Shown here: positions 1 through 64,000 of the stretch, one piece after another
How positions within the stretch are numbered: position 1 is the stretch's first letter
Layout: each line of letters starts with the position of its first letter
From: an uncultured Spirochaetota bacterium
GTDB lineage: Bacteria > Spirochaetota > Spirochaetia > SZUA-6 > Fen-1364
Length of the DNA stretch: 64,000 nucleotides
Assembly: GCA_963781885.1 (NCBI GenBank)
Contig: CAWAHW010000003.1
Location: 160,627-224,626 of the forward strand
Direction of reading: 5' to 3'
Translations under genes and position numbers: made by a program
The notes under the pieces: generated by a model
Seen by the model: only the letters and a program-made list of their open reading frames with translations
Database searches by the model: none
What the model was told of the DNA's origin: nothing

Positions 1-1
1 C

Positions 2-448
2 GATGCGGCCATGCCCGGCAACGTCGGCTTCTTCGTGATGCCGCCCGCACAGGCCGGTGCCGGCCCGGCGGCGATGTCCGCCCCGCTCACCTACGGAATC
101 GCTGCCAAGGCAAAGAACGCGGACGCCGCCGCGTTCTTCCTCAACTGGGTTGCCACGAATCAGAAAGCCCGGGAGATCGATGTCGCGATCGGCGGGTCGA
201 ACCCCGGCGGGCCGGCGGATGCCACGATGCCTGCTGTCGCCGCGGGCTCGGTCACGAATGAGACCCTCGCAGGAGGGCCGGTCATCGGCAAGGCCGGAAA
301 CTCGATGGACTTCATCGCCAACTCGACGAGCTCCATCTTTGCGCAGGGCTGGACGCCCGAGCTCCAGAAGATGGTCGGCGGCAAGCAGGACGCCGCTGGA
401 CTCCTGAAGGCGGTTCAGGCAGAATACATCAGAGAACTCGCTCAATAG
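2..448 (+). CDS. Carbohydrate ABC transporter substrate-binding protein, C-terminal part (5' end outside window)
   Basis: YGIAAKAKNADAAAFFLNWV and ELQKMVGGKQDAAGLLKAVQ resemble the C-terminus of sugar-binding proteins; directly upstream of two permeases. Confidence 0.8.
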   Translation, partial: DAAMPGNVGFFVMPPAQAGAGPAAMSAPLTYGIAAKAKNADAAAFFLNWVATNQKAREIDVAIGGSNPGGPADATMPAVAAGSVTNETLAGGPVIGKAGNSMDFIANSTSSIFAQGWTPELQKMVGGKQDAAGLLKAVQAEYIRELAQ

Positions 449-479
449 CGGCAACGGCCGCGGGAGAAGTTATTCGACG

Positions 480-1427
480 GTGACAACGATGATGACGTCA
501 GACGTTCCCCCCGCGGCCGCCGCGCTCTCACGGCGGACCTTCCGTTTCAGGATGGTCCGCCGTCGGGAGACAACCATCGGCTGGCTGTTTGCGGTGCCGG
601 CCCTGGTGATGTACGCGATGTTCGTTCTGCTTCCGCTCGTCCTGAGCATCCAGTACTCGTTTTTTCGCTGGAACGGGATCGGTCCGATGACCTGGGTGGG
701 GCTCAGGAATTACCAGACAATCCTGGAGGTTCCCAACCTCCTCGGGAGCATCATCAATGCCTTCGAGCTGGTGGTATTCTTCAGCTTCGTACCGGTGGCG
801 CTCGGGCTCGTTGTTGCAAGCATTGTGCACCGCGTGGCACCCGGGCGGCTCGGCGCGGCGGCCCGGACCATCCTGTTCCTGCCCCAGGTCATCCCGCTCG
901 TCGCGGCCGGGATCATCTGGGGCTGGCTGCTGGCCCTTCCGGGCCTCATCAACCAGATCCTCAGGGGGGTCGGCCTCGGCGGGATCGCCCGCGCCTGGCT
1001 GGGCGACTTCAGCTGGGCGCTCCCGGCCGTCGGCCTCATCGGGATCTGGGTCGTGCTGGGGTTCTGCACCGTCCTGCTTTTGACGGGAATAACGAAGATC
1101 GACCCGTCACTCTATGAGTCGGCGAGGATTGACGGTGCCGGCTGGTTCACGGAGTTCTTCCAGATCACCATCCCGCTTCTCCGGCAGGAGATCGGGGTGT
1201 GCCTTACCGTGACGGTGATTGCCGCGCTCGCCGCGTTCGATATCGTCTACGTCACGACGGCCGGCGGGCCCGGCAACGCGACGGCGGTCCCGGGGATCCA
1301 GATCTACATCCTTGCCTTCACCGAGCAGCGGATCGGCCTGGCGTCTGCCCTGGCCGTGGTGCTCATGCTGCTGGTGCTGGTCGTCATCCTTCCCATCCAG
1401 CGCCTGAGCAGGGAGACCGGGCGATGA
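480..1427 (+). CDS. Carbohydrate ABC transporter permease (MalF/UgpA-like)
   Basis: Multiple TM segments; EAA loop LYESARIDGAG. Confidence 0.93.
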   Translation: MTTMMTSDVPPAAAALSRRTFRFRMVRRRETTIGWLFAVPALVMYAMFVLLPLVLSIQYSFFRWNGIGPMTWVGLRNYQTILEVPNLLGSIINAFELVVFFSFVPVALGLVVASIVHRVAPGRLGAAARTILFLPQVIPLVAAGIIWGWLLALPGLINQILRGVGLGGIARAWLGDFSWALPAVGLIGIWVVLGFCTVLLLTGITKIDPSLYESARIDGAGWFTEFFQITIPLLRQEIGVCLTVTVIAALAAFDIVYVTTAGGPGNATAVPGIQIYILAFTEQRIGLASALAVVLMLLVLVVILPIQRLSRETGR

Positions 1428-2248
1428 AGGTGGGACGCAGAGAGCTTGTGACCGGACGGGTCCTTCTCCTGGCGCTCATGGCGCTGACGATCCTGCCATT
1501 TCTCAGCATCTTCACGACCGCGCTGTATCCGTCGGGGACGGTGCCCAACGGGCTGGGATGGCCCGCGCACCCGCAGTGGGGCAACTTCATCCAGGCGTTC
1601 AAAGTGGCGAACATGACGGCACTCCTCGCCTCGAGCACGTTCATCGTGATCGCGGTTGTGCCGATTTCGCTCGTCATCTCCACGATGGCGGCATTTGCAA
1701 TCGGTCTCCTGCGGATCCCGGGATCGCGCGTGCTGCTGTTCCTGTTCGTGTTCGGGCTGACGCTTCCGTTCGGAGGGATCATCGTCCCCCTCTATTACCT
1801 CGAGCGCTCCATCGGGATCTACAACACCCGGTTGGCGATCGTGCTGCCGCTGATCGGCCTGTACATGCCGTTCGCCGTGTTCTGGATGCGCGCGCACTTC
1901 GTCAATATGCCGGTCGACATCTCGGAGGCGGCCCGCCTTGACGGGGCATCCACGTGGGGACTGTTCCGGCGGATACACCTCCCGCTCGCACGCGCGCCGA
2001 TCTCGTCACTGGGAATCCTCATGGCGGTCTGGACGTGGAACCAGTTTCTCCTGGCGCTGGTGCTCGTCGAGGACCCGTCGCAGCGAACGATGGCGGGCGC
2101 GCTGGGAGCGTTCCAGGGCCACTACGCCACCGATGTCCCCCTGCTGTGCGCCGGCACCATCCTGATCCTGGTTCCCACCCTTGTCATCTTCGTGCTGTTC
2201 CAGCGGCAGATCATCGCGGCGCTGCTCCAGGGCGCGGTGAAGGGATGA
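1424..2248 (+). CDS. Carbohydrate ABC transporter permease (MalG/UgpE-like)
   Basis: ATGA overlap with previous stop; EAA loop ISEAARLDGAS; WNQFLLAL motif. Confidence 0.93.
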   Translation: MKVGRRELVTGRVLLLALMALTILPFLSIFTTALYPSGTVPNGLGWPAHPQWGNFIQAFKVANMTALLASSTFIVIAVVPISLVISTMAAFAIGLLRIPGSRVLLFLFVFGLTLPFGGIIVPLYYLERSIGIYNTRLAIVLPLIGLYMPFAVFWMRAHFVNMPVDISEAARLDGASTWGLFRRIHLPLARAPISSLGILMAVWTWNQFLLALVLVEDPSQRTMAGALGAFQGHYATDVPLLCAGTILILVPTLVIFVLFQRQIIAALLQGAVKG

Positions 2249-2355
2249 GGCGGCGGCTCGACGCGCATCGACACCGGAAACCGCTGCGCGATGCAGGATG
2301 CCGTCGGGGCTTGACAGTCGCCGTCATGTGAGGTCTCTGACTGAGGGAAATAACG

Positions 2356-3357
2356 ATGCCCGCACATGCACCCACCATCTACGACGTGGCCAGGAAGGCC
2401 GGTGTCAGCGTCTCGACCGTCTCGCGCGCCGTCAATACGCCGCATCTCGTGCAGGAAAAGACCCGCCAGAAGGTCATGCGCGCCGTCGAACAGCTCAAGT
2501 TCGTGCCCAAGGCGGAAGCCTCCGTCCTGGCGCGAAAGCATGTCGGCAGCATCGGCGTGCTCCTCCCGTTTTTCACCTCGCCGTCATTCGTGCAGAGGAT
2601 GCGCGGCGTCGCGTCAGCCCTCTCCGCCACGAAGTTCGAGTTCGTCGTTTACACGGTCGGCTCCCGGGCCCAACTGGACGAGTATCTTGACGTCCTCCCG
2701 CTCTGGCGCCGGCTGGACGGCCTGATCGTCATGTCGATGCCCCTCTCCGACGCGCAGCGGCGTCATCTCCAGTCGCACGCCCTTGAAATCGTGTGCGTGG
2801 AGTTTGCCCAGGCACATTTCTCTTCCATAGAGATCGACAACCACGAGGGCGGGAGAATGGCAGCGCGGCACCTCGCGGCAAAGGGACGTCGGCGGTGCGC
2901 GTACGTCGGCGAGGCAGGGGTCCCGGAGCACATCATCCACTTGAGCGACCTGCGTCTTGAGGGTTTTCGCCAGGGCCTGCAGGAGAAGGGGCTGGACCTG
3001 CCTGACGAATATGTCAATCGCGAGCCCTACAGTCGGGAGGGGGTCATGCGGCAGACGGAAGCCCTGCTCGGCCGTTCAGCTCCCCCCGACGCGATCTTTG
3101 CCTACTCGGATCTCCACGCTGTCGATATCCTCCGCGTCACCCGCGCGAAGGGGATTCGTGTACCGCAGGATCTATCGATCGTCGGTTTCGACGGCACCGA
3201 TGTGGCCGATTTCCTTGGATTAACCACGATCGACCAGCGTTTGGACGAGTCCGGCCGCCTTGCCGCGGAAATGCTCATGTCCCGCATCTCCGATCGCAGC
3301 CGCCCGCCGCAGAACACCCGGTTGCAGCTCAGCCTGATCGAGCGCGGAACGACATAA
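2356..3357 (+). CDS. LacI family transcriptional regulator
   Basis: TIYDVARKAGVSVSTVSRAVN HTH; VPQDLSIVGFD, LTTIDQ; RBS GAGGG upstream. Confidence 0.95.
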   Translation: MPAHAPTIYDVARKAGVSVSTVSRAVNTPHLVQEKTRQKVMRAVEQLKFVPKAEASVLARKHVGSIGVLLPFFTSPSFVQRMRGVASALSATKFEFVVYTVGSRAQLDEYLDVLPLWRRLDGLIVMSMPLSDAQRRHLQSHALEIVCVEFAQAHFSSIEIDNHEGGRMAARHLAAKGRRRCAYVGEAGVPEHIIHLSDLRLEGFRQGLQEKGLDLPDEYVNREPYSREGVMRQTEALLGRSAPPDAIFAYSDLHAVDILRVTRAKGIRVPQDLSIVGFDGTDVADFLGLTTIDQRLDESGRLAAEMLMSRISDRSRPPQNTRLQLSLIERGTT

Positions 3358-3437
3358 AGAAGGAATCGTTCAGCCGGCTCCTAAGGTTCTTACGATGCCG
3401 CCGTCGGGTCAAAGAACCGGTCGTCGTCCGTGGATCG

Positions 3438-3499
3438 TTGACTCTCGACCGTGCGCCGTGCTATCTATTATGAAAGTAGTTTCATGAAAGTTCTTTCAT
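3438..3499 (+). promoter_or_regulatory. Sigma70-like promoter with two tandem LacI-type operators
   Basis: TTGACT at 3438; TG-C-TATCTA near 3459-3467; palindromes ATGAAAGTAGTTTCAT (3470-3485) and ATGAAAGTTCTTTCAT (3484-3499). Confidence 0.65.
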
Positions 3500-3556
3500 G
3501 AGGTTGCGGCACAGTCTTCCGCATGCGTCAGGAAGGCGCACAGGAGGGTACGGTGA

Positions 3557-4210
3557 ATGAAAGGCGACGTCATCCTGGTGGAAGAGCATCACCGAAAGGC
3601 AGCCGGCGTGATCGTGCCCGCGATCATCGAAAAGGTGAGAAAAAAGCCCGCGAGATACGTCATCAGTGTTGCCGGTGAATCGGGCAGCGGCAAATCGGAG
3701 ACCGCGAAGGCGATTGCTGAAGAGATGTCGAAACTCGGCGTTCGATCCGTCATCCTGGGGCAGGACGACTATTTCGTGCTTCCGCCGCGGTCGAACGACG
3801 CCAGGAGGAGGGACGATCCGGAGTGGCTGGGACCACATGTCGAGGTTGACCTGGATCTCATGGAAAGCAACCTGAGGGCGGCGGTCGAGGGGGCGACCGA
3901 GCTCGCCAAGCCGCTCGTCGACTATGACAATGACCGGGTGGGAAAAGAGAGGATCAGCCTGGAGGGTGTCGCGGTGGTCATTGCGGAGGGAACGTACACA
4001 TCCCTGCTGAAACGTGTGGACACCAGGGTCTTCATTGCCAGGAGTCGTCTGGACACGCTTGAGCACAGGATGAAAAGAAACAGGGGCGGCGAAGCGCGGG
4101 ATCCTTTCGTCGAGCAGATCCTGACACGGGAGCACATGATCATCGCGGGGCATCGACATCTCGCGGACTTCGTCATTTTGAACGACTACGACGTGCGCGC
4201 GATGATGTGA
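3557..4210 (+). CDS. P-loop kinase, uridine kinase/PRK-like fold (candidate sucrose kinase)
   Basis: Walker A VAGESGSGKSET; ILGQDDYF; VVIAEGTY; RBS GGAGG. Confidence 0.8.
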   Translation: MKGDVILVEEHHRKAAGVIVPAIIEKVRKKPARYVISVAGESGSGKSETAKAIAEEMSKLGVRSVILGQDDYFVLPPRSNDARRRDDPEWLGPHVEVDLDLMESNLRAAVEGATELAKPLVDYDNDRVGKERISLEGVAVVIAEGTYTSLLKRVDTRVFIARSRLDTLEHRMKRNRGGEARDPFVEQILTREHMIIAGHRHLADFVILNDYDVRAMM

Positions 4211-4215
4211 CGGGC

Positions 4216-5685
4216 ATGGCGGTGAAGAACCAGGTCCAGCTCATCACCTATCCGGATTCGCTCGGAGGAAGCCTGGAAGCGCTCGACCAGGTGCTTCTTA
4301 CGCATTTTCCGGGCCTCTTTCAGGGAGGAGTTCACATTCTCCCTCCGTTCCCGTCTTCCGGAGACAGGGGTTTCGCACCCCTGACCTACCTTGAGATCGA
4401 ACCGCGCTTTGGCGGCTGGCAAGACATCCGGCGAATCAGCCATCATTCGCAGGTCATGCTCGACCTGATGGTGAACCACATTTCCCGGCAGTCCGAGTAT
4501 TTCCGTGACTTCCTGAAGAAGGGTCGCCGCTCGCGCTGGGCAGACCTCTTCATCACGCTGGACAAGATGTGGCCGGACGGGAAGCCTTCTCCAGAAGACC
4601 TTTCAAAGATGTTCCTGCGGAGGCCGCTCCCGTTTTCCCGGTTTGCTATCGAAACCGGCGAGGAGGAAACGGTCTGGACCACCTTCGGGAAGCAGGACCC
4701 CTCCGACCAGATCGACATGGACTGGCGCTCGGACGCGTACCGGAAGCTCCTGACGGACTTCATGGCAGGCTTCAGCCGCAATGGCGTGAGAATGGTCCGG
4801 CTGGACGCAGTCGGCTACGTTGTGAAGAAGATCGGGACGAGCTGCTTTTTCGTGGAGCCGGAGATCTACAGTTTCCTCGACTGGATCCGCGGAGAGGCTG
4901 ACTCTTTCGGTATCGAGCTCCTTCCCGAGCTCCATGCGCACCATGCCAGCCAGTTCAACCTGTCCGCGCATGGGTACTGGATCTATGACTTCATCCTACC
5001 CTACATCATCCTCGAAGCCCTGCTCCTCAAGAAAAGCGGCAACCTGAAAGGGTACCTCGCGGTACGTCCCCACCGCCAATTCACGATGCTCGACTGTCAC
5101 GACGGCATCCCCGTGAAGCCGGATCTGGATGGGCTTTATAAAAGCGATGACGCGAGAAAAGTGGTGCAGACCTGCATGGAGCGCGGCGCAAACCTGAGCT
5201 TCGTTCTCTCCCCGGTCCACAAGGATTCTGACGGTTTCGATGTCCACCAGATCCGGTGCTCCTACTACTCTGTCCTCGACCGCGACGACGATGCATACCT
5301 GTCGGCCCGAGCTCTGCAGTTTTTCGCGCCGGGCATACCCCAGGTCTATTACATGGGCTTGCTCGCGGGGGAAAACGATTCGGAAGCTGTCCAGCGGACG
5401 GGAGAAGGCCGGGAAATAAACCGGCACAACTACAGCCGGGAGGAAATCGATACGCGGGTCCGCACCGAGGCGGTTCAAAGGCTGGTGCGGCTCATCCGGT
5501 TCAGAAACGAGTATCCGGCCTTCAACGGAGTTTTCCAGGTCATGGATTCGGAAGAGGGCGTCGTCCGTCTCCGCTGGCGGAATGATGACGGGGCAGTCTG
5601 CACGTTGAATGCTGACCTGCGGACCGGACGGTCGGAGATCGAATATGCCGATGCGGCCGGCGGACTCGTTCGCTCCAGAATCTGA
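4216..5685 (+). CDS. gtfA: GH13_18 glycoside phosphorylase, sucrose 6(F)-phosphate phosphorylase type
   Basis: KNQVQLITYPDSLG, DLMVNH, RLDAVGY, LPELH, LDCHDGIP; loop motifs KMFLRR and GFDVHQI. Confidence 0.9.
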   Translation: MAVKNQVQLITYPDSLGGSLEALDQVLLTHFPGLFQGGVHILPPFPSSGDRGFAPLTYLEIEPRFGGWQDIRRISHHSQVMLDLMVNHISRQSEYFRDFLKKGRRSRWADLFITLDKMWPDGKPSPEDLSKMFLRRPLPFSRFAIETGEEETVWTTFGKQDPSDQIDMDWRSDAYRKLLTDFMAGFSRNGVRMVRLDAVGYVVKKIGTSCFFVEPEIYSFLDWIRGEADSFGIELLPELHAHHASQFNLSAHGYWIYDFILPYIILEALLLKKSGNLKGYLAVRPHRQFTMLDCHDGIPVKPDLDGLYKSDDARKVVQTCMERGANLSFVLSPVHKDSDGFDVHQIRCSYYSVLDRDDDAYLSARALQFFAPGIPQVYYMGLLAGENDSEAVQRTGEGREINRHNYSREEIDTRVRTEAVQRLVRLIRFRNEYPAFNGVFQVMDSEEGVVRLRWRNDDGAVCTLNADLRTGRSEIEYADAAGGLVRSRI

Positions 5686-5750
5686 CCAGAAGAGCAGCGA
5701 TCTGGCGTGACTCCTTGTAATGCAAGGAGCTGCGTTTGGCCCAGGAGCGG

Positions 5751-5986
5751 CCGCGAATGCCGCCAGGAAGAGGCCGGGCGAATGCCACGGAACCGCACGG
5801 AGCACCGTGCGAGCTACCGTGGCCGGGCGAATGCCACGGAACCGCACGGAGCACCGTGCGAGCTACCGTGGCCGGGCGAATGCCACGGGGTACCGTGGCC
5901 GGTGTGGCCGGTGTGGGCGCAGGGCGGCGTTTCTGCTACAGTCAACTCCGCGGGATACCGCGGCCGCTTCCTGGCGGCATTCGCGG
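5751..5986. repeat. 236-bp intergenic element: 26-bp terminal inverted repeats enclosing 49-bp tandem repeats
   Basis: CCGCGAATGCCGCCAGGAAGAGGCCG (5751-5776) is the reverse complement of 5961-5986 with 1 mismatch; identical 49-bp units at 5772-5820 and 5821-5869 plus a partial third. Confidence 0.85.
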
Positions 5987-6024
5987 AAGAAGTGGTCGCA
6001 CAATCAGGCAACGGGGGTGGATCG

Positions 6025-7329
6025 ATGGCCAAGATAGCATTCATGGGCGCGGGGAGCACGGTCTTCGCGAAGAATGTCCTGGGGGACTGCATGCTCACGC
6101 CCGCCCTGACGGGAAGCGAGATCGCGCTGTACGACCTGGACGGCCGTCGGCTCGCAGATTCTCGTTCGATGCTGGAAAACATCAATCGCAACGTCACGGC
6201 AGGAGCACGGATCCATGCATATGGCACAGGTGAGCGCAGGAAGGCTCTTGCCGGAGCCGACTACGTGGTGAACGCGATCCAGGTGGGCGGCTACGAGCCG
6301 TGCACGGTGACGGATTTCGAGATCCCGCGCCGCTACGGGCTTCGCCAGACCATCGGGGATACGCTGGGCATCGGGGGCATCTTCCGGGCGCTGCGCACGA
6401 TTCCCGTCATGATCGAGTTCGGCCGCGACATGGAAGAGGTCTGCCCCGATGCATGGTTCCTCAACTATACGAATCCCATGGCCATGGTGACGGGCGCGAT
6501 GCAGCGCGCCACGGGCATCCGTACGGTCGGTCTCTGCCACAGCGTCCAGGTCTGCGCGAAGACGCTCCTGGAGGGCGTGGGAATGACCCATGATGAGCGC
6601 GTGCAATGGACGATCGCCGGCGTGAACCACCAGGGCTGGCTGTTGTCGATCACGCGCGACGGGAAGGACCTGTATCCCGAGATCAAGGAGCGCTCCCGCA
6701 AAGGCGCGGTCCCTGCCGATGACCGGGTCCGGCACGAGATCATGCACCGGTTCGGCTACTATGTCACGGAATCAAGCGAGCACTCCAGCGAGTACGTGCC
6801 CTGGTTCATCAAGAGCACCCATCCGGAGCTGATCGAGCGGTTCAACATCCCCCTGGACGAGTATCCGCGGCGGTGCGTGAAGCAGATCAAGGACTGGGAA
6901 AAAATGCGCGCGGACCTCGTGGAGAACAAGGCACTCGGCCACGTGCGCACGCACGAGTACGCCTCGTGGATCATGGAGGCGATGGAGACCAATCGGCCCT
7001 TCAAGATCGGCGGTAACGTCCCGAACGCAGACCTGATCACCAACCTGCCCCGGGAGGCGTGCGTCGAGGTACCCTGTCTCGTCGACGCGGGAGGCATCAG
7101 CCCGTGCCGGGTCGGCGATCTCCCGCCCCAGTGCGCCGCCCTCACCCGGACCAATGTCAACGTGCACCTCCTGGCGGTGGAAGCGGCGCTCACGGGAAAG
7201 AAGGAGCACATCTACCACGCCGCCATGCTCGATCCGCACGCCGCCGCGGAGCTCACATTGGACCAGATCGTGTCCCTCTGTGACGAGCTCATCGAGGCGC
7301 ACGGCGAATGGCTCCCGCGGTTTCACTGA
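6025..7329 (+). CDS. melA: GH4 alpha-galactosidase (NAD+/Mn2+-dependent)
   Basis: KIAFMGAGSTVF, QTIGDTLGIGGIFRALRT, NYTNPM, GLCHSVQ, TESSEHSSEY. Confidence 0.93.
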   Translation: MAKIAFMGAGSTVFAKNVLGDCMLTPALTGSEIALYDLDGRRLADSRSMLENINRNVTAGARIHAYGTGERRKALAGADYVVNAIQVGGYEPCTVTDFEIPRRYGLRQTIGDTLGIGGIFRALRTIPVMIEFGRDMEEVCPDAWFLNYTNPMAMVTGAMQRATGIRTVGLCHSVQVCAKTLLEGVGMTHDERVQWTIAGVNHQGWLLSITRDGKDLYPEIKERSRKGAVPADDRVRHEIMHRFGYYVTESSEHSSEYVPWFIKSTHPELIERFNIPLDEYPRRCVKQIKDWEKMRADLVENKALGHVRTHEYASWIMEAMETNRPFKIGGNVPNADLITNLPREACVEVPCLVDAGGISPCRVGDLPPQCAALTRTNVNVHLLAVEAALTGKKEHIYHAAMLDPHAAAELTLDQIVSLCDELIEAHGEWLPRFH

Positions 7330-7599
7330 TCCCATGCCGGGCAATCGGGAAACCGACAAACGCCACGATCTCGATTGGCTGCGACAGTCGGAAAATGATG
7401 AAGTCTCCCGAGCCTCGATGACGCTCCGCTTTTTCATCGGTCCTTGAGCGAGTCCACGTCCAGCCCCGCATCCGCGAGGTGATCGATGCGATTCAGGTAG
7501 ATCAGCGACGCCCCCTCCTTCTCCGTCCGCAGCTCCGACAGGGAGCCGGTGTAGATATGAAACGGCCATCGTCGACGGGGCGGCATGCCCAGGAGCTCG

Positions 7600-8121
7600 G
7601 CCGCGTCGTCATAGCGCACGGGCCAGGGATCGTGCTGTTCGCCGAAGCGCGGCGCCGGGGCATCCCGACGTCCGTCGACACGCAATTTCCAGCCTCCGTG
7701 GATGACCCTCATGAAAAAGGTCCTGCCTTCCATCGATTATCTCTTCTGCGACGAGCGGGAGGCTCTCAACCTGACGGAAACGCAGGTGCTCGAGGACGCG
7801 GCAAATGTCCTGCGTGATGCGGGCGTCGGTACGGTGATCGTCAAGCGCGGCGAAAACGGCTCCGATCTCTTCGGCGACTGCTGGAACTGCCACGAGCCTT
7901 CCGTGATGAGGGGAGAGCTGGTGGACAGCATCGGCGCAGGAGACGCATTCGACGCGGCATTCCTCGTGGCGCTCCTGGAAGGAAGGCCGGTGCAGGCGCG
8001 CGCCAGGTTTGCGAGCATCGTTGCCGGATGCACCGTCACGGCGCCCGGCGGATATGAAGGAATGCCGGATCGCCGGCAGGCGGCCGAAATCGAGGCAGGC
8101 CTTGCCGGCAACCAGGGATAG
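7600..8121 (+). pseudogene. PfkB family carbohydrate kinase, 5'-truncated and frameshifted
   Basis: LFAEARRRGIPTSVDTQ in one frame; VIVKRGENGS and VDSIGAGDAFDAAF in the next; no N-terminal half recognisable. Confidence 0.75.
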
Positions 8122-8166
8122 GGCAGGGTCGCTCGACGGCCGGCGACGACACCGGGTCCGCGGCGG

Positions 8167-9495
8167 CTATCCGGCGGGTTGGGCCCCTGCCGCCTGGGAG
8201 TAGTCGCGCAGCACGCGGCAGACGCTTTCCCGCAGCAGCGCCGGGGGTGTCGGGCTGATCCTTCCCTCCCGCACGGCCTCGAAATGGTGCGGCAGGTACT
8301 GGCTGAGAAGGGTGAGAGGAATGCTCCTCTGCCCGAGGTTCCCAAGCAGGACGCCGGTTGCCGCGCTCACCGCGGGCACCGTCCAGTAATAGCGGCATCG
8401 ATCGGAAAAACTGAACCGGCGCGCCAGGCGCTGCTCATCCTCCGTGCCGTGGTAATACCCCTTCCAGTGCGCGGGATTGGCGAACATCGCTTCCTCCAGC
8501 GTGGCTGAAAGCATGGACATTTTTGCGCTGCGGGGGTCGAGCATCTCCCGCTCGATATTTTCGAGGCCGAAGAGGCATTCACGCAGCGCAAAGGTGAGGG
8601 CCGGGCCCACCTTCAGGATCGCGACGCCATCCTCGACGAGCTGCCGCAGGAGCGCGGGGGGCTGGTAGTCCGTGGAGTGGCCTTCCAAGACCAGCGCGGG
8701 GCTCCGCCGCGCAGCCGCGCAGAGCGAGGCGGCAGCGGTCCGACCATAGGGATGAACCTGCTGATCGCCGTATTCCACGCCCGGCTGCGCGACCACCGCG
8801 ACGACTCTCGACCATGCCTCCGTGAGCCCCCGGGCGTGAAAGGATGCGCGGCAGAGGGAGACGGTCTGCTCGAAATCGGCCACCCTCGTCACGGCCACGC
8901 CTTCTGCCTCCGAGACGATTCCGCCGGGGGGCGGCACCTCCGTCCCGATCACGTAGACGGGCGGAGAGACGCGCGTGCCGGCGTGCCCCCGATCGTGGAA
9001 TGCCGCCTCGGCGGCGGCGGCAAGGTCAGCCTCCCGCTCGGCAATGACCGCCGGCGTAAGCCCGCCGTCGCGGTCCACCGGGTCGCCGCCGAGCGGCATG
9101 CTCGCGTCCAGGTGAATTTTGCCGTACCCCGCGCGGACGCAGGCGGCAACCAGCTCCCGCGATCGCGCCATCGCTTCCGCCGCCGGGGCGGCCCTCCAGG
9201 GATAGGGTCCGAGGTGATCCCCGCCGATGATGATCCTCTCCCGCGGGAATCCGCCTGCATCCGCCGCGGCAAAGAGAAAATCGCGGAAGCTCGCGGGCGT
9301 CATTCCCGTGTAACCGCCGAGCTGGTTGACCTGGTTCACCGTGGATTCGATCAGCACGGGAAGCCCGTCGACCGCGGCCTGGAGGAGTGCCGCCTCGATC
9401 ACCGTCGGATGCGCGCTGCAGACCGACCCGATGCCGCGGGCGTCTGCGGCTTTCTGCGAAGCGACGAGACCCAGGAAAAAATCCAGCGTTTCCAT
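8167..9495 (-). CDS. gatZ: GatZ/KbaZ family protein (tagatose-6-phosphate 4-epimerase / aldolase non-catalytic subunit)
   Basis: SVCSAHP, IESTVNQVNQLGGYTGM, GGDHLGP, KIHLDASM, YVIGTEVP, EGHSTDYQ, SDRCRYYW. Confidence 0.93.
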   Translation of the reverse strand: METLDFFLGLVASQKAADARGIGSVCSAHPTVIEAALLQAAVDGLPVLIESTVNQVNQLGGYTGMTPASFRDFLFAAADAGGFPRERIIIGGDHLGPYPWRAAPAAEAMARSRELVAACVRAGYGKIHLDASMPLGGDPVDRDGGLTPAVIAEREADLAAAAEAAFHDRGHAGTRVSPPVYVIGTEVPPPGGIVSEAEGVAVTRVADFEQTVSLCRASFHARGLTEAWSRVVAVVAQPGVEYGDQQVHPYGRTAAASLCAAARRSPALVLEGHSTDYQPPALLRQLVEDGVAILKVGPALTFALRECLFGLENIEREMLDPRSAKMSMLSATLEEAMFANPAHWKGYYHGTEDEQRLARRFSFSDRCRYYWTVPAVSAATGVLLGNLGQRSIPLTLLSQYLPHHFEAVREGRISPTPPALLRESVCRVLRDYSQAAGAQPAG

Positions 9496-9843
9496 GCGGT
9501 TGTCCTGTCGTGCGGAAGCTCAGTTATGCAATGCGGCTGACATCGTCTTGGTATTGTTCGATGCGCGGGATCTGTCTCGTCGGCCGACCGTCCGCGTAGA
9601 GTGCGGTGGAAAGGACCGCTCCCCGGGCAACAGCGATAAGGCGTGATGGCATAGATCCTACCTCCCCACTCGCCTCATCCTATACTCGATTGGACCTCAC
9701 GGGAAGTCAGGTTTCGGGCTGCGGCCTTGGAGAACTGCAGCGCTGAGATCATCGGCATATATGTGCCACTCTCGGCGTGCACGGCGCCCGGGCAAGATAC
9801 CCACAGGCTGCAAACCGCGATCACCGCCGCGGTGCTGGACGAT

Positions 9844-10251
9844 TCAGGATCCTGCACCAGGCAGTCTCTCGGTCTTCCGGTATGCCGTTCCCTGAAAGAG
9901 GGCTATCGTATCGCCTTTCTCGTCGCGCACAGAGATGAGATACGTCGCAAGCTTCGGGCCGAGGGAAATCTCCTCCGCTTCTGCGGTCAAGATGCCGCCG
10001 TTGACCGCCTTGAAATAGGAAATGCTCACGTTGATGGCCACGGCGAGCGTGCCGTGCGAGTTGCACGCGCTGGAAAAGACTGCGTCGGCGAGTGTGAAGA
10101 TCACTCCCCCATGAAGAGTGCCCGCGCTGTTGAGGTGGTGGCCCTTTATCTCCAAGCGGCCTTTTGCTCTCCCCGGTGCGTACTCGATAATATCGATGCC
10201 CAGATGCCTCGCGAACCGGTCGTTGTCGATGAATCGCCTTACGTCATCCAT
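9844..10251 (-). CDS. PaaI family hotdog thioesterase
   Basis: HLNSAGTLHGGVIFTLAD motif. Confidence 0.9.
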   Translation of the reverse strand: MDDVRRFIDNDRFARHLGIDIIEYAPGRAKGRLEIKGHHLNSAGTLHGGVIFTLADAVFSSACNSHGTLAVAINVSISYFKAVNGGILTAEAEEISLGPKLATYLISVRDEKGDTIALFQGTAYRKTERLPGAGS

Positions 10252-10367
10252 CCAAAGATCCTTTCAGAGCCCTGAACCGATCCCGCGCTTAAAATCACTA
10301 ACGCATGTGACTGGATAGCCGCGGAGGAAGTTGTCCGATTGGCGGCGTTCGACTTTCTCTGCCGAAC

Positions 10368-13300
10368 CTACCTTCCATACAAGACGAAACCGCTCCAGTA
10401 ATAGGGGTCAGAGAAGTCAGGAGAACGGATAAACTCTTTCTTTGCCGCCGTTATCGCTTCTGAATATCCAAGGCCCTGCTTCTCTACTTGGGAATACAGC
10501 TTCACCATGAACTCTTTCGTCGCCGCGTCGTCGACCACCCATAACGTTGCTCCCACGCGATTTGCTCCTGCAACAAGAAACGAGCGGGTCAGTCCGACAA
10601 CCCCATCCCCTTGCACCACTTTGCCAAGCCCCGTCTCGCACGCCGAAAGATTCACAAAGTCCGCCTTGAACCTCAATACCGCCACGTCCTCCGCCGTGAG
10701 GTACCCGCTTTCCGGAGAGTCCTTCAGGGCTCCGCTCACCTCCGAAAGCACCAGCGCGGAGTATGACGGGTATTCCGCATCGTAGAGCCCATGACAGGCG
10801 AAGTGAACCACCCGCTGTTGTGCCAGTTCCCCGGAGGCCGAAAGCTGCTTCACGAGCTGCTCACTTGCCTGCGCGCCTAGTACCACGCGCGTGCCCTTGC
10901 CCCCGTAGACAGTCTGCGCGATAGTCAGGACCTCATCGCGCGTCCCGGGCAGATCGTCCCATTGGATTCCCAGCGCCTTGTAGTAGGATTGCGCCCCCCG
11001 TCCTGCGCAGTACTCCTTCGTCTTTGCGGTCGGGGCATTCACGACAACAATCCCCCGCGCGCCTCGCTGCGCCTCCGCCCCGATCCCAGAGTAACTCGCC
11101 CCGCCAAAGGCGAGCCACTGTCCCTCGCGCGCCCCGTAATTCCTTGCGCCTACCATCTGGAGCACCGACACCGACGGCGCAAGACTCACCTGATAGATTT
11201 CGCACAGATAGGGGCTGCTGATGTTCTGGCGCAGCGCGTCAAAGGGCAGGAAAGCGAGCGCCCCGTCCGGCACGATGACAAGCTTTCTCACACCTTCGAG
11301 CTTGCCGTCGAGCGCTCCGATCAGCTTTGCATACAATAGGTTCCCGAGTGTGTCCCGCTCCGCGCTGCGCTGAAGAATTGCCTGACGAAAGTCCTCGACA
11401 CTTTGGGTGTAGGTGAAACTCCTGTCCAACTCAACCAGCTCGGCCCCCGAGCTTTTGACGATCAGGCAGTACGCCTGTTGCTCCTTGTCCTTCTCCCAGA
11501 GCACGTATTCGAGGATCGCCTCGTCGCCCGCGACCATCTGCTCAGCGTCCTTCAGGCTCGCCAGCGCCGGCTGTCGAAGCTCCTTGTAGCTGGCGTTGCT
11601 CATCAGCGATTGGTCCAGCTGCGCGAACTCCTGCTCTTTCTGCTGCAGGCGGTTGGCGATCTCGATCAAAGCCTGTTTGTCTTGATCCGATTCTGCCTTC
11701 TGGATCTCTGCCGTTCGCTGCGATGCCAGGCTCTCTATTTCGTCGTTGAGCGCAAGCATCTTGGTGCGCGTTTCTGTCGGTACTCCAGTCACCGACAAAG
11801 CCGCAGAAAGCGAGAGACGGTCAAGGAAGCCGCGAGCCCTCATCGCCTCGGCAGCTTGAAACACTCCTTGCACGTCATGCATGGCAACGCTGGCTTGCAG
11901 CGAGAGGTAATAAAGGGAGATGTTTCGAGCGGTGTACTCGACTTTGCCGCCGCCGGTTTCGTCGCGTGCCTGCTCGATCGCCGCGATGCCTTGCTGAAAA
12001 GCGTCCTTCGCCTCCGCAAAGCGGCCAAGCTGCACGTACAGCCAACCTAGATTGCGCGCCAGCTCAATTGACCTCTCTCGGTCCGCGATCCCGATGGCGA
12101 GTTGGAGCGCATTCTTGTCATACCCGATTGCCCGATCGCTCTCGCCTTTGTAATAGTACGCAGCGCCAAGATTCTCGTAGATGCCAGCGACGTTCGGGTG
12201 CCGGGCACCCTGGGAATTGACAAGTATCGACAACGCCGTTGCATAGCAGGTGATGGCCTGATCATAGTCACCTCGGGACGCATACGCCAATCCCATGTCG
12301 TTGTCGGTGGTCGCGACAAGCGGATGCTCTTCTCCCAACGCCTTTTTTTGAATCGACAGCGCCTTCTCGAAGTACCCGATGGCGCGATCGGGCTGTCCTT
12401 CCGCCTGATAGGCATCTCCCAGACTGAGGTAGTCTTGCGCCACATCCGGATGTTCTTCTCCCAGCGCTTTCAGCTGAATCGCAAGGGCTTTCTCATAATA
12501 GGCGATTGCGCGATCGGGTTCCCCCTTTGCATCATAGGCGCCGCCCAGCGTGATATAGCTGTGCGCGACGTCCGGGTGCTCTTCGCCCAGGAGCCTCATC
12601 TGAATGGCAAGCGCTTGCTCGACGTAGCCAATCTCCCTGTCGTACTCACCCTTTGAAAAATACGCGGTGGCCAGGCCGAGATAGCTCGATGCCACGTCGG
12701 GATGTTGCTCGCCGAAGACCTTTCGTCGTATCGCGAGAGCCTTCTCATAGTAGCCGATGGCTTGATCGTAATCGCCCTTGGAATAAAACGCTCCACCCAG
12801 GCCGATATAGCTGGTTGCCACGTCGGGATGGTCGTCGCCTAAAAGGTCCGTCTGAATTGCCAGCGCCTTCTCATAGAACGCGATTGCCCGATCGTATTGG
12901 CCCTTGGACCACATGGCGCTGCCCAAGCTCACGTAGGTTTTGGCGACGTCGGGTGCCTTTCTCCGAATACCTTCAGCCGTATGGCCAGCGCTTGCTCGTA
13001 GTACTCGATCGCTCGATCGTCGTTTCCCTTGAGCTGATAGGCACCGCCGAGATTGAACAATCTCCAGGCGACATCGGGGTGTTCTTCTCCGAGCGCCTTC
13101 ACGTCAATTGCCAAGGCCTTCTGGTAGTATTCGATAGCGCGGTCGTACTCGCCCTTGGAGACGCATGCGGCTCCAAGACTATTGTCGCATTCAGCCACGT
13201 CGGGATGTTCTTCTCCCAGCACCTTGACGTCGATCGCCAGGGCCTTTTGGTAGTACGCGATGGCGCGGTCGTACGCGCCCATGGAATGGTAGGCGTGCCC

Positions 13301-14422
13301 GAGATTGTCGTAGACGATGGCGACCCTTCTGTCTTGCTCTCCCAGCAACCTCGTCCAGATGGCAAGCGCCTTTTCGTACCAGCCAATGGCCTCGTTGTAT
13401 GCACCCTTTGAGTCGTATGCGCCGCCGAGGTTGTTGTAGGTGTTCGCGACCGCAGCGTCACCCTCACCCAACGCCGTCTCCTGAATCGCACGTGCCTTCT
13501 GGTAATACTGGATAGCCTGATCGAACTCGCCGACGTGGAAATGCGCGAGTCCCAGGTTGCTGTAGCTTGTTGCCACGTCCGGGTGTCCATCGCCAAGGAG
13601 CTTCACGCGATCCGTCAGCGCCTTCTGGCAATACCCAATTGCCGCGGTGAAGTCCCCGGCTTCGGAGCTGACGGAACCGAGTGCCTGCAAGACGGCTGTC
13701 CCTGCAAGGCTTTCAGCTCCAAGCGCTTTCTCATATCCGTTCAGCGCATTTTTGTACAGTTCCGACGCCTCTTCGTAGGCGAAAACCTGGCTCTTTTTTG
13801 CGGCCTGCTCTTGCAGCGTATTGGCTTCTGCAATTGATCCAAGAGAAGCGAAAAAGGACTTGCAGGGCTCGATTCCGCGAACGGGAGCAAAGTCCTCATC
13901 GGAGCCGAGATACGCCATGTCTGAAAAGCCGTAATAGACGGCTTTGTCAATGTAGCGGAGAGCAAATTCGGCGTTCCCCGAAACCCCGTAGTAGCAGGCG
14001 ATGTTGTAATACACCCCGGGATTTCCTGAGTAAAGTGATTCTGCCCGCTGGGCAATCTGAAAGCCCTCGGAATACGTCCTGCGTCTGCTGAAGTACACGC
14101 CGCAGAGGTTCTCCAGCACCGCCAGATATCTCGCATCTATCGCCAACGCCCGCTCGTACCATAAAATGCTCTGGTCAAGCTCTTCTTTCTGGAAGTAGCA
14201 AACTCCTAGCAAGGCGCAGGCGAGTTTTGCGGTTTCTCTATCCTGCGCTGTCGCCGCGCGATTCAGAGCCTGGATTGCATCGTCATATTTCTGGGCCTGC
14301 AAGAGCTGCTGGCCTTGCTGCAAAGCATCTGCAAAGCCGTCGGCGCATGCCGGCAGGCAGGCAAAGAACAAAAAAGTTCCAGCAAAAAGGGCAAACAGGG
14401 CGCCTCGGAATTGTATTCTCAT
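10368..14422 (-). CDS. Secreted TPR-repeat protein with C-terminal CHAT (caspase-like) domain; one frameshift near 12952
   Basis: Signal-peptide-like N-terminus; about 13 42-aa GEEHPDVA TPR repeats; CHAT dyad VHFACHG and LSACETG; adding one C to CACCC restores HPDVAKTYVSLG across the two ORFs. Confidence 0.88.
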
Positions 14423-14538
14423 GACATGGAGACCCTCTACCCTGCCATCTTACCTTTCCTTTTCTGCAAGTTCCAGAAGAAGCGAAATGTTGCTCACCAT
14501 GCGTTTGATCGTTGGGCGAAAGCTCACGGGGACCTGCG

Positions 14539-16113
14539 TCAGTGCCGACTGGCGGCCCCCCCGGAAAGGTGGTCGGCCAGACGGAGGGCAAGGGCAACTA
14601 TTGTGAGTGTAGGGTTCGCATAGCCGCTCGTCGGGAAGACGGCGCTGCCGGCCGCGTAGAGGTTGTCGATCCGATGGAAACGGCAGTCCGGGTTCACGAT
14701 GCCGTCATCGGGCGACACGGACATGCGAAGGCTCCCCATGTGATGATCGCCCGTCGCAAGCGCGGTCTCTGCCCGGCTGAAAGTCCAGCGTTCCGGTCCG
14801 CCGGAGAGATCGGTCAAGATCCTGAACCCGGTGGCCCCGTTCCGCTCGAGATGGTCGCGGACAAGATCCAGCGCTTTGACCGCCGTCCGCTTGTCCTCCT
14901 CACGGAGCCGCCAGTCGACGTGAGCCACGGGCTGCCCGAAGAGGGGATCGACCTCCGCGTGATCGAGGTCGATCACGCTTTCCTCGTTGGGAACCTGTTC
15001 CCAGTTGAGATTGACTTCTGCCCGGTCGCCTGTCGGGTCGAAGCGCAAAATGGCGCGGAAGTTGCCGATTCGCTCCTCCGCCATCGTCGCTGCCGTCGGG
15101 ACGAGGACGCCCCAAGCGTTGAATACCTCGTACTTCGCCATGAGCCCAGGACTCACGAGGGGGGCGCTGTCATGGACGAAGGTGTCCCCTTCGGGCCGGA
15201 GCCGGACCTGCTGGTCGCGGAAGAAGTTCCTTGCCTCCCGGGGGAGGGGAGTGGCGAACCGGGCCTCCGCGGCGGTCGTGAGGAGGGGATGGACCATGAA
15301 GCCGCGGCCGAGGTGATCATGGCGATTGTTCCCGAGATCACCGGAAAGCTTGAGCTTCCGGACGGTCTCAATGCCCCCCATCGCAAGGACATAGCGATCA
15401 GCTTCGACGTGGAAACGGCGGTCCGCCTGTCCCTCGCGCAGAGAAGCGCAGACGAACCGCAGCACGTGCCCGCCTTTGCCGGTTTCACCTTCAATGGAAA
15501 GGAGGTGCGCATTGAACAGCACCGTCACATTCGGCGCGGCACGGAGCGCCTCCCCGAGATGGACCTGGAATTGACGCACGTTGTCCGCGTACTGCGCGTG
15601 AAAGACAGCCTGGGCAAGACGATCCTGCGTCTTCCGCGGGAAGCCCCCGCCGCCGAGAGCACATTCCCAGAAAGCATGATCGTCGTAGTTGAATGGACCG
15701 TACCTGCCGTAGGCGTTCGCCTGAGCGTAGGAGGGATCGAGCGAGGCTCGTGAGATTGGCCAGGCGGCAGAGCGGTACCCCTGCCGTGGCAGAAAGTCTG
15801 CGTCGTCGAGGGGCCGGGCCCAGAATCCGAAATGATTCGTCGTCCCACCGTACATATTGAGCCGTGAGCGACGCAGGAAGAGTGGATCAACTCTGCTCAG
15901 GAAAGACCCAAGGGTGCCCCCGTAGACCTTCTGCCGCGATCCGGACGGCAGTCCGCGATCCGCCGGCAGTCCGCTCGCCAGGACGAGCACCTTGAGCGGC
16001 GAGCCTATGAGACGGTGCGCAATGGCCAGTCCTGCGGCGCCTGCGCCGGCGATGCAGAGGTCGAAATCTCCCACGGTTTTATCCGCCAGGAGGTCGCCGG
16101 ATTCAACGTACAT
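14539..16113 (-). CDS. GMC family FAD oxidoreductase
   Basis: IAGAGAAG, GGTTNHF, HHMGSLRM, NLYAAGSAVFPTSGYANPTLTIVALA. Confidence 0.9.
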   Translation of the reverse strand: MYVESGDLLADKTVGDFDLCIAGAGAAGLAIAHRLIGSPLKVLVLASGLPADRGLPSGSRQKVYGGTLGSFLSRVDPLFLRRSRLNMYGGTTNHFGFWARPLDDADFLPRQGYRSAAWPISRASLDPSYAQANAYGRYGPFNYDDHAFWECALGGGGFPRKTQDRLAQAVFHAQYADNVRQFQVHLGEALRAAPNVTVLFNAHLLSIEGETGKGGHVLRFVCASLREGQADRRFHVEADRYVLAMGGIETVRKLKLSGDLGNNRHDHLGRGFMVHPLLTTAAEARFATPLPREARNFFRDQQVRLRPEGDTFVHDSAPLVSPGLMAKYEVFNAWGVLVPTAATMAEERIGNFRAILRFDPTGDRAEVNLNWEQVPNEESVIDLDHAEVDPLFGQPVAHVDWRLREEDKRTAVKALDLVRDHLERNGATGFRILTDLSGGPERWTFSRAETALATGDHHMGSLRMSVSPDDGIVNPDCRFHRIDNLYAAGSAVFPTSGYANPTLTIVALALRLADHLSGGAASRH

Positions 16114-16134
16114 GGGCCCACCGAACCGCGCGGT

Positions 16135-16971
16135 TCATGCATGGCGGCACAGGTATTCGTCCACCCCGGACTGCCAGAAAGGCAATTCGTGTCCCGTGAC
16201 CAGCCGAAAGAGCCTGCAATCCAGCACCGTGCGCGCCGGTCTTCGCGCCGCACGCGCGACGGCGCTTTCCAGCTTCTCCAGCGGCACCGTGCGTCCCGCC
16301 TTTGACAGCACGTAGCGTGCAAACTCCAGCCGGGTGCATGCTCCGCGGCTCGTGGCGTGGTATGTCCCGTACGCGCCCGTCGGAATGAGGGCGCCGATTG
16401 CGGAGGCCACGTGCGGAACGTATGTCGGCGACTCGAGCTGGTCTTCGGCCATCCGCACGACGCCATCGTTGTCCGCCGCGGTCAGCACGCGCTCCACGTA
16501 GTTTTTCGGCCGATGACCGAAGAGCCAGGAAGTCCTTACGATATAGGTCCTCGGCCAGATGGCGGCTGCGAGTCTCTCCCCCGCGAGCTTCGACTTCCCA
16601 TACTGGTTGATCGGGTTCGGTGATGAGAACTCGTTGTAGTCTTCCTTTGCCGCGCCATCGAAAACGTAATCCGTGGAGATGAGCAGGTAGTCGGCGGAGA
16701 GCGCCCGGGCGGCCAGCGCCAGGTTTTGTGAGCCCACCGCGTTCACATTCCAGGCCGCGTCCGGCTGTTTCTCGCAGACTTCGACGTCCACCAAGGCCGC
16801 GACGTTCACGATGAGGTCGGGCCTCAGCGCGGTCACCCGATTCAGGGTGCCTGCCCTGTCCGTGATGTCGATCTCATCGACATCCCACGCAATCACTTCG
16901 TGCTCGCGGGCGAGCATCCGCGCGAGCTCGCTTCCGAGCATCCCCTTGGCGCCGATGACGACGATCTTCAT
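16135..16971 (-). CDS. rfbD: dTDP-4-dehydrorhamnose reductase-like extended SDR (RmlD/RfbD family)
   Basis: IGAKGMLG, STDYVFDG, YGKSKLAGE, IVRTSWLF; RBS AGAGG. Confidence 0.85.
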   Translation of the reverse strand: MKIVVIGAKGMLGSELARMLAREHEVIAWDVDEIDITDRAGTLNRVTALRPDLIVNVAALVDVEVCEKQPDAAWNVNAVGSQNLALAARALSADYLLISTDYVFDGAAKEDYNEFSSPNPINQYGKSKLAGERLAAAIWPRTYIVRTSWLFGHRPKNYVERVLTAADNDGVVRMAEDQLESPTYVPHVASAIGALIPTGAYGTYHATSRGACTRLEFARYVLSKAGRTVPLEKLESAVARAARRPARTVLDCRLFRLVTGHELPFWQSGVDEYLCRHA

Positions 16972-16996
16972 TTCGCGACCTCTTCTGAATGAACTT

Positions 16997-18118
16997 TCAT
17001 AGAGCGGCGACCTTCTCCCAGCGTCCGGATTTGGCCGATGAGTACAGGGCATCGATCGCGAGATGATTGGCGACACCATCGGCCAGTCCCGGGCTCGGGT
17101 CCCGATCCTCGAAGATTGCCTTGAGGAACCGATATTGGCTCTCGGCATGCAGCCTCTCCCAGCCGAGTATGGCCCGGGCAGGAGGCACCGAGGCTCCGGG
17201 GAAACTCGAGATGGTCTCCAGGCGGACCCAGCCGGCCCCGTCAGCCGGGCGCGTCGCGTCGTAGAAGTAGAGCCAGTTGGCATCCATGAGGTCGAATCGC
17301 ACGGCGCCCTTGGAGCCTTCGATCCGGATGCGAAGGTCATCGGCCGAACCGGTGGCGAAGCGCGAGACGATGAGGCTGCCGAGGGCCCCCGAGGCCATGC
17401 GGAACTGCATCCAGGCGGCGTCGTCGACGGTGACGCGGCCGAGCTCGCTTCCCCCTTTCCTGAGGGGGCGCTGCGCGACGTAGGTTTTCGTCTCCGCGAA
17501 GACCTCGGCGATCTCGCCGAGGAGCCAGCGGATGAGGTCGATGACATGGGAGCCGAGATCCACGACGGCGCCGCCTCCCGATGCCTCGAAGCGCATGCGC
17601 CACGTGAGGGGACGGGAGGCGTCCTGGTAGCCCCCGTGGAGGTACTCGCTGTGAAAACCGTAGATCTCGCCGAGCGCTCCTGCCTCGATGAGGGCCCTGG
17701 CCTTCGCGAGGGCCGGCGCGAAACGGTAATTGAAGGTCATTCCCAGGCGGCTCTTGGAACGGGCCGCTGCGGCCGCGATCTCCCGGGCCTCGGCCCCGGA
17801 GAGGGCCAGTGGCTTCTCGCAGATGACGTGCTTGCCCGCTTCAAGGGCAAGAAGGATGGCCTCCTTGTGGGCGTAGTTGGGAAGGACGATGTCGATGACC
17901 TGCACGCCGGGATCCGCCACCAGTGCCCGTATATCGGCGTAAGCGCGCTCGAAGCCTCCCTCGCGGGCCGCGGCATCAGCCGTCTGGGTCGAGCTCGTGC
18001 AGACCGCCGCCATCACGTAGCGCGGAAGCGAGGGATAGATCCCCGGAATGCTTCGGTACGCCAGAGCGTGGAGCTTTCCGATGCTGCCGTATCCCAGCAT
18101 GCCAACGCCGAGGGGCAT
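16997..18118 (-). CDS. Gfo/Idh/MocA family oxidoreductase
   Basis: GMLGYGSIG, GKHVICEKPLA, GGGAVVDLGSHVID. Confidence 0.92.
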   Translation of the reverse strand: MPLGVGMLGYGSIGKLHALAYRSIPGIYPSLPRYVMAAVCTSSTQTADAAAREGGFERAYADIRALVADPGVQVIDIVLPNYAHKEAILLALEAGKHVICEKPLALSGAEAREIAAAAARSKSRLGMTFNYRFAPALAKARALIEAGALGEIYGFHSEYLHGGYQDASRPLTWRMRFEASGGGAVVDLGSHVIDLIRWLLGEIAEVFAETKTYVAQRPLRKGGSELGRVTVDDAAWMQFRMASGALGSLIVSRFATGSADDLRIRIEGSKGAVRFDLMDANWLYFYDATRPADGAGWVRLETISSFPGASVPPARAILGWERLHAESQYRFLKAIFEDRDPSPGLADGVANHLAIDALYSSAKSGRWEKVAAL

Positions 18119-18128
18119 GACGTCCGTC

Positions 18129-18932
18129 CTACTTTGCCGCGAGACCTGCCGGTCCGCGATGCGCCCCTGAGGCAGCGTCCATTTTCACGCGGAGCGAGCG
18201 GACCGCGGCGGCGATCTCCCCTGAGCCGGGCTTGAACTTGCCGTTCTTACCCTTGAGGAGCGGCGAGGAAAACTCGCCCACTGTCATGCCCTTCGCGATG
18301 AAGCCCTCAACGTTGGCCTCGTTCAATCCCCCGTCTTCCATGAGGTCGCAGACCGACTCCCTCCCGGCGGAGACGATCATGTCGTGGAGGCGACCAATAT
18401 TGTCGTACATGATAGGGTCGACGGTATGGGGGCTTTTCGCGCCGCTCGTGGGTTTCCAGAAAGGAGCCTTGCACTCGTACTCCACGATGTCGACGAAGGG
18501 CACGTACTGCTCGAATGCGACGATGGGGGTGCCCTGCCAGGCCCACACGCCCACCTTGAGCTCGAGAGTTTCCTTGACGAAGACGACCTGCTGCATGAGC
18601 ATTTCCCCCGTCGTCTCGATGGGGAGACTGATGAGATTCGCGCCAAGGTCTTTGAGCTGGCGGAAAAGGTCGAACGAGGGGCGCATCATCTGGAGCTGGA
18701 CTTCAATCTCGAGAGAGGTCCGCGGCCGGATGCCATCGAGAACGTCGATGCCCCCGCGGGGCGCGGCGAAGTCCATGTACGTGCCGTCCCTCATCTCGAT
18801 GTGAACCCAGTCGGCCCCGCCAGCCTCGAGCTCTTCGACGGTGGCCCCGAGGTAGCCGTAGTCCGCCCAGAAGAGCCCGGCGGCGATCTTCGCCTGCCTG
18901 GCCACCCGGCCGATCTTTTCCTTTGTCGCCAT
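18129..18932 (-). CDS. Divergent ribulose-phosphate 3-epimerase family protein
   Basis: ADYGYLG..VEELEAGGADWVHIEMRDG and MEDGGLN match the RPE layout, with altered metal ligands. Confidence 0.75.
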   Translation of the reverse strand: MATKEKIGRVARQAKIAAGLFWADYGYLGATVEELEAGGADWVHIEMRDGTYMDFAAPRGGIDVLDGIRPRTSLEIEVQLQMMRPSFDLFRQLKDLGANLISLPIETTGEMLMQQVVFVKETLELKVGVWAWQGTPIVAFEQYVPFVDIVEYECKAPFWKPTSGAKSPHTVDPIMYDNIGRLHDMIVSAGRESVCDLMEDGGLNEANVEGFIAKGMTVGEFSSPLLKGKNGKFKPGSGEIAAAVRSLRVKMDAASGAHRGPAGLAAK

Positions 18933-18997
18933 TGCCCTCTCTCTCGGCCGGAAGGATAGTCCTGACCATGGGAGAAGTCAAGAGGAAAACTATCACT

Positions 18998-19016
18998 TGA
19001 AAGATAACTACTTTCA
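18998..19016. promoter_or_regulatory. Palindromic operator candidate in divergent intergenic region
   Basis: TGAAAG-N7-CTTTCA in an AT-rich spacer between divergent operons. Confidence 0.4.
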
Positions 19017-19096
19017 TATGATCCTAATTTCGTGCTAAAATGTTGCGGGCCAGGCGGCAATCCGAATGGCACTGTCAGCCGCTTCGAGGAGGAACC

Positions 19097-20056
19097 ATGG
19101 ACACAGTGCTCTGTGGCGTGGATATCGGAGGGACCAAACTGGGGCTTGGCATCGTTTCGACCGAGGGGCGCCTTCTGGCCGAAGAAACGATCCATGACCA
19201 TGTGCGAAAGAGCCCTGACCAGGTGGTGGCCGACATCGCGAGGCTGGTCCCCGACCTCCTGGGGCGAGTCGGCCTTCCGATGGGGGCCCTCAATGGCGTC
19301 GGAGTCGGGACTGCCGGCCACCTCCGCTACAGGGACGGCGTGATGATTACCATGTCCAATCTCACCGGATGGGCCGGCTTTCCTCTCCGCGAACGGCTCC
19401 GGGCGCGTTTCGCCATCCCCGTCGAGGTCGACAACGACGCCAACGCGCAGGCTTTCGGGGAGTTCAAATACGGCGCGGGCAGAGGGTACCGGGACCAGGT
19501 CTTCATGACGATCAGCACCCAGATCGGCGCTGGCATCATCCTCGGCGGGAAGCTCTTCCGCGGCATGACGGGCACTGCCGGGGAGATCGGACACACCATC
19601 GTGGATCCCGGAGGCGCCGAAACCTGCCCCTGCGGGAACCGGGGCTGCCTGATCTCGATGGCCTCGGGCGTCGCCCTGCCGGGAGCATTTCGGCGAGCCT
19701 TCCGCGCCGGCGCGACCTCCCGTCTCGTCTCCGAAGCCGATCTCGGCTCAGGAACGATCGACGGCCCTCTCGTCGCCCGCGGTCTGGAGGAGGGGGACGA
19801 GGCCTGCCTCCACGTCGTCGCGGACTTCGCCTCCTGGATCGGCATTGCGGTCTACAACATGTTCCAGATCTTCAACCCCGAGGCCGTCGTTCTGGGAGGA
19901 GGCCTCACCAACTGGGGCGCCCCCTTCTTCGATGGCATCCGCCGCAAGGTCAAGGAGCTCGCGCGGGACATGATGTACGACGAGCTGCCCATCCTGCCGT
20001 CGACCCTCCCGGCCTCCGGCATCGTCGGAGCGGCCTCCCTCCTCCTGTCCGCATGA
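19097..20056 (+). CDS. ROK family sugar kinase
   Basis: GVDIGGTK, VDNDANAQA, AGEIGH, CPCGNRGC; RBS GAGGAGG; no HTH. Confidence 0.92.
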   Translation: MDTVLCGVDIGGTKLGLGIVSTEGRLLAEETIHDHVRKSPDQVVADIARLVPDLLGRVGLPMGALNGVGVGTAGHLRYRDGVMITMSNLTGWAGFPLRERLRARFAIPVEVDNDANAQAFGEFKYGAGRGYRDQVFMTISTQIGAGIILGGKLFRGMTGTAGEIGHTIVDPGGAETCPCGNRGCLISMASGVALPGAFRRAFRAGATSRLVSEADLGSGTIDGPLVARGLEEGDEACLHVVADFASWIGIAVYNMFQIFNPEAVVLGGGLTNWGAPFFDGIRRKVKELARDMMYDELPILPSTLPASGIVGAASLLLSA

Positions 20057-21591
20057 CGGCGACGCTGCGCGCGGACGTTGTCATCATCGGCTCCGGCCTC
20101 GGGGGCTCGGCGATCGCAAAGAGCCTGGCCGGCACCGGCCTCTCGGTGCTCGTCCTCGAACGCGGCGACTTCGTGCGCCAGGAGGCGCAGAACTGGGACG
20201 TCGGCGAGGTTGCCGTTCGACGCCGCTACGACGCGGGCGAGACCTGGTTCGACGCGGAAGGTCGGCCCTTCGTGCCCCGGGCCTACTACAACGTCGGCGG
20301 CGCCACGAAATTTTTCGGCGGCAGCGCCCTCCGGTTTCGACCCACCGATTTCGCGGCGCGCGAGCTTGACGGCGGCGCAACGGCGGCCTGGCCCTACGGT
20401 TATTCGGAGCTCGAGTCCTGGTACGCGAAGGCTGAAGACCTCCTCGAAGTCCACGGGCAGGCAGGAGAGGATCCGACGGAAGGTCCCCGGGGCAGCTACC
20501 CTCGGCCGCCCCTCGAGCACGAGCCGGTCATCGAGGCAATCTCCGGGAGGCTCGCGGCTCAGGGCCTCCATCCCTTCCATCTTCCCGTGGCGGTGGACCA
20601 GGGCCCGAAGGGCCGCTGCGTCAAAGGGAGCCCCTGCGACGGTTTCCCGTGCAAGGTGCGGGCAAAGGGAGACGCGGAGAACCGCATCCTTCGGCCCTTA
20701 TTGCTGAAGAAGGAGCCCTGGCTCGAGCTGCGGACCTCATGTCTCGTCGAGCGCCTCGAGACCGACACCTCGGGGGAGCACATCGTCGCGGCCCTGGTCC
20801 GCCGGGGAGGCGAGCGCTTCAGGGTCGAGGGTGGGACTTTCGTGGTCGCTGCCGGCGCCGTCAACTCCGCCGTCCTCCTCCTCCGCTCGGCAAACGAGCG
20901 GTGGCCGGGGGGCCTCGCCAACTCGAGCGGACTCGTCGGACGGCACTTCATGGCGCACAACAACACGGTCGTCATGGCGCTGTCCCCCTTCCGCCGGAAT
21001 CCGACTCTCTTCCAGAAGACCCTTGCCCTCCACGACTACTACACGAGGGAAGGCCCGGCCGGCCAGGCTCTCGGCGCGGTACAGTGCCGTGGTAAGGTCA
21101 AACCCGAGATGCTCCGCGGACGCACGAATCCTCTGCTTCGCCGGCTCGCGGCCCCTATCGCGGAGCGGAGCGTCGACTTCTGGCTGATGACGGAGGATCT
21201 CCCCCTGCCGGAGAACCGCGTCACCGTCGACGGCTCGGACCGCATCTGCCTCTATCGGAGGCCCGGCAACACCACCGCCCACCGGGAGCTCGTGAGGCGC
21301 TTCATCGGCCACGTCCGCCGCGCCGGTCTCCCGATCACTTTCGTTGACGAGCGCGGTGTCGACGCCATCCAGCACCAGTGCGGCACCCTTCGCTTCGGCT
21401 CGGACCCGCGACGATCCGTCCTCGATCCGTGGTGCCGGAGCCACGACATCGAAAACCTCTGGGTTGTCGATGCCTCCTTTCTCCCCAGTTCTGCGGCAGT
21501 GAATCCCTCACTCACCATCCTCGCCCAGGCCCTCCGGGCGGGTTCGCGCCTCCGCGCCATTCTGGTGCCGCAGGCAGCCGAGTTGCCGTGA
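20053..21591 (+). CDS. GMC family FAD oxidoreductase
   Basis: ATGA overlap; IIGSGLGG, VGGATKF, NSSGLVGRHFMAH, HQCGTLRFG, AVNPSLTI. Confidence 0.92.
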   Translation: MTATLRADVVIIGSGLGGSAIAKSLAGTGLSVLVLERGDFVRQEAQNWDVGEVAVRRRYDAGETWFDAEGRPFVPRAYYNVGGATKFFGGSALRFRPTDFAARELDGGATAAWPYGYSELESWYAKAEDLLEVHGQAGEDPTEGPRGSYPRPPLEHEPVIEAISGRLAAQGLHPFHLPVAVDQGPKGRCVKGSPCDGFPCKVRAKGDAENRILRPLLLKKEPWLELRTSCLVERLETDTSGEHIVAALVRRGGERFRVEGGTFVVAAGAVNSAVLLLRSANERWPGGLANSSGLVGRHFMAHNNTVVMALSPFRRNPTLFQKTLALHDYYTREGPAGQALGAVQCRGKVKPEMLRGRTNPLLRRLAAPIAERSVDFWLMTEDLPLPENRVTVDGSDRICLYRRPGNTTAHRELVRRFIGHVRRAGLPITFVDERGVDAIQHQCGTLRFGSDPRRSVLDPWCRSHDIENLWVVDASFLPSSAAVNPSLTILAQALRAGSRLRAILVPQAAELP

Positions 21592-21606
21592 GCTAGCGCC
21601 CGTTTG

Positions 21607-21674
21607 ATTTCGTTCGGTTCTGAAATGGTTTCGTCTCGATGCTGTGTTGACAACGAACGAAATGCTGCTACCCT
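21607..21674 (+). promoter_or_regulatory. Sigma70 promoter of deoR flanked by a 10-bp inverted repeat
   Basis: TTGACA 21647-21652, TACCCT 21669-21674; ATTTCGTTCG 21607-21616 and CGAACGAAAT 21654-21663. Confidence 0.55.
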
Positions 21675-21708
21675 GTATCTGCCTGAGAGTCGCGAAACGA
21701 GGAGCGGA

Positions 21709-22521
21709 ATGGAGACCAAGGACGTCGTCAGCAGGAAACGCGGCCCGCGGGGGCGGGGAAAAGTCGGCAACCAGGACATCAGCAACGCGGTCCTCGAGGC
21801 GATCTTCAAGTCGGGAACCTGCAGGGTCGCAGACCTGGCCGCGGACCTCGGAGTTTCCGAGGTTTCCGTCAGGAAGAGCCTCAACAAGCTCGAGCGCCAG
21901 GGCCTCGTGCGGCGCTATCATGGCGAGGCCCGGCTCTACGACGGGGATGACATTCCCTTCAGGATGCACCTCCACTACCCCGAGAAGCAGGCCATCGCCC
22001 GCCAGGCCGCGGAGCTTGTCGCCCCGGGGGACACGATCCTCCTCGAGGCCGGGTCGGCGATCGCGATGTTCGCCCAGAGGATCCGGGACACGAAGGGGTT
22101 GACCGTCGTCACCACCAACCTGTTCATCGCCCGTTCGTTCCGGGGCTCCAAGACGCAGGTCGTCGTGCTCGGTGGACTCTACCAGGAGGAGAGCGAGAGC
22201 CTCGTCGGCCCGTCGGTGTGCGAGGCGGTGAAGCAGATAGGCTTCTCGAAGGCATTCATCGGCGTCTCCGGCTTCACCCGCGCCTCGGGATTCATGCTCA
22301 ATGACGTTGCCCGGGCCGACGTGACACGGGCTATCCTGGAGCGCGCGGCCGAGTGCGGTGCCAGGACATGGGTTCTCACCGACTCATCCAAGTTCGGCGT
22401 CTCGCACGCCGCGGTGGTATGTCCCGACCTGTCCCTTTTGAGCGGGATCGTGACGGATCCCGGGATCACGGAAGAATACAGGTCGCACTTCCTGAAGGCC
22501 GGTCTCCAGATCCTGACCTGA
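21709..22521 (+). CDS. DeoR/GlpR family transcriptional regulator
   Basis: LAADLGVSEVSVRKSLNKLE HTH; EKQAIARQAAELV, ILLEAGS, LTDSSKFG. Confidence 0.93.
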   Translation: METKDVVSRKRGPRGRGKVGNQDISNAVLEAIFKSGTCRVADLAADLGVSEVSVRKSLNKLERQGLVRRYHGEARLYDGDDIPFRMHLHYPEKQAIARQAAELVAPGDTILLEAGSAIAMFAQRIRDTKGLTVVTTNLFIARSFRGSKTQVVVLGGLYQEESESLVGPSVCEAVKQIGFSKAFIGVSGFTRASGFMLNDVARADVTRAILERAAECGARTWVLTDSSKFGVSHAAVVCPDLSLLSGIVTDPGITEEYRSHFLKAGLQILT

Positions 22522-22555
22522 GGCCCCGGCACGCCAGCGGGCTGCAGGGGCGGGC

Positions 22556-24948
22556 CTATCGGAACGAATGCTCGGTGCGGGCGATGATGTCGTCCTGCTG
22601 GTCCGGGGCGAGGTCGTTGAAATAGGCGGAGTAGCCGGCAACGCGGACAACCAGATCGCGGTGCCGCTCGGGATGCTTCTTCGCGTCGAGGAGCGTCTCG
22701 CGGGACACCAGGTTGTACTGGATGTGCCAGCCCTTCATGTCGTCGAAAAAGGTCCGCAGCATCGCTTCGAGGCGTCCCCGGTCTTCGACCGTGCGGAGCG
22801 ATCCGGGGGTCAGCTTCTGGTTGAGGAGGACGCCGCCAAAGATCTCACGGGCGGGCAGCTTGCCCACCGACGACAGGACTGCCGTCGGTCCGAGGAGGTC
22901 CGTGCCCGATGACGGGGAGGAACCTTCCGCGAGCGGCGTGCCCGCCCTGCGGCCGTCGGGCGTCGCCTTGACGGCCGCTCCCGAGGGGACGTTGGAGGAA
23001 ATGCTCGAGGTGCCCGGGTAGTAGCCTCCGCCGATCGGCCCACGCCCGAAGCGCGTGTTTCGATACCGCGTGATCTCGTCGATGTAGGCGCGGTAGGCCT
23101 CGATCGTGATCGAGTCGACGTCGTCGTCATCGTTGCCGTACTTGGGCGCTTTGTTCAGGAGCTTGAGACGGAGTATCTCCCCGTCTTTCCCCGCAAAGTC
23201 AGTGTCGAGGGCGGCGAGGAGCTCCTCCTTCGTCACCGATTTCTCCTCGTAGACAAGCCGCTTGATCGCGGCGAAAGAATTGCCCATGTTGGCGATACCG
23301 ACTTGCAGGCCGGAGATCCAGTCATAGACGGCGCCGCCCTCCTTGATGGTCTTGCCGCGCCCGATGCAGTCGTCGGTGAAGACCGAGCAGAGGATGTCGG
23401 GCACTTCCGTCTCCAGCGCCGTGTCGACCGCGGTATCCACCTCGACGCTCGCCCGTGTATAGAAGGCGACCTGGCGGCGCCATGCGTCCATGAGGTCAGC
23501 GAAGGTGGCGAAATCCGCGAGCGTGCCCGTGCCGGGGAAGAACGCCTTCCCCGAGGTCGCGTCGATGCCGTCGTTCAACGTCGCCAGCAGGATCCGCGGC
23601 ATGTTGAGGAAGCTCATGCCCGTCGTGCGGTAGCCCCACTTTCCGGGCACCGCCACCTCGATGCAGCCGATGGCCGAGTAGTCGCGGGCGTCGTCGAGGC
23701 TCACGCCGCGTTCGAGCATGCCGGGCACCACAACCTCGTCGTTGTTGAATGCCGGCATGCCGAAGCCACGGTCGATCACGCGGGCGCAGGCGTCGAGGAA
23801 CTCCCTCGTCATGCAGCCATGGTAGCGCACCGACAGATTGGGCTGCGTGAGCTTGAGCTCACCCACGGTTTCAAGGATGAGGGTGGAGAGCCGGTTGGTT
23901 GCGTCTTTCCCGTCCTTGTCCACGCCGCCGATGGTGACGTTCTGGTAGAGGGGCCCACCCGCGGAGTAGCGCGTATGGGACCACGAGCGGATCTTCTTGA
24001 TCGCCAGGAGCTTGAGCCAGGTCGCCTCGAGGAGCTCGGCTGCTTCCTCGCGCGAGATGCGCTTCGAGTCGAGGTCACGGTCGTAGAAGGGCCCGAGGAA
24101 CTGGTCCATGCGGCCGAAGGACACGGAATGGCCGTTCGACTCGATCTGGAGGACCGCCTGCACGAAGTAGGCGAGCTGGAGGGCTTCGCGGAAGCTTCGG
24201 GGCGCTCCTTCCGCGATTGCCGTCGCAGGTCGCGGCGATCGTGGCGAGCTCCGCCGCGCGGGACTTCGAGGTCGCGCGGGAGGCCTCGTCGGTCGCCAGT
24301 GCGGCAAAACGCTGGATGTACGCAGAGAAGCCCTCGAGCGCGTCGATCATCGCGAGGTGCAGCTGCCGACGCCTCAAGCCGTCCCAGGTCGAGACGTCGT
24401 CTGCTTCGAGCTCGCGAGCGACCAGCGCCTTGTATCCTGCGAGCCCGAGCTCCAGGATCCTGCGCGTGTTCGGGGCGATATGACCGTCGCCCGACGTCAT
24501 GTTGCCCTCCGCGCGCACCATGCCCGGAGTCGTGGATGGCCTTGAGCTCGGGGCTGAGGAGTGCTTCGGCCCTGTCGTGGAGGGTCTTGCCTTTCCAGTA
24601 TTTCACGATCTCCAGGAGCTCGGCCTTGTCCCCCGGGGAGATTTCATACGACTCGGCGGGCCGGTTCCCGATCCCCTCGATCTCCCGCTCGATCCACGCG
24701 ACCGCGTACTCGGGAAAGATCGGAGCCGCCCTGTTCCTCGAGGCGAGGTTTCCCACAACAAGCTCATCCTTCCCGATCCAGATGGTCATCTCTTCGAGGG
24801 TGCGCCGGAGGGCCTGGGCGCGGCGCCTGGCCACGGGGAGGTTCTCGGTTTCCTTGTAGAGGCGGGTGTAGATGCGGGCGCGTTCGATGCAGATCGACGG
24901 CTTGGTCGAAAGGATCTCGTCCTTGATCCGGGCAATGCGTTCGGTCAT
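22556..24948 (-). CDS. ybiW: Glycyl radical enzyme, YbiW/PflF-type; two frameshifts (about 24535 and 24225)
   Basis: VVRVAGYSAYF glycyl motif; SAIGCIEVAVPGKWGYRTTGMSF with single Cys; KIRSWSHTRYSAGGPLYQNVTIGG and TQPNLSVRYH closely match recalled E. coli YbiW. Confidence 0.85.
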
Positions 24949-24950
24949 GG

Positions 24951-25862
24951 TCAGCCTCCAGTCGACGTCGCGAAGCCGAAGGCGGCGGCCTTCGCCTCCC
25001 AGCGAGCGACGTCGCGTCTTTCTATGTCATGCCCCCCCTTCCAGGTACACTCGCGGTCGAGCATCGCGTATTTCCCGAGAGCGAGCTCATGGTAAGGCAG
25101 AAAGTCGACACGCCGCGTCACGCCCCTCGGGTTGGGAAGGGCGGCCGCGAACGTGAGCATTGCCTCGATCGAGGCGTCGTCCGCGTTGAAGCCAGGCACG
25201 AGAGGAACCCGAAGCTCGAGGTCGGCTCCCGAGGCCGCGAGAGTCGTCGTGTTCGCCATGACCTGGACAAGATTCCCGCCCGTGTCTTGCTTGAATCGGT
25301 CCGCGTCCACCTGTTTGAGGTCGGCGAGCCAGAGGATCGGAAGGCCGAGGAGGGGCGCGAGTGCACCGGGGGACACAGCGAGGCAGGTTTCGATGGCGAC
25401 GTTGACGCTGCGCCCCATAAGGATCTCGGCGAGCTCTCGCGCGAAGGCAGGGTGGGCGAGCGGTTCTCCGCCCGAGAACGTGGCACCCCCTCCGGACTTC
25501 GCGAAGAAGGGCGCGTCTTTCATGACCTCGAGAGCGACTTCTTCCGCCGTCATATTTTTTCCGGCGATGCGGATTGCGAGCGAGGGGCATACCCTCGCCA
25601 AGCCCGGGACCGCTTTCGCGGCCCGATTGGCCTGCACGGTCCCGTCCTCGCGCTGAGCCATTGCCCCTCCGAAGGCAGCGTCCAGACAGGCGTGGCAGCC
25701 GACGCAGCGATGCTCATTGTAAAGGATTTCCGGCTCGAAGGATTGTCCTTCCGGGTTGGAGCACCAGGCACAGCGCAGGGTGCAGCCTTTGAAAAAGACG
25801 ACCGTCCTTATGCCCGGACCGTCATGAGTCGAGAAGCGCTGAATGTCGAAGATTACAGCCAC
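24951..25862 (-). CDS. ybiY: Glycyl radical enzyme activating enzyme (radical SAM, ferredoxin insert)
   Basis: FDIQRFSTHDGPGIRTVVFFKGCTLRCAWCSNPE; CVGCHAC; FSGGEPL; start GTG at 25862 or 25874. Confidence 0.9.
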   Translation of the reverse strand: MAVIFDIQRFSTHDGPGIRTVVFFKGCTLRCAWCSNPEGQSFEPEILYNEHRCVGCHACLDAAFGGAMAQREDGTVQANRAAKAVPGLARVCPSLAIRIAGKNMTAEEVALEVMKDAPFFAKSGGGATFSGGEPLAHPAFARELAEILMGRSVNVAIETCLAVSPGALAPLLGLPILWLADLKQVDADRFKQDTGGNLVQVMANTTTLAASGADLELRVPLVPGFNADDASIEAMLTFAAALPNPRGVTRRVDFLPYHELALGKYAMLDRECTWKGGHDIERRDVARWEAKAAAFGFATSTGG

Positions 25863-25927
25863 TGAGAAGAACACTATCAGCTTATTTTCATTTGGTCAAT
25901 ATTTAATTCCGTTCGTAAGTATTACAG

Positions 25928-26971
25928 TCATGGGAGCTGTGCCGCTGGAGCGGTATCCCCGGGGAGCAACGTCGGCCCGGTAGATGAGCGGACGATCAAT
26001 TGCGGCGCGAGTATGACTTGCTTGAAGGGAGCCTCGCTTTGAATTCGTTCGAGGATCAGGTCCACTGCGATCCGGGCGATGTCGTTGATCGGCTGGTGAA
26101 CCGTGGTCAGCGAGGGCGATGAGAACGAAGCATACGTGATGTCGTCATACCCGGTGAAGGAGACTTCCTGCGGCGCGGACACTCCCCGGTCGTGTGCGGC
26201 CTTGATGCCACCGAGCGCCATCTGATCGTTCGAGAAGACGATGGCGGTCGGTCGCTGAGCTTTCCCCCACAGGGCAATGAAGGCATCGTATCCGCTTTCC
26301 AGGGACCAATCGCCGCGGAACACGAGTCGTTCATCGTACTCGATGCCGTGTGACCTGAGGAATCTTCTGTACGTGACAAGCCGTTCCCTCGCGTTGATCT
26401 CCTGCAGCCGGCCGCAGACAAAGGCGATCCGGCGGTGTCCCAGTCCCGTCACGTGGCCAAGAACAAGCCTCATCCCGGCACCGTTGTCCGTGTCGACGTA
26501 CGAGTGCGGGGTGCCCCGCGATCTCCCGTGTACGGCGACGAACGGAGCATTCTCCGCGGCGAGCAGCTGCACATTCGCATCGTCGACGGCGGGCGCGAAG
26601 ACGATGAGTCCGTCCACTTTCCGCTCGGTGATGAGGCGATGCAGCTCGGGGTTCTCGGATCCGTTCCTGATCGATCCGAGAAACAGGTGGTATCCCCGGC
26701 TGCTGAGGTTCTGCTCCAGCTTTACGGAGAGCTCGATGAAGTAAGGCCGGGCTATGATGTATTCCTCCGGAGGGAATATCAACCCGATGTTTTTCGTCCG
26801 CCCGGCCGAAAGCGCCCGCGCGGCGGCGTTCGGGTGGTAAGAAAGCTCACGGATGGCCGTGAGAACGCGCTCTCGGGTTCCCTGGCGGACATTGGGCAGG
26901 TTGTTCACCACCCGTGAGACCGTCATGTATGAGACGCGGGCCCTTCGCGCCACATCCTGCTGCGTTGCCAT
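25928..26971 (-). CDS. LacI family transcriptional regulator
   Basis: TQQDVARRARVSYMTVSRVVN; SFTGYDD; PSLTTVHQP; RBS AAGGGAG. Confidence 0.95.
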   Translation of the reverse strand: MATQQDVARRARVSYMTVSRVVNNLPNVRQGTRERVLTAIRELSYHPNAAARALSAGRTKNIGLIFPPEEYIIARPYFIELSVKLEQNLSSRGYHLFLGSIRNGSENPELHRLITERKVDGLIVFAPAVDDANVQLLAAENAPFVAVHGRSRGTPHSYVDTDNGAGMRLVLGHVTGLGHRRIAFVCGRLQEINARERLVTYRRFLRSHGIEYDERLVFRGDWSLESGYDAFIALWGKAQRPTAIVFSNDQMALGGIKAAHDRGVSAPQEVSFTGYDDITYASFSSPSLTTVHQPINDIARIAVDLILERIQSEAPFKQVILAPQLIVRSSTGPTLLPGDTAPAAQLP

Positions 26972-27060
26972 GAGCTCCCTTCTCGACCATGTGATTATAG
27001 CGGCTATTGCGCTTCCAGAAAAGCTGGTTCGAACCCGGCTCAAAGCTCCGGAAAAAAAGG

Positions 27061-27112
27061 TTGACAGGAGCGTATCGCCGATCCATACTCCCGCAATGTG
27101 TGCGCACACATT
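27061..27112 (+). promoter_or_regulatory. Sigma70 promoter with perfect 18-bp LacI-type operator
   Basis: TTGACA(27061)-17bp-CATACT(27084); palindrome AATGTGTGCGCACACATT at 27095-27112, similar to symmetric lacO. Confidence 0.75.
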
Positions 27113-27452
27113 TTTATGTGTCGGAGGTTGGCGACAAGTTGTTTGCACGCTGTAGCGGGGTTATTCAGGGTTAGATTCTTGGATGAGGCAAACCACCTCT
27201 TTGGGTTAGATTTCCGGTGAGGCAACGCGATGTCTTGACATCGTGCTTGTTGTCCGTCATTATGAACAAAAGACCATAATCAGCCGCATGGACAAATTCA
27301 GCCCGAAACACGCCTCGGGGCTGGACCAAAAGGAACATGGACGGCGGAGCTCACAGTGGGGAGCCTTCTACGGTCATTCGGTAATCGCGGCGGGATTATG
27401 GGCTCGTCGTAAAGAAGGACGAGGTTTCGATCAAGGAAGAAGGAGATAGGCG

Positions 27453-27839
27453 ATGAAGGTAGCTGTTCCAGCACAGGGTGGGCTCGTAGACGAGCATTTC
27501 GGCCATTGCAAAGAGTTCCTCGTGTTTGCGGTATCCGCGGATGGGTCGCTTCAAAGCGAAGCGACGATTCCCTCGGCGGAAGGTTGCGGCTGCAAATCGG
27601 ATATAGCCTCGGTCCTTGCGCGTGCGGGGGTCACTCATCTCGTGGCCGGCAACATGGGCGAGGGTGCGGTCCAAGTACTCAGCTCCCAGGGCATTGAGGT
27701 GGTCCGCGGCGCATCGGGTGATGCGAGGAAGGCCGCGCTGGCGTTCGCCAACGGAAAGCTGGCCGACTCTGGCGTCGGTTGCACCGTCCATGCGCATGAG
27801 GCAGGCCATGACTGCAATCGACCGAACGGAACGGTCTGA
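27453..27839 (+). CDS. NifB/NifX (FeMo-cofactor-binding) family protein
   Basis: MKVAVP, VDEHFGHCKEF, GCGCKS, AGNMGEGA. Confidence 0.88.
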   Translation: MKVAVPAQGGLVDEHFGHCKEFLVFAVSADGSLQSEATIPSAEGCGCKSDIASVLARAGVTHLVAGNMGEGAVQVLSSQGIEVVRGASGDARKAALAFANGKLADSGVGCTVHAHEAGHDCNRPNGTV

Positions 27840-28265
27840 TGGCGAAATACGTCATTATCGGAGGCGTCGCGGGGGGCGCCACGACTGCCGCCCGCCTGCG
27901 CCGTTTGGACGAGACGACGCAGATCATTCTCCTGGAGCGCGGCGAATATATCAGTTACGCCAATTGCGGCCTGCCGTACTGCGCGGGGGGTAATCAAAGA
28001 ACGCTCGAAGCTCTTTGTCATGACCCCGGAACGTTTCAGGGCAACCCTTGCCGTTGATGTTCGTACTGGCCATGACGCGACAGCGATCGACCCGGCAGGA
28101 AAAGCGTAACCATTGTCGAGAAATCGACCGGGCCGTCCAGAAAACATCGGGTGCATCGGCTGTAGCTTCCGGACAAACATTTCCCGTGCTGCCCGTGGGA
28201 GGCTCGAAAGAAGCGACCCTCATAGTATTCTCAGACGACTTTGACCGAGCATTAGCGAGCTTCGA
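27839..28265 (+). pseudogene. Collapsed CoA-disulfide/persulfide reductase (N-terminus plus DsrE-like tail fragment)
   Basis: IIGGVAGGATTAARLRR...SYANCGLPY then breaks; LIVFSDDFDRALASF about 250 bp later. Confidence 0.75.
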
Positions 28266-28269
28266 AATC

Positions 28270-28465
28270 TCTCAAGGTGAAGCCTTGTATCGCATCGCAA
28301 CAGCTCGTCATACTGCGGTCCAGCGATGTTGTCCGAGGCCTTCGTGAGGGAGGCTGCGTCAGATATGAGCTCATTGACCCGAGAGTTTTCGGCCTGATCC
28401 GTGACCTTGACGCAAGGAAATGTCCAAATGTGAATCGTGTACTCGATGGTACGAAGGAGCGCTGA
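28270..28465 (+). pseudogene. ArsR-family HTH C-terminal remnant
   Basis: SQQLVILRSSDVVRGLREGGCVRYELIDPRVFGLI. Confidence 0.55.
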
Positions 28466-29146
28466 TGGCCAGACCGCCGGTGGCACGAATTCTTGGTTCC
28501 CGGCTGCCCAAGAGAGGATTCAGGCCTTATGGCGCGACCGTCAGTGCTGCCGATGACGTCGTGTTGACTTTCGACGAAGCGGAGGCTTTGCGGCTCGCCG
28601 ATCTGGAAGGCCTATATCAACAAGCCGCGGCGCAGCGAATGGGAATATCTCGGCCGACATTCGCCAGGATCATTCGAGTCGGCTCGGCGGAAGACCGCCG
28701 ACGCTCTGCTCAACGGCAAAAAGCTTCGCATAGCGGGTGGAGTTGTCGCCATTCAGAAGGAGGAGACCGGCCCGCTCATTGTTGCGATCCCGGTGACCTC
28801 CCGTGGTCTGGTCGAGACTCATTTCGGTCGCTGTGAGCGTCTTGCGGTTCTTACGATCGGGACCGACAAAACCATTCAGCTTGAGCAGACGGTAGAAGCT
28901 TCGATAGGGCCGGGATGCAGGTCGAGCGCGATATCCCTTCTTGCGACGATGCACGTGCAGGCCCTTGTTGCCGGTTGTATTGGCGATGGCGCCATCCATG
29001 TCTGCGCTGCTCACGGCATGGCGGTCGTGCGCGGCGCCTCGGGTGTGGCCCGCGAAGCCGGGTTGGCATATGCGCGCGGCGAGCTCGAGGACTCGGGAAT
29101 AGTGTGCGGGAAGACCTGCAAAGCTATGGCGCGCAACTGCCATTAG
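28465..29146 (+). CDS. DUF134 HTH domain fused to a NifB/NifX domain (frameshift near 28675)
   Basis: DEAEALRLADLEGLYQQAAAQRMGISRPTFARII; then VETHFGRCE...AGCIGDGA. Confidence 0.75.
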
Positions 29147-29164
29147 CGAGGATTCTCCCCGCCC

Positions 29165-29518
29165 CTATCTCGGCATACTCGCTAGGCTTCCTCCGTTGAT
29201 CACGTCGGTGAATCCGGCCCGCCTCAGAATACGCGCCGCCTGGGCGCTCCGCGCTCCCGAGGCGCAGTAAAGCACGATGGGCTTGTCTTTCGGCAAGTCG
29301 GCCATGCGGGAAGGCAAGGTGTCCAGCGGTATGTTTCTTGCCTTGGGGTACGAAGAGCCCGCGAATTCTCGAGGCGTGCGCACATCAATGATCTTCGCAC
29401 CTGACCGTATCTTTTCGCTCACCACCGAAGCCGGAGCCTTTTTTGCCCGAAATCTCTGGATGACGATAAACCCTACGACTACGGCTATCGCGATGGAGAG
29501 AACCAGTTTGTTATCCAT
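29165..29518 (-). CDS. Membrane-anchored rhodanese-like protein
   Basis: IIDVRTPREF, VLYCASGARS; N-terminal TM. Confidence 0.9.
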   Translation of the reverse strand: MDNKLVLSIAIAVVVGFIVIQRFRAKKAPASVVSEKIRSGAKIIDVRTPREFAGSSYPKARNIPLDTLPSRMADLPKDKPIVLYCASGARSAQAARILRRAGFTDVINGGSLASMPR

Positions 29519-29562
29519 GGTTCTACTTTAAGCGGGATTGAGATTCGTGAAAGTGACTTTTA

Positions 29563-29886
29563 TCACGCATGGACTATCGTGATGGAGATGGGCGCAGGCA
29601 AAGCGACCCCTCCCGCCACCTGAACAGTCTTGAAGACGCCGCTTGGCACGACGCAGCCGGCACAGCATCCCCTCAGGTGAGCGCGGGCCGCCTTCAGCAC
29701 GATGCCGTCAGATCCATCGCCGATCTCTTGGTAGGCGTCGATAGGGGAAGCGAGCGCCTCCCCAAGTCCCCGTATCTTCTCGCACTCGCTTCCGATCTCA
29801 AGCACCACAATCTGCTGGTCATCGGAACGAGCGGTGATCGTCGTGTGAAAGCCGCATACCCCTGCATTGATTGTTGTGTGTATCAT
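29563..29886 (-). CDS. Cys-rich small protein (DUF6951-like)
   Basis: INAGVCGFHT...SECEKI...CCAGCVVPSG; RBS GAGGG. Confidence 0.7.
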   Translation of the reverse strand: MIHTTINAGVCGFHTTITARSDDQQIVVLEIGSECEKIRGLGEALASPIDAYQEIGDGSDGIVLKAARAHLRGCCAGCVVPSGVFKTVQVAGGVALPAPISITIVHA

Positions 29887-30152
29887 GGAGCCCTCATGAA
29901 CTCTGTCAGAATGGAAAGGGGAGGGAAGACAATTGCTTCCTCCTCGCATTGATGGGAGCAGTTGCTGCAGCCTACCACGCATTGGAATGGCTGAAGCACC
30001 TTTGGGGTGTTCGCATCGTCATCCCACCCATACACCCCATGACTGCAGAAATCATAGCATTTGCGGCAGCCTACGCACTTTGTGACGTCCACCGTCGGAT
30101 GCCAGGGAATCCGTTCCCGCGGCGTTCCTTTCCATGTGCCGTAGTCTTTCAT
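29883..30152 (-). CDS. 2x[4Fe-4S] ferredoxin family protein
   Basis: CVGCRKCYDFC and CVVGCSNCSHQC. Confidence 0.9.
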   Translation of the reverse strand: MKDYGTWKGTPRERIPWHPTVDVTKCVGCRKCYDFCSHGVYGWDDDANTPKVLQPFQCVVGCSNCSHQCEEEAIVFPPLSILTEFMRAP

Positions 30153-30166
30153 CGTCCGACCTCCTC

Positions 30167-30924
30167 TTATGTGCGGGATGAAACGGCGCTCTCATGCGCC
30201 ACACTGACATCACGAACTACGATGAATGATAGAATCACCAGTCCCGCCAATGCGAGGGCGTAGGCGCCGTAGAGCAGGGGAAAGCCCCCTCTATTGATCA
30301 GGCGCACGCCGAGAGCCGTGCCGATTCCGCCCCCGCCCATGAAGGCGAATGCCGCAAGGGACACGGCCATCCCCCGTGACGCGGCCGCGATGCTCAGAAG
30401 CAGCGCCGTGGCGATGATTGACAGTCCCGCATAGGTAGCGAATACTCCGCGCCAGCTGACGAGATAGGCGATAGTGCCTCCTATGGCCATGCTCAGACCT
30501 TGGCCGAGGAACGACACCCCATGAAAGTCCCGATCGCGCCTTGTCTCTCTTCCATGGGGAAAAGGTCCCCGATCGGCGCAAGAGATATCGGCATGACAGA
30601 CGCCGCAAAAACTCCCGTCAAGGCCCGGTAGACGGCCAGCCCGGTCAAGCTGCTTCCGAGCGCTGACAGTCCCGTCCCCACGGTGAAGGCGATCATGGCA
30701 ATGCTGATCACCTGCCGTTTGCCGAACCGGTCCGCCAGCGGACCGAAAACCAGTTGAAATATCCCGAAGGGAATCATGTATGCGGTGATGAGGAGACCGG
30801 CCTTGACGGGGTCGACGCCGATTCCAGGGGCGATTGAGGGCAAGATCGGAGAAACAACCCAATTGTCTGCCATGACGACGAATCCCGAAAGGCCAAGGAT
30901 TGCGAGTATCGAGCTCTTCTTCAT
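30167..30924 (-). pseudogene. MFS transporter, frameshifted and internally deleted
   Basis: GPLADRFGKRQV motif A; frameshift near 30520; about 250 aa total versus about 390 expected. Confidence 0.75.
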
Positions 30925-30932
30925 GGACGTGG

Positions 30933-31169
30933 TCACCGGGCCTTGATCAATTCTTTGAGCTGATCGACGGTGGGGTTTTTCCCCTGAAGCACCACTGTTC
31001 CGTCGATCACCAAAGCCGGCGTGGAGATGACACCCCTTTGGACGATCTGCTGGATATCCGTCACCTTCCGTACCTCGGCCGTCACGGCGAGCTCGGTAAG
31101 AGCTTTCTTCACGTTCTGCTCCATGCTCATGCACTTCGAGCAGCCTGATCCCAATACCTCGATCTTCAT
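30933..31169 (-). CDS. Small redox-active disulfide protein (MTH895/thioredoxin family)
   Basis: MKIEVLGSGCSKC, GVISTPALVIDG. Confidence 0.92.
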   Translation of the reverse strand: MKIEVLGSGCSKCMSMEQNVKKALTELAVTAEVRKVTDIQQIVQRGVISTPALVIDGTVVLQGKNPTVDQLKELIKAR

Positions 31170-31209
31170 ACTTCGTGCCTCCTCGTGATTGCGGGCTCAA
31201 GTTCGCTTT

Positions 31210-32292
31210 TTATAAAACGATGTTGAATAGATATCCGACGATCAGGATGCCGACCCCGACAACGCCAATGAATGTAGCGATAAGCGGCATTTTCAGCACC
31301 TTTCGAAGAATGATCATTTCAGGCAGTGAAAGGCCGATCACCGACATCATGAAAGCAAGGACGGTTCCAAGCGCGGCGCCTTTTTCCAGCAAAGCCTGCA
31401 CAATGGGAATGATTCCCGCTGCATTCGAATACATGGGGATGCCGATGATCACCGCAAGCGGAACGGACCACCATGCTCCTTTGCCCATGATCGAGGCCAT
31501 GAGATCCTGGGGCACGTAGCCGTGTATGCCAGCCCCGACCGCGATTCCCGCAAGCACGTACGGCCATACCTTGCCGACGATCTCTTTCACCGCGTCACGG
31601 CCGAGAGCCGCACGCTCTGCCCAGGTTATCTTCGCCTCTGGTCCACCTGCGGAGGAAGCAGGCGCAGTGGCGTACACCCAACCTTCTACCCAACGCTCCA
31701 GGCGAAGCTTCCCAATCACCCAGCCTGCGATCATGGCTATAACAAGCCCCGTTCCAAGGTAGAGCGCTGCCACCTTCCAGCCAAAAAGGCCGAAAAGGAG
31801 GACAAGCGCGACTTCGTTGATCATGGGCGCCGCAATGAGAAAGGAGAATGTGACCCCGAGGGGGACGCCCGTTGTGACAAAGCCGATGAATAACGGCACC
31901 GCCGAGCAGGAGCAGAAGGGTGTCACTACGCCCAGGAGCGAGCCGAGCACGTTTCCCAGTGCTTCTCGTCTGCCTGCAAGGAGTCGACGGGTTCGCTCCG
32001 GCGTGAAGAATGAGCGTATGATCCCCACCCCAAATACCACGACCAGCAGGAGCATCAGGACTTTCGGACCTTCGTAGACAAAGAATGCGACTGCGGAGGC
32101 AAGTCTGTTGCCAACCGACATTCCAAGCGCCCCGTAGACAAGCCAGTTGGTAAAACGCTCAAGGTTGCTGTACGCAAGCCACCATGCCGCTACCGCCGCT
32201 AATGTGACAAATAGCCAGAGAACCCACTTTCCGGCTATCGGGCGCTTCACGCCCTTTTCTGCGGCAGGCCGCCGCTGTACGTTGCTGCTCAT
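31210..32292 (-). CDS. arsP: ArsP/DUF318 permease
   Basis: TPFCSCSAVP, FLIAAPMINE, GIPMYSNAAG, GLSLPEMIIL. Confidence 0.88.
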   Translation of the reverse strand: MSSNVQRRPAAEKGVKRPIAGKWVLWLFVTLAAVAAWWLAYSNLERFTNWLVYGALGMSVGNRLASAVAFFVYEGPKVLMLLLVVVFGVGIIRSFFTPERTRRLLAGRREALGNVLGSLLGVVTPFCSCSAVPLFIGFVTTGVPLGVTFSFLIAAPMINEVALVLLFGLFGWKVAALYLGTGLVIAMIAGWVIGKLRLERWVEGWVYATAPASSAGGPEAKITWAERAALGRDAVKEIVGKVWPYVLAGIAVGAGIHGYVPQDLMASIMGKGAWWSVPLAVIIGIPMYSNAAGIIPIVQALLEKGAALGTVLAFMMSVIGLSLPEMIILRKVLKMPLIATFIGVVGVGILIVGYLFNIVL

Positions 32293-32301
32293 CGCGGCTC
32301 C

Positions 32302-33075
32302 CTATGTTGTAAGCTTGGCGTATATGCCCCTGAGGGCCGTCTCATACATCGCCTTGATCGCCTCCTCGTTCGCGGCCAGTGGTCTCGAGGAGACTAGGTC
32401 GAGGACGCGCTCTGACTTGAGTCCCGAATCGAAGGCCGTGGCTACGGAGCCGGACAACATCGCGCGAATCGCCGCCGAGGCCTCGTCCTCTGAAAAACCG
32501 AATCCCTTCGCGATGCGCGTGAGCTCGTAAAACTGGAAGAAAAAGTACGTGGGGCCCATGGCAGTAAGAACCGCATAAGCCTCCAGTTTGGATTCTTCGA
32601 CTTCAGGTTGTTCGCCGAAGGCAGCGAACAACTCACGCAGCGTTTTCCTTTCCGCCTCCTTAAGGACAGGCCCGAAACAGACGGGGTTGTATCCCGCCCC
32701 GACAATCGACGGGGCGTTCGGGAGCATGCGAACGACGCGGTCGAAGCCGCCTAAAGCCTTCGAAATGGCGCTCAGCGAAACCTTAGGCGCAAGCGAGACG
32801 ACTATTGCGTCTGCGCGAGGCTCCAATCGGCCACCACTAATGGCATCGATAATGATGGCGGGGGGCAGGGCGATGAAAAGCAGATCAGAAGCCGCAGCGA
32901 CACCGGCCTGATCCAGGCGCCTTGCTTCGGGGAAGTCTCGCAAAAGGACCGTTGCCGCTTCACTCGAGCTCTCGCTGAACGAGACGTTCGAACAGGCGTA
33001 CCCTGATCGCTTTAATGCGGCGAGGAAAATACGCGCGATCCTTCCTCCTCCGATGAATCCGATTCTCCGACTCAT
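32302..33075 (-). CDS. Pyrroline-5-carboxylate reductase family oxidoreductase
   Basis: IGFIGGGRI, VVRMLPNAPSIVG, AMGPTYFF. Confidence 0.85.
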   Translation of the reverse strand: MSRRIGFIGGGRIARIFLAALKRSGYACSNVSFSESSSEAATVLLRDFPEARRLDQAGVAAASDLLFIALPPAIIIDAISGGRLEPRADAIVVSLAPKVSLSAISKALGGFDRVVRMLPNAPSIVGAGYNPVCFGPVLKEAERKTLRELFAAFGEQPEVEESKLEAYAVLTAMGPTYFFFQFYELTRIAKGFGFSEDEASAAIRAMLSGSVATAFDSGLKSERVLDLVSSRPLAANEEAIKAMYETALRGIYAKLTT

Positions 33076-33126
33076 AATGACCTCCTATGCTATGTTGCAC
33101 AAAAGTGCATAAATATGGGAAAAAAA

Positions 33127-33480
33127 TCAGCAGGTAACTACACATGCACCACCTTGTCGCTGAGCGAGCCGATCTTCCAGACGCTTATCATCGGCTGCAA
33201 GCTCACCGTCAACCGGGACCTCGGTTACGGCCTTGAAGATCGCATCATTCATCGGGCCATGAGTCAGGTCATAGAGCATCATTCGCCCCTCGCGTCGTTC
33301 GTCGACGAGGCCCGCGGCGACGAGAGCCCCGAGGCATTTCGAAATCGTATATTGCGGCTTCTGAAGGACATCAATGATCTCGCAGGCACAGAGCTCAACC
33401 CTCGCTTCGACGAGGAGGCGAAGGGCCCGAAAGCGAGTCGGCTCTCCAACCGCTTTGAATATTTCTATGAAGCTCCTCAT
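33127..33480 (-). CDS. arsR: ArsR/SmtB family regulator
   Basis: FKAVGEPTRFRAL, ELCACEI, PQYTISKCL, RREGRMMLY; TTGACA-17-CATTAT upstream (33516-33488). Confidence 0.88.
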   Translation of the reverse strand: MRSFIEIFKAVGEPTRFRALRLLVEARVELCACEIIDVLQKPQYTISKCLGALVAAGLVDERREGRMMLYDLTHGPMNDAIFKAVTEVPVDGELAADDKRLEDRLAQRQGGACVVTC

Positions 33481-33558
33481 TTATGCAATAATGCACCAAT
33501 GGGCATATAATGTCAATACCTTCTTCGTTGCGCGAACTTTTAACGGCTAAAAAAGGAC

Positions 33559-33700
33559 GGGATAGACATCCTGGACGGCACGCCGCTCCTAGACGTTAAG
33601 CCGTACACGGCGAAGTTCGACCGATTCGAGACTTCTCGAAACGGCTGGCAGGACGACGTTGACGAGGAAACAGCCCGGCGGCGAGGCCGGCGGGTCTATA
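33559..33700 (+). pseudogene. TrmO (TsaA/YaeB) C-terminal remnant
   Basis: Manual translation GIDILDGTPLLDVKPYTAKFD...NGW; no start codon. Confidence 0.7.
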
Positions 33701-33744
33701 AGGGAAAAGGCGCTTTTCGGAACAACTCTACAAAGACGTCTATG

Positions 33745-33822
33745 CTTCTGCATGTTGGCAGAAGAAGCACGGATGACGGTTGTGAAACCGCAGACGCCGG
33801 CGTGGACTGTTAGTTCAGGCAT
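33745..33822 (-). pseudogene. Truncated paralogue of the 29563-29886 Cys-rich protein
   Basis: MPELTVHAGVCGFTTVIRASS, after which similarity is lost. Confidence 0.65.
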
Positions 33823-34414
33823 CTAGTCCCTTTCTCATGGTTGCATGTGCTTCCAGGTCAAGGATCGGGCAGTCGGTGGAAAAACCGGCGGGAGGCACGC
33901 CGAGTGACTGGATGAGCCGCGCCCAGAAGTTGACTTGCGCGGCCGTGCTGGCAACAATCACCATTCCGCGCTCCGAGAAGTGGTTTTGCATGTCGCCAAT
34001 CGCCTCGGGAGTAAATGAAAGAGGCGTGCGGCAGATACACTCCACATACCGCAAGGCGGCCTTTTCCTTTGCGCTAAAAGTTGCCGTGGCATCCAGGGAG
34101 ACCGCGCCCTTCAGTGCAAGTATCTCTTCATCAGAAACACCCTTGCCCTTGAAATCCTTTGCATTCATGTCGATGCAGAATGGGCACGAGACCGTAAAGG
34201 ACACGAAGATCCGTATCAGTGCCAGAAGACGTCGAGGCACCTCTGGTTCGTCGTGCGCAACGAGTCCCTCCATGATCCCCGAGCCGAAAGCCGCCTTTGG
34301 GTACCAGGCGAGAATCCGGTTGGCAAGGAGCGTCCGTCCCATGCGCCGCTCAACCAAAAAGAGGGCAATGCGGAGCAGCAGGGGGATGCGACGGGGCGGC
34401 TCGATGAAGCTCAT
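33815..34414 (-). CDS. Carboxymuconolactone decarboxylase/AhpD family protein
   Basis: VSFTVSCPFCIDMN; FSAKEKAALRY; NFWARL. Confidence 0.85.
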   Translation of the reverse strand: MSFIEPPRRIPLLLRIALFLVERRMGRTLLANRILAWYPKAAFGSGIMEGLVAHDEPEVPRRLLALIRIFVSFTVSCPFCIDMNAKDFKGKGVSDEEILALKGAVSLDATATFSAKEKAALRYVECICRTPLSFTPEAIGDMQNHFSERGMVIVASTAAQVNFWARLIQSLGVPPAGFSTDCPILDLEAHATMRKGLDA

Positions 34415-34421
34415 AAACGCG

Positions 34422-34964
34422 TTATCGGTCCCACACGTAGAGAACCAGGTGGGACAGCTCTATCCGACGCGGTGAACCGAGACCCGACGAAGCCGAAAGC
34501 GCGATAATGCGCTCAGGTGAAAGCCGGTGGGCAAGTGGTGGCCCCTGTTCCTCCGTTCGGTACGGCCATTCAAGTACCGCGACCCTTTTGGCGGAGGCGC
34601 GCCGCGCCTCGCGGAGGGCCGCTTCGGGGTCGTCGGTTTCGTGGAGCACGAGCCCGAGGAAAACCAGATCGAACGAGCCGTCCGCAAAGGGCAGTTTCTC
34701 TGCGACCGCCTCCACAAAAGCGGCCTGGGGAGCGTGCGAGCGGGCAAGAGCCAGCAACTCCAGGGCCGGATCGATCCCCGTTGTTTTCAAGCCTGCCGCG
34801 ATAAACGCTTCGGCGAATATCCCCGTACCCGTGCCGACATCAAGAACGGAAGCGACGGCGCCTCCGTCTACACACATCGCGACGACACGCGAGGTTTCAA
34901 GAAGCGCGAGACGGGCTGGCGCGCGTAGGCGTTCCGCCCCCCCTTGGAACCTTTTTTCATGCAC
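34422..34964 (-). CDS. Class I SAM-dependent methyltransferase
   Basis: VLDVGTGTG, LPFADGSFDLV, LVLHE; GTG start after GGAGG. Confidence 0.88.
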   Translation of the reverse strand: MHEKRFQGGAERLRAPARLALLETSRVVAMCVDGGAVASVLDVGTGTGIFAEAFIAAGLKTTGIDPALELLALARSHAPQAAFVEAVAEKLPFADGSFDLVFLGLVLHETDDPEAALREARRASAKRVAVLEWPYRTEEQGPPLAHRLSPERIIALSASSGLGSPRRIELSHLVLYVWDR

Positions 34965-34989
34965 CGCATCCTCCAATTCCTCTGCTCCC

Positions 34990-35199
34990 TTATGCTGCCG
35001 GCTTCTTCTTTGATGAGATACCGAAGAGAAGATAGAGGGGGCAAACTCCAACGATTGATGTAAGCAGAAAGATCACCGCGAGCACGCCCAAGATTATCGA
35101 CGCGACAAACGTAAGTTGACCCGTGAAAAATAGCACGGCAACCACCACGACCAGCGCGACTCTGATGATCCGATCGAAAATGCCCATGTTCCCTTTCAT
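34990..35199 (-). CDS. DUF2892 (YgaP-like) membrane protein
   Basis: NMGIFDRIIR...GVCPLYLLFGIS; RBS AGGAGG. Confidence 0.9.
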   Translation of the reverse strand: MKGNMGIFDRIIRVALVVVVAVLFFTGQLTFVASIILGVLAVIFLLTSIVGVCPLYLLFGISSKKKPAA

Positions 35200-35269
35200 G
35201 TATGACCTCCTGATATTCGACTTCGAGGTTAACATTAAGGGTTCTGGATATAGTATTCAGTGACTTTAA

Positions 35270-35953
35270 TCACGCTTCAGCCGGCGTTCCCGCCCTTTCT
35301 CTCAATTCAGCGGGCTTCAGGATTGCAATCCTGCCGCGCGACGTGGAGATCATTTTATCGATCTCAAAATCGGAGAGGATTCGGGTTACTACTTCGCGCG
35401 ATGTGCCCAATTCCGCAGCGATCTCGCCGTGGGTCCTGCTCACAGCGGCTCCGTTTTCATTGATGTGCCTGAGCAGAAAAGCCGCGATGCGCATGTCCAT
35501 ATGGTGAAAGGTGACCTCTTCTACAAGCATGAGAACAGCGTCCAGACGACGGGCGTATTGATCGAATATGAAATGACGACATGCGGCGTCTTCTTCCACG
35601 AGCCGGTTGAAAAGAGGGGCGGGCAGAAGAAGAATCTGAGTATGTCCTTCTGCTTCCGCGATTGCCGGGAAGCTGCCGCCGTTGAGGATACAGGTGGCTG
35701 ATAGGATGCAGCTTTCGCCCTGTTCGATGCGGTACAGCGTCACCTCCTTGCCGGCTTCCGAGACCTTGTAGATGCGCAGAGCGCCTCCCAGTACGAACGG
35801 AAGATAGGCGCACTCGGACCCGCCCGATACGAGCACCTGCCGGTTCTCCAGGGTCTTTCGTATCGACTGTGCCCCAAGCGCCTCACGCAACCGCGCAGGC
35901 AGGGTCGCGATGAAAGGAAAGCTCCTCTCGATCAGATCGTCCATGGAACGCAT
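35270..35953 (-). CDS. Crp/Fnr family regulator
   Basis: GKEVTLYRIEQGESC, THGEIAAELGTSREVVTRIL. Confidence 0.93.
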   Translation of the reverse strand: MRSMDDLIERSFPFIATLPARLREALGAQSIRKTLENRQVLVSGGSECAYLPFVLGGALRIYKVSEAGKEVTLYRIEQGESCILSATCILNGGSFPAIAEAEGHTQILLLPAPLFNRLVEEDAACRHFIFDQYARRLDAVLMLVEEVTFHHMDMRIAAFLLRHINENGAAVSRTHGEIAAELGTSREVVTRILSDFEIDKMISTSRGRIAILKPAELRERAGTPAEA

Positions 35954-36181
35954 CCTATCATGAAGGCCCCCAAAGACGCGAGCATCCCCCCGGGACAGAT
36001 AACATCATAGCTGTATTCCTGTTCCCCGCACTGGGGCACCTCATCCGCAACGCTGTTCGCCCCATTCTTCTCGACCTTGTGTCCTGGGCCGCGGTTGCCG
36101 GAGCATCGCTTATCGTCCGCGGTTTGGGAATATGAGTATCTCGACCCATTTGACCGCTATATTGCAGATGAAGCACGGAGC

Positions 36182-36520
36182 ATGAAAGGTACCGCCGAAT
36201 ATGTGACGATGTCCGTCGAGGACACATTGCTGGAGCTGGAATCCGCCCCCGAGTGCCTTGGAGAGGCGGACGCCATCAGGAGGCTATACGGAAGAAACGA
36301 GGTCACGCAGCGCAAGAGAAATCCGCTCATCGAGTTTCTCTTGCGTTTCTGGGGACCGATGCCATGGCTGCTGGAGCTTGCGATAGCTCTCTCGGTCGCA
36401 CTTGGGCACGATCTGGAGGCTGTCATCATTGCCGTTCTAGCAGTGACGAACGCCGTCATTGGCTACCTTCATTCGCGGGTAGGCCATCAAACGCCTATCG
36501 GTAGGCGCTCAACAGATTGA
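36182..36520 (+). pseudogene. P-type H+-ATPase N-terminal remnant
   Basis: YGRNEV...RFWGPMPWLLELAIALS...NAVIGY, then ends at the convergent sigma gene. Confidence 0.75.
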
Positions 36521-37353
36521 CGCAGGAAGGGTGACGGAGGTGATCGATCGCCACCTTCTCGATCTGGCGGACTCTCTCCAGTGTAAGGCCATACTTGAGG
36601 CCGATGGTCTTTAGCGTCATTCGCCCCTTTCCATTCAATCCGAATCGATACTGAAGAATCTCGGATTCTTTCTGCGAAAGGGTAGCGAGCACCGCTTTGA
36701 CTTCATCGCAGAGCGAGCCTATGACAAAGATCTCCTCGGGAAGGTCGTTCTTTTTGTCCTCCACGAAATCCACAAGCCGCGAAAAGCCGTCCTTCACTCC
36801 GCAAGGAGCTTCAAGGGAAAGCAGCTCGCGAGAAATGTCCAGAAGTTCCGCGAAACTCTCGCGATCCCCAGGCGCGATCTGCGACCTGAGACGAGGCTCC
36901 ATCTGGCGCTCGTGGTCAAGATTCTCTTGCATCCGCTTGACCTGGAGAATCTGCAGCATCTTGTCCCTCGGGATGTGGATGATGCGAGATTTTTCGTTGA
37001 TTGCCCGAAGAATCGCCTGACGGATCCACCACACAGCGTAGGAGACAAGACGACAACCTTTTGAAGGATCGAACCGCTCGACGGCATTCATGAGGCCGAT
37101 GTTGCCTTCATTGATGAGGTCCTCAAGCGGGAATCCATCAGCATGGAACCGCTTCGCAATCTTAACAACGAACCGCAGGTTGGCGTTGATGAGCCTTTCC
37201 TTTGCAGCCTGATCGCCTTTTCGTGCGCGGCGTGCACACGCGTCTTCTTCCATGCGTGTCAGAAGAGGGATTCTCCGGATCTCCTCAAAGTAGATGTCAA
37301 GGCTGTTTCCATCTGCCTCGTAGTCCGTCCCGTCGTAACGCTTCTCTCATCAT
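36495..37353 (-). CDS. RNA polymerase sigma70 factor (RpoD/SigA family, short form); N-terminal frameshift
   Basis: Region 1.2 SLDIYFEEIRRIPLLT in frame upstream of 37253; NLRFVVKIAK, DLINEGNIGL, YAVWWIRQ, LTLERVRQIE. Confidence 0.85.
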
Positions 37354-37690
37354 CCTTCCCTCGTTCCGGCGGTCATGTTCCCTCCAATGGTGCAAGAATG
37401 CGCGATACGCGTGCCACCCGGCATCATCAACGGAATGACGTTTCTGTCAAAACTCTTTTCACAGTCATGTCGACGAAGAACGACGAGGGAGGGTTGCGCA
37501 GCCGGGCTGAGTCGCGCCAGCCCTTCCGGGGTCGGTGGCGAGGTGGGTGGGGCGGACGCGAATTCTCTTGGGGCGGAGGCATTTGGGGGGTATCTCAGAC
37601 CTTGAAACTTCGACGTCGCAAGGTCGAAATATTTCGACATGCAATCAGTGAAGTTTCGACTTTTCCTTCAATTGGTCCGAGGCATTATGG

Positions 37691-38398
37691 ATGCATGGAA
37701 GACGTTGCATCTTGAAGCAACGAGCATTTGGCGCGCACGGGAAAAAAGAAGCGAAGGCGGGAATAATCGTTGGCATGTTGGTGACTGTAGCGGCTGGCCT
37801 CGCCGTGCTGCTGCTGACATACCGCACCAGCCCAAGGCCCGTGGAGAGTGTCCCCGATGGCCGACAGGCCGAATATGGGCGGATCGAGACGAGCCGCGAC
37901 ATTATCCGGTTCATATCATTCAGCCGCGACTCGGATGTCATCGTCCTCGCTATCCAGAACAAAAGCCCTCACCCGGCCGGGAGACTGTTCATCCTCCTTG
38001 ATCGGTTCGCGCGCAATGCCTTACGTGCCGCCATGCAGAAATATAAGACCTGGAAGAAGATCGCTCGGAGAAAGGCCGCCAACAGATCCAAGACCATGAC
38101 GACGTTAGAACTTACGCAATTGTCTTACGAGAATGGAAGGTGGCTCTACGAAAGCAACCTGGACATTTCAATCGTATTCGCTTCGCCCGCCTTCGTCGGT
38201 GCCAACTCAAGAGACTTCTTCAACGCAGAACCATCTTATGCCGCAGTCAGTTCATTTTTGATCGCATACGGTCGAAACAACGTCGCTCTGAATGATGATC
38301 AAGCGAAGGCTTTCAGCAACCTGCTACAGGAAGAGGCAGTGAACCGGGGCTCCCGGGAAGCAATGGAAAAGCAAGAAGCGATCGATATTCTCGATTGA
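37691..38398 (+). CDS. Hypothetical protein with N-terminal membrane anchor
   Basis: Long ORF with one hydrophobic segment; no family recognised; start uncertain. Confidence 0.5.
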   Translation: MHGRRCILKQRAFGAHGKKEAKAGIIVGMLVTVAAGLAVLLLTYRTSPRPVESVPDGRQAEYGRIETSRDIIRFISFSRDSDVIVLAIQNKSPHPAGRLFILLDRFARNALRAAMQKYKTWKKIARRKAANRSKTMTTLELTQLSYENGRWLYESNLDISIVFASPAFVGANSRDFFNAEPSYAAVSSFLIAYGRNNVALNDDQAKAFSNLLQEEAVNRGSREAMEKQEAIDILD

Positions 38399-39121
38399 AA
38401 AAGGCCCGCAACGCGCATGACACCGCCGAAGAGTTCCATCGGTCGAGTGGATCACCGTTGCACGGATCCTATGGCCCGGGCCGAGCGACGTTCAATCAGC
38501 GCCCGGGAAGTCTCTCACGTTTTCGTCGCACTACATCCGACGAGCACACATTGAAGTCCGCAAAGCAGGGACGACGGGACTCATGACCTTTCACCACATC
38601 CGCTTGCTTCTGAAAAGGTCGATTTCTCGTACTTTGACGACGAGCAAGATCCGCTTCTTGTCGAAAACTTGCAAGAACTCTGGACAGATTGAAGCCCGTT
38701 GGGTCGGCTCGCTGTAAAGACGAGCCTTGCGATATCTATCGTACGGATCCGCAAGCGGGATTTGGGGACTGCGGTGATTTGATCGGCCTTTCTTCTACGA
38801 CCGCAACGGCTTTGTTGGACGAGCGCATGTAGCTAGTAGTCGGAAGACCGCTTAACGGCAGCAGGCTATGGCGCATGAGGACGTCGTGCTTGCAAAGGGT
38901 TTTTATTACCCCGGCTTGAAACTTTAGGAACACTATTTGCCAAGTCCAGCTGGGCGCGTATGTCAGCTTTTGCCTATTAAGATGTGGCTATGAGACTTCA
39001 AGGTCAGTGATCCGATAAGCCAACGCGGGGACCTTTGGCCAAATGGAAGAATTTAGTTGCATCAAAGAATTGCGGCATAGCTTACGTGACGGACATGCGT
39101 GCAGGCATATTGGGTAGAGAA

Positions 39122-40133
39122 TCACTGGCGCGACGACTCGACGATCGGTGGCAGTGTCAACGATGCTCCCTTGGCAAGAGCAATCGTTGACGATGGCGAG
39201 GTTGCCCCCACGCTTATCGTATACGTGCCCGGAGGTATGTCTACGAAATGAAAAGAATCCTTGCGGGCCGCCACCCCAGGGATGCACAGCTCAGTGCTGC
39301 ACGCCTGAACCTGGATGCCGGGAACGCATCTCCCGCAGCATCCACAACTCGGCCGCTGATCGCTCGCTGCCGCTCGGCCAGAAATGAGAATCTGCGCCGC
39401 AGCCGTTATCCGCATACTCACGCTGTCCTGAATAAGGCCGATGATGGAACTGGATTGCGTGTTCAGATCCTTCGGAAGCTCGATGACTACATCGGCCGAG
39501 GAGGCGGGCAGCTGCTTCACAGTCCGAACAACATTAGAGTGCAAGAGATTCCTCCCCGCGTTTTCGCCTGCGGTGGGTGTTGCGCCAAGGCCCGATTCGA
39601 CGACGGCGAGGAGAAGGACTGACCCACGAGGCGCGCCGCGGACGTCCGCATGAATCCGAATTGAGTTCTCGGAAGTGAAAGCGCCGAGGGAAATGGCGGC
39701 GTTTGTTGCGGGCGTGGACATGAGCGCGTTATGCGCCATCAATTCCACTCCGCTTACATCCGCGGCATTTTCTGGAACAAGAGTTCCGTTGATGACGGCC
39801 TGTGGCGTATAGACCGAAGAGGGCAAAGCCCGCGCATAGGCGTACTGGCGTTCCGTGGCGAATCGATTCCCAAATGGATCCTTCCACCCGAGGTAGTCCC
39901 AGTAATCGACATGCCATTCGAGGACGTAAATCGGAGCTGCCTGCGTGGCGGCATCTCGGACAATCTTGGAGAATGCCTGATCTGCGGGGGGACAACTCGA
40001 GCATCCTTCGGACGTGAAGAGCTCGACGACTGCAAATCCATTTGAGCGGTGCCGCCGCGGCAGCAAGCGGGGCCATGAGTGCCATGACCAGACCTGCAAG
40101 TAGAAGCCTGAGACCCATCGTTCGGGGCAGCAT
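39122..40133 (-). CDS. DUF1223 thioredoxin-like secreted protein (frameshift after signal peptide)
   Basis: VVELFTSEGCSSCPPAD, HVDYWDYLGWKDPF, YTPQ, GENAGRNL; signal peptide in the ORF starting at 40133. Confidence 0.82.
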
Positions 40134-40290
40134 GATTCCTCCTTCTTGGAAGAATGTACCCTCCAGAAGTCACGAGAGTATCACGGCGGAACGAAGAATC
40201 CGTCACGTCGCGAAGTGAACCTTTCGAAATTGATTTGTGACACTTCCGTGAACTCATTTCCCTACCCTCGAAACTCATGGAGGGTACATC

Positions 40291-41304
40291 ATGAGAAGAA
40301 TGGGAACTGTGAGTCGACTTGGTTTGATCGTTCTTTCTTTGGCCGCGGCCGTACTTGCCGGATGCGCGACAAGCGGCACCATGGCAAGCGACAAGACCAT
40401 GATGAAGGATCAGAACGCCGGTATGTCACCTATGGCACCCGCAATGGCCATGGATCCAATGAAAAGCCAGCAGGTCAGCATCGATAGATTCGGATCAGGC
40501 GCTCATCTCCAGATGCGGGACGCCATGAATCACCTGCCCGGCCCTAACATGCCGGTCGATTTTGATGTGTTGCCATTTGTCACAACCGGTCTTGGGCCAC
40601 ACGGCGAGACTGTCATGTACTACAACTTCGATGTGCAGTCAACGACCCCCGCGCCCATTTATGTTCTGTACCGCAAGGGAGAGAGCGGGCCCGCGGCGGG
40701 TCAGCTCAACATAGTCGATGTTGTGCCCAGCCAGTCTGGCTATAACGATTTTTGGCAGGTCAACAAGGTCACCGTGCCCTCCGACTATGTTGCGAACTCG
40801 GTTGGGAGCCTCTCGGCTATTATCGCAGCGGGGTATCCGATCGAGAAGACTGGCATGCTTGTCAACTGCCCCATTGTCCCCGCCGGATCGATGGCACGAC
40901 ATCGGCTGAATGGGAGCGATACCGGCTTGCATATGGGCTGGTATCGAAACAAGATCGTGTCCTACTTCAATTTCACCGAGGCCCCTCTCATGGTCGACGC
41001 CGCGGGGAAAGTCCCCGTTTCGCCGATCTATGTCGCTTTCAATGTGAACCCCGATATGCCAAATGGCGGGCCAGCTTCAGGATTCAAGACGACGATGGGC
41101 ACTTCCCAGACCCATAATGTGCTGGCGACGCTGCCCGGCGACATGGAGTATTCACCGTTATGGCTTGTCAGCGCGTATGACGGCATGAGCTTCGACAAGG
41201 TGATGGATCTCTCCAGCGCCATGGGCGCTATGACCCTCGCGAAGGAAATAGCGACCGTCAACTGCCCGGTCTTTTCAGTCGCGCCCGCGATGATGGGGAA
41301 ATAG
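40291..41304 (+). CDS. Met-rich lipoprotein with a duplicated domain
   Basis: Lipobox LAGC; two homologous halves (YYNF..PIYV..NIVD..Y.DFW.V..VNCP and YFNF..PIYV..NVLA..YSPLW.V..VNCP). Confidence 0.8.
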   Translation: MRRMGTVSRLGLIVLSLAAAVLAGCATSGTMASDKTMMKDQNAGMSPMAPAMAMDPMKSQQVSIDRFGSGAHLQMRDAMNHLPGPNMPVDFDVLPFVTTGLGPHGETVMYYNFDVQSTTPAPIYVLYRKGESGPAAGQLNIVDVVPSQSGYNDFWQVNKVTVPSDYVANSVGSLSAIIAAGYPIEKTGMLVNCPIVPAGSMARHRLNGSDTGLHMGWYRNKIVSYFNFTEAPLMVDAAGKVPVSPIYVAFNVNPDMPNGGPASGFKTTMGTSQTHNVLATLPGDMEYSPLWLVSAYDGMSFDKVMDLSSAMGAMTLAKEIATVNCPVFSVAPAMMGK

Positions 41305-41324
41305 TTACCAAGGAACGCATATTC

Positions 41325-41350
41325 GATTGGGGGGCTATCGCTCCCCAATC
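41325..41350 (+). terminator. GC-rich hairpin after the lipoprotein gene
   Basis: GATTGGGG...CCCCAATC stem; no clear U-tract. Confidence 0.35.
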
Positions 41351-41424
41351 AATCTCCAACAGCCAGCGGGCGGCCGGCCGAGCTGAAGTTGCGCGGGCAG
41401 GGGTTCGAGCATATACTGCTTGGA

Positions 41425-42879
41425 ATGCAAGAGAGACGATCTCGATCATTTTCGCTGACGTTCAAGGTCGATTTTCTTCTGATTGCCGCCCTCGCGCTCG
41501 GGATCGGCGCGGTCATGGCGGCTTTTGCCATTTCCCTGGTGAGCTTCCGCGATCAGCTGACGACACAGAGCCTCAAGAGACAGGGAGACGATCACTTTGT
41601 CGCGGTGGAAACCCTGATGATTTCCGGCAATGCCCCTGAAGCTGTGAACTATTTCACGAAGGTCAACCTCACAAGCGCCGCGACATCCATAACGCTTTAC
41701 CGGCGGGACGGGACGAGGGCGTTCTCCGACAACAGCACCATTGAGCGGGTGAACAAGAATCTCGGTGTGCAGCGCTTTCAGACAAAGGATCGTCCTCCAC
41801 CTCCGGGCAAGACAATGCCGACCCCCCGGTTCGCGCTCGCCGCGGGCCTTCCTCCGCAGGAGCTCTTCTTCAGGGATGACGAAGGTCCCGTCTTCGCGGG
41901 GGGCACCGCCTATTTCCGCGCGTATCGGCCTCTCATCAATCTTCCCAAGTGCACCGTTTGTCACGGTGCCGACCACACGGTCCGTGGCGTCATCGACATC
42001 AGGAGTGACGTCACGGGCGTGATCAAGGCGCAAGCCGTCACGATAGGCGAGGCGGGTGTTGGATTTCTCGCGGTCGTCACCATCCTCGCCTTCATCATTG
42101 GCTCCTTTCTCAGGCGCGTGGTGCTCAAGCCGGTCCAGGCGATAGGAAGGCTTTGCACCAATGTCGCGGCGGGGGACTTCAAGGGAAAGGTCGACGTGAA
42201 GGGCAATGACGAGATTGGCATTCTCGGCCGGACGGTGAATGCGATGGTCGGAGGGCTTCACGAACGCTTCGAGCTCACAAAGTATGTCTCTGCGAGCACC
42301 ATCGGTTCTCTCAAGGAAAGCCAGGAGCCGAAGCGTGTTCCGCGTACTCTCCTTTTTACGGATGTGCGCGGTTTTACCTCCTACACGGAGCGCCGCAGTC
42401 CCGAGCAGGTCGTGGATGTCTTGAACCGCCTTTTGGAGAAACAATCCGCGATTATCCAGAACAACGGCGGTGACATCGACAAGTTCGTCGGTGACGAGAT
42501 CGTCGCCGTCTTCTCTGGTGCCGATGCCCCGCGCCGCGCGTGTGCCGCCGCGTTCGGCATCGTCCGCCTCTGCTCTGAAAGCTCCAGCGAGTTCGACGGT
42601 CTGACGGTGGGAGCCGGAATCGCTGCCGGCTCGGTGATCCACGGAATGATCGGGTCCGCGCGGCGCGCCGATTTCACCGTTATCGGGGATTCGGTGAACG
42701 TGGCAAGCCGTCTCTGCGGGATTGCAAAAGGACTACAGGTCGTGGTGACTGACACTACCAAGCTGGAGGCGGAGAGCGCGTTTCTGTTCAAGGGACCATT
42801 TTCAGTGAAGCTCAAGGGCAAGAACCAGCCCGCGCGAGTGTGGCTGCTTGCGGGACCGGCCCAGGGGAGGACGACATGA
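41425..42879 (+). CDS. Class III adenylate cyclase with periplasmic heme-c sensor and HAMP domain
   Basis: 2 TM; CTVCH before TM2; HAMP (DEIGILGRTVNAM); FTDVRGFT, DKFVGD, FTVIGDSVNVASRL. Confidence 0.9.
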   Translation: MQERRSRSFSLTFKVDFLLIAALALGIGAVMAAFAISLVSFRDQLTTQSLKRQGDDHFVAVETLMISGNAPEAVNYFTKVNLTSAATSITLYRRDGTRAFSDNSTIERVNKNLGVQRFQTKDRPPPPGKTMPTPRFALAAGLPPQELFFRDDEGPVFAGGTAYFRAYRPLINLPKCTVCHGADHTVRGVIDIRSDVTGVIKAQAVTIGEAGVGFLAVVTILAFIIGSFLRRVVLKPVQAIGRLCTNVAAGDFKGKVDVKGNDEIGILGRTVNAMVGGLHERFELTKYVSASTIGSLKESQEPKRVPRTLLFTDVRGFTSYTERRSPEQVVDVLNRLLEKQSAIIQNNGGDIDKFVGDEIVAVFSGADAPRRACAAAFGIVRLCSESSSEFDGLTVGAGIAAGSVIHGMIGSARRADFTVIGDSVNVASRLCGIAKGLQVVVTDTTKLEAESAFLFKGPFSVKLKGKNQPARVWLLAGPAQGRTT

Positions 42880-43475
42880 CCCTGACTTCCGCGCGACGGT
42901 GCGCGTCTCTTTCGGCTTTGGTTCTGCTGCTTGGCGCGTGCGGGTTGATGGTCGGCTGCACCGCCGGGAAGCAGCCCATCTACGCGACCCCGGATTACCA
43001 CGCGTGGAGGCGAACGACCGATGTCGTTCTCGACTATCCCATACCGGGTCACCAGGATCGATTCCGAATCCCCCGGATGAACAACGTCGGCTTCACGGCG
43101 AAGCCGACAAATGATGGCGGCAAGCTCCGCTGGGACTTTCCGCCGGGCACCGTCATCGTCAAGGAAGTCTACCAGACCCCAAAGCCCGCGGCGGGCGAGC
43201 TGCCCATACAGCTCACCATCATGGTAAAGGCTCCAAAGGACCCCCATTCCCAGGGCGGATGGCTATGGATCACCCGTGATCTTCCAGACGGCAAAGAGGC
43301 AGTCTTCATGGGGAACTTCTGCATTACCTGTCACGCGAACGCCAATGAGAAACACCCCTATGGCGACGGCAATCCAAATGAGGAGTTTCGCGACTACGTG
43401 TACTTCGTCCCTGGCGAAGGAAGCGCCCGCCCCGGCGCGGGAGCCCTCGGGGCAGCCGGCACCTCGGGAAGCTGA
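42876..43475 (+). CDS. Cytochrome P460 family lipoprotein
   Basis: ATGA overlap; FPPGTVIVKE, IMVK, GGWLW, C-terminal CITCH, DYVY. Confidence 0.82.
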   Translation: MTLTSARRCASLSALVLLLGACGLMVGCTAGKQPIYATPDYHAWRRTTDVVLDYPIPGHQDRFRIPRMNNVGFTAKPTNDGGKLRWDFPPGTVIVKEVYQTPKPAAGELPIQLTIMVKAPKDPHSQGGWLWITRDLPDGKEAVFMGNFCITCHANANEKHPYGDGNPNEEFRDYVYFVPGEGSARPGAGALGAAGTSGS

Positions 43476-43516
43476 GAAGCGACCGTCTGGACCGCGTCAA
43501 CGCCGGCGGATCGGCG

Positions 43517-45942
43517 TCAGGCGAGCATCTTGGTCGCCACGGCGAGGTTGAGACGGTTCATCCGCCTGATTGCCGGCAGGCAGGAGATGAGCATCACGGC
43601 CAGTATTCCGCCCGCGGTGAGAAGGTAACTTGACAGGGAAGCGGAAACAGCGAGGCTGAAAAGGTCCGAGTTGAGCTCTTGTCCCATTTCGCGCGCGGTA
43701 AGGGCTCCGAGGAGGAGTCCGGGTATCAGCGCGACCAGCCAGAGCAGGAAGGCCTCGGAGAGTACGACAAAGGCGACCCTCCAATGTGAGGCGCCCACGG
43801 AGCGCATCGTGGCGATTTCCCGCTGTTGCTCCAATACATTCACCGTCATCGCGTTGAAGAGCAGCGCGAATGCCATGGCGAATGCGAACAGAAGAATCAT
43901 GCCCATGAGCGCGTAATACAGACCCATCAGGGAGTTCCACGCAGACTCGACCGCGGTCTTGTATTGGACATTTGAAACACCGGCAAGACCGTAGAAGCGA
44001 GATGCGAGATTCTCCCCGGGCGCGGCAGGGTTTGCTGCCGTCACGTACAGGCCATTATAGACCACCAAACCACAGGGCATCCATTGTCGGGCAGCGGCAA
44101 ACGAGGTGTAGGCGACGGAACCCATCATTTCATTGACAAGGGACCGGGCCGTGAATGTCGTTTCGCCGAAGGGCGTCGATACGCGGACGGGGTCACCCAC
44201 GGTGACACCGAGTTTTTGCGCAATCGTCTCGGTCAAGACGATATCGCTGGCACCAAGCAACACCGACGCGGGCTGGCCCCTGACAACGTCGAGATTATGC
44301 ATGCCCAGGGACGGATCGTACGCCGTGAGGAGCACTTCTTGAGATACGACCCCGCTGGCCGATCGACCCGAGCCTGAGTCCCTGGCCTGGGATTGTGCCG
44401 TGATAGTCACCGGGAGCTGCAGGATCGGCTCCACGCTTCGTACACCCGGCATCGTGTAGACCGTCTGCAGGCTATCGATTGGCTGCGGCTCGTTGAAGGA
44501 GACGGTGATATCCCATCGCTCCGTCTTGTGGAAGGTGTCATAGACGATGCGCTGCATCGAATCCAGCATCGCCCACGACGTAAGGACGAGTATGAATGAA
44601 AACAGCACGCCGACGAGCGTCGAGACCGCGCGGCTGCGGACACGGAAAACATTTCTGAAGGGGAGACGACCCCACACCGAGAGCGGCAGAGCCCGCTCGG
44701 CGAGCGTGCGGCCGCCCCGCGACAGTGCCCGTGCGGGATCCTGGCGCATGGCCTTTGCCGGAAGAAGCGACGAGGCACGCCGCGCGGGGAAAAGGCCCGC
44801 AAGGAGGCTGATGATGATGCTCAAGCCGGCCGCAATGAAGATGAGATCGGCGTAGACGCGTGATTGCACGAGCGGGATGCCAAGCTGGCCCGCATAGGCC
44901 GTCGTAATGGCATGGCCCAGCGGAATCCCCGCAACGACGCCAAGGACGGAGCCAGACAGCGCGATGACGAAAGAAAAAGAGAGGTAGTGGAAGAGAATCG
45001 AGCCGCGCCCATACCCAAGTGCCATCATGATGCCGATCTGCGGCTCCTGCGACCGGGATCTGACGACCGAGCATGACAAAAAGCGCCGCGGCCGCGGCAA
45101 TCAGGATGAGCAAGGGCATGAAGAATCCTATCTGCTTGTATCCATCAAGGTCGAGCTTCAGCGCTGCATTCGAGGCCTGATCCGCCTGCAATGTGGTTTC
45201 CTGAATGCCGAACGGACCAAGGACGGATTGAATCTGCGCCATGACAGACTGTCGATCCACTCCGGCGTCAAGGCGGATAGCTATATCGTTGACGACATCT
45301 CCCGTCTGGAAGAGCTCCTGCATGGACGCCAGGGGGACAAAAACAACGGCGAAATTTCGCGGGTCAGGGATGACATCCTGCCTGCTGGCGCTGACGACGA
45401 GGTACTCGGGGCTGGCGGCGATTCCTGCCATGCGAAAAGGCGTCGGCATTCCCTTTACGATCGGGCTCAATGTGGCGCACGGGTTGGACGGAATATGCCT
45501 TTGCAAAATGGGCTTCGAGCAGGGCCTGTCTGTCCCCGCCCGCGTCGAAGTATCCCCCCTTTCCAATGGACACGTCGTCGACGGCGGGGTGGCTGTTCGC
45601 CGCTACTCCTATCAGACGCGCCCGGAGCGGACGCGTGTCCGATGCCGCGCCGGGTGCAATCATACCAGTGTCCATGATGAGCCGGCCCGTGACGGCCTTG
45701 ATGCCGGGTATGGCCTCGACGCGGGCGAGCGCGCCCGGGGGCGCCGAAAGCACCCGCACGTCAACGTCGGCAAATGAAAGCACGTCGTAGGTGTGGGCAT
45801 ACGATGTTCCCAAATCCCGATAGGCGCCCACGAGCGAAATGAAGCTCGCGACGCCGATTGCTACTATGACGGTCAAAGCGATCGACTGAGCGACGGATTT
45901 CCCAATGTCGCGAAACATCTTGCGAAGCAGCATCTTCAGCAT
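43517..45942 (-). CDS. ABC exporter permease, duplicated MacB/FtsX type (two frameshifts)
   Basis: LLRKMFRDI, QIGIMMALGY, EQQREIATMRSVG; three overlapping ORFs. Confidence 0.85.
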
Positions 45943-45952
45943 GTCGTCACCC

Positions 45953-46696
45953 CTACCACGTGACCTGGGACAGCTCGATCTGCTCCGGCACGTCCTCGAT
46001 CTTTTCTATGGCGCCGTTTCTGAGGCGTACGATCTGGTGGGCGATTGGCGCGATTGCACTGTTGTGGGTGACGAGGACAACCGTGGCTCCCTGCCTGCGG
46101 TTGAGGTCGCGGATGACCCCGAGGACCTGGACGCCGGTCTCCAGGTCGAGATTTCCCGTCGGTTCGTCGCAGAGAAGGACCGAGGGGTCGTTGGCAAGTG
46201 ACCTTGCTATTGCCACCCGCTGCTGCTCTCCGCCGGAAAGTTGAGACGGGAAGTGATCGATACGCTCGTCCAGCCCGACGAGACCGAGAAGCTCATGAGC
46301 CCGCTGTTTCATGCCTCGGCTCCCGCGCGGTCTGCGTTTCCCGTCGCGATTCAGGGTCAGGGCTAACTCGATGTTTTCGGCGGCGGTCAAGGTGGGAATG
46401 AGATTGAAGAACTGGAACACGAATCCGACCTGTTTGCGACGGTAGTGTGTCAGTTGGGCGTCGTTCATACGGGCGATGTCTTCGCCTTCTACAACCAGGG
46501 ACCCCGATGTGGGGCGGTCCAGACCACCGATGAGATTGAGGGTGGTCGTTTTTCCACAGCCCGAAGGGCCCAGGACGGCCACGAATCGACCCCGTTGCAC
46601 TTCCAGGTCGAGCCCGCGGAGGGCGTGAACTTCAACTTCGCCCATGGGGTAGGTTTTCGTGACCCCGCTCATATGTATAACCGTGTCAGTCGCCAC
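45953..46696 (-). CDS. ABC transporter ATP-binding protein (LolD/MacB type)
   Basis: GPSGCGKTT, LSGGEQQRV, LCDEPTGNLD; GTG start after GAGGAGG. Confidence 0.95.
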   Translation of the reverse strand: MATDTVIHMSGVTKTYPMGEVEVHALRGLDLEVQRGRFVAVLGPSGCGKTTTLNLIGGLDRPTSGSLVVEGEDIARMNDAQLTHYRRKQVGFVFQFFNLIPTLTAAENIELALTLNRDGKRRPRGSRGMKQRAHELLGLVGLDERIDHFPSQLSGGEQQRVAIARSLANDPSVLLCDEPTGNLDLETGVQVLGVIRDLNRRQGATVVLVTHNSAIAPIAHQIVRLRNGAIEKIEDVPEQIELSQVTW

Positions 46697-47351
46697 GTGT
46701 GTCCTCCTCGTGTCGGCTGCGCGCCTTTTCGGAAGCTTTCCTGACGGCACCCGGCGCGCGCTCCATGCCGCGGATGAAAGTATCCATGCCTGACCGTACC
46801 TGTTCTGGAAGATTGATGGCCCGGGGGGAAAAAACCCAAAGCAGAAGGCTTCCCTCCAGGATTGCGCCGAGGGCCACCGCGGCCATTCTTGGATCCTGTT
46901 TACGGAACTCTCCCTGTTCGATGCCCTGCTCTATGACGCGGGCAATGTTTTGATAGAACACCTCGAAGTATTCCTGGAATGCTTTTTTCACCACCTTGTT
47001 GCGGAATGCGAGGGAATAGAACTCAAAGGTGATGGGAACAAGCTTCGTCATGACGGCGATTTCTTTGACTGATTCATCAGCGAGGGTCCGGAGCCTCCCC
47101 TGCGCCGAGCCTCCCGCGGCCGGAAGTTCCCTGATCCGCCTCATCTCTGGCGCGACGAGCCGATTCATGATTGCCGCGATGAGGGCGTCCTTGCTCTTGA
47201 AATACCAGTAAAGAAGACCCTTGCTCAGTCGCGCTTCTTCGACGATATCATCCATGCGGGTTCCGTCGAAACCTTTCCGGGAAAACACGCGCATGGCCGC
47301 GTCAATGATCTCTCCCTTTCGCTGATCGCTCACGTCGGGTCGTGGGGGCAT
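46686..47351 (-). CDS. TetR/AcrR family regulator
   Basis: IIDAAMRVFSRKGFDGTRMDDIVEEARLSKGLLYWYFKSKD. Confidence 0.93.
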   Translation of the reverse strand: MPPRPDVSDQRKGEIIDAAMRVFSRKGFDGTRMDDIVEEARLSKGLLYWYFKSKDALIAAIMNRLVAPEMRRIRELPAAGGSAQGRLRTLADESVKEIAVMTKLVPITFEFYSLAFRNKVVKKAFQEYFEVFYQNIARVIEQGIEQGEFRKQDPRMAAVALGAILEGSLLLWVFSPRAINLPEQVRSGMDTFIRGMERAPGAVRKASEKARSRHEEDTRGD

Positions 47352-47366
47352 TCTCACCTCTCATAA

Positions 47367-47417
47367 ACTGACCAGTCAGTCTGTTATCAGGGTACCGCCG
47401 GCTCCTGAGAATGTCAA
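47367..47417 (-). promoter_or_regulatory. Promoter and TetR-type operator
   Basis: Minus strand TTGACA(47417-47412)-17bp-TACCCT; palindrome ACTGACCAGTCAGT at 47367-47380. Confidence 0.7.
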
Positions 47418-47666
47418 GTCAACGTTGATCGACGCGGCGTCGTCCTTCCGGCTCATGTTCTCTGCTCTCTTTATCGCCCGCCCGCGCGACTCCTCATTCT
47501 GACGCGGCGACGTCGCATCCCCTATCTGGTGTGACCTGGGCGGGCAAAAGGCTTCCCTACGCACGGAGCCACGGCGCCGCCCGCCTGAGAGGACTACCGA
47601 CCGGCGTCTATCACATTGCGGACGGGGAGCACGGGGGAAATCACGGGGAAGGGAAACTCACCGCCT

Positions 47667-47950
47667 TCAAATAGGAGATATCCGCTCGGGACAAAAGGGA
47701 GCCCTAACGACCTGTCGCAATGCACGCCGCTTCACCTCCGTCTTGTCCTCACTGAAGGGATGGATCCTCATGAGCCAGAAAACGACCGTGGCCGCGAGGG
47801 AAATCGACACGAGGTTCGTTGCAAAAAGGAGCGCCGCCCCCGAGGCGACGTTGAAATCCAGCTTGCTGAGACCCGATGCCAACGGTGCAGAGAGGCGGCA
47901 AGAGGGCAACCGAGATTGCAACGCCGGTCAGGGCATTGATCACCTTGCGG
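47667..47950 (-). pseudogene. DUF389 membrane protein remnant
   Basis: LTGVAISVALLPPLCTVGIG; GAALLFATNLVSI in a shifted frame. Confidence 0.7.
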
Positions 47951-48113
47951 TTTGCATAACCGACCCCAGGACACTTGGACCCACCAGCAAGCCGACAAGT
48001 ATTTCGCCAATGACCGCCGACTGATTGATCCGAGCGGCAAGGAGGTATCCAGCCAGGGCGATGAAAAGGAGAAAAGTCATCTGGAATTCAACAAGATGCA
48101 GGATTCCGTTCAT
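47950..48113 (-). pseudogene. Cation:proton antiporter (CPA2) N-terminal remnant
   Basis: RINQSAVIGEILVGLLVGPSVLG, then stops. Confidence 0.7.
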
Positions 48114-48138
48114 GGTCCGCCTTTCACCTCGCTGGTCT

Positions 48139-49858
48139 CTACTCGGACAAAGCTGCCTGAGCGCGGAGCAAGTCATGCAAGGTCACAACGGCCATGATTT
48201 CCTGCGTCGATTCACGCCGAATCAGGACCATTCCCGAGGTGCTTTCCATCAACAGAGACGCCACTTCGCGAACGCTGACCTCGGGAGCACACAGGATAGG
48301 CGGGGAAAGCCGCGGGGCCAGATTCGCGGCGAGAGCGGCTTTCAGCTCTTGGCGGCTGACGACGCCACGGAGCTCGCCATTCACGACCACTGGAAATCGC
48401 CCGTACGGATACGATTCAAGCGTCTTCTCTATTGTCAATCGTTCCAGGTTGGACAAGACAATAGGGCGTGTATGCGCGATCTCGGACACCGGAAGCTTTT
48501 GCCAGCTCTCCAAGTCCCTTGGGGGTTTGATTTGAATGAGCTCATGTCCATCCTGCAGAAGAAGGGCATCGTAAAAATTGTGCCGACCGCCGAGCCGGGC
48601 AATCGCCTGGCTCACGATTGAGCAGAAGAGGAGCGCTGGGACCATCGAGAACTGGTGAGTCATCTCGAATACAATCAACAGCGATGTGAGGGGAGCGCGA
48701 ACGACAGCGTTGAAGCACGCGCTCATTCCTACCGCCGCGAGCACGATCTTATCGGCGGGCGAGAGTGGGATCCATAGTCCAGCAACTCCCGCGAGAAAAA
48801 AGCCGGTAAGACCCCCGAGAAAAAGGGTGGGAGAGAATATCCCTCCGCAACCGCCCCAACCGTATGAGGCGACGGTTGCTACGAACTTGGCAACGACAAG
48901 CAGGCCCGCAGCCTGCCAGAGCAGGCTGTTGGTGAGGGCAAGGGAAAGATCGTTATAGCCAAGGCCGAACACGCCCGTGTGACCTGTGGCGAAAAAGACC
49001 GCACAGCCAAAAAACCAGGTAATAAGCGACCCGCAGAGGGGACGGATCCAAGCGGGCAGCCGGCTTCGCTCTCGTACGGCCGCGCGCAAACGAAGTGTCA
49101 AATCCTGGAACGCCACGCCGATAAGCGATGCAACCGCCGCAACGACTGGCAGGATCACGTACATCAGCCACGTGACTCCGTCGACTACCGGAAGTGAAAA
49201 CGCCGGTTGGGAGCCGAGGAAAGCCTGCACGATAAGTGCGCCAAGAACGGACGCAAGGACGACGCTTCCCAGAACCCGGCTGCCGAACTCATTGTTGAGC
49301 ATTTCCTCCATGACGAAGGTTATGGCAGCAAGCGGCGTATTAAATGCGGCGGCAAGTGCCGCGGCTGCACCGGTAGCAGAAGGTCAGCCGGCGGCCGGTC
49401 TTGGGGACCCCAAAAGCCGCCGCGAGGCCCGATGCGACGCCCCCTCCCACGTAGACCGAAGGTCCTTCGCGGCCAAGGCTCGTGCCGCCTCCCAGTGTGA
49501 GGACTCCGCCGATGAACTTTACGATGACGGAACGAATTCGAATGAAACCCAACTCCTTCCAATAGGCGGCCTTGAGTTGGGGCACGCCGCTGCCGGCCGA
49601 CTCCGGGCTCACGACATTCATGAGAACGCCGGCGGCGAGGGACGTACAACTGATGACGCCGAGGCTTCCAAGGACAAATACCAGCGGAGAGCCCATGGCA
49701 AGCTGAAGGATGGTCGCACGGAAAAGGAGGTTGGTGAGCCAGAGGAAGGCCACTGCGGACCCGGCGGCAGCCGCTGCATACAAGAGTGTATTCACTATCC
49801 CCCGGCTGTTCTCCGGTATTTGACGAAAGGATGACAGGGAGAATCTCATTGCCACCAT
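48139..49858 (-). CDS. ClC chloride channel/H+ antiporter with CBS domains (frameshift near 49385)
   Basis: GSGVP, LGREGP, GGIFSPTL, RAPLTS, C-terminal CBS pair. Confidence 0.88.
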
Positions 49859-50547
49859 CTAGACAGATGCAGGCCGCAGTGGCAACAAAGATAGAATCGT
49901 GTTGCTTGAGCCTTGTCTGCTGTCGACACAGGCGACCGCCTCGTGATGAGGCCTTTTCTGGCCAGTGCATGCATATTGGCTTGCATTGTACTCGTTCATA
50001 AATGGCTGCGAGTCATTAGTTTACCTGCATCAGTGTCGAGGAAATTCGACGCGGCGGGTATCGGATGTTGCCTCCAAAGATGACCGGAACATCAATTGCG
50101 AGCAATGTATATGGAGCCTTGCCCCGAAAAGAACCCAGCGCTGCCTACTGTTACCCGACTCCTTGCCGTTATGCTTCATGACCGCCGCCTTTTTGCTGTT
50201 TCCATTATCCCCATACGCAACGTACGGATTGCTGCTGGAGCCAATCGACAATGAGCCCGCGCATGGCTGCGCTGCCCGGCCTGTATAAGAAGGCATTACG
50301 GCTTCTTGCAGGCCAGGATTGAGCAACAAACAAACGTTCGATGTTGACAGAGGTACTTCCCTTGTGTGGGGATTGTAGAATGAAACGTACCACGTGCTGC
50401 AGCGGCGGAATTAGGAATACCGATCTTGGCGCATGCCCAATCTCCCGATGGACTTTTCTGACAATCCATCTGACAGCGAGTTGAGAACGCGCCCGTTTTC
50501 GGGTGGCGATCTGGCGTAACTCCTTTTATAGAATAAGGAGTTGCTTT

Positions 50548-50590
50548 TGCCCCAGAGATGACTCGAACATCCGACCTACGGTTTAGGAAA
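50548..50590 (-). repeat. att core copy 1: 3' half of tRNA-Arg(CCU)
   Basis: Minus strand TTTCCTAAACCGTAGGTCGGATGTTCGAGTCATCTCTGGGGCA = anticodon loop (CCT), T-arm GGATG-TTCGAGT-CATCT and acceptor 3' strand; no 5' half. Confidence 0.88.
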
Positions 50591-50814
50591 ACGAATCCGA
50601 ACCGATCAGGTGCGCGTCTCTCTGCAACTCATTGCAAGCTATTGTAAGTCCTTACAAGGAGTTGGGTCAATCAGATTCTCTCGCGACGTCGGTCATCTTG
50701 TCACAGCTTGCATCTACTTGCAGCAATTAACCCAATTCATCTTATATCTTTTATCTCATACCCAAGCCGAGGTGGAAGGCCGTCGATGGGACATGAGGTC
50801 CTCCTTCGTCGGGC

Positions 50815-51552
50815 TCAATTTTCTCCGGGTACGCGAGAGTCCTTGCCATGCTCTGCCGAATTCGTGGGCGCCTTCTTCAACATCTCAAGACCAACCGAGC
50901 GACACTGCGACACTACCGCGTGCCAGTCATTCCACGGGGAAATGATGCCCTTGTACTCTCGCAGATCGACGTCTGTCAGGTCGTATGGATCAGGATTCGC
51001 GAGCTTCACGAGGACGGAAATGAGGATGTCGCCTGCCTCACCTGCGAACTCTGCGTAGAGGCGTCGCATCGGCTCTATCGCAGCGACGCTTCGCGGCTTC
51101 CCCAGGTGATGGGACAGGGCAGCAACATCGAGGTAGTCCCGGGTCGCGTTGCGCTCGACCATCAGGAATGCCTTGATTCGCAGCATTTCCTCGATCGTAG
51201 GGATCTTTAGTGTTCGCCCGCCCGGCGCCTTGAGCGACGTAGTCTCCAACGGAGCCGACCGCCTTTGGTTCCGCAGCCCGGCATCAATGCCGTCAACCTC
51301 TCCCAGCAGGAGCTTTCCCCGAATTCGCCGTTTAGTGCGCCAGCCGACGATGGACTCCAATGCGGTATTTGCCTCATCGAAATGCTTGCCCAGGTCCCTC
51401 AAGACATGGTCGTGATCGAAAGAAATGCGATGCCCCGCATGCAGTGCCGCCGCAGTACCTCCCACCAGAACGGCGCTCGGCACCTTGGCCTGCAGAAGAG
51501 CAGCATGCGCGAGCAGCTTCTCCCAATCGGAGGATTTCGCCGGCTCAGCCAT
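50815..51552 (-). CDS. Nucleotidyltransferase toxin, AbiEii/AbiGii-like
   Basis: VLVGGTAAALHAGHRISFDHD, PTIEEMLRIKA, RNATRDYLD. Confidence 0.8.
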   Translation of the reverse strand: MAEPAKSSDWEKLLAHAALLQAKVPSAVLVGGTAAALHAGHRISFDHDHVLRDLGKHFDEANTALESIVGWRTKRRIRGKLLLGEVDGIDAGLRNQRRSAPLETTSLKAPGGRTLKIPTIEEMLRIKAFLMVERNATRDYLDVAALSHHLGKPRSVAAIEPMRRLYAEFAGEAGDILISVLVKLANPDPYDLTDVDLREYKGIISPWNDWHAVVSQCRSVGLEMLKKAPTNSAEHGKDSRVPGEN

Positions 51553-52020
51553 GAGCGGCAGCGATCCTGCGCCTCTTCACTGCGCCGGAAAGCAAAGTGG
51601 AGAAGGTGCGCACGCGCACGTCTGACCTGTCGGAACCGGCCATCAGGTCGCGTGCGCGGCGGGCGAGGCGGCCGCTTGTATCTTTCTGAAGCGCGCGTAC
51701 CACGCCACGCCATGAGTCGAGATCCCCCGAAGGACGATGTCTTCGATTGCCGCTTTTGTGAGTTCTCTGGAAGCTGGTTCCGTCAGGTGTCGGTGGGGAG
51801 TCAACGGCTTCTCCAACATCAATGGCCGTGCTTCGAGCACGAGGTCGACGGCATCACAGATCCTGGCCACCTTCTCATAGCCGAGTTCCGCGAGCTTGCC
51901 AGCCTCCAGAGCGGCGAGAGTCGAACGGCCGACCTGCGCTTGGGCGGCTAGCGCGCTTAACGTCAGGCCGCGGGAACGCCGCCGCTCCGCGACGATCTTC
52001 CCGACCCCATGTAGGTTCAT
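51545..52020 (-). CDS. XRE-HTH antitoxin candidate (frameshift in a G-run near 51725)
   Basis: RRRSRGLTLSALAAQAQVGRSTLAALE; adding one G gives IEDIVLRGDLDSWRGVV...AAAHG*, overlapping the toxin start by 8 bp. Confidence 0.75.
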
Positions 52021-52028
52021 AGGTCCAT

Positions 52029-52060
52029 TATACTGGACTCTTCCGCGGAAGTCCAGTATA
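52029..52060. promoter_or_regulatory. Inverted repeat operator of the TA operon
   Basis: TATACTGGACT-N10-AGTCCAGTATA immediately upstream of the antitoxin start. Confidence 0.7.
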
Positions 52061-52120
52061 TGAGACTATGGCGTCGGGAACGATGACCGGTACAAATGCC
52101 ACGGAATGCCGTGGCCGCTT

Positions 52121-52163
52121 TGCCCCAGGGATGACTCGAACATCTGACCTACGGTTTGGGAAA
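52121..52163 (-). repeat. att core copy 2 (tRNA-Arg 3' half, diverged)
   Basis: TGCCCCAGGGATGACTCGAACATCTGACCTACGGTTTGGGAAA; 3 differences from copy 1. Confidence 0.85.
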
Positions 52164-52246
52164 GCGAGTCGGCGTCGAGTTTCGGCGTGTCGCTTTACAG
52201 CTCACTGCTGACTAACAGTATTCGCTTCAAGGGGTTGGGTCTATAA

Positions 52247-53537
52247 CAGGGTGTTGAAGAAGTTCTTGTTGGAGAAATCATTATCTCCTCAGCGGTGCTA
52301 TTTGGGGTCCTCGATTGCGGATCAGAAATTGGGGCCATTGTGGGCTTGGCCCCGTTTGGCCTCTACACGGATAGCTGAGCCGACAGATTGCGGATTCGGA
52401 CCATATTGTAGACGGCCATGGCAAGAGTGAATCCCCAACCGACGCGTTGTACCCCACGGAAGCGAGTCTTTCGATATCCTCCGACGGTCTTCATCCAGCC
52501 AAAGATCTCTTCCACTCGTTTGCGAACGCGCTGACTGATCACATAGCCTTCGCAACGAACGGTGCGTCCATCAACGGCGGAATGATCCTTGCGCTGCGCA
52601 ACGTGGGGAGTAGCGTTCAGCTTACGCAACTCCTTGACACAAGATCTTCTGTCGTAGCCCTTGTCCATGCCAACGGTAATGCGGTAATTGCCCGGGATCG
52701 CTTTCACCATCTCCACGGCCGCCTCTGGCTCGGCGCTACCGCTGCTGATGCTCAGGCGATGCTCCACCACCAACCCGTTGCGGTTTTCCATCAGCAGGTG
52801 GCCCATATAGCTCAGCCGTGCTTCCCCTCCGTGGCTCTTCTTTGACAGCCGTGCATCGGGGTCCGTCGTCGAGGCGTGTGTCTCGTTGCTCCTCTTTTCT
52901 CCGCGGTAGTCAACATCTGCGTTGCGACCGTTTTCGCCACTTGTTGGTCCCGAGGGTCCTCCCTCTTTCGGCTGGAAGCTCTTTTGAGATGCCCAGGCTT
53001 CAATGAGTGTCCCGTCGACAGTGAAATGCTCATCAGACAGCAGCCCCTGCTCTCGGGCCTGCTCCCTAATCTGGATAAAGAACTTCGCCACGATGTCCGC
53101 GTTCAGCAGCCGATCCCGATTCTTGGAGAATGTGGAGTGGTCCCAGAACCTCGTCTTCCATCGACAGTCCGACGAACCAGCGGAACAACAGATTATAGTT
53201 CAATTCCTCCATCAGTAGCCTTTCACTGCGGATGGAGTACAACACCTGGAGCAACAGCGCCCGAATGAGCTTCTCCGGCGGAATCGATGGCCGACCGGTA
53301 GCGGAATACATCTTGTTGAAATCTGCCGACAGTCCCTTCAAAGCGCGATTCGCCATTTCCTTTACCACCCGTAGCGGATGTTAGACGGCACACGGTCTGC
53401 AGGTGAGTGATAACTAAAGATGCTGTCTTGTTCCTGATTCGCGCCTCTCATCGACTCCCTCCCTGGAAATCCTGCTTCACAAGATTACCAAGGAACGAAG
53501 CCTTACTCAATGAAAAGCTGAGTTTTTCAACACCCTG
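52247..53537 (-). mobile_element. IS5 family insertion sequence
   Basis: Terminal IRs CAGGGTGTTGAAGAA / CAGGGTGTTGAAAAA; 4-bp TSD ATAA (52243-52246, 53538-53541). Confidence 0.92.
52363..53451 (-). CDS. tnp: IS5 family DDE transposase (frameshifted)
   Basis: GRPSIPPEKLIRALLLQVLYSIRSERLL, TVDGTLIEAWAS, GMDKGYD, RKRVEEIFGWMK. Confidence 0.9.
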
Positions 53538-53736
53538 ATAAGCATCCGCTGGAGAATTGCTTCTCGTAGATTGGTTTGGATCAATTTGCAGAGAATTGCG
53601 GATTTTTCTCACATCTTTTATCTGACACTGCATCCCGCGATTTCTTCCCTATCAGACTAGTTTTGCGGACAATCGGTGGTCGGCTGGAAATCCGGCTCGC
53701 CGATGTCTGTGATTGCCGAATAACTGTGCGTGATGG

Positions 53737-54105
53737 TTATCTCCCCCTCGCCCAGCGACGATACGCTTCAATCCACTGTGCCCCTTCAGGTCGAGGGAAT
53801 GGAAGGGAAAGGTCCAGTAATGGGATCCTCTGCTTTTCTATGCCTCTGGAACAAACCACAACAATCTCCCCCGCGTCATTGAGCTCGACTTTCTGCACAT
53901 TGACCTGGATGCCGAGCACGGTGGTCGAAAACGGGAGGCGAAGATTCTCCTCGACCCTAGTAAAAAGACCCATCGCTTGCTCGCTTTCATTGTAGCAGTC
54001 GACGATTGCCTCTGAGATCATTCGCTCAAGACGAGAGGAAGACGTTGGGCTACGTGGGCTACTCGACCCTTGACGTATACGCTTCAGGTTTTTTCTTTGT
54101 TTCAT
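53737..54105 (-). CDS. Conserved small protein ('Calcium binding' PF11535-like)
   Basis: EAIVDCYNESEQAMG..EENLRLPF...QRIPLLDL...WIEAYRRW. Confidence 0.65.
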   Translation of the reverse strand: MKQRKNLKRIRQGSSSPRSPTSSSRLERMISEAIVDCYNESEQAMGLFTRVEENLRLPFSTTVLGIQVNVQKVELNDAGEIVVVCSRGIEKQRIPLLDLSLPFPRPEGAQWIEAYRRWARGR

Positions 54106-56440
54106 TGTTATCCTCTACGCGGACGTACCCCATCGCCCGATAGCCACGGAGACGCTTTTCGAACATCCGAAGAAGCATTGGGACTTTTCGGTCAACGTAG
54201 TCGTATATCCGCACCTCTGTCTTGCCGGCATACAGACGATGGAGACGGCCCGAGTACTGAATCAGCGTCCCTTTCCACGACACCGGCAGGGCGAGAAACA
54301 AGGTGTCCAATCGTGCGTCGTCGAATCCTTCTCCTATGTATCGCCCTGTCGCAAGGAGAAGCCGCGGCTTGCCGTCGGGCGCCGTGGCGAAGTGTGCAAG
54401 CGCCTCGCGCCGCGTCGACGTCTTCATTGTTCCATGGAGCACGACAAGATCCGGAACGTACGCACGCAGCTCTTCAGCCAGTTTTTCAAGGTGCTCGCGC
54501 CGCTCCGTGAGCACGATCGGGGAGCGCCCGTCTTTAAGGGCTTGGATTACATCTTTGCAGATGAGATTATTGCGGGCCTGATCGGCCGCCAGCATCGAAT
54601 AGAGCTCATGGATCGTGGTTCGCTCGGTCTGCTGATTAATCACAAAATCGGTTTCACGGACGATGAGAGACTGTACAAATGGGCGTTGTGCGTTCTTGCT
54701 TCGTGAATCGACAGCGAACCGCGCAGGACCGAGCTGCATATGGATGATGGGTTGCTGGCCGTCCCGGCGACGTGGAGTTGCAGTAAGCCCAGTAACAAAC
54801 CTTGCCTTCACTTCCGAAAGCACGCGCTCGAAGGAAACGGCAGGGACGTGGTGGCACTCATCCACGATGATGTGTCCATAGCCAGCCACGAGGTCGGCTA
54901 CGCGGCCGAGGCGAATCAGGCTTTGCATCATCGCCACGTCGACCTTGCCAGTAGGTCTGTTTCTCCCGGAACCGATTTGCCCGATTTCCTTCGGTTCTTT
55001 GCCCAGGAACAAGGCAAGTTGTGCGACCCATTGATCGAGGAGAGGCTTCCGGTGAACAAGAACGAGCGTATTTCGGTGCCGCATGGCGATCAGAAAGATC
55101 CCTACGACGGTCTTGCCAGTCCCCGGAGGTGCCACCAGGACGCCTATGTCGTGAGCCAGCAAAGCCTTTGCAGCCTGTTCTTGACTTGAGGTGAGAGTGC
55201 CCGTGAAAGAGCAATCGAGCGCGGCTCCCTCCTCGCGCTTGTCCGCGACCGAAAGGGGGATGCCATACTCGTTCAACAGGGCCTCAACCTCGGGCCGGCA
55301 CCCACGAGGCAGGGCGATGTGCTCGGAGAGCTCTTCGGCACATGCAATAACCCTGGGCGTGAGTGCGGTAGAAAGCCTCATGCCCTGCCTCTTGTAGAAC
55401 TCCGGATTCTGGAAGGCAGCCAGACGCTTGATCTGGTTGAGAAGAGGAGAGGGTAGGCCGTTTCGTTCAAGAAACAAGCGTTGAGAAATGGTGGCGTGCA
55501 CTTCGCGCGGAAGGGTCTCGTTTATGGACACCCGTTCCGAGTAGCCCGATGGAGGTCGTTTCCACGGAGTCTGGTCAGATTCCTCCTCGGCATCGACCAT
55601 TCGCAGTCCCATAACCTTGCCGCGACGGCCAGCGTCTTGGACGATTTCGTGAACCCTATTCAAATCGATGGGCTGGATGCTCGATATAAAAACCCACTGG
55701 TCATCGTAAGGAGTGAATGATGCATCAACAAATACCGAATTGCCTTTCGTCCTCGCTTCCCGTTGAAGGGGAAGGGCAATGAGGTTTCCGAAGCCACCTT
55801 TGGGGAGCGTATCCTGGTTTGGGAAGAGTCGATCGTAGGACGACATCGAAAGTTGGTGGCGACGAACCATGGTCTCGGTTATCAGGAAACACCCCAGATT
55901 CCTCGCGAGGCTGGAGGAGACGGGTTCGGAGAAGAAGAGCCAGGCGTGAGCGCCTTTACCAGACCGCGATCGTTCGATAGCGACGGGAACATCGTATGAA
56001 CGACACGTCTCACGGAACGAAGCGACATCTTCCTGCCACGCGCCTTCGTCGAAATCTGCGGCAAGAAACCAAGACGTTTCGTCGGCAAGAAGCGGATATA
56101 CCCCCATGACTTGAAGGCCTTTGAGATGCTTCTCTATTTCTTCATCGGTGACGCGAAAGAACGCATGCTGACAGCGCGAAAACATCCTCTCGGCCGCGAA
56201 ACAGCGAGCGAAACATCCGCACTTTCTCTTCGCTTGAGAGCGTTGCCGTTGTCGAAGTTGCGCCTTCGTCAAGCGTAGTCGGTCGGTCGGCACGTGGCTC
56301 AATAGCTGCCAACTGCTCTTTGAAAGAGGAAACAAGGGCACGGCGGTGTTCGAGTCAGCATGGATTTCTGAAATGGTTGTTCTTCCTGAACTATCTTTTC
56401 GGCGAGTGTTCGACGTTTCTCGTCGTCGCTATGGCTATCG
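54059..56440 (-). CDS. TOTE-type archaeo-eukaryotic primase fused to SF2 DEAH helicase; damaged N-terminus
   Basis: GVYPLL..FLAADFD, ERSRSGKGAHAW, DRLFPNQD..GFGNLIALPLQ; APPGTGKT, IIVDECHH, GLTATP, QYSGRLHR. Confidence 0.85.
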
Positions 56441-56494
56441 CTCAACTATGCTCACCTGTCTGCGCGAGGCGGAATCGATCCTCTGACAATCACT

Positions 56495-56863
56495 TCAGCT
56501 CGATCGTGAGTGACCCCTCTTCGCAAGCCGCGTGGGTCTTCTGGACGAGGAAGGCGACTTAGAGCGTCGCAAAGGCTTGTTGGGCAGTGCCCTAGCGGTT
56601 TCCGCTGCAACCCGCTCCGCCAGATAGACCTTGAGCAGCGACTGATACGGCACATCACGCTTGTTGGCCAGGCGCTTCAAGTCCGCGAGAAGCTGAGCCG
56701 GAAGCCGTAGGGAGATTGTGGAAGTGGACAGCTTGAGGTTCGGAAACTGGGTGACCTCTGCCCTCGACCAGTCCAGGTAATCAGCCGTATCGTGCTCTTC
56801 CCAAAAGGTGCGTTCTTCGGCTTCTGACTTGAACTCAGGCACTGGTTTGCGTGCGCTTGGCAT
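56495..56863 (-). CDS. BrnA/CopG-like antitoxin
   Basis: PEFKSEAEERTFW..HD, TISLRLP, KRDVPYQSLLK. Confidence 0.88.
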   Translation of the reverse strand: MPSARKPVPEFKSEAEERTFWEEHDTADYLDWSRAEVTQFPNLKLSTSTISLRLPAQLLADLKRLANKRDVPYQSLLKVYLAERVAAETARALPNKPLRRSKSPSSSRRPTRLAKRGHSRSS

Positions 56864-57161
56864 AGATCCCCCGTTCTCGCCGGCTCATGGGCCGGCCTGA
56901 AATAACTCGCAGCAACGAGCCGCGGACAGTGAAAACGACAGTTAGTTGGCGACCAGAGTCGGCGCGCCCCAGCGCCACGAACCTCCGTTCCAACTTGGAA
57001 TGGTCCTCGTCAAAGCTTACGACAATCGGTCGATTGAGGAATACCTGCTCGCACTCAGCCTGGGACACCTCATGTCTCACCCAGGTCTTTTCGGAGTTGC
57101 CTTCATCCCACTGAAAGCCTTCAAGACTTTCAAAGAACTCGTCGAGCAGGCTCACATGCAA
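56835..57161 (-). CDS. BrnT family ribonuclease toxin
   Basis: FQWDEGNSEK..RHEVS..ECEQVF, HSKLERRF, LRVISGR; TTGACA(57190)-17bp-TATACA promoter. Confidence 0.9.
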   Translation of the reverse strand: MHVSLLDEFFESLEGFQWDEGNSEKTWVRHEVSQAECEQVFLNRPIVVSFDEDHSKLERRFVALGRADSGRQLTVVFTVRGSLLRVISGRPMSRRERGIYAKRTQTSA

Positions 57162-57419
57162 TGTATACGATGAACATATACACTTGTCAACTCAAGAGAG
57201 CAGGCAAAGACCGCCATTCCAGCGGCTGGCGTGGGCGCAGACAGACAGAAGCGCTACGGTTTTGGCAACCGGCGGAAGTTGCAACTATATGGAACAACTT
57301 GGAATGGCATAGCGCCTCAGGCGCCACTTCTGTTGGCTTTCTGACATTTTTTGTCTCACAGGATTCCAAGTGCAAAAGAAGGTCCTGGCGCGATTCTTCT
57401 TGGAATAGGGAGTTAATTT

Positions 57420-57462
57420 TGCCCCAGAGATGACTCGAACATCCGACCTACGGTTTAGGAAA
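57420..57462 (-). repeat. att core copy 3 (identical to copy 1)
   Basis: Same 43-mer as 50548-50590; homology with copy 1 extends about 57385-57633 versus 50511-50760. Confidence 0.9.
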
Positions 57463-58031
57463 ACGAATCTCAACCGGTCAGGTGCGAGACTCTCTGCAAC
57501 TCATTACAAGCTATTGTAAGTCATTACAAGGAGTTAGGTCAATTAGGATCTTGCTGCATCGTTATCGTCCTTGTACGGACTTGCACTTACTTGCAGCAAT
57601 TAGCAGAATTTATCTCATATCTTTTATCTCATAGTGTGGTCGGCCAAGCGCCAACCATCCACGTCGGGTTCGCACTTTCCTGCGGCTCAAGAGAAGCGGG
57701 GGATGGGAAGTCCGTATGCGCATGCACCTGCAACGGGCCCGGGCGCATGGTTGGGCAGGCGCAACGTCCGCTGTGGCAACAAGAAGAGAAACGCGGGAAT
57801 GGGCCCTCCGACTTGATGGGGTCTACGGGAGCCGATCTCCCCGCCGAGCCTTCTGTCGCGGGGCAGCGTTCTTGCTCGGGATTCGGGCAGCGGCTGCGCG
57901 AATCGCCCTGCCAGCTCTTGCGGCGTGGACAGATGCCTTCGTACGGATCGTCGGCTTCCTCGTCACTATCTTCGCAGTTCCGGCTCTGCTTGTGATTGTC
58001 GAAGATCAGTTGAGGCTGTATTCTCAAGGAG

Positions 58032-58355
58032 ATGGGTGACACGCTTCAGCGCGTCCGTGAGCTCGCTCGTGCCGGCACGGTGAAGATCTCGGAACATGGA
58101 TACGATGAGTTGGCTGCCGATGGAATCTCCGCACGAGAAGTAGTGGAAGGGCTTCAGGATGCTCTTCAGATAGAGGAGTATCCGTCTTTCGCCAAAGGGC
58201 CGTGCGTCCTTGTTCGTCAGAGAGACAAGAAAGGGAACGCCGTCCATGCCGTCTGGGGCATCCCCAGGAATGAGCTTTCTCCGGCAGTTCTGATCACCGC
58301 ATATCGGCCTGACCCTGAACGTTGGGCTGACGACTTTTCCAGGAGGATGAAATGA
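58032..58355 (+). CDS. DUF4258 domain putative toxin
   Basis: KISEHGYDEL..DGI, IEEYP, VHAVW, VLITAYRPDPERW. Confidence 0.82.
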   Translation: MGDTLQRVRELARAGTVKISEHGYDELAADGISAREVVEGLQDALQIEEYPSFAKGPCVLVRQRDKKGNAVHAVWGIPRNELSPAVLITAYRPDPERWADDFSRRMK

Positions 58356-58564
58356 CGACACGCAAGCGGACCAAGATCGTTCGTGAAGGCAAGTATGTTG
58401 CGGAAGTCGATGTAGAGCTTCTGGAAGACGAGACTGGTTGGTCGCCTTATCTTTCCTTGGACGATGCGTACAAGCTCGATGATGTAAGGGAAGCCTTGCG
58501 GCGGGGCGATATCACCGCAGCCTTGCGATCTTCGCGCGTGTTCTCCTTGACCCCGGTGTCGTGA
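58352..58564 (+). CDS. Putative antitoxin partner of DUF4258
   Basis: ATGA coupling; EGKYVAEVDVEL...WSPYLSLDDAYKLDDVREALRRGD. Confidence 0.75.
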   Translation: MTTRKRTKIVREGKYVAEVDVELLEDETGWSPYLSLDDAYKLDDVREALRRGDITAALRSSRVFSLTPVS

Positions 58565-58715
58565 TATTCGATGCAGGCGCAATGCGAGAAGGAAGACCGT
58601 CCTGAGGTGGCGCGGCACCGCCACCTATTGCAGTTTCTCACATCTTTTATCTCATAGCGTCCGCGATCTTCCGGCGTTCAATCATGCAAATTATTACGGG
58701 ACTAAAAGTCACTTT

Positions 58716-58757
58716 TGCCCCAGGGATGACTCGAACATCTGACATACGGTTTAGGAA
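58716..58757 (-). repeat. att core copy 4, adjacent to integrase
   Basis: TGCCCCAGGGATGACTCGAACATCTGACATACGGTTTAGGAA. Confidence 0.85.
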
Positions 58758-58911
58758 TGAGGCGTTGCCCACCTAACGCTTATGCTCCGTGACTCCAATC
58801 TCCAACTGCCTTCCTGCATCCGGCTCTATTGTTCCTGCACTTCACTCCAGCGCCCATTTGTGATACTGAAGCACCTGTGTCTTCAGCATCGTCTCCAGAT
58901 AGGATCAGCGA

Positions 58912-60051
58912 ATGAGGTATCACAAGCCCTACACACTCTATGGGCGGCGGCTTGGGAACGGGCATCGAGTCTGGTATGTCCGCACCTACGAGGCTGACGG
59001 AGGGCGCACAGGAGGGAGAAGCACAGGGCAGACAAGCAAAGCCCTTGCCCACCAGGTTGTTGCTCGACTCATCAGAGACGGTCGCCTCGGTCAGCCTGCG
59101 CAAGAAGCCACCTTCGAGGAATACGCCGCTGACTGGTGGATGTGATCGCTTCCCCTATGTGCAGAGCCGCTTGATGCGTGGCAGGGTGCTGACCCAGAAA
59201 TATGTCGAGAACCAGACGGGAGTATCTCACCAACCACATTCTGCCCGTGTTCAAGGACGATGAAACTCTCGTCGATCCGCCCCTCCCATATCGAGCAGTG
59301 GCTTCAAGACCTGCGGCAAAGCGGGATGTCAGGGTCGGCGATCAATCACTGCCATTCCGTCCTGCGGACGATGTTGTGCGAGGCGAAGCGGCTGCAGTTG
59401 ATCTCCTCCAACCCAATCGTCGATGTGCGTCCTGTGTCCTACTCGGCACCGAGCAGAGACGATCCTCACGCTCGAGGAAGCAAAGCATCTTCTCGATGAG
59501 AGCAAGGTCAGTCGAACTCTGGGCAGACGAGATGACATACACCGCTAACCTACTCGCTGCCACCACGGGGATGCGACAGGGAGAAGTCCTTGCGCTGCGG
59601 ATCGAAGACATCCACGAGGGATACATCACCGTCTGCTCATACCTGGGATTCTCGCTATGAGGGGTTCAAGCCCACGAAGACGAAGAGGATCAGGGAGATA
59701 CCGATCACTGCCAAGACCGCCAAGTGGCTTGCTCGAATCACCGCAGGTCGTCCGTGCGGGTTCGTCTTTTCAACTGGTGGGGAGCGCCCCATCTACTACA
59801 AGGACATCACTCGTTCGCTCTATACGGCACTGGAACGGATCGGCATCACGGAGGAGGAGCGGCAACGGAGGCAACTAAACTTCCACGCTTGGCGGCACTT
59901 CTTCAATAGCACTCTTAGGGGGAAGGTGCCTGACCCGATCCTTCGCCAACTGACTGGGCACTCGACCGAGGCGATGACCGAGCATTACAGCCATTTCCGC
60001 CTTGAGGACTTCAAGCCTGTCGTGGAGATCGAGGAGAGCCTCGGGATTTAG
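58912..60051 (+). CDS. Tyrosine recombinase/integrase (several frameshifts)
   Basis: Arm-binding-like N-terminus VWYVRTY..GRSTGQT; TTGMRQGE; KPTKTK; FHAWRH; TGHSTEAMTEHY; spread over four overlapping ORFs. Confidence 0.85.
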
Positions 60052-60480
60052 TGGCTGTTGTCTGGTTCAAATAAAGCAGGATTGAAAAAGTGAATCTTGT
60101 CCGATTTTCTTTTGTCCCACCAATGGCATCCCATGTCGCCTCTGTCGCAATGTTGCCCATACTTTCTATCCTCACGGGAACCATCTCCCGCTCTGAATGT
60201 TATTGTCATTGCCCGGTCCACCGCCCTTCAATCTTACTTTGTCCCCAACCTTGAATGAGAAGGGCGGAAGATTTGGAGACGCTATCCTTTCAAGCGAAGC
60301 GGCAGGGAAAAATCCTATCTCCACGTCGAGTTTCTTATTGAACCACCGACACCCAACATCGCCTTTTCCGCAGTGCTGCCTGTATTTCCGATCCAGAACA
60401 GAGCCATCCCCAGGAATGAAAGCCACTACCATCTGTTCGCCGTTGATTTTCATTACATCGCCGACCTTTATTTCTGCCAT
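60048..60480 (-). CDS. Tandem YodC/DUF2158-like domain protein (frameshift near 60215)
   Basis: KVGDKVRLKGGGP(A)MT; two copies of GDGSxxDRKYxQHCxxGDxGCxW after frame correction. Confidence 0.65.
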
Positions 60481-60663
60481 ATGAGGAAGTGTGGAAAGTG
60501 GGTTCGGTATTGTCAAGCGAATCTCGGGGCGAAGGTAGTAGAACTCCGCAGCCCCGTCTCTAACGCCTGCCGCCCCGCTCTGCAGCGGCTCACACCGCAC
60601 AGGGCGATGAGCGATCTAAACTCAGGCACTTCTGGATGATATGATCGCAACCGAGGTGGAGAA

Positions 60664-61233
60664 ATGAGATTGCCTCTTCCTGCCAAGAGCGACACCCAAA
60701 ACGCTCTACACGAAGCAGGACACGCAGTTGCTGGGTATACGATGGGGATTCCAATAGAACAAGTCAGCCTTATCCCCGAAGAACAGGGAGAGGTGGGCTA
60801 TGTGCGGTTTTCGCCCGATTACAATCCGCAGGACGCCTCCAAGCGTGTTGAGATTTTCATAGTGAACTTCGGCGGATACGCCGCAGAGAAGAAGGCTGGC
60901 TATGAAGACCTTTCTGGATGGCAGCACAACGACGGGGGAAACCTTGAACGCTGCATACCAGAACTGATCAGGCGAGGTGTCGTTAGAGAAGGCAACGAGA
61001 TCGCCTTCCGTCGATGGCTGATGCGAGAAGCCTGTGCGGTAATGGATGAAAACTGGGCGACTGTCCAGAAGTTTGCCGAGGTTCTGAAAGAAGAACGCCA
61101 AATGACAGGTCGAGAAACAGAGCGGTTGTGCGAGAAACTTGGGGCGAAGCGACGAACCGATAGCACTCTTCTTTACCGATGGCTTGCCGAACAGGGCAGG
61201 CGAGAAAAGGCAGACCCACCATGCAGCCCTTGA
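60664..61233 (+). CDS. Stand-alone peptidase M41 (FtsH protease domain)-like protein
   Basis: ALHEAGHAVAG, GGYAAE, ENWATVQKFAEVL. Confidence 0.75.
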   Translation: MRLPLPAKSDTQNALHEAGHAVAGYTMGIPIEQVSLIPEEQGEVGYVRFSPDYNPQDASKRVEIFIVNFGGYAAEKKAGYEDLSGWQHNDGGNLERCIPELIRRGVVREGNEIAFRRWLMREACAVMDENWATVQKFAEVLKEERQMTGRETERLCEKLGAKRRTDSTLLYRWLAEQGRREKADPPCSP

Positions 61234-61338
61234 CTTCAGCCGCCGCTCGGCTCTATCACTCCCTGAATCGTGAAGTGGAAGCACTAAGTTTTGCTCACCC
61301 TGCTGACGCCCTCCCTCCTTCACGAAATCGAGGGGGAG

Positions 61339-61704
61339 ATGACAGACAATCACCCAGTGATCCTCGTTGCTGACGACGATGAGACGATCCGCAGAATAAT
61401 AACGCTTCTGCTGACACGGGAGGGGTATAGCGTCATCACCGCACGTGACGGCAAAGAAGCGTTGGAACTCTCACGGCAATGCAGCGGGAAAATCGAAGTG
61501 CTCATCAGCGACATAGAAATGCCCCACCTCGACGGAGTTGAGCTCTGTGCCTGTCTGCTCCATGAGCGACCAGAAACCAAAGCGATGCTGATAACAGGGG
61601 CTAACGCCGAGAAAGCACGCTACTCGACTCTACCAGTGCTTCTCAAGCCATTCTCGATGGAGACGCTGATCGCCAAAGTGAGGGAGGTCTTGGCGGCTTC
61701 CTGA
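61339..61704 (+). CDS. Single-domain response regulator receiver
   Basis: ILVADDD, LISDIEMPHLDG, LLKPF. Confidence 0.9.
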   Translation: MTDNHPVILVADDDETIRRIITLLLTREGYSVITARDGKEALELSRQCSGKIEVLISDIEMPHLDGVELCACLLHERPETKAMLITGANAEKARYSTLPVLLKPFSMETLIAKVREVLAAS

Positions 61705-62175
61705 GCCGCCCGACAGCCCGCTTACGAACCCTGGCACCAGCGGCTGTTCCTCACAGAAGGAGAGTTCCAGGGAAAAGCATTTGAGTATAGGATCAACCAT
61801 CAAAGGGAGAATGAAAATGACGAAACTCTTGGTCTTGAATGAAGAAGCAAAGGAAGAACAGGACGCCGACAAGATTCGGGTAGGCAAGATCGGATGGCTT
61901 GCTGACTTCATCGAGAACGACGGGGTGGGCGATCACGGATACTACCTCGAAGAAGGAAAACTCATCGAGAGACCGGACTATTGAATGAGGTGATGAATTT
62001 CAACTCAAACCGGAACATCAAGGGCGAGGACTATCACGCAGCGAGTCAGCAAGAGATCGCAGAGTTCCGAGCGGCGGAAAAAGTCCTGGCGAGACCTCAG
62101 CCTCGCTCCTAACATCCCCCAGACGGCACTCCTCGAATTTGGAGAAAACGCCCTGGGATGGTACAAAAATCAGTT

Positions 62176-62345
62176 ATGACAATGGCAGTTGCCAACACGC
62201 AGACGACGATGCCCCTCACTGACCTCGTTCTCATCGAGCCGGAGACCTCCCAGCCGACCCAGAACCCTGCTGCCGTCTATTTGGCGGCGCTGGCAAAGAC
62301 GGGACGCAGAGCAATGGCGGGGCAACTGCGGTGGGTCGTCGGAGT
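62176..62345 (+). pseudogene. Tyrosine recombinase N-terminal remnant
   Basis: QNPAAVYLAALAKTGRRAMAGQL resembles the N-terminus of a Cre-like integrase family. Confidence 0.5.
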
Positions 62346-62375
62346 GAGGATCAGGAAAATCGGAGTAAAACAAAA

Positions 62376-62926
62376 ATGAGGCGCCACTTTCCAAGTGAAG
62401 CAAAGCATTCTGAACTCCTTACAAGGTTTTTAGGGGTAAATGACAATATCAAGGACGTAAAGGAAAGCCAATGGAAGGTTGCGTATTATACAATCCTTTT
62501 CTTTGCCGCCGTGGTCGGTGCCTATCAACTCGATGTCGTAGTCCCCCTGGTTTTGGTTCTGCATTCTGAAAGGGGTGACCGTTTTTGTAGTTATACTTGT
62601 GGCGTTCTTCGCCGTCCGTCATCTTTATATTGAACAGCAACATCTAACGCTCAACCGAATATCTGCTCAACATGTCGACGACTATCTGAATCGCCTGACC
62701 GGCGTTGCCCGGAGATCTGGGGAGAATGCGAACAACCGATTACGAAAAATGGCTTTTGGGTCAACGCCATTTCAAGAAACTGAAAGGAAAGTTGATCGAC
62801 AAGGAAAGACGCCACAGGGTATTTGATACCTTCTACGGCTACCTATTCCCTTCGATCATCGTCGGCGCTGCGATAGCAACCATCGTGATAGTGGGTCTGG
62901 ATAACGTTTTCGACAAGACCAAGTGA
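62376..62926 (+). CDS. Low-GC membrane protein (frameshifted)
   Basis: Three hydrophobic segments over three overlapping ORFs. Confidence 0.5.
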
Positions 62927-63135
62927 TGTTTCCCGATGAAACAACCGGTTCAGTTTGTTGAGAAACCACAAGAGGTAATGGATCGTATAGTGTCAGCCCT
63001 ACGGACACTGCGTAACCGTCAAAAACAACCACACCCCTGTGTGCGTAGCCGCGTAAACGCTAAATAAACCGCACCTACCGCCAGCGTTCGGAGGATGGCA
63101 TCTTTGCCCGAGCAATCGATCAAACGGAGGCAAAG

Positions 63136-63438
63136 GTGAAGTCCCAGAAGCTGGAGCTTTGGAAAAGACGACGCGATGCATTCCAAAAGAGCGGGTCAAC
63201 GCGGCGGGCTTTCTGTGCGAAGAATCATCTGAAACTATCAACCTTGGACTATTGGTTTTCGAGGGTCCGCGAGGTAGAGAGGTCTGAAGGACTGGTTGAA
63301 TTGAAAGCCCAAGGGATTGCAGCCGTGAAGAGCTGCCTTGAGGTGGTCGTCGCCGATAGATACCGCATTGAAATACGGGACGGTTTCAACGCCCTGCTAT
63401 TCGCGGAGCTGATCAAGGCTCTGGAGAGCCTGGGATGA
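63136..63438 (+). CDS. tnpA: IS66 accessory protein TnpA
   Basis: SGSTRRAFCAKNHLKLSTLDYW. Confidence 0.85.
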   Translation: MKSQKLELWKRRRDAFQKSGSTRRAFCAKNHLKLSTLDYWFSRVREVERSEGLVELKAQGIAAVKSCLEVVVADRYRIEIRDGFNALLFAELIKALESLG

Positions 63439-63782
63439 TCCTTGATTGGACAAAGGTCAGGATGTTCGTGAAGCCCGGGGCTACTGACATGCGAAAGCAA
63501 ATCAACGGCCTTTCGATGCTCGTCTCCGATGAGCTTCACATGGATCCATTTGAAGGAAACCTGTTCCTCTTCTGCAACAAGCACAGACGCATTCTGAAAA
63601 TCATCTACTGGGACAAGAACGGTTTCTGCCTGTGGCTAAAGCGCCTGGAGAAGGACAAGTTCCCCTGGCCGACAAATCAGACGGAGGCAGCAGAGATTAC
63701 CGGCGAGCAGTTGGGCTTTCTGCTGCAAGGTATTGATTTCTGGCACGCTCACAAAAAGTTGGATTACCGACAGGTTTCCTGA
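63435..63782 (+). CDS. tnpB: IS66 accessory protein TnpB
   Basis: TDMRKQINGL, LFLFCN, KIIYWDKNGFCLWLKRLE. Confidence 0.95.
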   Translation: MILDWTKVRMFVKPGATDMRKQINGLSMLVSDELHMDPFEGNLFLFCNKHRRILKIIYWDKNGFCLWLKRLEKDKFPWPTNQTEAAEITGEQLGFLLQGIDFWHAHKKLDYRQVS

Positions 63783-63840
63783 TTTTCTCTTGCAAAACCA
63801 TTGACCTCTTTCATTGTGCTCTGTTACAGTTCAGCGCGTC

Positions 63841-64000
63841 ATGGGGGAGGAACCGGTCATCTTGCCTGCGGATGTCCAGGGGCTTCAGCAACTGGTTGTC
63901 CGCCTTCAGAATGAAGTCTCTTTCCTCAGCAGCAGAGCCACTGTGTTGGAGGAAGAGCTGAGGCTTCTTCGCCACAAGATCTTCGGCCGTCGAAGCGAAC
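63841..64000 (+). CDS. tnpC: IS66 transposase TnpC, N-terminus (runs out of window)
   Basis: Manual translation LPADVQGLQQLV...LEEELRLLRHKIFGRRSE. Confidence 0.88.
   Translation, partial: MGEEPVILPADVQGLQQLVVRLQNEVSFLSSRATVLEEELRLLRHKIFGRRSE

Follow-up and report, generated by a model that had tools for sequence, protein, structure and literature searches.

Our analysis of a 64-kb stretch of DNA (64,000 nucleotides, the window) from an uncultured Spirochaetota bacterium suggests that one region of it is a tandem accretion array of islands from a genus-wide family targeting tRNA-Arg(CCU), whose three cassettes (A, B and C) would be non-autonomous, integrase-less deletion derivatives of such islands. 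We give this reading a probability of roughly 0.7. The array would represent the distal, best-preserved part of an accretion array of site-specific integrative islands, in which A, B and C have probably lost the integrase and most of their cargo by deletion and kept their cis sites. Since they lack an integrase and retain these sites, they would be non-autonomous, similarly to cis-mobilizable elements. Such stripped-down islands seem still to move between related soil spirochaetes.

Core repeats and cassettes

Four direct copies of the 44-nt 3' half of tRNA-Arg(CCU) bound the cassettes, all on the minus strand (50548-50591, 52121-52164, 57420-57463 and 58716-58759). The preliminary description had reported these copies, and a repeat search recovered them as one direct-repeat family, with 51-nt frames at window positions 50539, 52112, 57411 and 58707 that are 82-96% identical to the reference copy. 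Their spacings (1573, 5299 and 1296) match the segment sizes given at the time, about 1.5, 5.3 (4.0 without IS5) and 1.3 kb. On the minus strand all four cores read from the anticodon loop (TT CCT AA) to GGGGCA, which confirms that each copy starts at that loop. A BLAST search of the whole 4.64-Mb genome, as the description had proposed, placed core matches only at the four array sites and in the true tRNA gene on contig C4; the repeats are therefore far beyond chance. This gene, the sole tRNA-Arg(CCT) of the 7-contig assembly (C4:712600-712673), lies mid-contig, 96 kb from the end of C4, and ARAGORN found no tRNA gene within the window. The array is thus not joined to a tRNA in the assembly, which counts against our reading. 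The resident tRNA carries the A..C allele, like copies 2 and 4 (copy 2 has an anticodon position mutated to CCC), and copies 1 and 3, identical in sequence, carry the G..T allele. Because the alleles alternate along the array, the copies are not simple duplicates of the resident tRNA.

Each unit is 1.3-4 kb long and holds one toxin-antitoxin pair, and Pfam bore out the contents first proposed. Cassette A encodes, on the minus strand, an AbiEii-like nucleotidyltransferase (50815-51552) and an XRE-HTH protein (51643-52020). The cargo of B (53737..57161, minus strand), annotated with Pfam, NCBIfam and PADLOC, comprises a CcbP-like protein of 122 aa (53737-54105), an AEP-TOTE primase with an SF2 helicase (54059-56341), and BrnA (56495-56863) and BrnT (56835-57161). 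Its primase gene is missing 127 nt at about 56175 that are present in relatives. On the plus strand, C encodes a DUF4258 protein (58032-58355) and an overlapping 70-aa partner (58352-58564) with no family match in Pfam. An IS5-family insertion of 1291 bp (52247-53537, minus strand) splits the P arm of B at its -35-like box; its DDE transposase (52363-53368, minus strand) lies in two frames (52363-53091 and 53066-53368). Relatives have this site uninterrupted, and contigs that skip the insertion have joints from 52224/52242 to 53538. As had been claimed, none of the three segments encodes a recombinase: the ORFs submitted from them gave no Pfam Phage_integrase match, and tblastn with two correctly framed integrases as queries detected no integrase remnants inside them.

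Attachment arms

Every junction has the same order, a conserved P arm of about 230 nt, the 44-nt tRNA half and a P' arm. The P arm holds a promoter-like box, oriented toward the core, and a dyad built of TGTGAGA-like half-sites, and the P' arm begins with a hairpin, with the dyad repeated there in B and C. On the P side the distance between core and 21-nt dyad is about 150 nt (for B, once IS5 is subtracted); on the P' side it is about 60 nt. All arms lie on the minus strand. In A, the type-1 P arm (50592..50770) contains the box TTGACC-18-TACAAT (50641-50670), which points at the core, and a dyad (50740-50760); its P' arm (52021..52120) has the hairpin GGCCACGG..CCGTGGC, no dyad and, after the hairpin, a promoter-like site of the cassette's own (52027-52055). 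The P arm of B is divided into a core-proximal part (52165-52246) and a distal part (53538..53630, dyad 53607-53627), and its P' arm (57195..57419, dyad 57340-57360) is the same arm that adjoins the intact tRNA in the related genome G011. Cassette C has a type-1 P arm (57464..57640) with a box (57513-57542) and a dyad (57613-57633), followed by a type-b P' arm (58600..58715) with a dyad (58636-58656) and a trace of an integrase start (z about 4.8). This last arm is homologous to the spacer between tRNA and integrase gene and breaks off at the integrase start; for the P' arm of A, homology to an integrase-proximal arm was not found, which counts against our reading.

The dyad is highly specific to the array, with 4 matches in the window where 0.00 were expected and, across the 4.64 Mb, 5 matches at up to 4 mismatches, all within the array and all on one strand. 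In every core-adjacent integrase gene of the C4 type that we saw, dyad half-sites precede the start codon by 20-40 nt, and in autonomous relatives the gene for a tyrosine integrase of about 480 aa begins just past the dyad. We infer that the dyads are arm-type integrase sites; their fixed spacing and position upstream of integrase genes suggest selection for integrase binding. The box is called promoter-like from its conservation, and a scan of the region counted 4 such boxes, not above shuffled sequence (3.5 +/- 1.8). Overall, the conservation of the arms is close to that of the coding cargo.

Integrases in and beyond the array

The integrase past the last copy, at first described as full-length, turned out to be a pseudogene (58912..60051, plus strand) in which about five frame changes are needed. 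Its closest match is the G014a type, which has a different motif in its arms, and it lies at the end of a fourth island, one of a different kind, that runs to the contig end. The rest of this island as assembled (60172..64000) contains an M41-like peptidase fragment, a response regulator and an IS66 element (TnpB and the start of TnpC) interrupted where the contig, and with it the window, ends. An intact Phage_integrase protein of 484 aa adjoins the true tRNA on C4, the only place in this genome where the dyad-bearing type is intact. The proposal that one integrase shuffles the array thus fails for the neighboring enzyme, a pseudogene with another arm type, and an intact one of the dyad type is found beside the C4 tRNA; the latter, not the array-side pseudogene, is probably the cognate enzyme of the cassettes.

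To the left of copy 1, a P' arm (hairpin and TGTCAGA dyad) is followed by an integrase stub (50324..50547, minus strand). The stub (50324-50437) corresponds to the first 44-54 or so codons of a C4-type integrase, with a stop. By BLAST the region is 91% identical to the C4 spacer between tRNA and integrase gene, tblastn also matches the stub, and global alignment scores 274 against 92 +/- 7 for shuffles. These matches mark it as what is left of an older island. Another att remnant, also decayed, is found at 5697-5900 of the window.

Distribution across the genus and evidence for movement

The arm and core repeat has 2-12 matches in each of 12 of the 20 other genomes of the genus. Our core census (the window and 61 loci) comprised 63 core sites, 19 in intact tRNA genes and 44 partial. 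A type-1 P arm accompanies 27 of the 44 partial cores, with the dyad in 24 of these 27. An intact integrase follows a partial core twice and a truncated one six times; none was detected after the other 36. Stubs of either integrase type can accompany type-1 P arms; the pairing of arm and enzyme is therefore not strict, which counts against our reading. The island of G016 that carries the B module itself begins with a 126-aa integrase stub. The minimal, stacked, non-autonomous cassettes of the preliminary description therefore stand as integrase-less units, but they look like deletion derivatives of integrase-bearing islands more than a purpose-built system, since stubs follow 6 of the 44 cores and an arm of C ends at an integrase start. 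None of the islands showed conjugation or mobilisation genes that would point to descent from ICEs or IMEs.

The segments stand as discrete units, integrase-less and with conserved att arms, and in other species related units adjoin cores at other positions and in other orders. Neither excision nor a circle junction was observed, which counts against our reading. Cassette B is 93.6-95% identical in G014, 90-92% in G016 and 92-97% in G011, where it sits directly after the intact tRNA; core-genome flanks between species are 66-85% identical, below B, and the flank on the same G011 contig 66%. Similarly, C is 90% identical over 838 nt to a locus in another genome (G007:C12). Such high identity across species shows transfer, from which transfer of the integrase-less form by an integrase would not follow. 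The array could instead be a fossil, made of dead island remnants immobile in any lineage, with the similarity left by earlier transfer of integrase-bearing islands and parallel decay thereafter. The integrase stubs and the further att remnant would fit this, as would the IS5 in the arm of B, the 127-nt primase deletion and the frameshifted neighboring integrase, damage that decay would give and that counts against our reading. The same is true of the enzyme's distribution: C4-type integrases were found in 9 of the 21 genomes of the genus, and none was found in G011 (91% complete), G018 (72%) or G019 (96%), which hold integrase-less islands. However, the integrase-less P' arm of B is common to G000 and G011 at 94.9% identity, so that the integrase was lost before that transfer. 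In addition, G018 has two integrase-less copies of A in different contexts, 99.8% identical over 1515 nt (85.8% to the window copy), in surrounding DNA only 86-89% alike. Moreover, in several genomes dyad arms without an integrase, bearing different cargo, abut the intact tRNA itself, the place that the latest arrival occupies, and the arms keep pace with the coding cargo in conservation. We thus regard a wholly dead array as unlikely.

If the cassettes have moved between arrays and species, the agent may be an integrase acting in trans or from a neighboring island, or homologous recombination via the arm and core modules. One could ascribe everything to the latter, with cassettes swapped, for instance following DNA uptake, through modules of about 270 bp and the tRNA gene and no integrase involved. 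Indeed, the modules are 75-92% alike over 130-230 nt with nearly identical cores, and cassettes are present where the cognate integrase was not found. In G018 a core has been lost through recombination between two copies of the 21-nt dyad, which means that short repeats here do recombine. The identity of the two G018 copies of A starts at the core, within a few bases of its anticodon-loop end, as for a site-specific crossover, although a crossover inside the 44-nt core would give the same boundary. The fixed dyad spacing and the dyads upstream of integrase genes argue against exchange of this kind, and we find recombination without any integrase quite improbable. Within the accretion array that we favor, C, with both arms intact, would be the likeliest mobile cassette in this genome; A, unlike C, has no P' dyad, and B has probably been disabled by the IS5 in its arm.

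Comparison with known systems

Chromosomal integrons, such as those of Vibrio, string together small cassettes that each end in a conserved recombination site and commonly carry toxin-antitoxin pairs, with one enzyme serving many integrase-less cassettes. Our arrays are likewise made of small, toxin-antitoxin-rich cassettes with conserved end sites, and one could speculate that the genus keeps the tRNA and a single integrase as a platform whose normal substrates are minimal integrase-less cassettes with attC-like modules, captured, stacked and reshuffled. In favor of this, 11 of the 13 bounded islands (up to 12.2 kb) have no integrase trace, a single arm type is common to cassettes with unrelated cargo, toxin-antitoxin pairs are frequent, 5 of the 19 tRNA loci have an integrase immediately after the tRNA, and the conserved outward promoter-like box faces the next cassette. 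However, there is no IntI-type enzyme here (with the integron-integrase model the score is 23.7 bits, the cut-off being 265), an attI/Pc platform was likewise not found, and the site is a duplex-type core with arms rather than a folded single-stranded attC, RNAalifold giving the tRNA T-arm only, with 0 compensatory pairs. Cassettes here also carry promoter-like sites (A has its own), stubs and arm homology show descent from ordinary, autonomous integrase-bearing islands, and much of the cargo in relatives consists of ordinary metabolic genes. The array is not an integron, and the integron-like function first suggested is therefore very doubtful. In P4-like tRNA islands, a tyrosine integrase lies next to the tRNA and crossover occurs in the segment from anticodon loop to 3' end. 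Here, too, the island supplies a replacement 3' half, and immediately downstream of the tRNA so restored comes the integrase; in contrast, most family members that we saw have no integrase at all.

The closest parallels are accretion arrays. In the published account, cis-mobilizable elements (CIMEs) no longer have their integration genes but retain attL and attR; they and related elements form tandem arrays at the target gene's 3' end, and these grow by repeated site-specific integration in a three-step scenario (PMC5704250). The retained att sites, lost integrase and tandem array are features common to our cassettes and the ICESt1/ICESt3 family of Streptococcus thermophilus. Compared with those elements, the window units are much smaller, at 1.3-4 kb with a single toxin-antitoxin pair, a single type of arm serves many different cargos genus-wide, and the islands are without visible conjugation or mobilisation genes. 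Similarly, the ssrA islands of Dehalococcoides form a tandem series downstream of a small-RNA gene present in one copy; direct repeats of the gene's 3' end delimit them, with extra conserved sequence beside the repeat; 16 have an integration module, and 15 without one were suggested to be cis-mobilizable (PMC3146451). The tandem islands, the 3'-end repeats of a small-RNA gene and the flanking conserved sequence all recur in our array. Those islands use a serine integrase with a six-gene module, a repeat of 20 bp of tmRNA and reductive dehalogenase cargo, whereas here we find tyrosine integrases, a 44-nt tRNA half with arms of about 230 nt, and toxin-antitoxin, defence-type and miscellaneous genes. 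The arrangement is thus of a known kind, though unusually miniature in form, and belongs with cis-mobilizable elements and tandem accretion.

Core repeats and the cassettes between them

The window covers the final 64 kb of C3, one of 7 contigs in an assembly of 4.64 Mb (G000). It carries four direct 44-nt core copies on the minus strand, at 50548-50591, 52121-52164, 57420-57463 and 58716-58759 (copies 1-4), each spanning, on that strand, tRNA-Arg(CCU) from the anticodon loop to the discriminator base. The cores are 93-98% identical to the tRNA-Arg(CCT) gene of another contig, C4, and bound each island as direct repeats; the observation made in the preliminary description, of repeats bounding segments, is real. 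ARAGORN detected no tRNA in the window, the sole tRNA-Arg(CCT) gene of the assembly lies mid-contig at C4:712600-712673, and BLAST found the core at the four array sites and in this gene, nowhere else in the genome. Array and tRNA are thus on separate contigs, and unlinked, in G000; the arrays of two relatives, G018 and G019, begin at the tRNA. C3 ends within an IS66 element, 5.2 kb beyond copy 4, and a join of the C4 end to the C3 end was discarded, as no repeat is common to both. A ~111-nt repeat, present in dozens of copies (84-95% alike), is concentrated near the end of C4 and near the ends of C5 and C6.

Copies 1 and 3 are mutually identical and carry the T-stem variant G..T, while copies 2 and 4 share the variant A..C with the resident tRNA. 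Since both variants are met as native tRNA or within arrays of relatives, the cores are not simple duplicates of the resident gene.

Cassettes A, B and C, which lie between successive copies, have the gene content previously ascribed to them (Pfam; NCBIfam and PADLOC), with type II/IV toxin-antitoxin genes as cargo. Cassette A encodes an XRE protein adjoining an AbiEii-like protein that scores 24 bits, barely above the cut-off of 22.5. Cassette B holds the adjacent small toxin and antitoxin genes BrnT (75 bits) and BrnA/CopG (110 bits), a fusion of AEP-TOTE primase and SF2 helicase, a CcbP-like small protein and an IS5-family element, and cassette C a DUF4258 protein (52 bits) with an overlapping 70-aa partner that matched no family. 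Neither Pfam on the ORFs nor tblastn with integrases detected integration or transfer genes inside A, B or C, where the sole transposase is that of IS5, a later insertion. It was therefore right to speak of integrase-less cassettes on tRNA-derived att sites: A-C lack an integrase, and the cores are tRNA 3' halves.

Decay is ongoing in the window array. IS5 (52247-53537) splits an arm of B that is uninterrupted in relatives and in metagenome contigs, this IS5-less form being the only usable result from the latter. Near 56175 the primase-helicase gene lacks 127 nt relative to the relatives G014 and G011; it now begins at an internal GTG, the first ~50 positions of the primase domain being gone. 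The integrase next to the array is frameshifted. As for IS5 itself, in three metagenome runs the contigs are one base shorter at 53147 than the window copy, so its split transposase frame may be a mutation or an assembly error of that copy.

Conserved arms and a dyad beside each core

Each core is accompanied by conserved sequences on its two sides, the P arm (type-1, ~230 nt) and the P' arm. Copies 1, 2 and 3 each have a homologous arm on the side that faces the tRNA; the other two arms are 92% and 67% identical to that of copy 1 over 149 nt. The arms hold a 21-nt dyad, TATGAGATAAAAGATGTGAGA, with 4 matches in the window at up to 3 mismatches against 0.00 expected; genome-wide, at up to 4 mismatches, there are five, all in the window's array and all on the minus strand. 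In the P arms of A, C and, once IS5 is taken out, B, the dyad is ~150 nt away from the core; in the P' arms of B and C this distance is ~60 nt. Cores therefore flank all three cassettes on both sides, with P arms in 3/3 and dyad-bearing P' arms in B and C.

Each type-1 arm also contains one promoter-like box, TTGACC-18-TACAAT, oriented toward the core. At least 90% of the aligned arm sequences retain ATTGAC, and the number of promoter-like sites in the region (4, against 3.5 +/- 1.8 by chance) is not above chance. A further promoter-like site, TGGACT-17-TATAAT (52027-52055), belongs to cassette A itself. It is tempting to see in arm and core together a decayed tRNA gene: the tRNA's own promoter does align with the arm's promoter-like box, but homology of the 5' half could not be demonstrated, and this origin is a candidate explanation. 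Rfam offered two matches to the arm as a structured RNA, both with E about 0.9 and far below gathering, and the RNAalifold consensus of 18 arm+core sequences recovered the tRNA T-arm alone, with 0 compensatory pairs. A small arm hairpin suspected by eye was dropped, its register not being constant across sequences. A different hairpin opens each P' arm, directly after the tRNA 3' end, and could be a terminator with which the island provides the restored tRNA.

The family in relatives

The relatives compared are MAGs of uncultured Spirochaetota, one genome per species, and the arm+core repeat has 2-12 matches in 12/20 other genomes of the genus. We fetched 61 loci, which with the window give 63 core sites: 19 in intact tRNA-Arg(CCU) genes and 44 partial copies. 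A type-1 arm accompanies 27/44 partial copies, 24 of these 27 with the dyad. The G019 array, starting from the tRNA, comprises three islands of 2.6, 4.9 and 4.35 kb. Arms of the cassette C type, with dyad and without integrase, occur at 14 sites or more, five of them directly at the tRNA, and are followed by varied cargo (DUF1214/DUF1254, an AbiEii module, an IS91-like gene, a DUF4143 ATPase and others).

The same integrase-less arm type precedes an IS91-family gene (Zn_Tnp_IS91 / Y2_Tnp) in G014, G011 and G001, with 82-88% identity (L032 5815-6945, L061 3249-4435 and L092 among the fetched loci). An 'empty' unit occurs in G007 (contig C12, L080 1-244), where two cores ~150 nt apart enclose a dyad-bearing arm alone, beside a homologue of the cassette C cargo. 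On contig C10 of G016, the tRNA and an inverted second core lie ~19 kb apart (L078 3681 and L079 3444) and are followed by the same first 34 bases, which points to an inverted duplication of the tRNA end. In G014, whose arrays are spread over several contigs, the tRNA 5' flank is found twice (contigs C2 and C26); a mixture of two strains in the bin or a duplication of the tRNA locus could account for this.

Integrases and where they sit

The preliminary description had assigned mobilization of the cassettes to a full-length integrase beside the array (58912-60051). This proved to be the wrong enzyme, and it is dead: no single frame can be read through, about five shifts would be needed, and different frames hold the N-terminal arm-binding region, the catalytic Arg box and the C-terminal His/Tyr region. 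The pseudogene is closest to the G014a type (46% in the C-terminal part), one of two integrase types in the family. The other, C4/G014b, of about 480 aa, always has a TGTGAGA half-site dyad 20-40 nt upstream of its start, whereas a different, GTCAC-type motif precedes the G014a type. The C4 contig encodes an intact 484-aa member with a Phage_integrase domain; a weak integrase-like stretch at C4:788197 has no adjoining core. C4-type integrases were found in 9/21 genomes of the genus, and this cognate type was not found in G011, G018 and G019 (completeness 91, 72 and 96%).

We surveyed 2.6 kb downstream of every core by tblastn with three integrases and by Pfam, which covered 77/104 ORFs of at least 200 aa in addition to an earlier scan of 89 ORFs. 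The 27 ORFs omitted had been scanned earlier, were overlapped by a longer submitted ORF, were a known integrase fragment, or were two from L079, where the first bases after the core match those of L078. Among the 44 partial cores, an intact integrase lies ~100 nt away in two and a truncated one (28 to 234 residues) in six; in the remaining 36/44 none was detected within the 2.6 kb searched. tRNA genes are followed by an integrase in 5/19 cases. Intact integrases ~100 nt after a core are those of C4 and G014 (two); in G002 the tRNA is followed by an integrase ORF with a full Phage_integrase domain, and in G008, G009 and G017 by integrases cut by contig ends. Thirteen islands of up to 12.2 kb, the window's three included, are bounded by two cores: one has an intact integrase, one a 28-aa stub, and 11/13 nothing.

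Origin, decay and fusion of the cassettes

Several lines of evidence support the idea that the cassettes are deletion products of ordinary integrase-bearing islands, probably eroded from the integrase end. The P' arm of C aligns with the spacer between tRNA and integrase on C4. The alignment takes in the start of the hairpin, the dyad and a vestige of the initial integrase codons, and scores 128 where shuffles score 94 +/- 7. For the P' arm of B the match is weaker (111.5, with shuffles at 91.5 +/- 7), and that of A gave no alignment to this spacer. The B module, consisting of BrnTA, the primase-helicase, the small protein and the P arm, occupies the P-arm end of three islands, 4.0 kb (window), 5.6 kb (G014) and 13.5 kb (G016) long, the last of which opens with a 126-aa integrase stub. 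Left of copy 1, 220 nt match, at 91% identity, the stretch that separates the C4 tRNA from its following gene, and lead into a homologous integrase gene of which the initial ~44-54 codons, interrupted by a stop, are left; the array thus ends in the stump of a fifth island. Stump, arm homology and stubs largely bear out the outcome that the preliminary description had set against its own model, eroded islands with integrase remnants, but the units were still exchanged. No relaxase or conjugation gene came to light when 89 and 77 ORFs of related islands were scanned with Pfam.

Cassettes can also fuse. The tRNA-proximal copy of A in G018 stops inside the P-arm dyad and continues as the sequence that normally follows a P' dyad (L029 16551 on contig C7, against L024 10876 on contig C8). 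Here recombination has joined the P-arm dyad of one cassette to the P' dyad of its neighbour and so fused the two, with loss of ~255 nt including the core and the inner arms. Such dyad-dyad recombination would explain larger islands without internal cores.

Far to the left of the array, at 5697-5900 on the minus strand, lies a decayed att remnant. In it, tandem GGCCACGG..CCGTGGC hairpin units, resembling the one at the start of A's P' arm, are followed by the final 7 nt of the tRNA core and then by a type-a P' hairpin. The stretch just past the remnant (4333-5685) matches, at 87% identity, G015 sequence that starts ~120 nt after the intact tRNA. From the remnant and this match, the array region may once have extended 45 kb further left. 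A ClC chloride-channel gene with CBS domains, left of the array (48139-49858), is split into two ORFs (48139-49311 and 49340-49858) by a frameshift or an assembly error. It was rejected as the native distal flank because its orthologues in relatives do not adjoin arrays. An MMPL transporter gene, located after the tRNA in three members of the family and after the final core in G022, was likewise set aside, its best G000 match being only 34% identical.

Exchange between species

Cassette B is 93.6% and 95.0% identical to G014 (2641 and 1024 nt), 90-92% to G016, and 91.7% and 94.9% (1941 and 1304 nt), as well as 96.9% over 1199 nt, to contig C387 of G011. In G011 it directly follows the intact tRNA, with the same integrase-less P' arm as in G000, and the tRNA 5' flank of that contig is only 66% identical to G000; core flanks of ten relatives are 66-85% identical. 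High identity of B against low identity of the flanks, together with the common integrase-less P' arm, indicates that B was exchanged between species after the integrase had been lost. Cassette A is 85.8% identical to two copies in G018, themselves 99.8% identical over 1515 nt, one adjoining the tRNA and the other between two cores on another contig. Their identity starts within a few bases of the anticodon-loop end of the core, and the surrounding DNA is 86-89% alike. The cargo of C is 90% identical to a stretch adjoining cores in G007. From these comparisons, the integrase-less units appear not to be merely dead. Homologous recombination via the conserved modules could also explain the exchanges.

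Similarly, the tRNA-adjoining integrases of G009 (contig C29) and G008 (contig C90) share 92% protein identity with the C4 integrase, whereas the DNA of the core flanks is 69-85% identical. The integrase-bearing island, too, has thus passed between species.

No excision product was seen in Logan contigs from related organisms. The best run of the metagenome search reached at most 0.33 of the words, all its data were Logan contigs, and coverage of parts was not counted as evidence. A joint that goes back 5271 (57466 to 52196, with 28 other letters between) was rejected as a circle, and skips between P arms were rejected as deletions; both most plausibly reflect the arm of a relative that was mapped over the repeated arms.

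Comparison with known systems

We could speculate that tRNA-Arg(CCU) is a cassette platform in this soil and peat genus, on which integrase-less cassettes, each ending in a ~270-bp module (dyad arm, outward promoter and tRNA half), form the main evolving lineage and are captured, stacked, fused and exchanged by a tyrosine integrase acting in trans. We give this reading roughly one chance in five. If true, classical attP x attB chemistry would here underlie a system functionally analogous to chromosomal integrons. Movement in trans would make tRNA-site integrases with stripped-down islands a second, independent route to integron-like arrays, and would show how toxin-antitoxin and defence genes spread among uncultivated soil bacteria. 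Read conservatively, the locus is a well-resolved case of island decay, in which the tRNA-proximal integrase is lost, the arms are kept and the units fuse at arm motifs. It also supplies a defined candidate arm-site motif and its cognate integrase for bench tests.

The label 'integron-like' can stand as an analogy, not as membership, since the integrase type, the lack of an attC fold and the promoter-like sites in the cassettes all speak against it. With the NCBIfam model integrase_gron, whose cut-off is 265 bits, the C4 integrase reaches 23.7 bits and is not of the IntI type. The repeat is a tRNA half, not an imperfect inverted repeat that folds as a single strand like attC, and, unlike promoterless integron cassettes, cassette A and each type-1 arm have promoter-like sites. 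An integron platform with a promoter Pc was not found. Our literature search, which covered texts other than supplementary files, returned no description of the present family in Spirochaetota, which is no proof of absence.

The closest known elements are islands of another kind. In passages of PMC5704250, CIMEs are elements that have lost integration and transfer genes and kept attL and attR, with tandem arrays arising by accretion. As described in part of PMC3146451, tandem islands of Dehalococcoides lie downstream of ssrA, bounded by repeats of its 3' end; 16 have an integration module and 15 have none, the latter being suggested to be cis-mobilizable. Going by these passages, the window array belongs to the CIME and tandem-accretion kind, which is already known: its cassettes share with CIMEs the flanking att sites and the absence of integration and transfer genes of their own. 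It differs from both CIMEs and the Dehalococcoides islands in its very small units, single toxin-antitoxin pairs, in the predominance of integrase-less members, in one long arm with a defined dyad that is common to the genus, and in its host phylum. The window array is thus a miniature, genus-wide form of a known kind of island.
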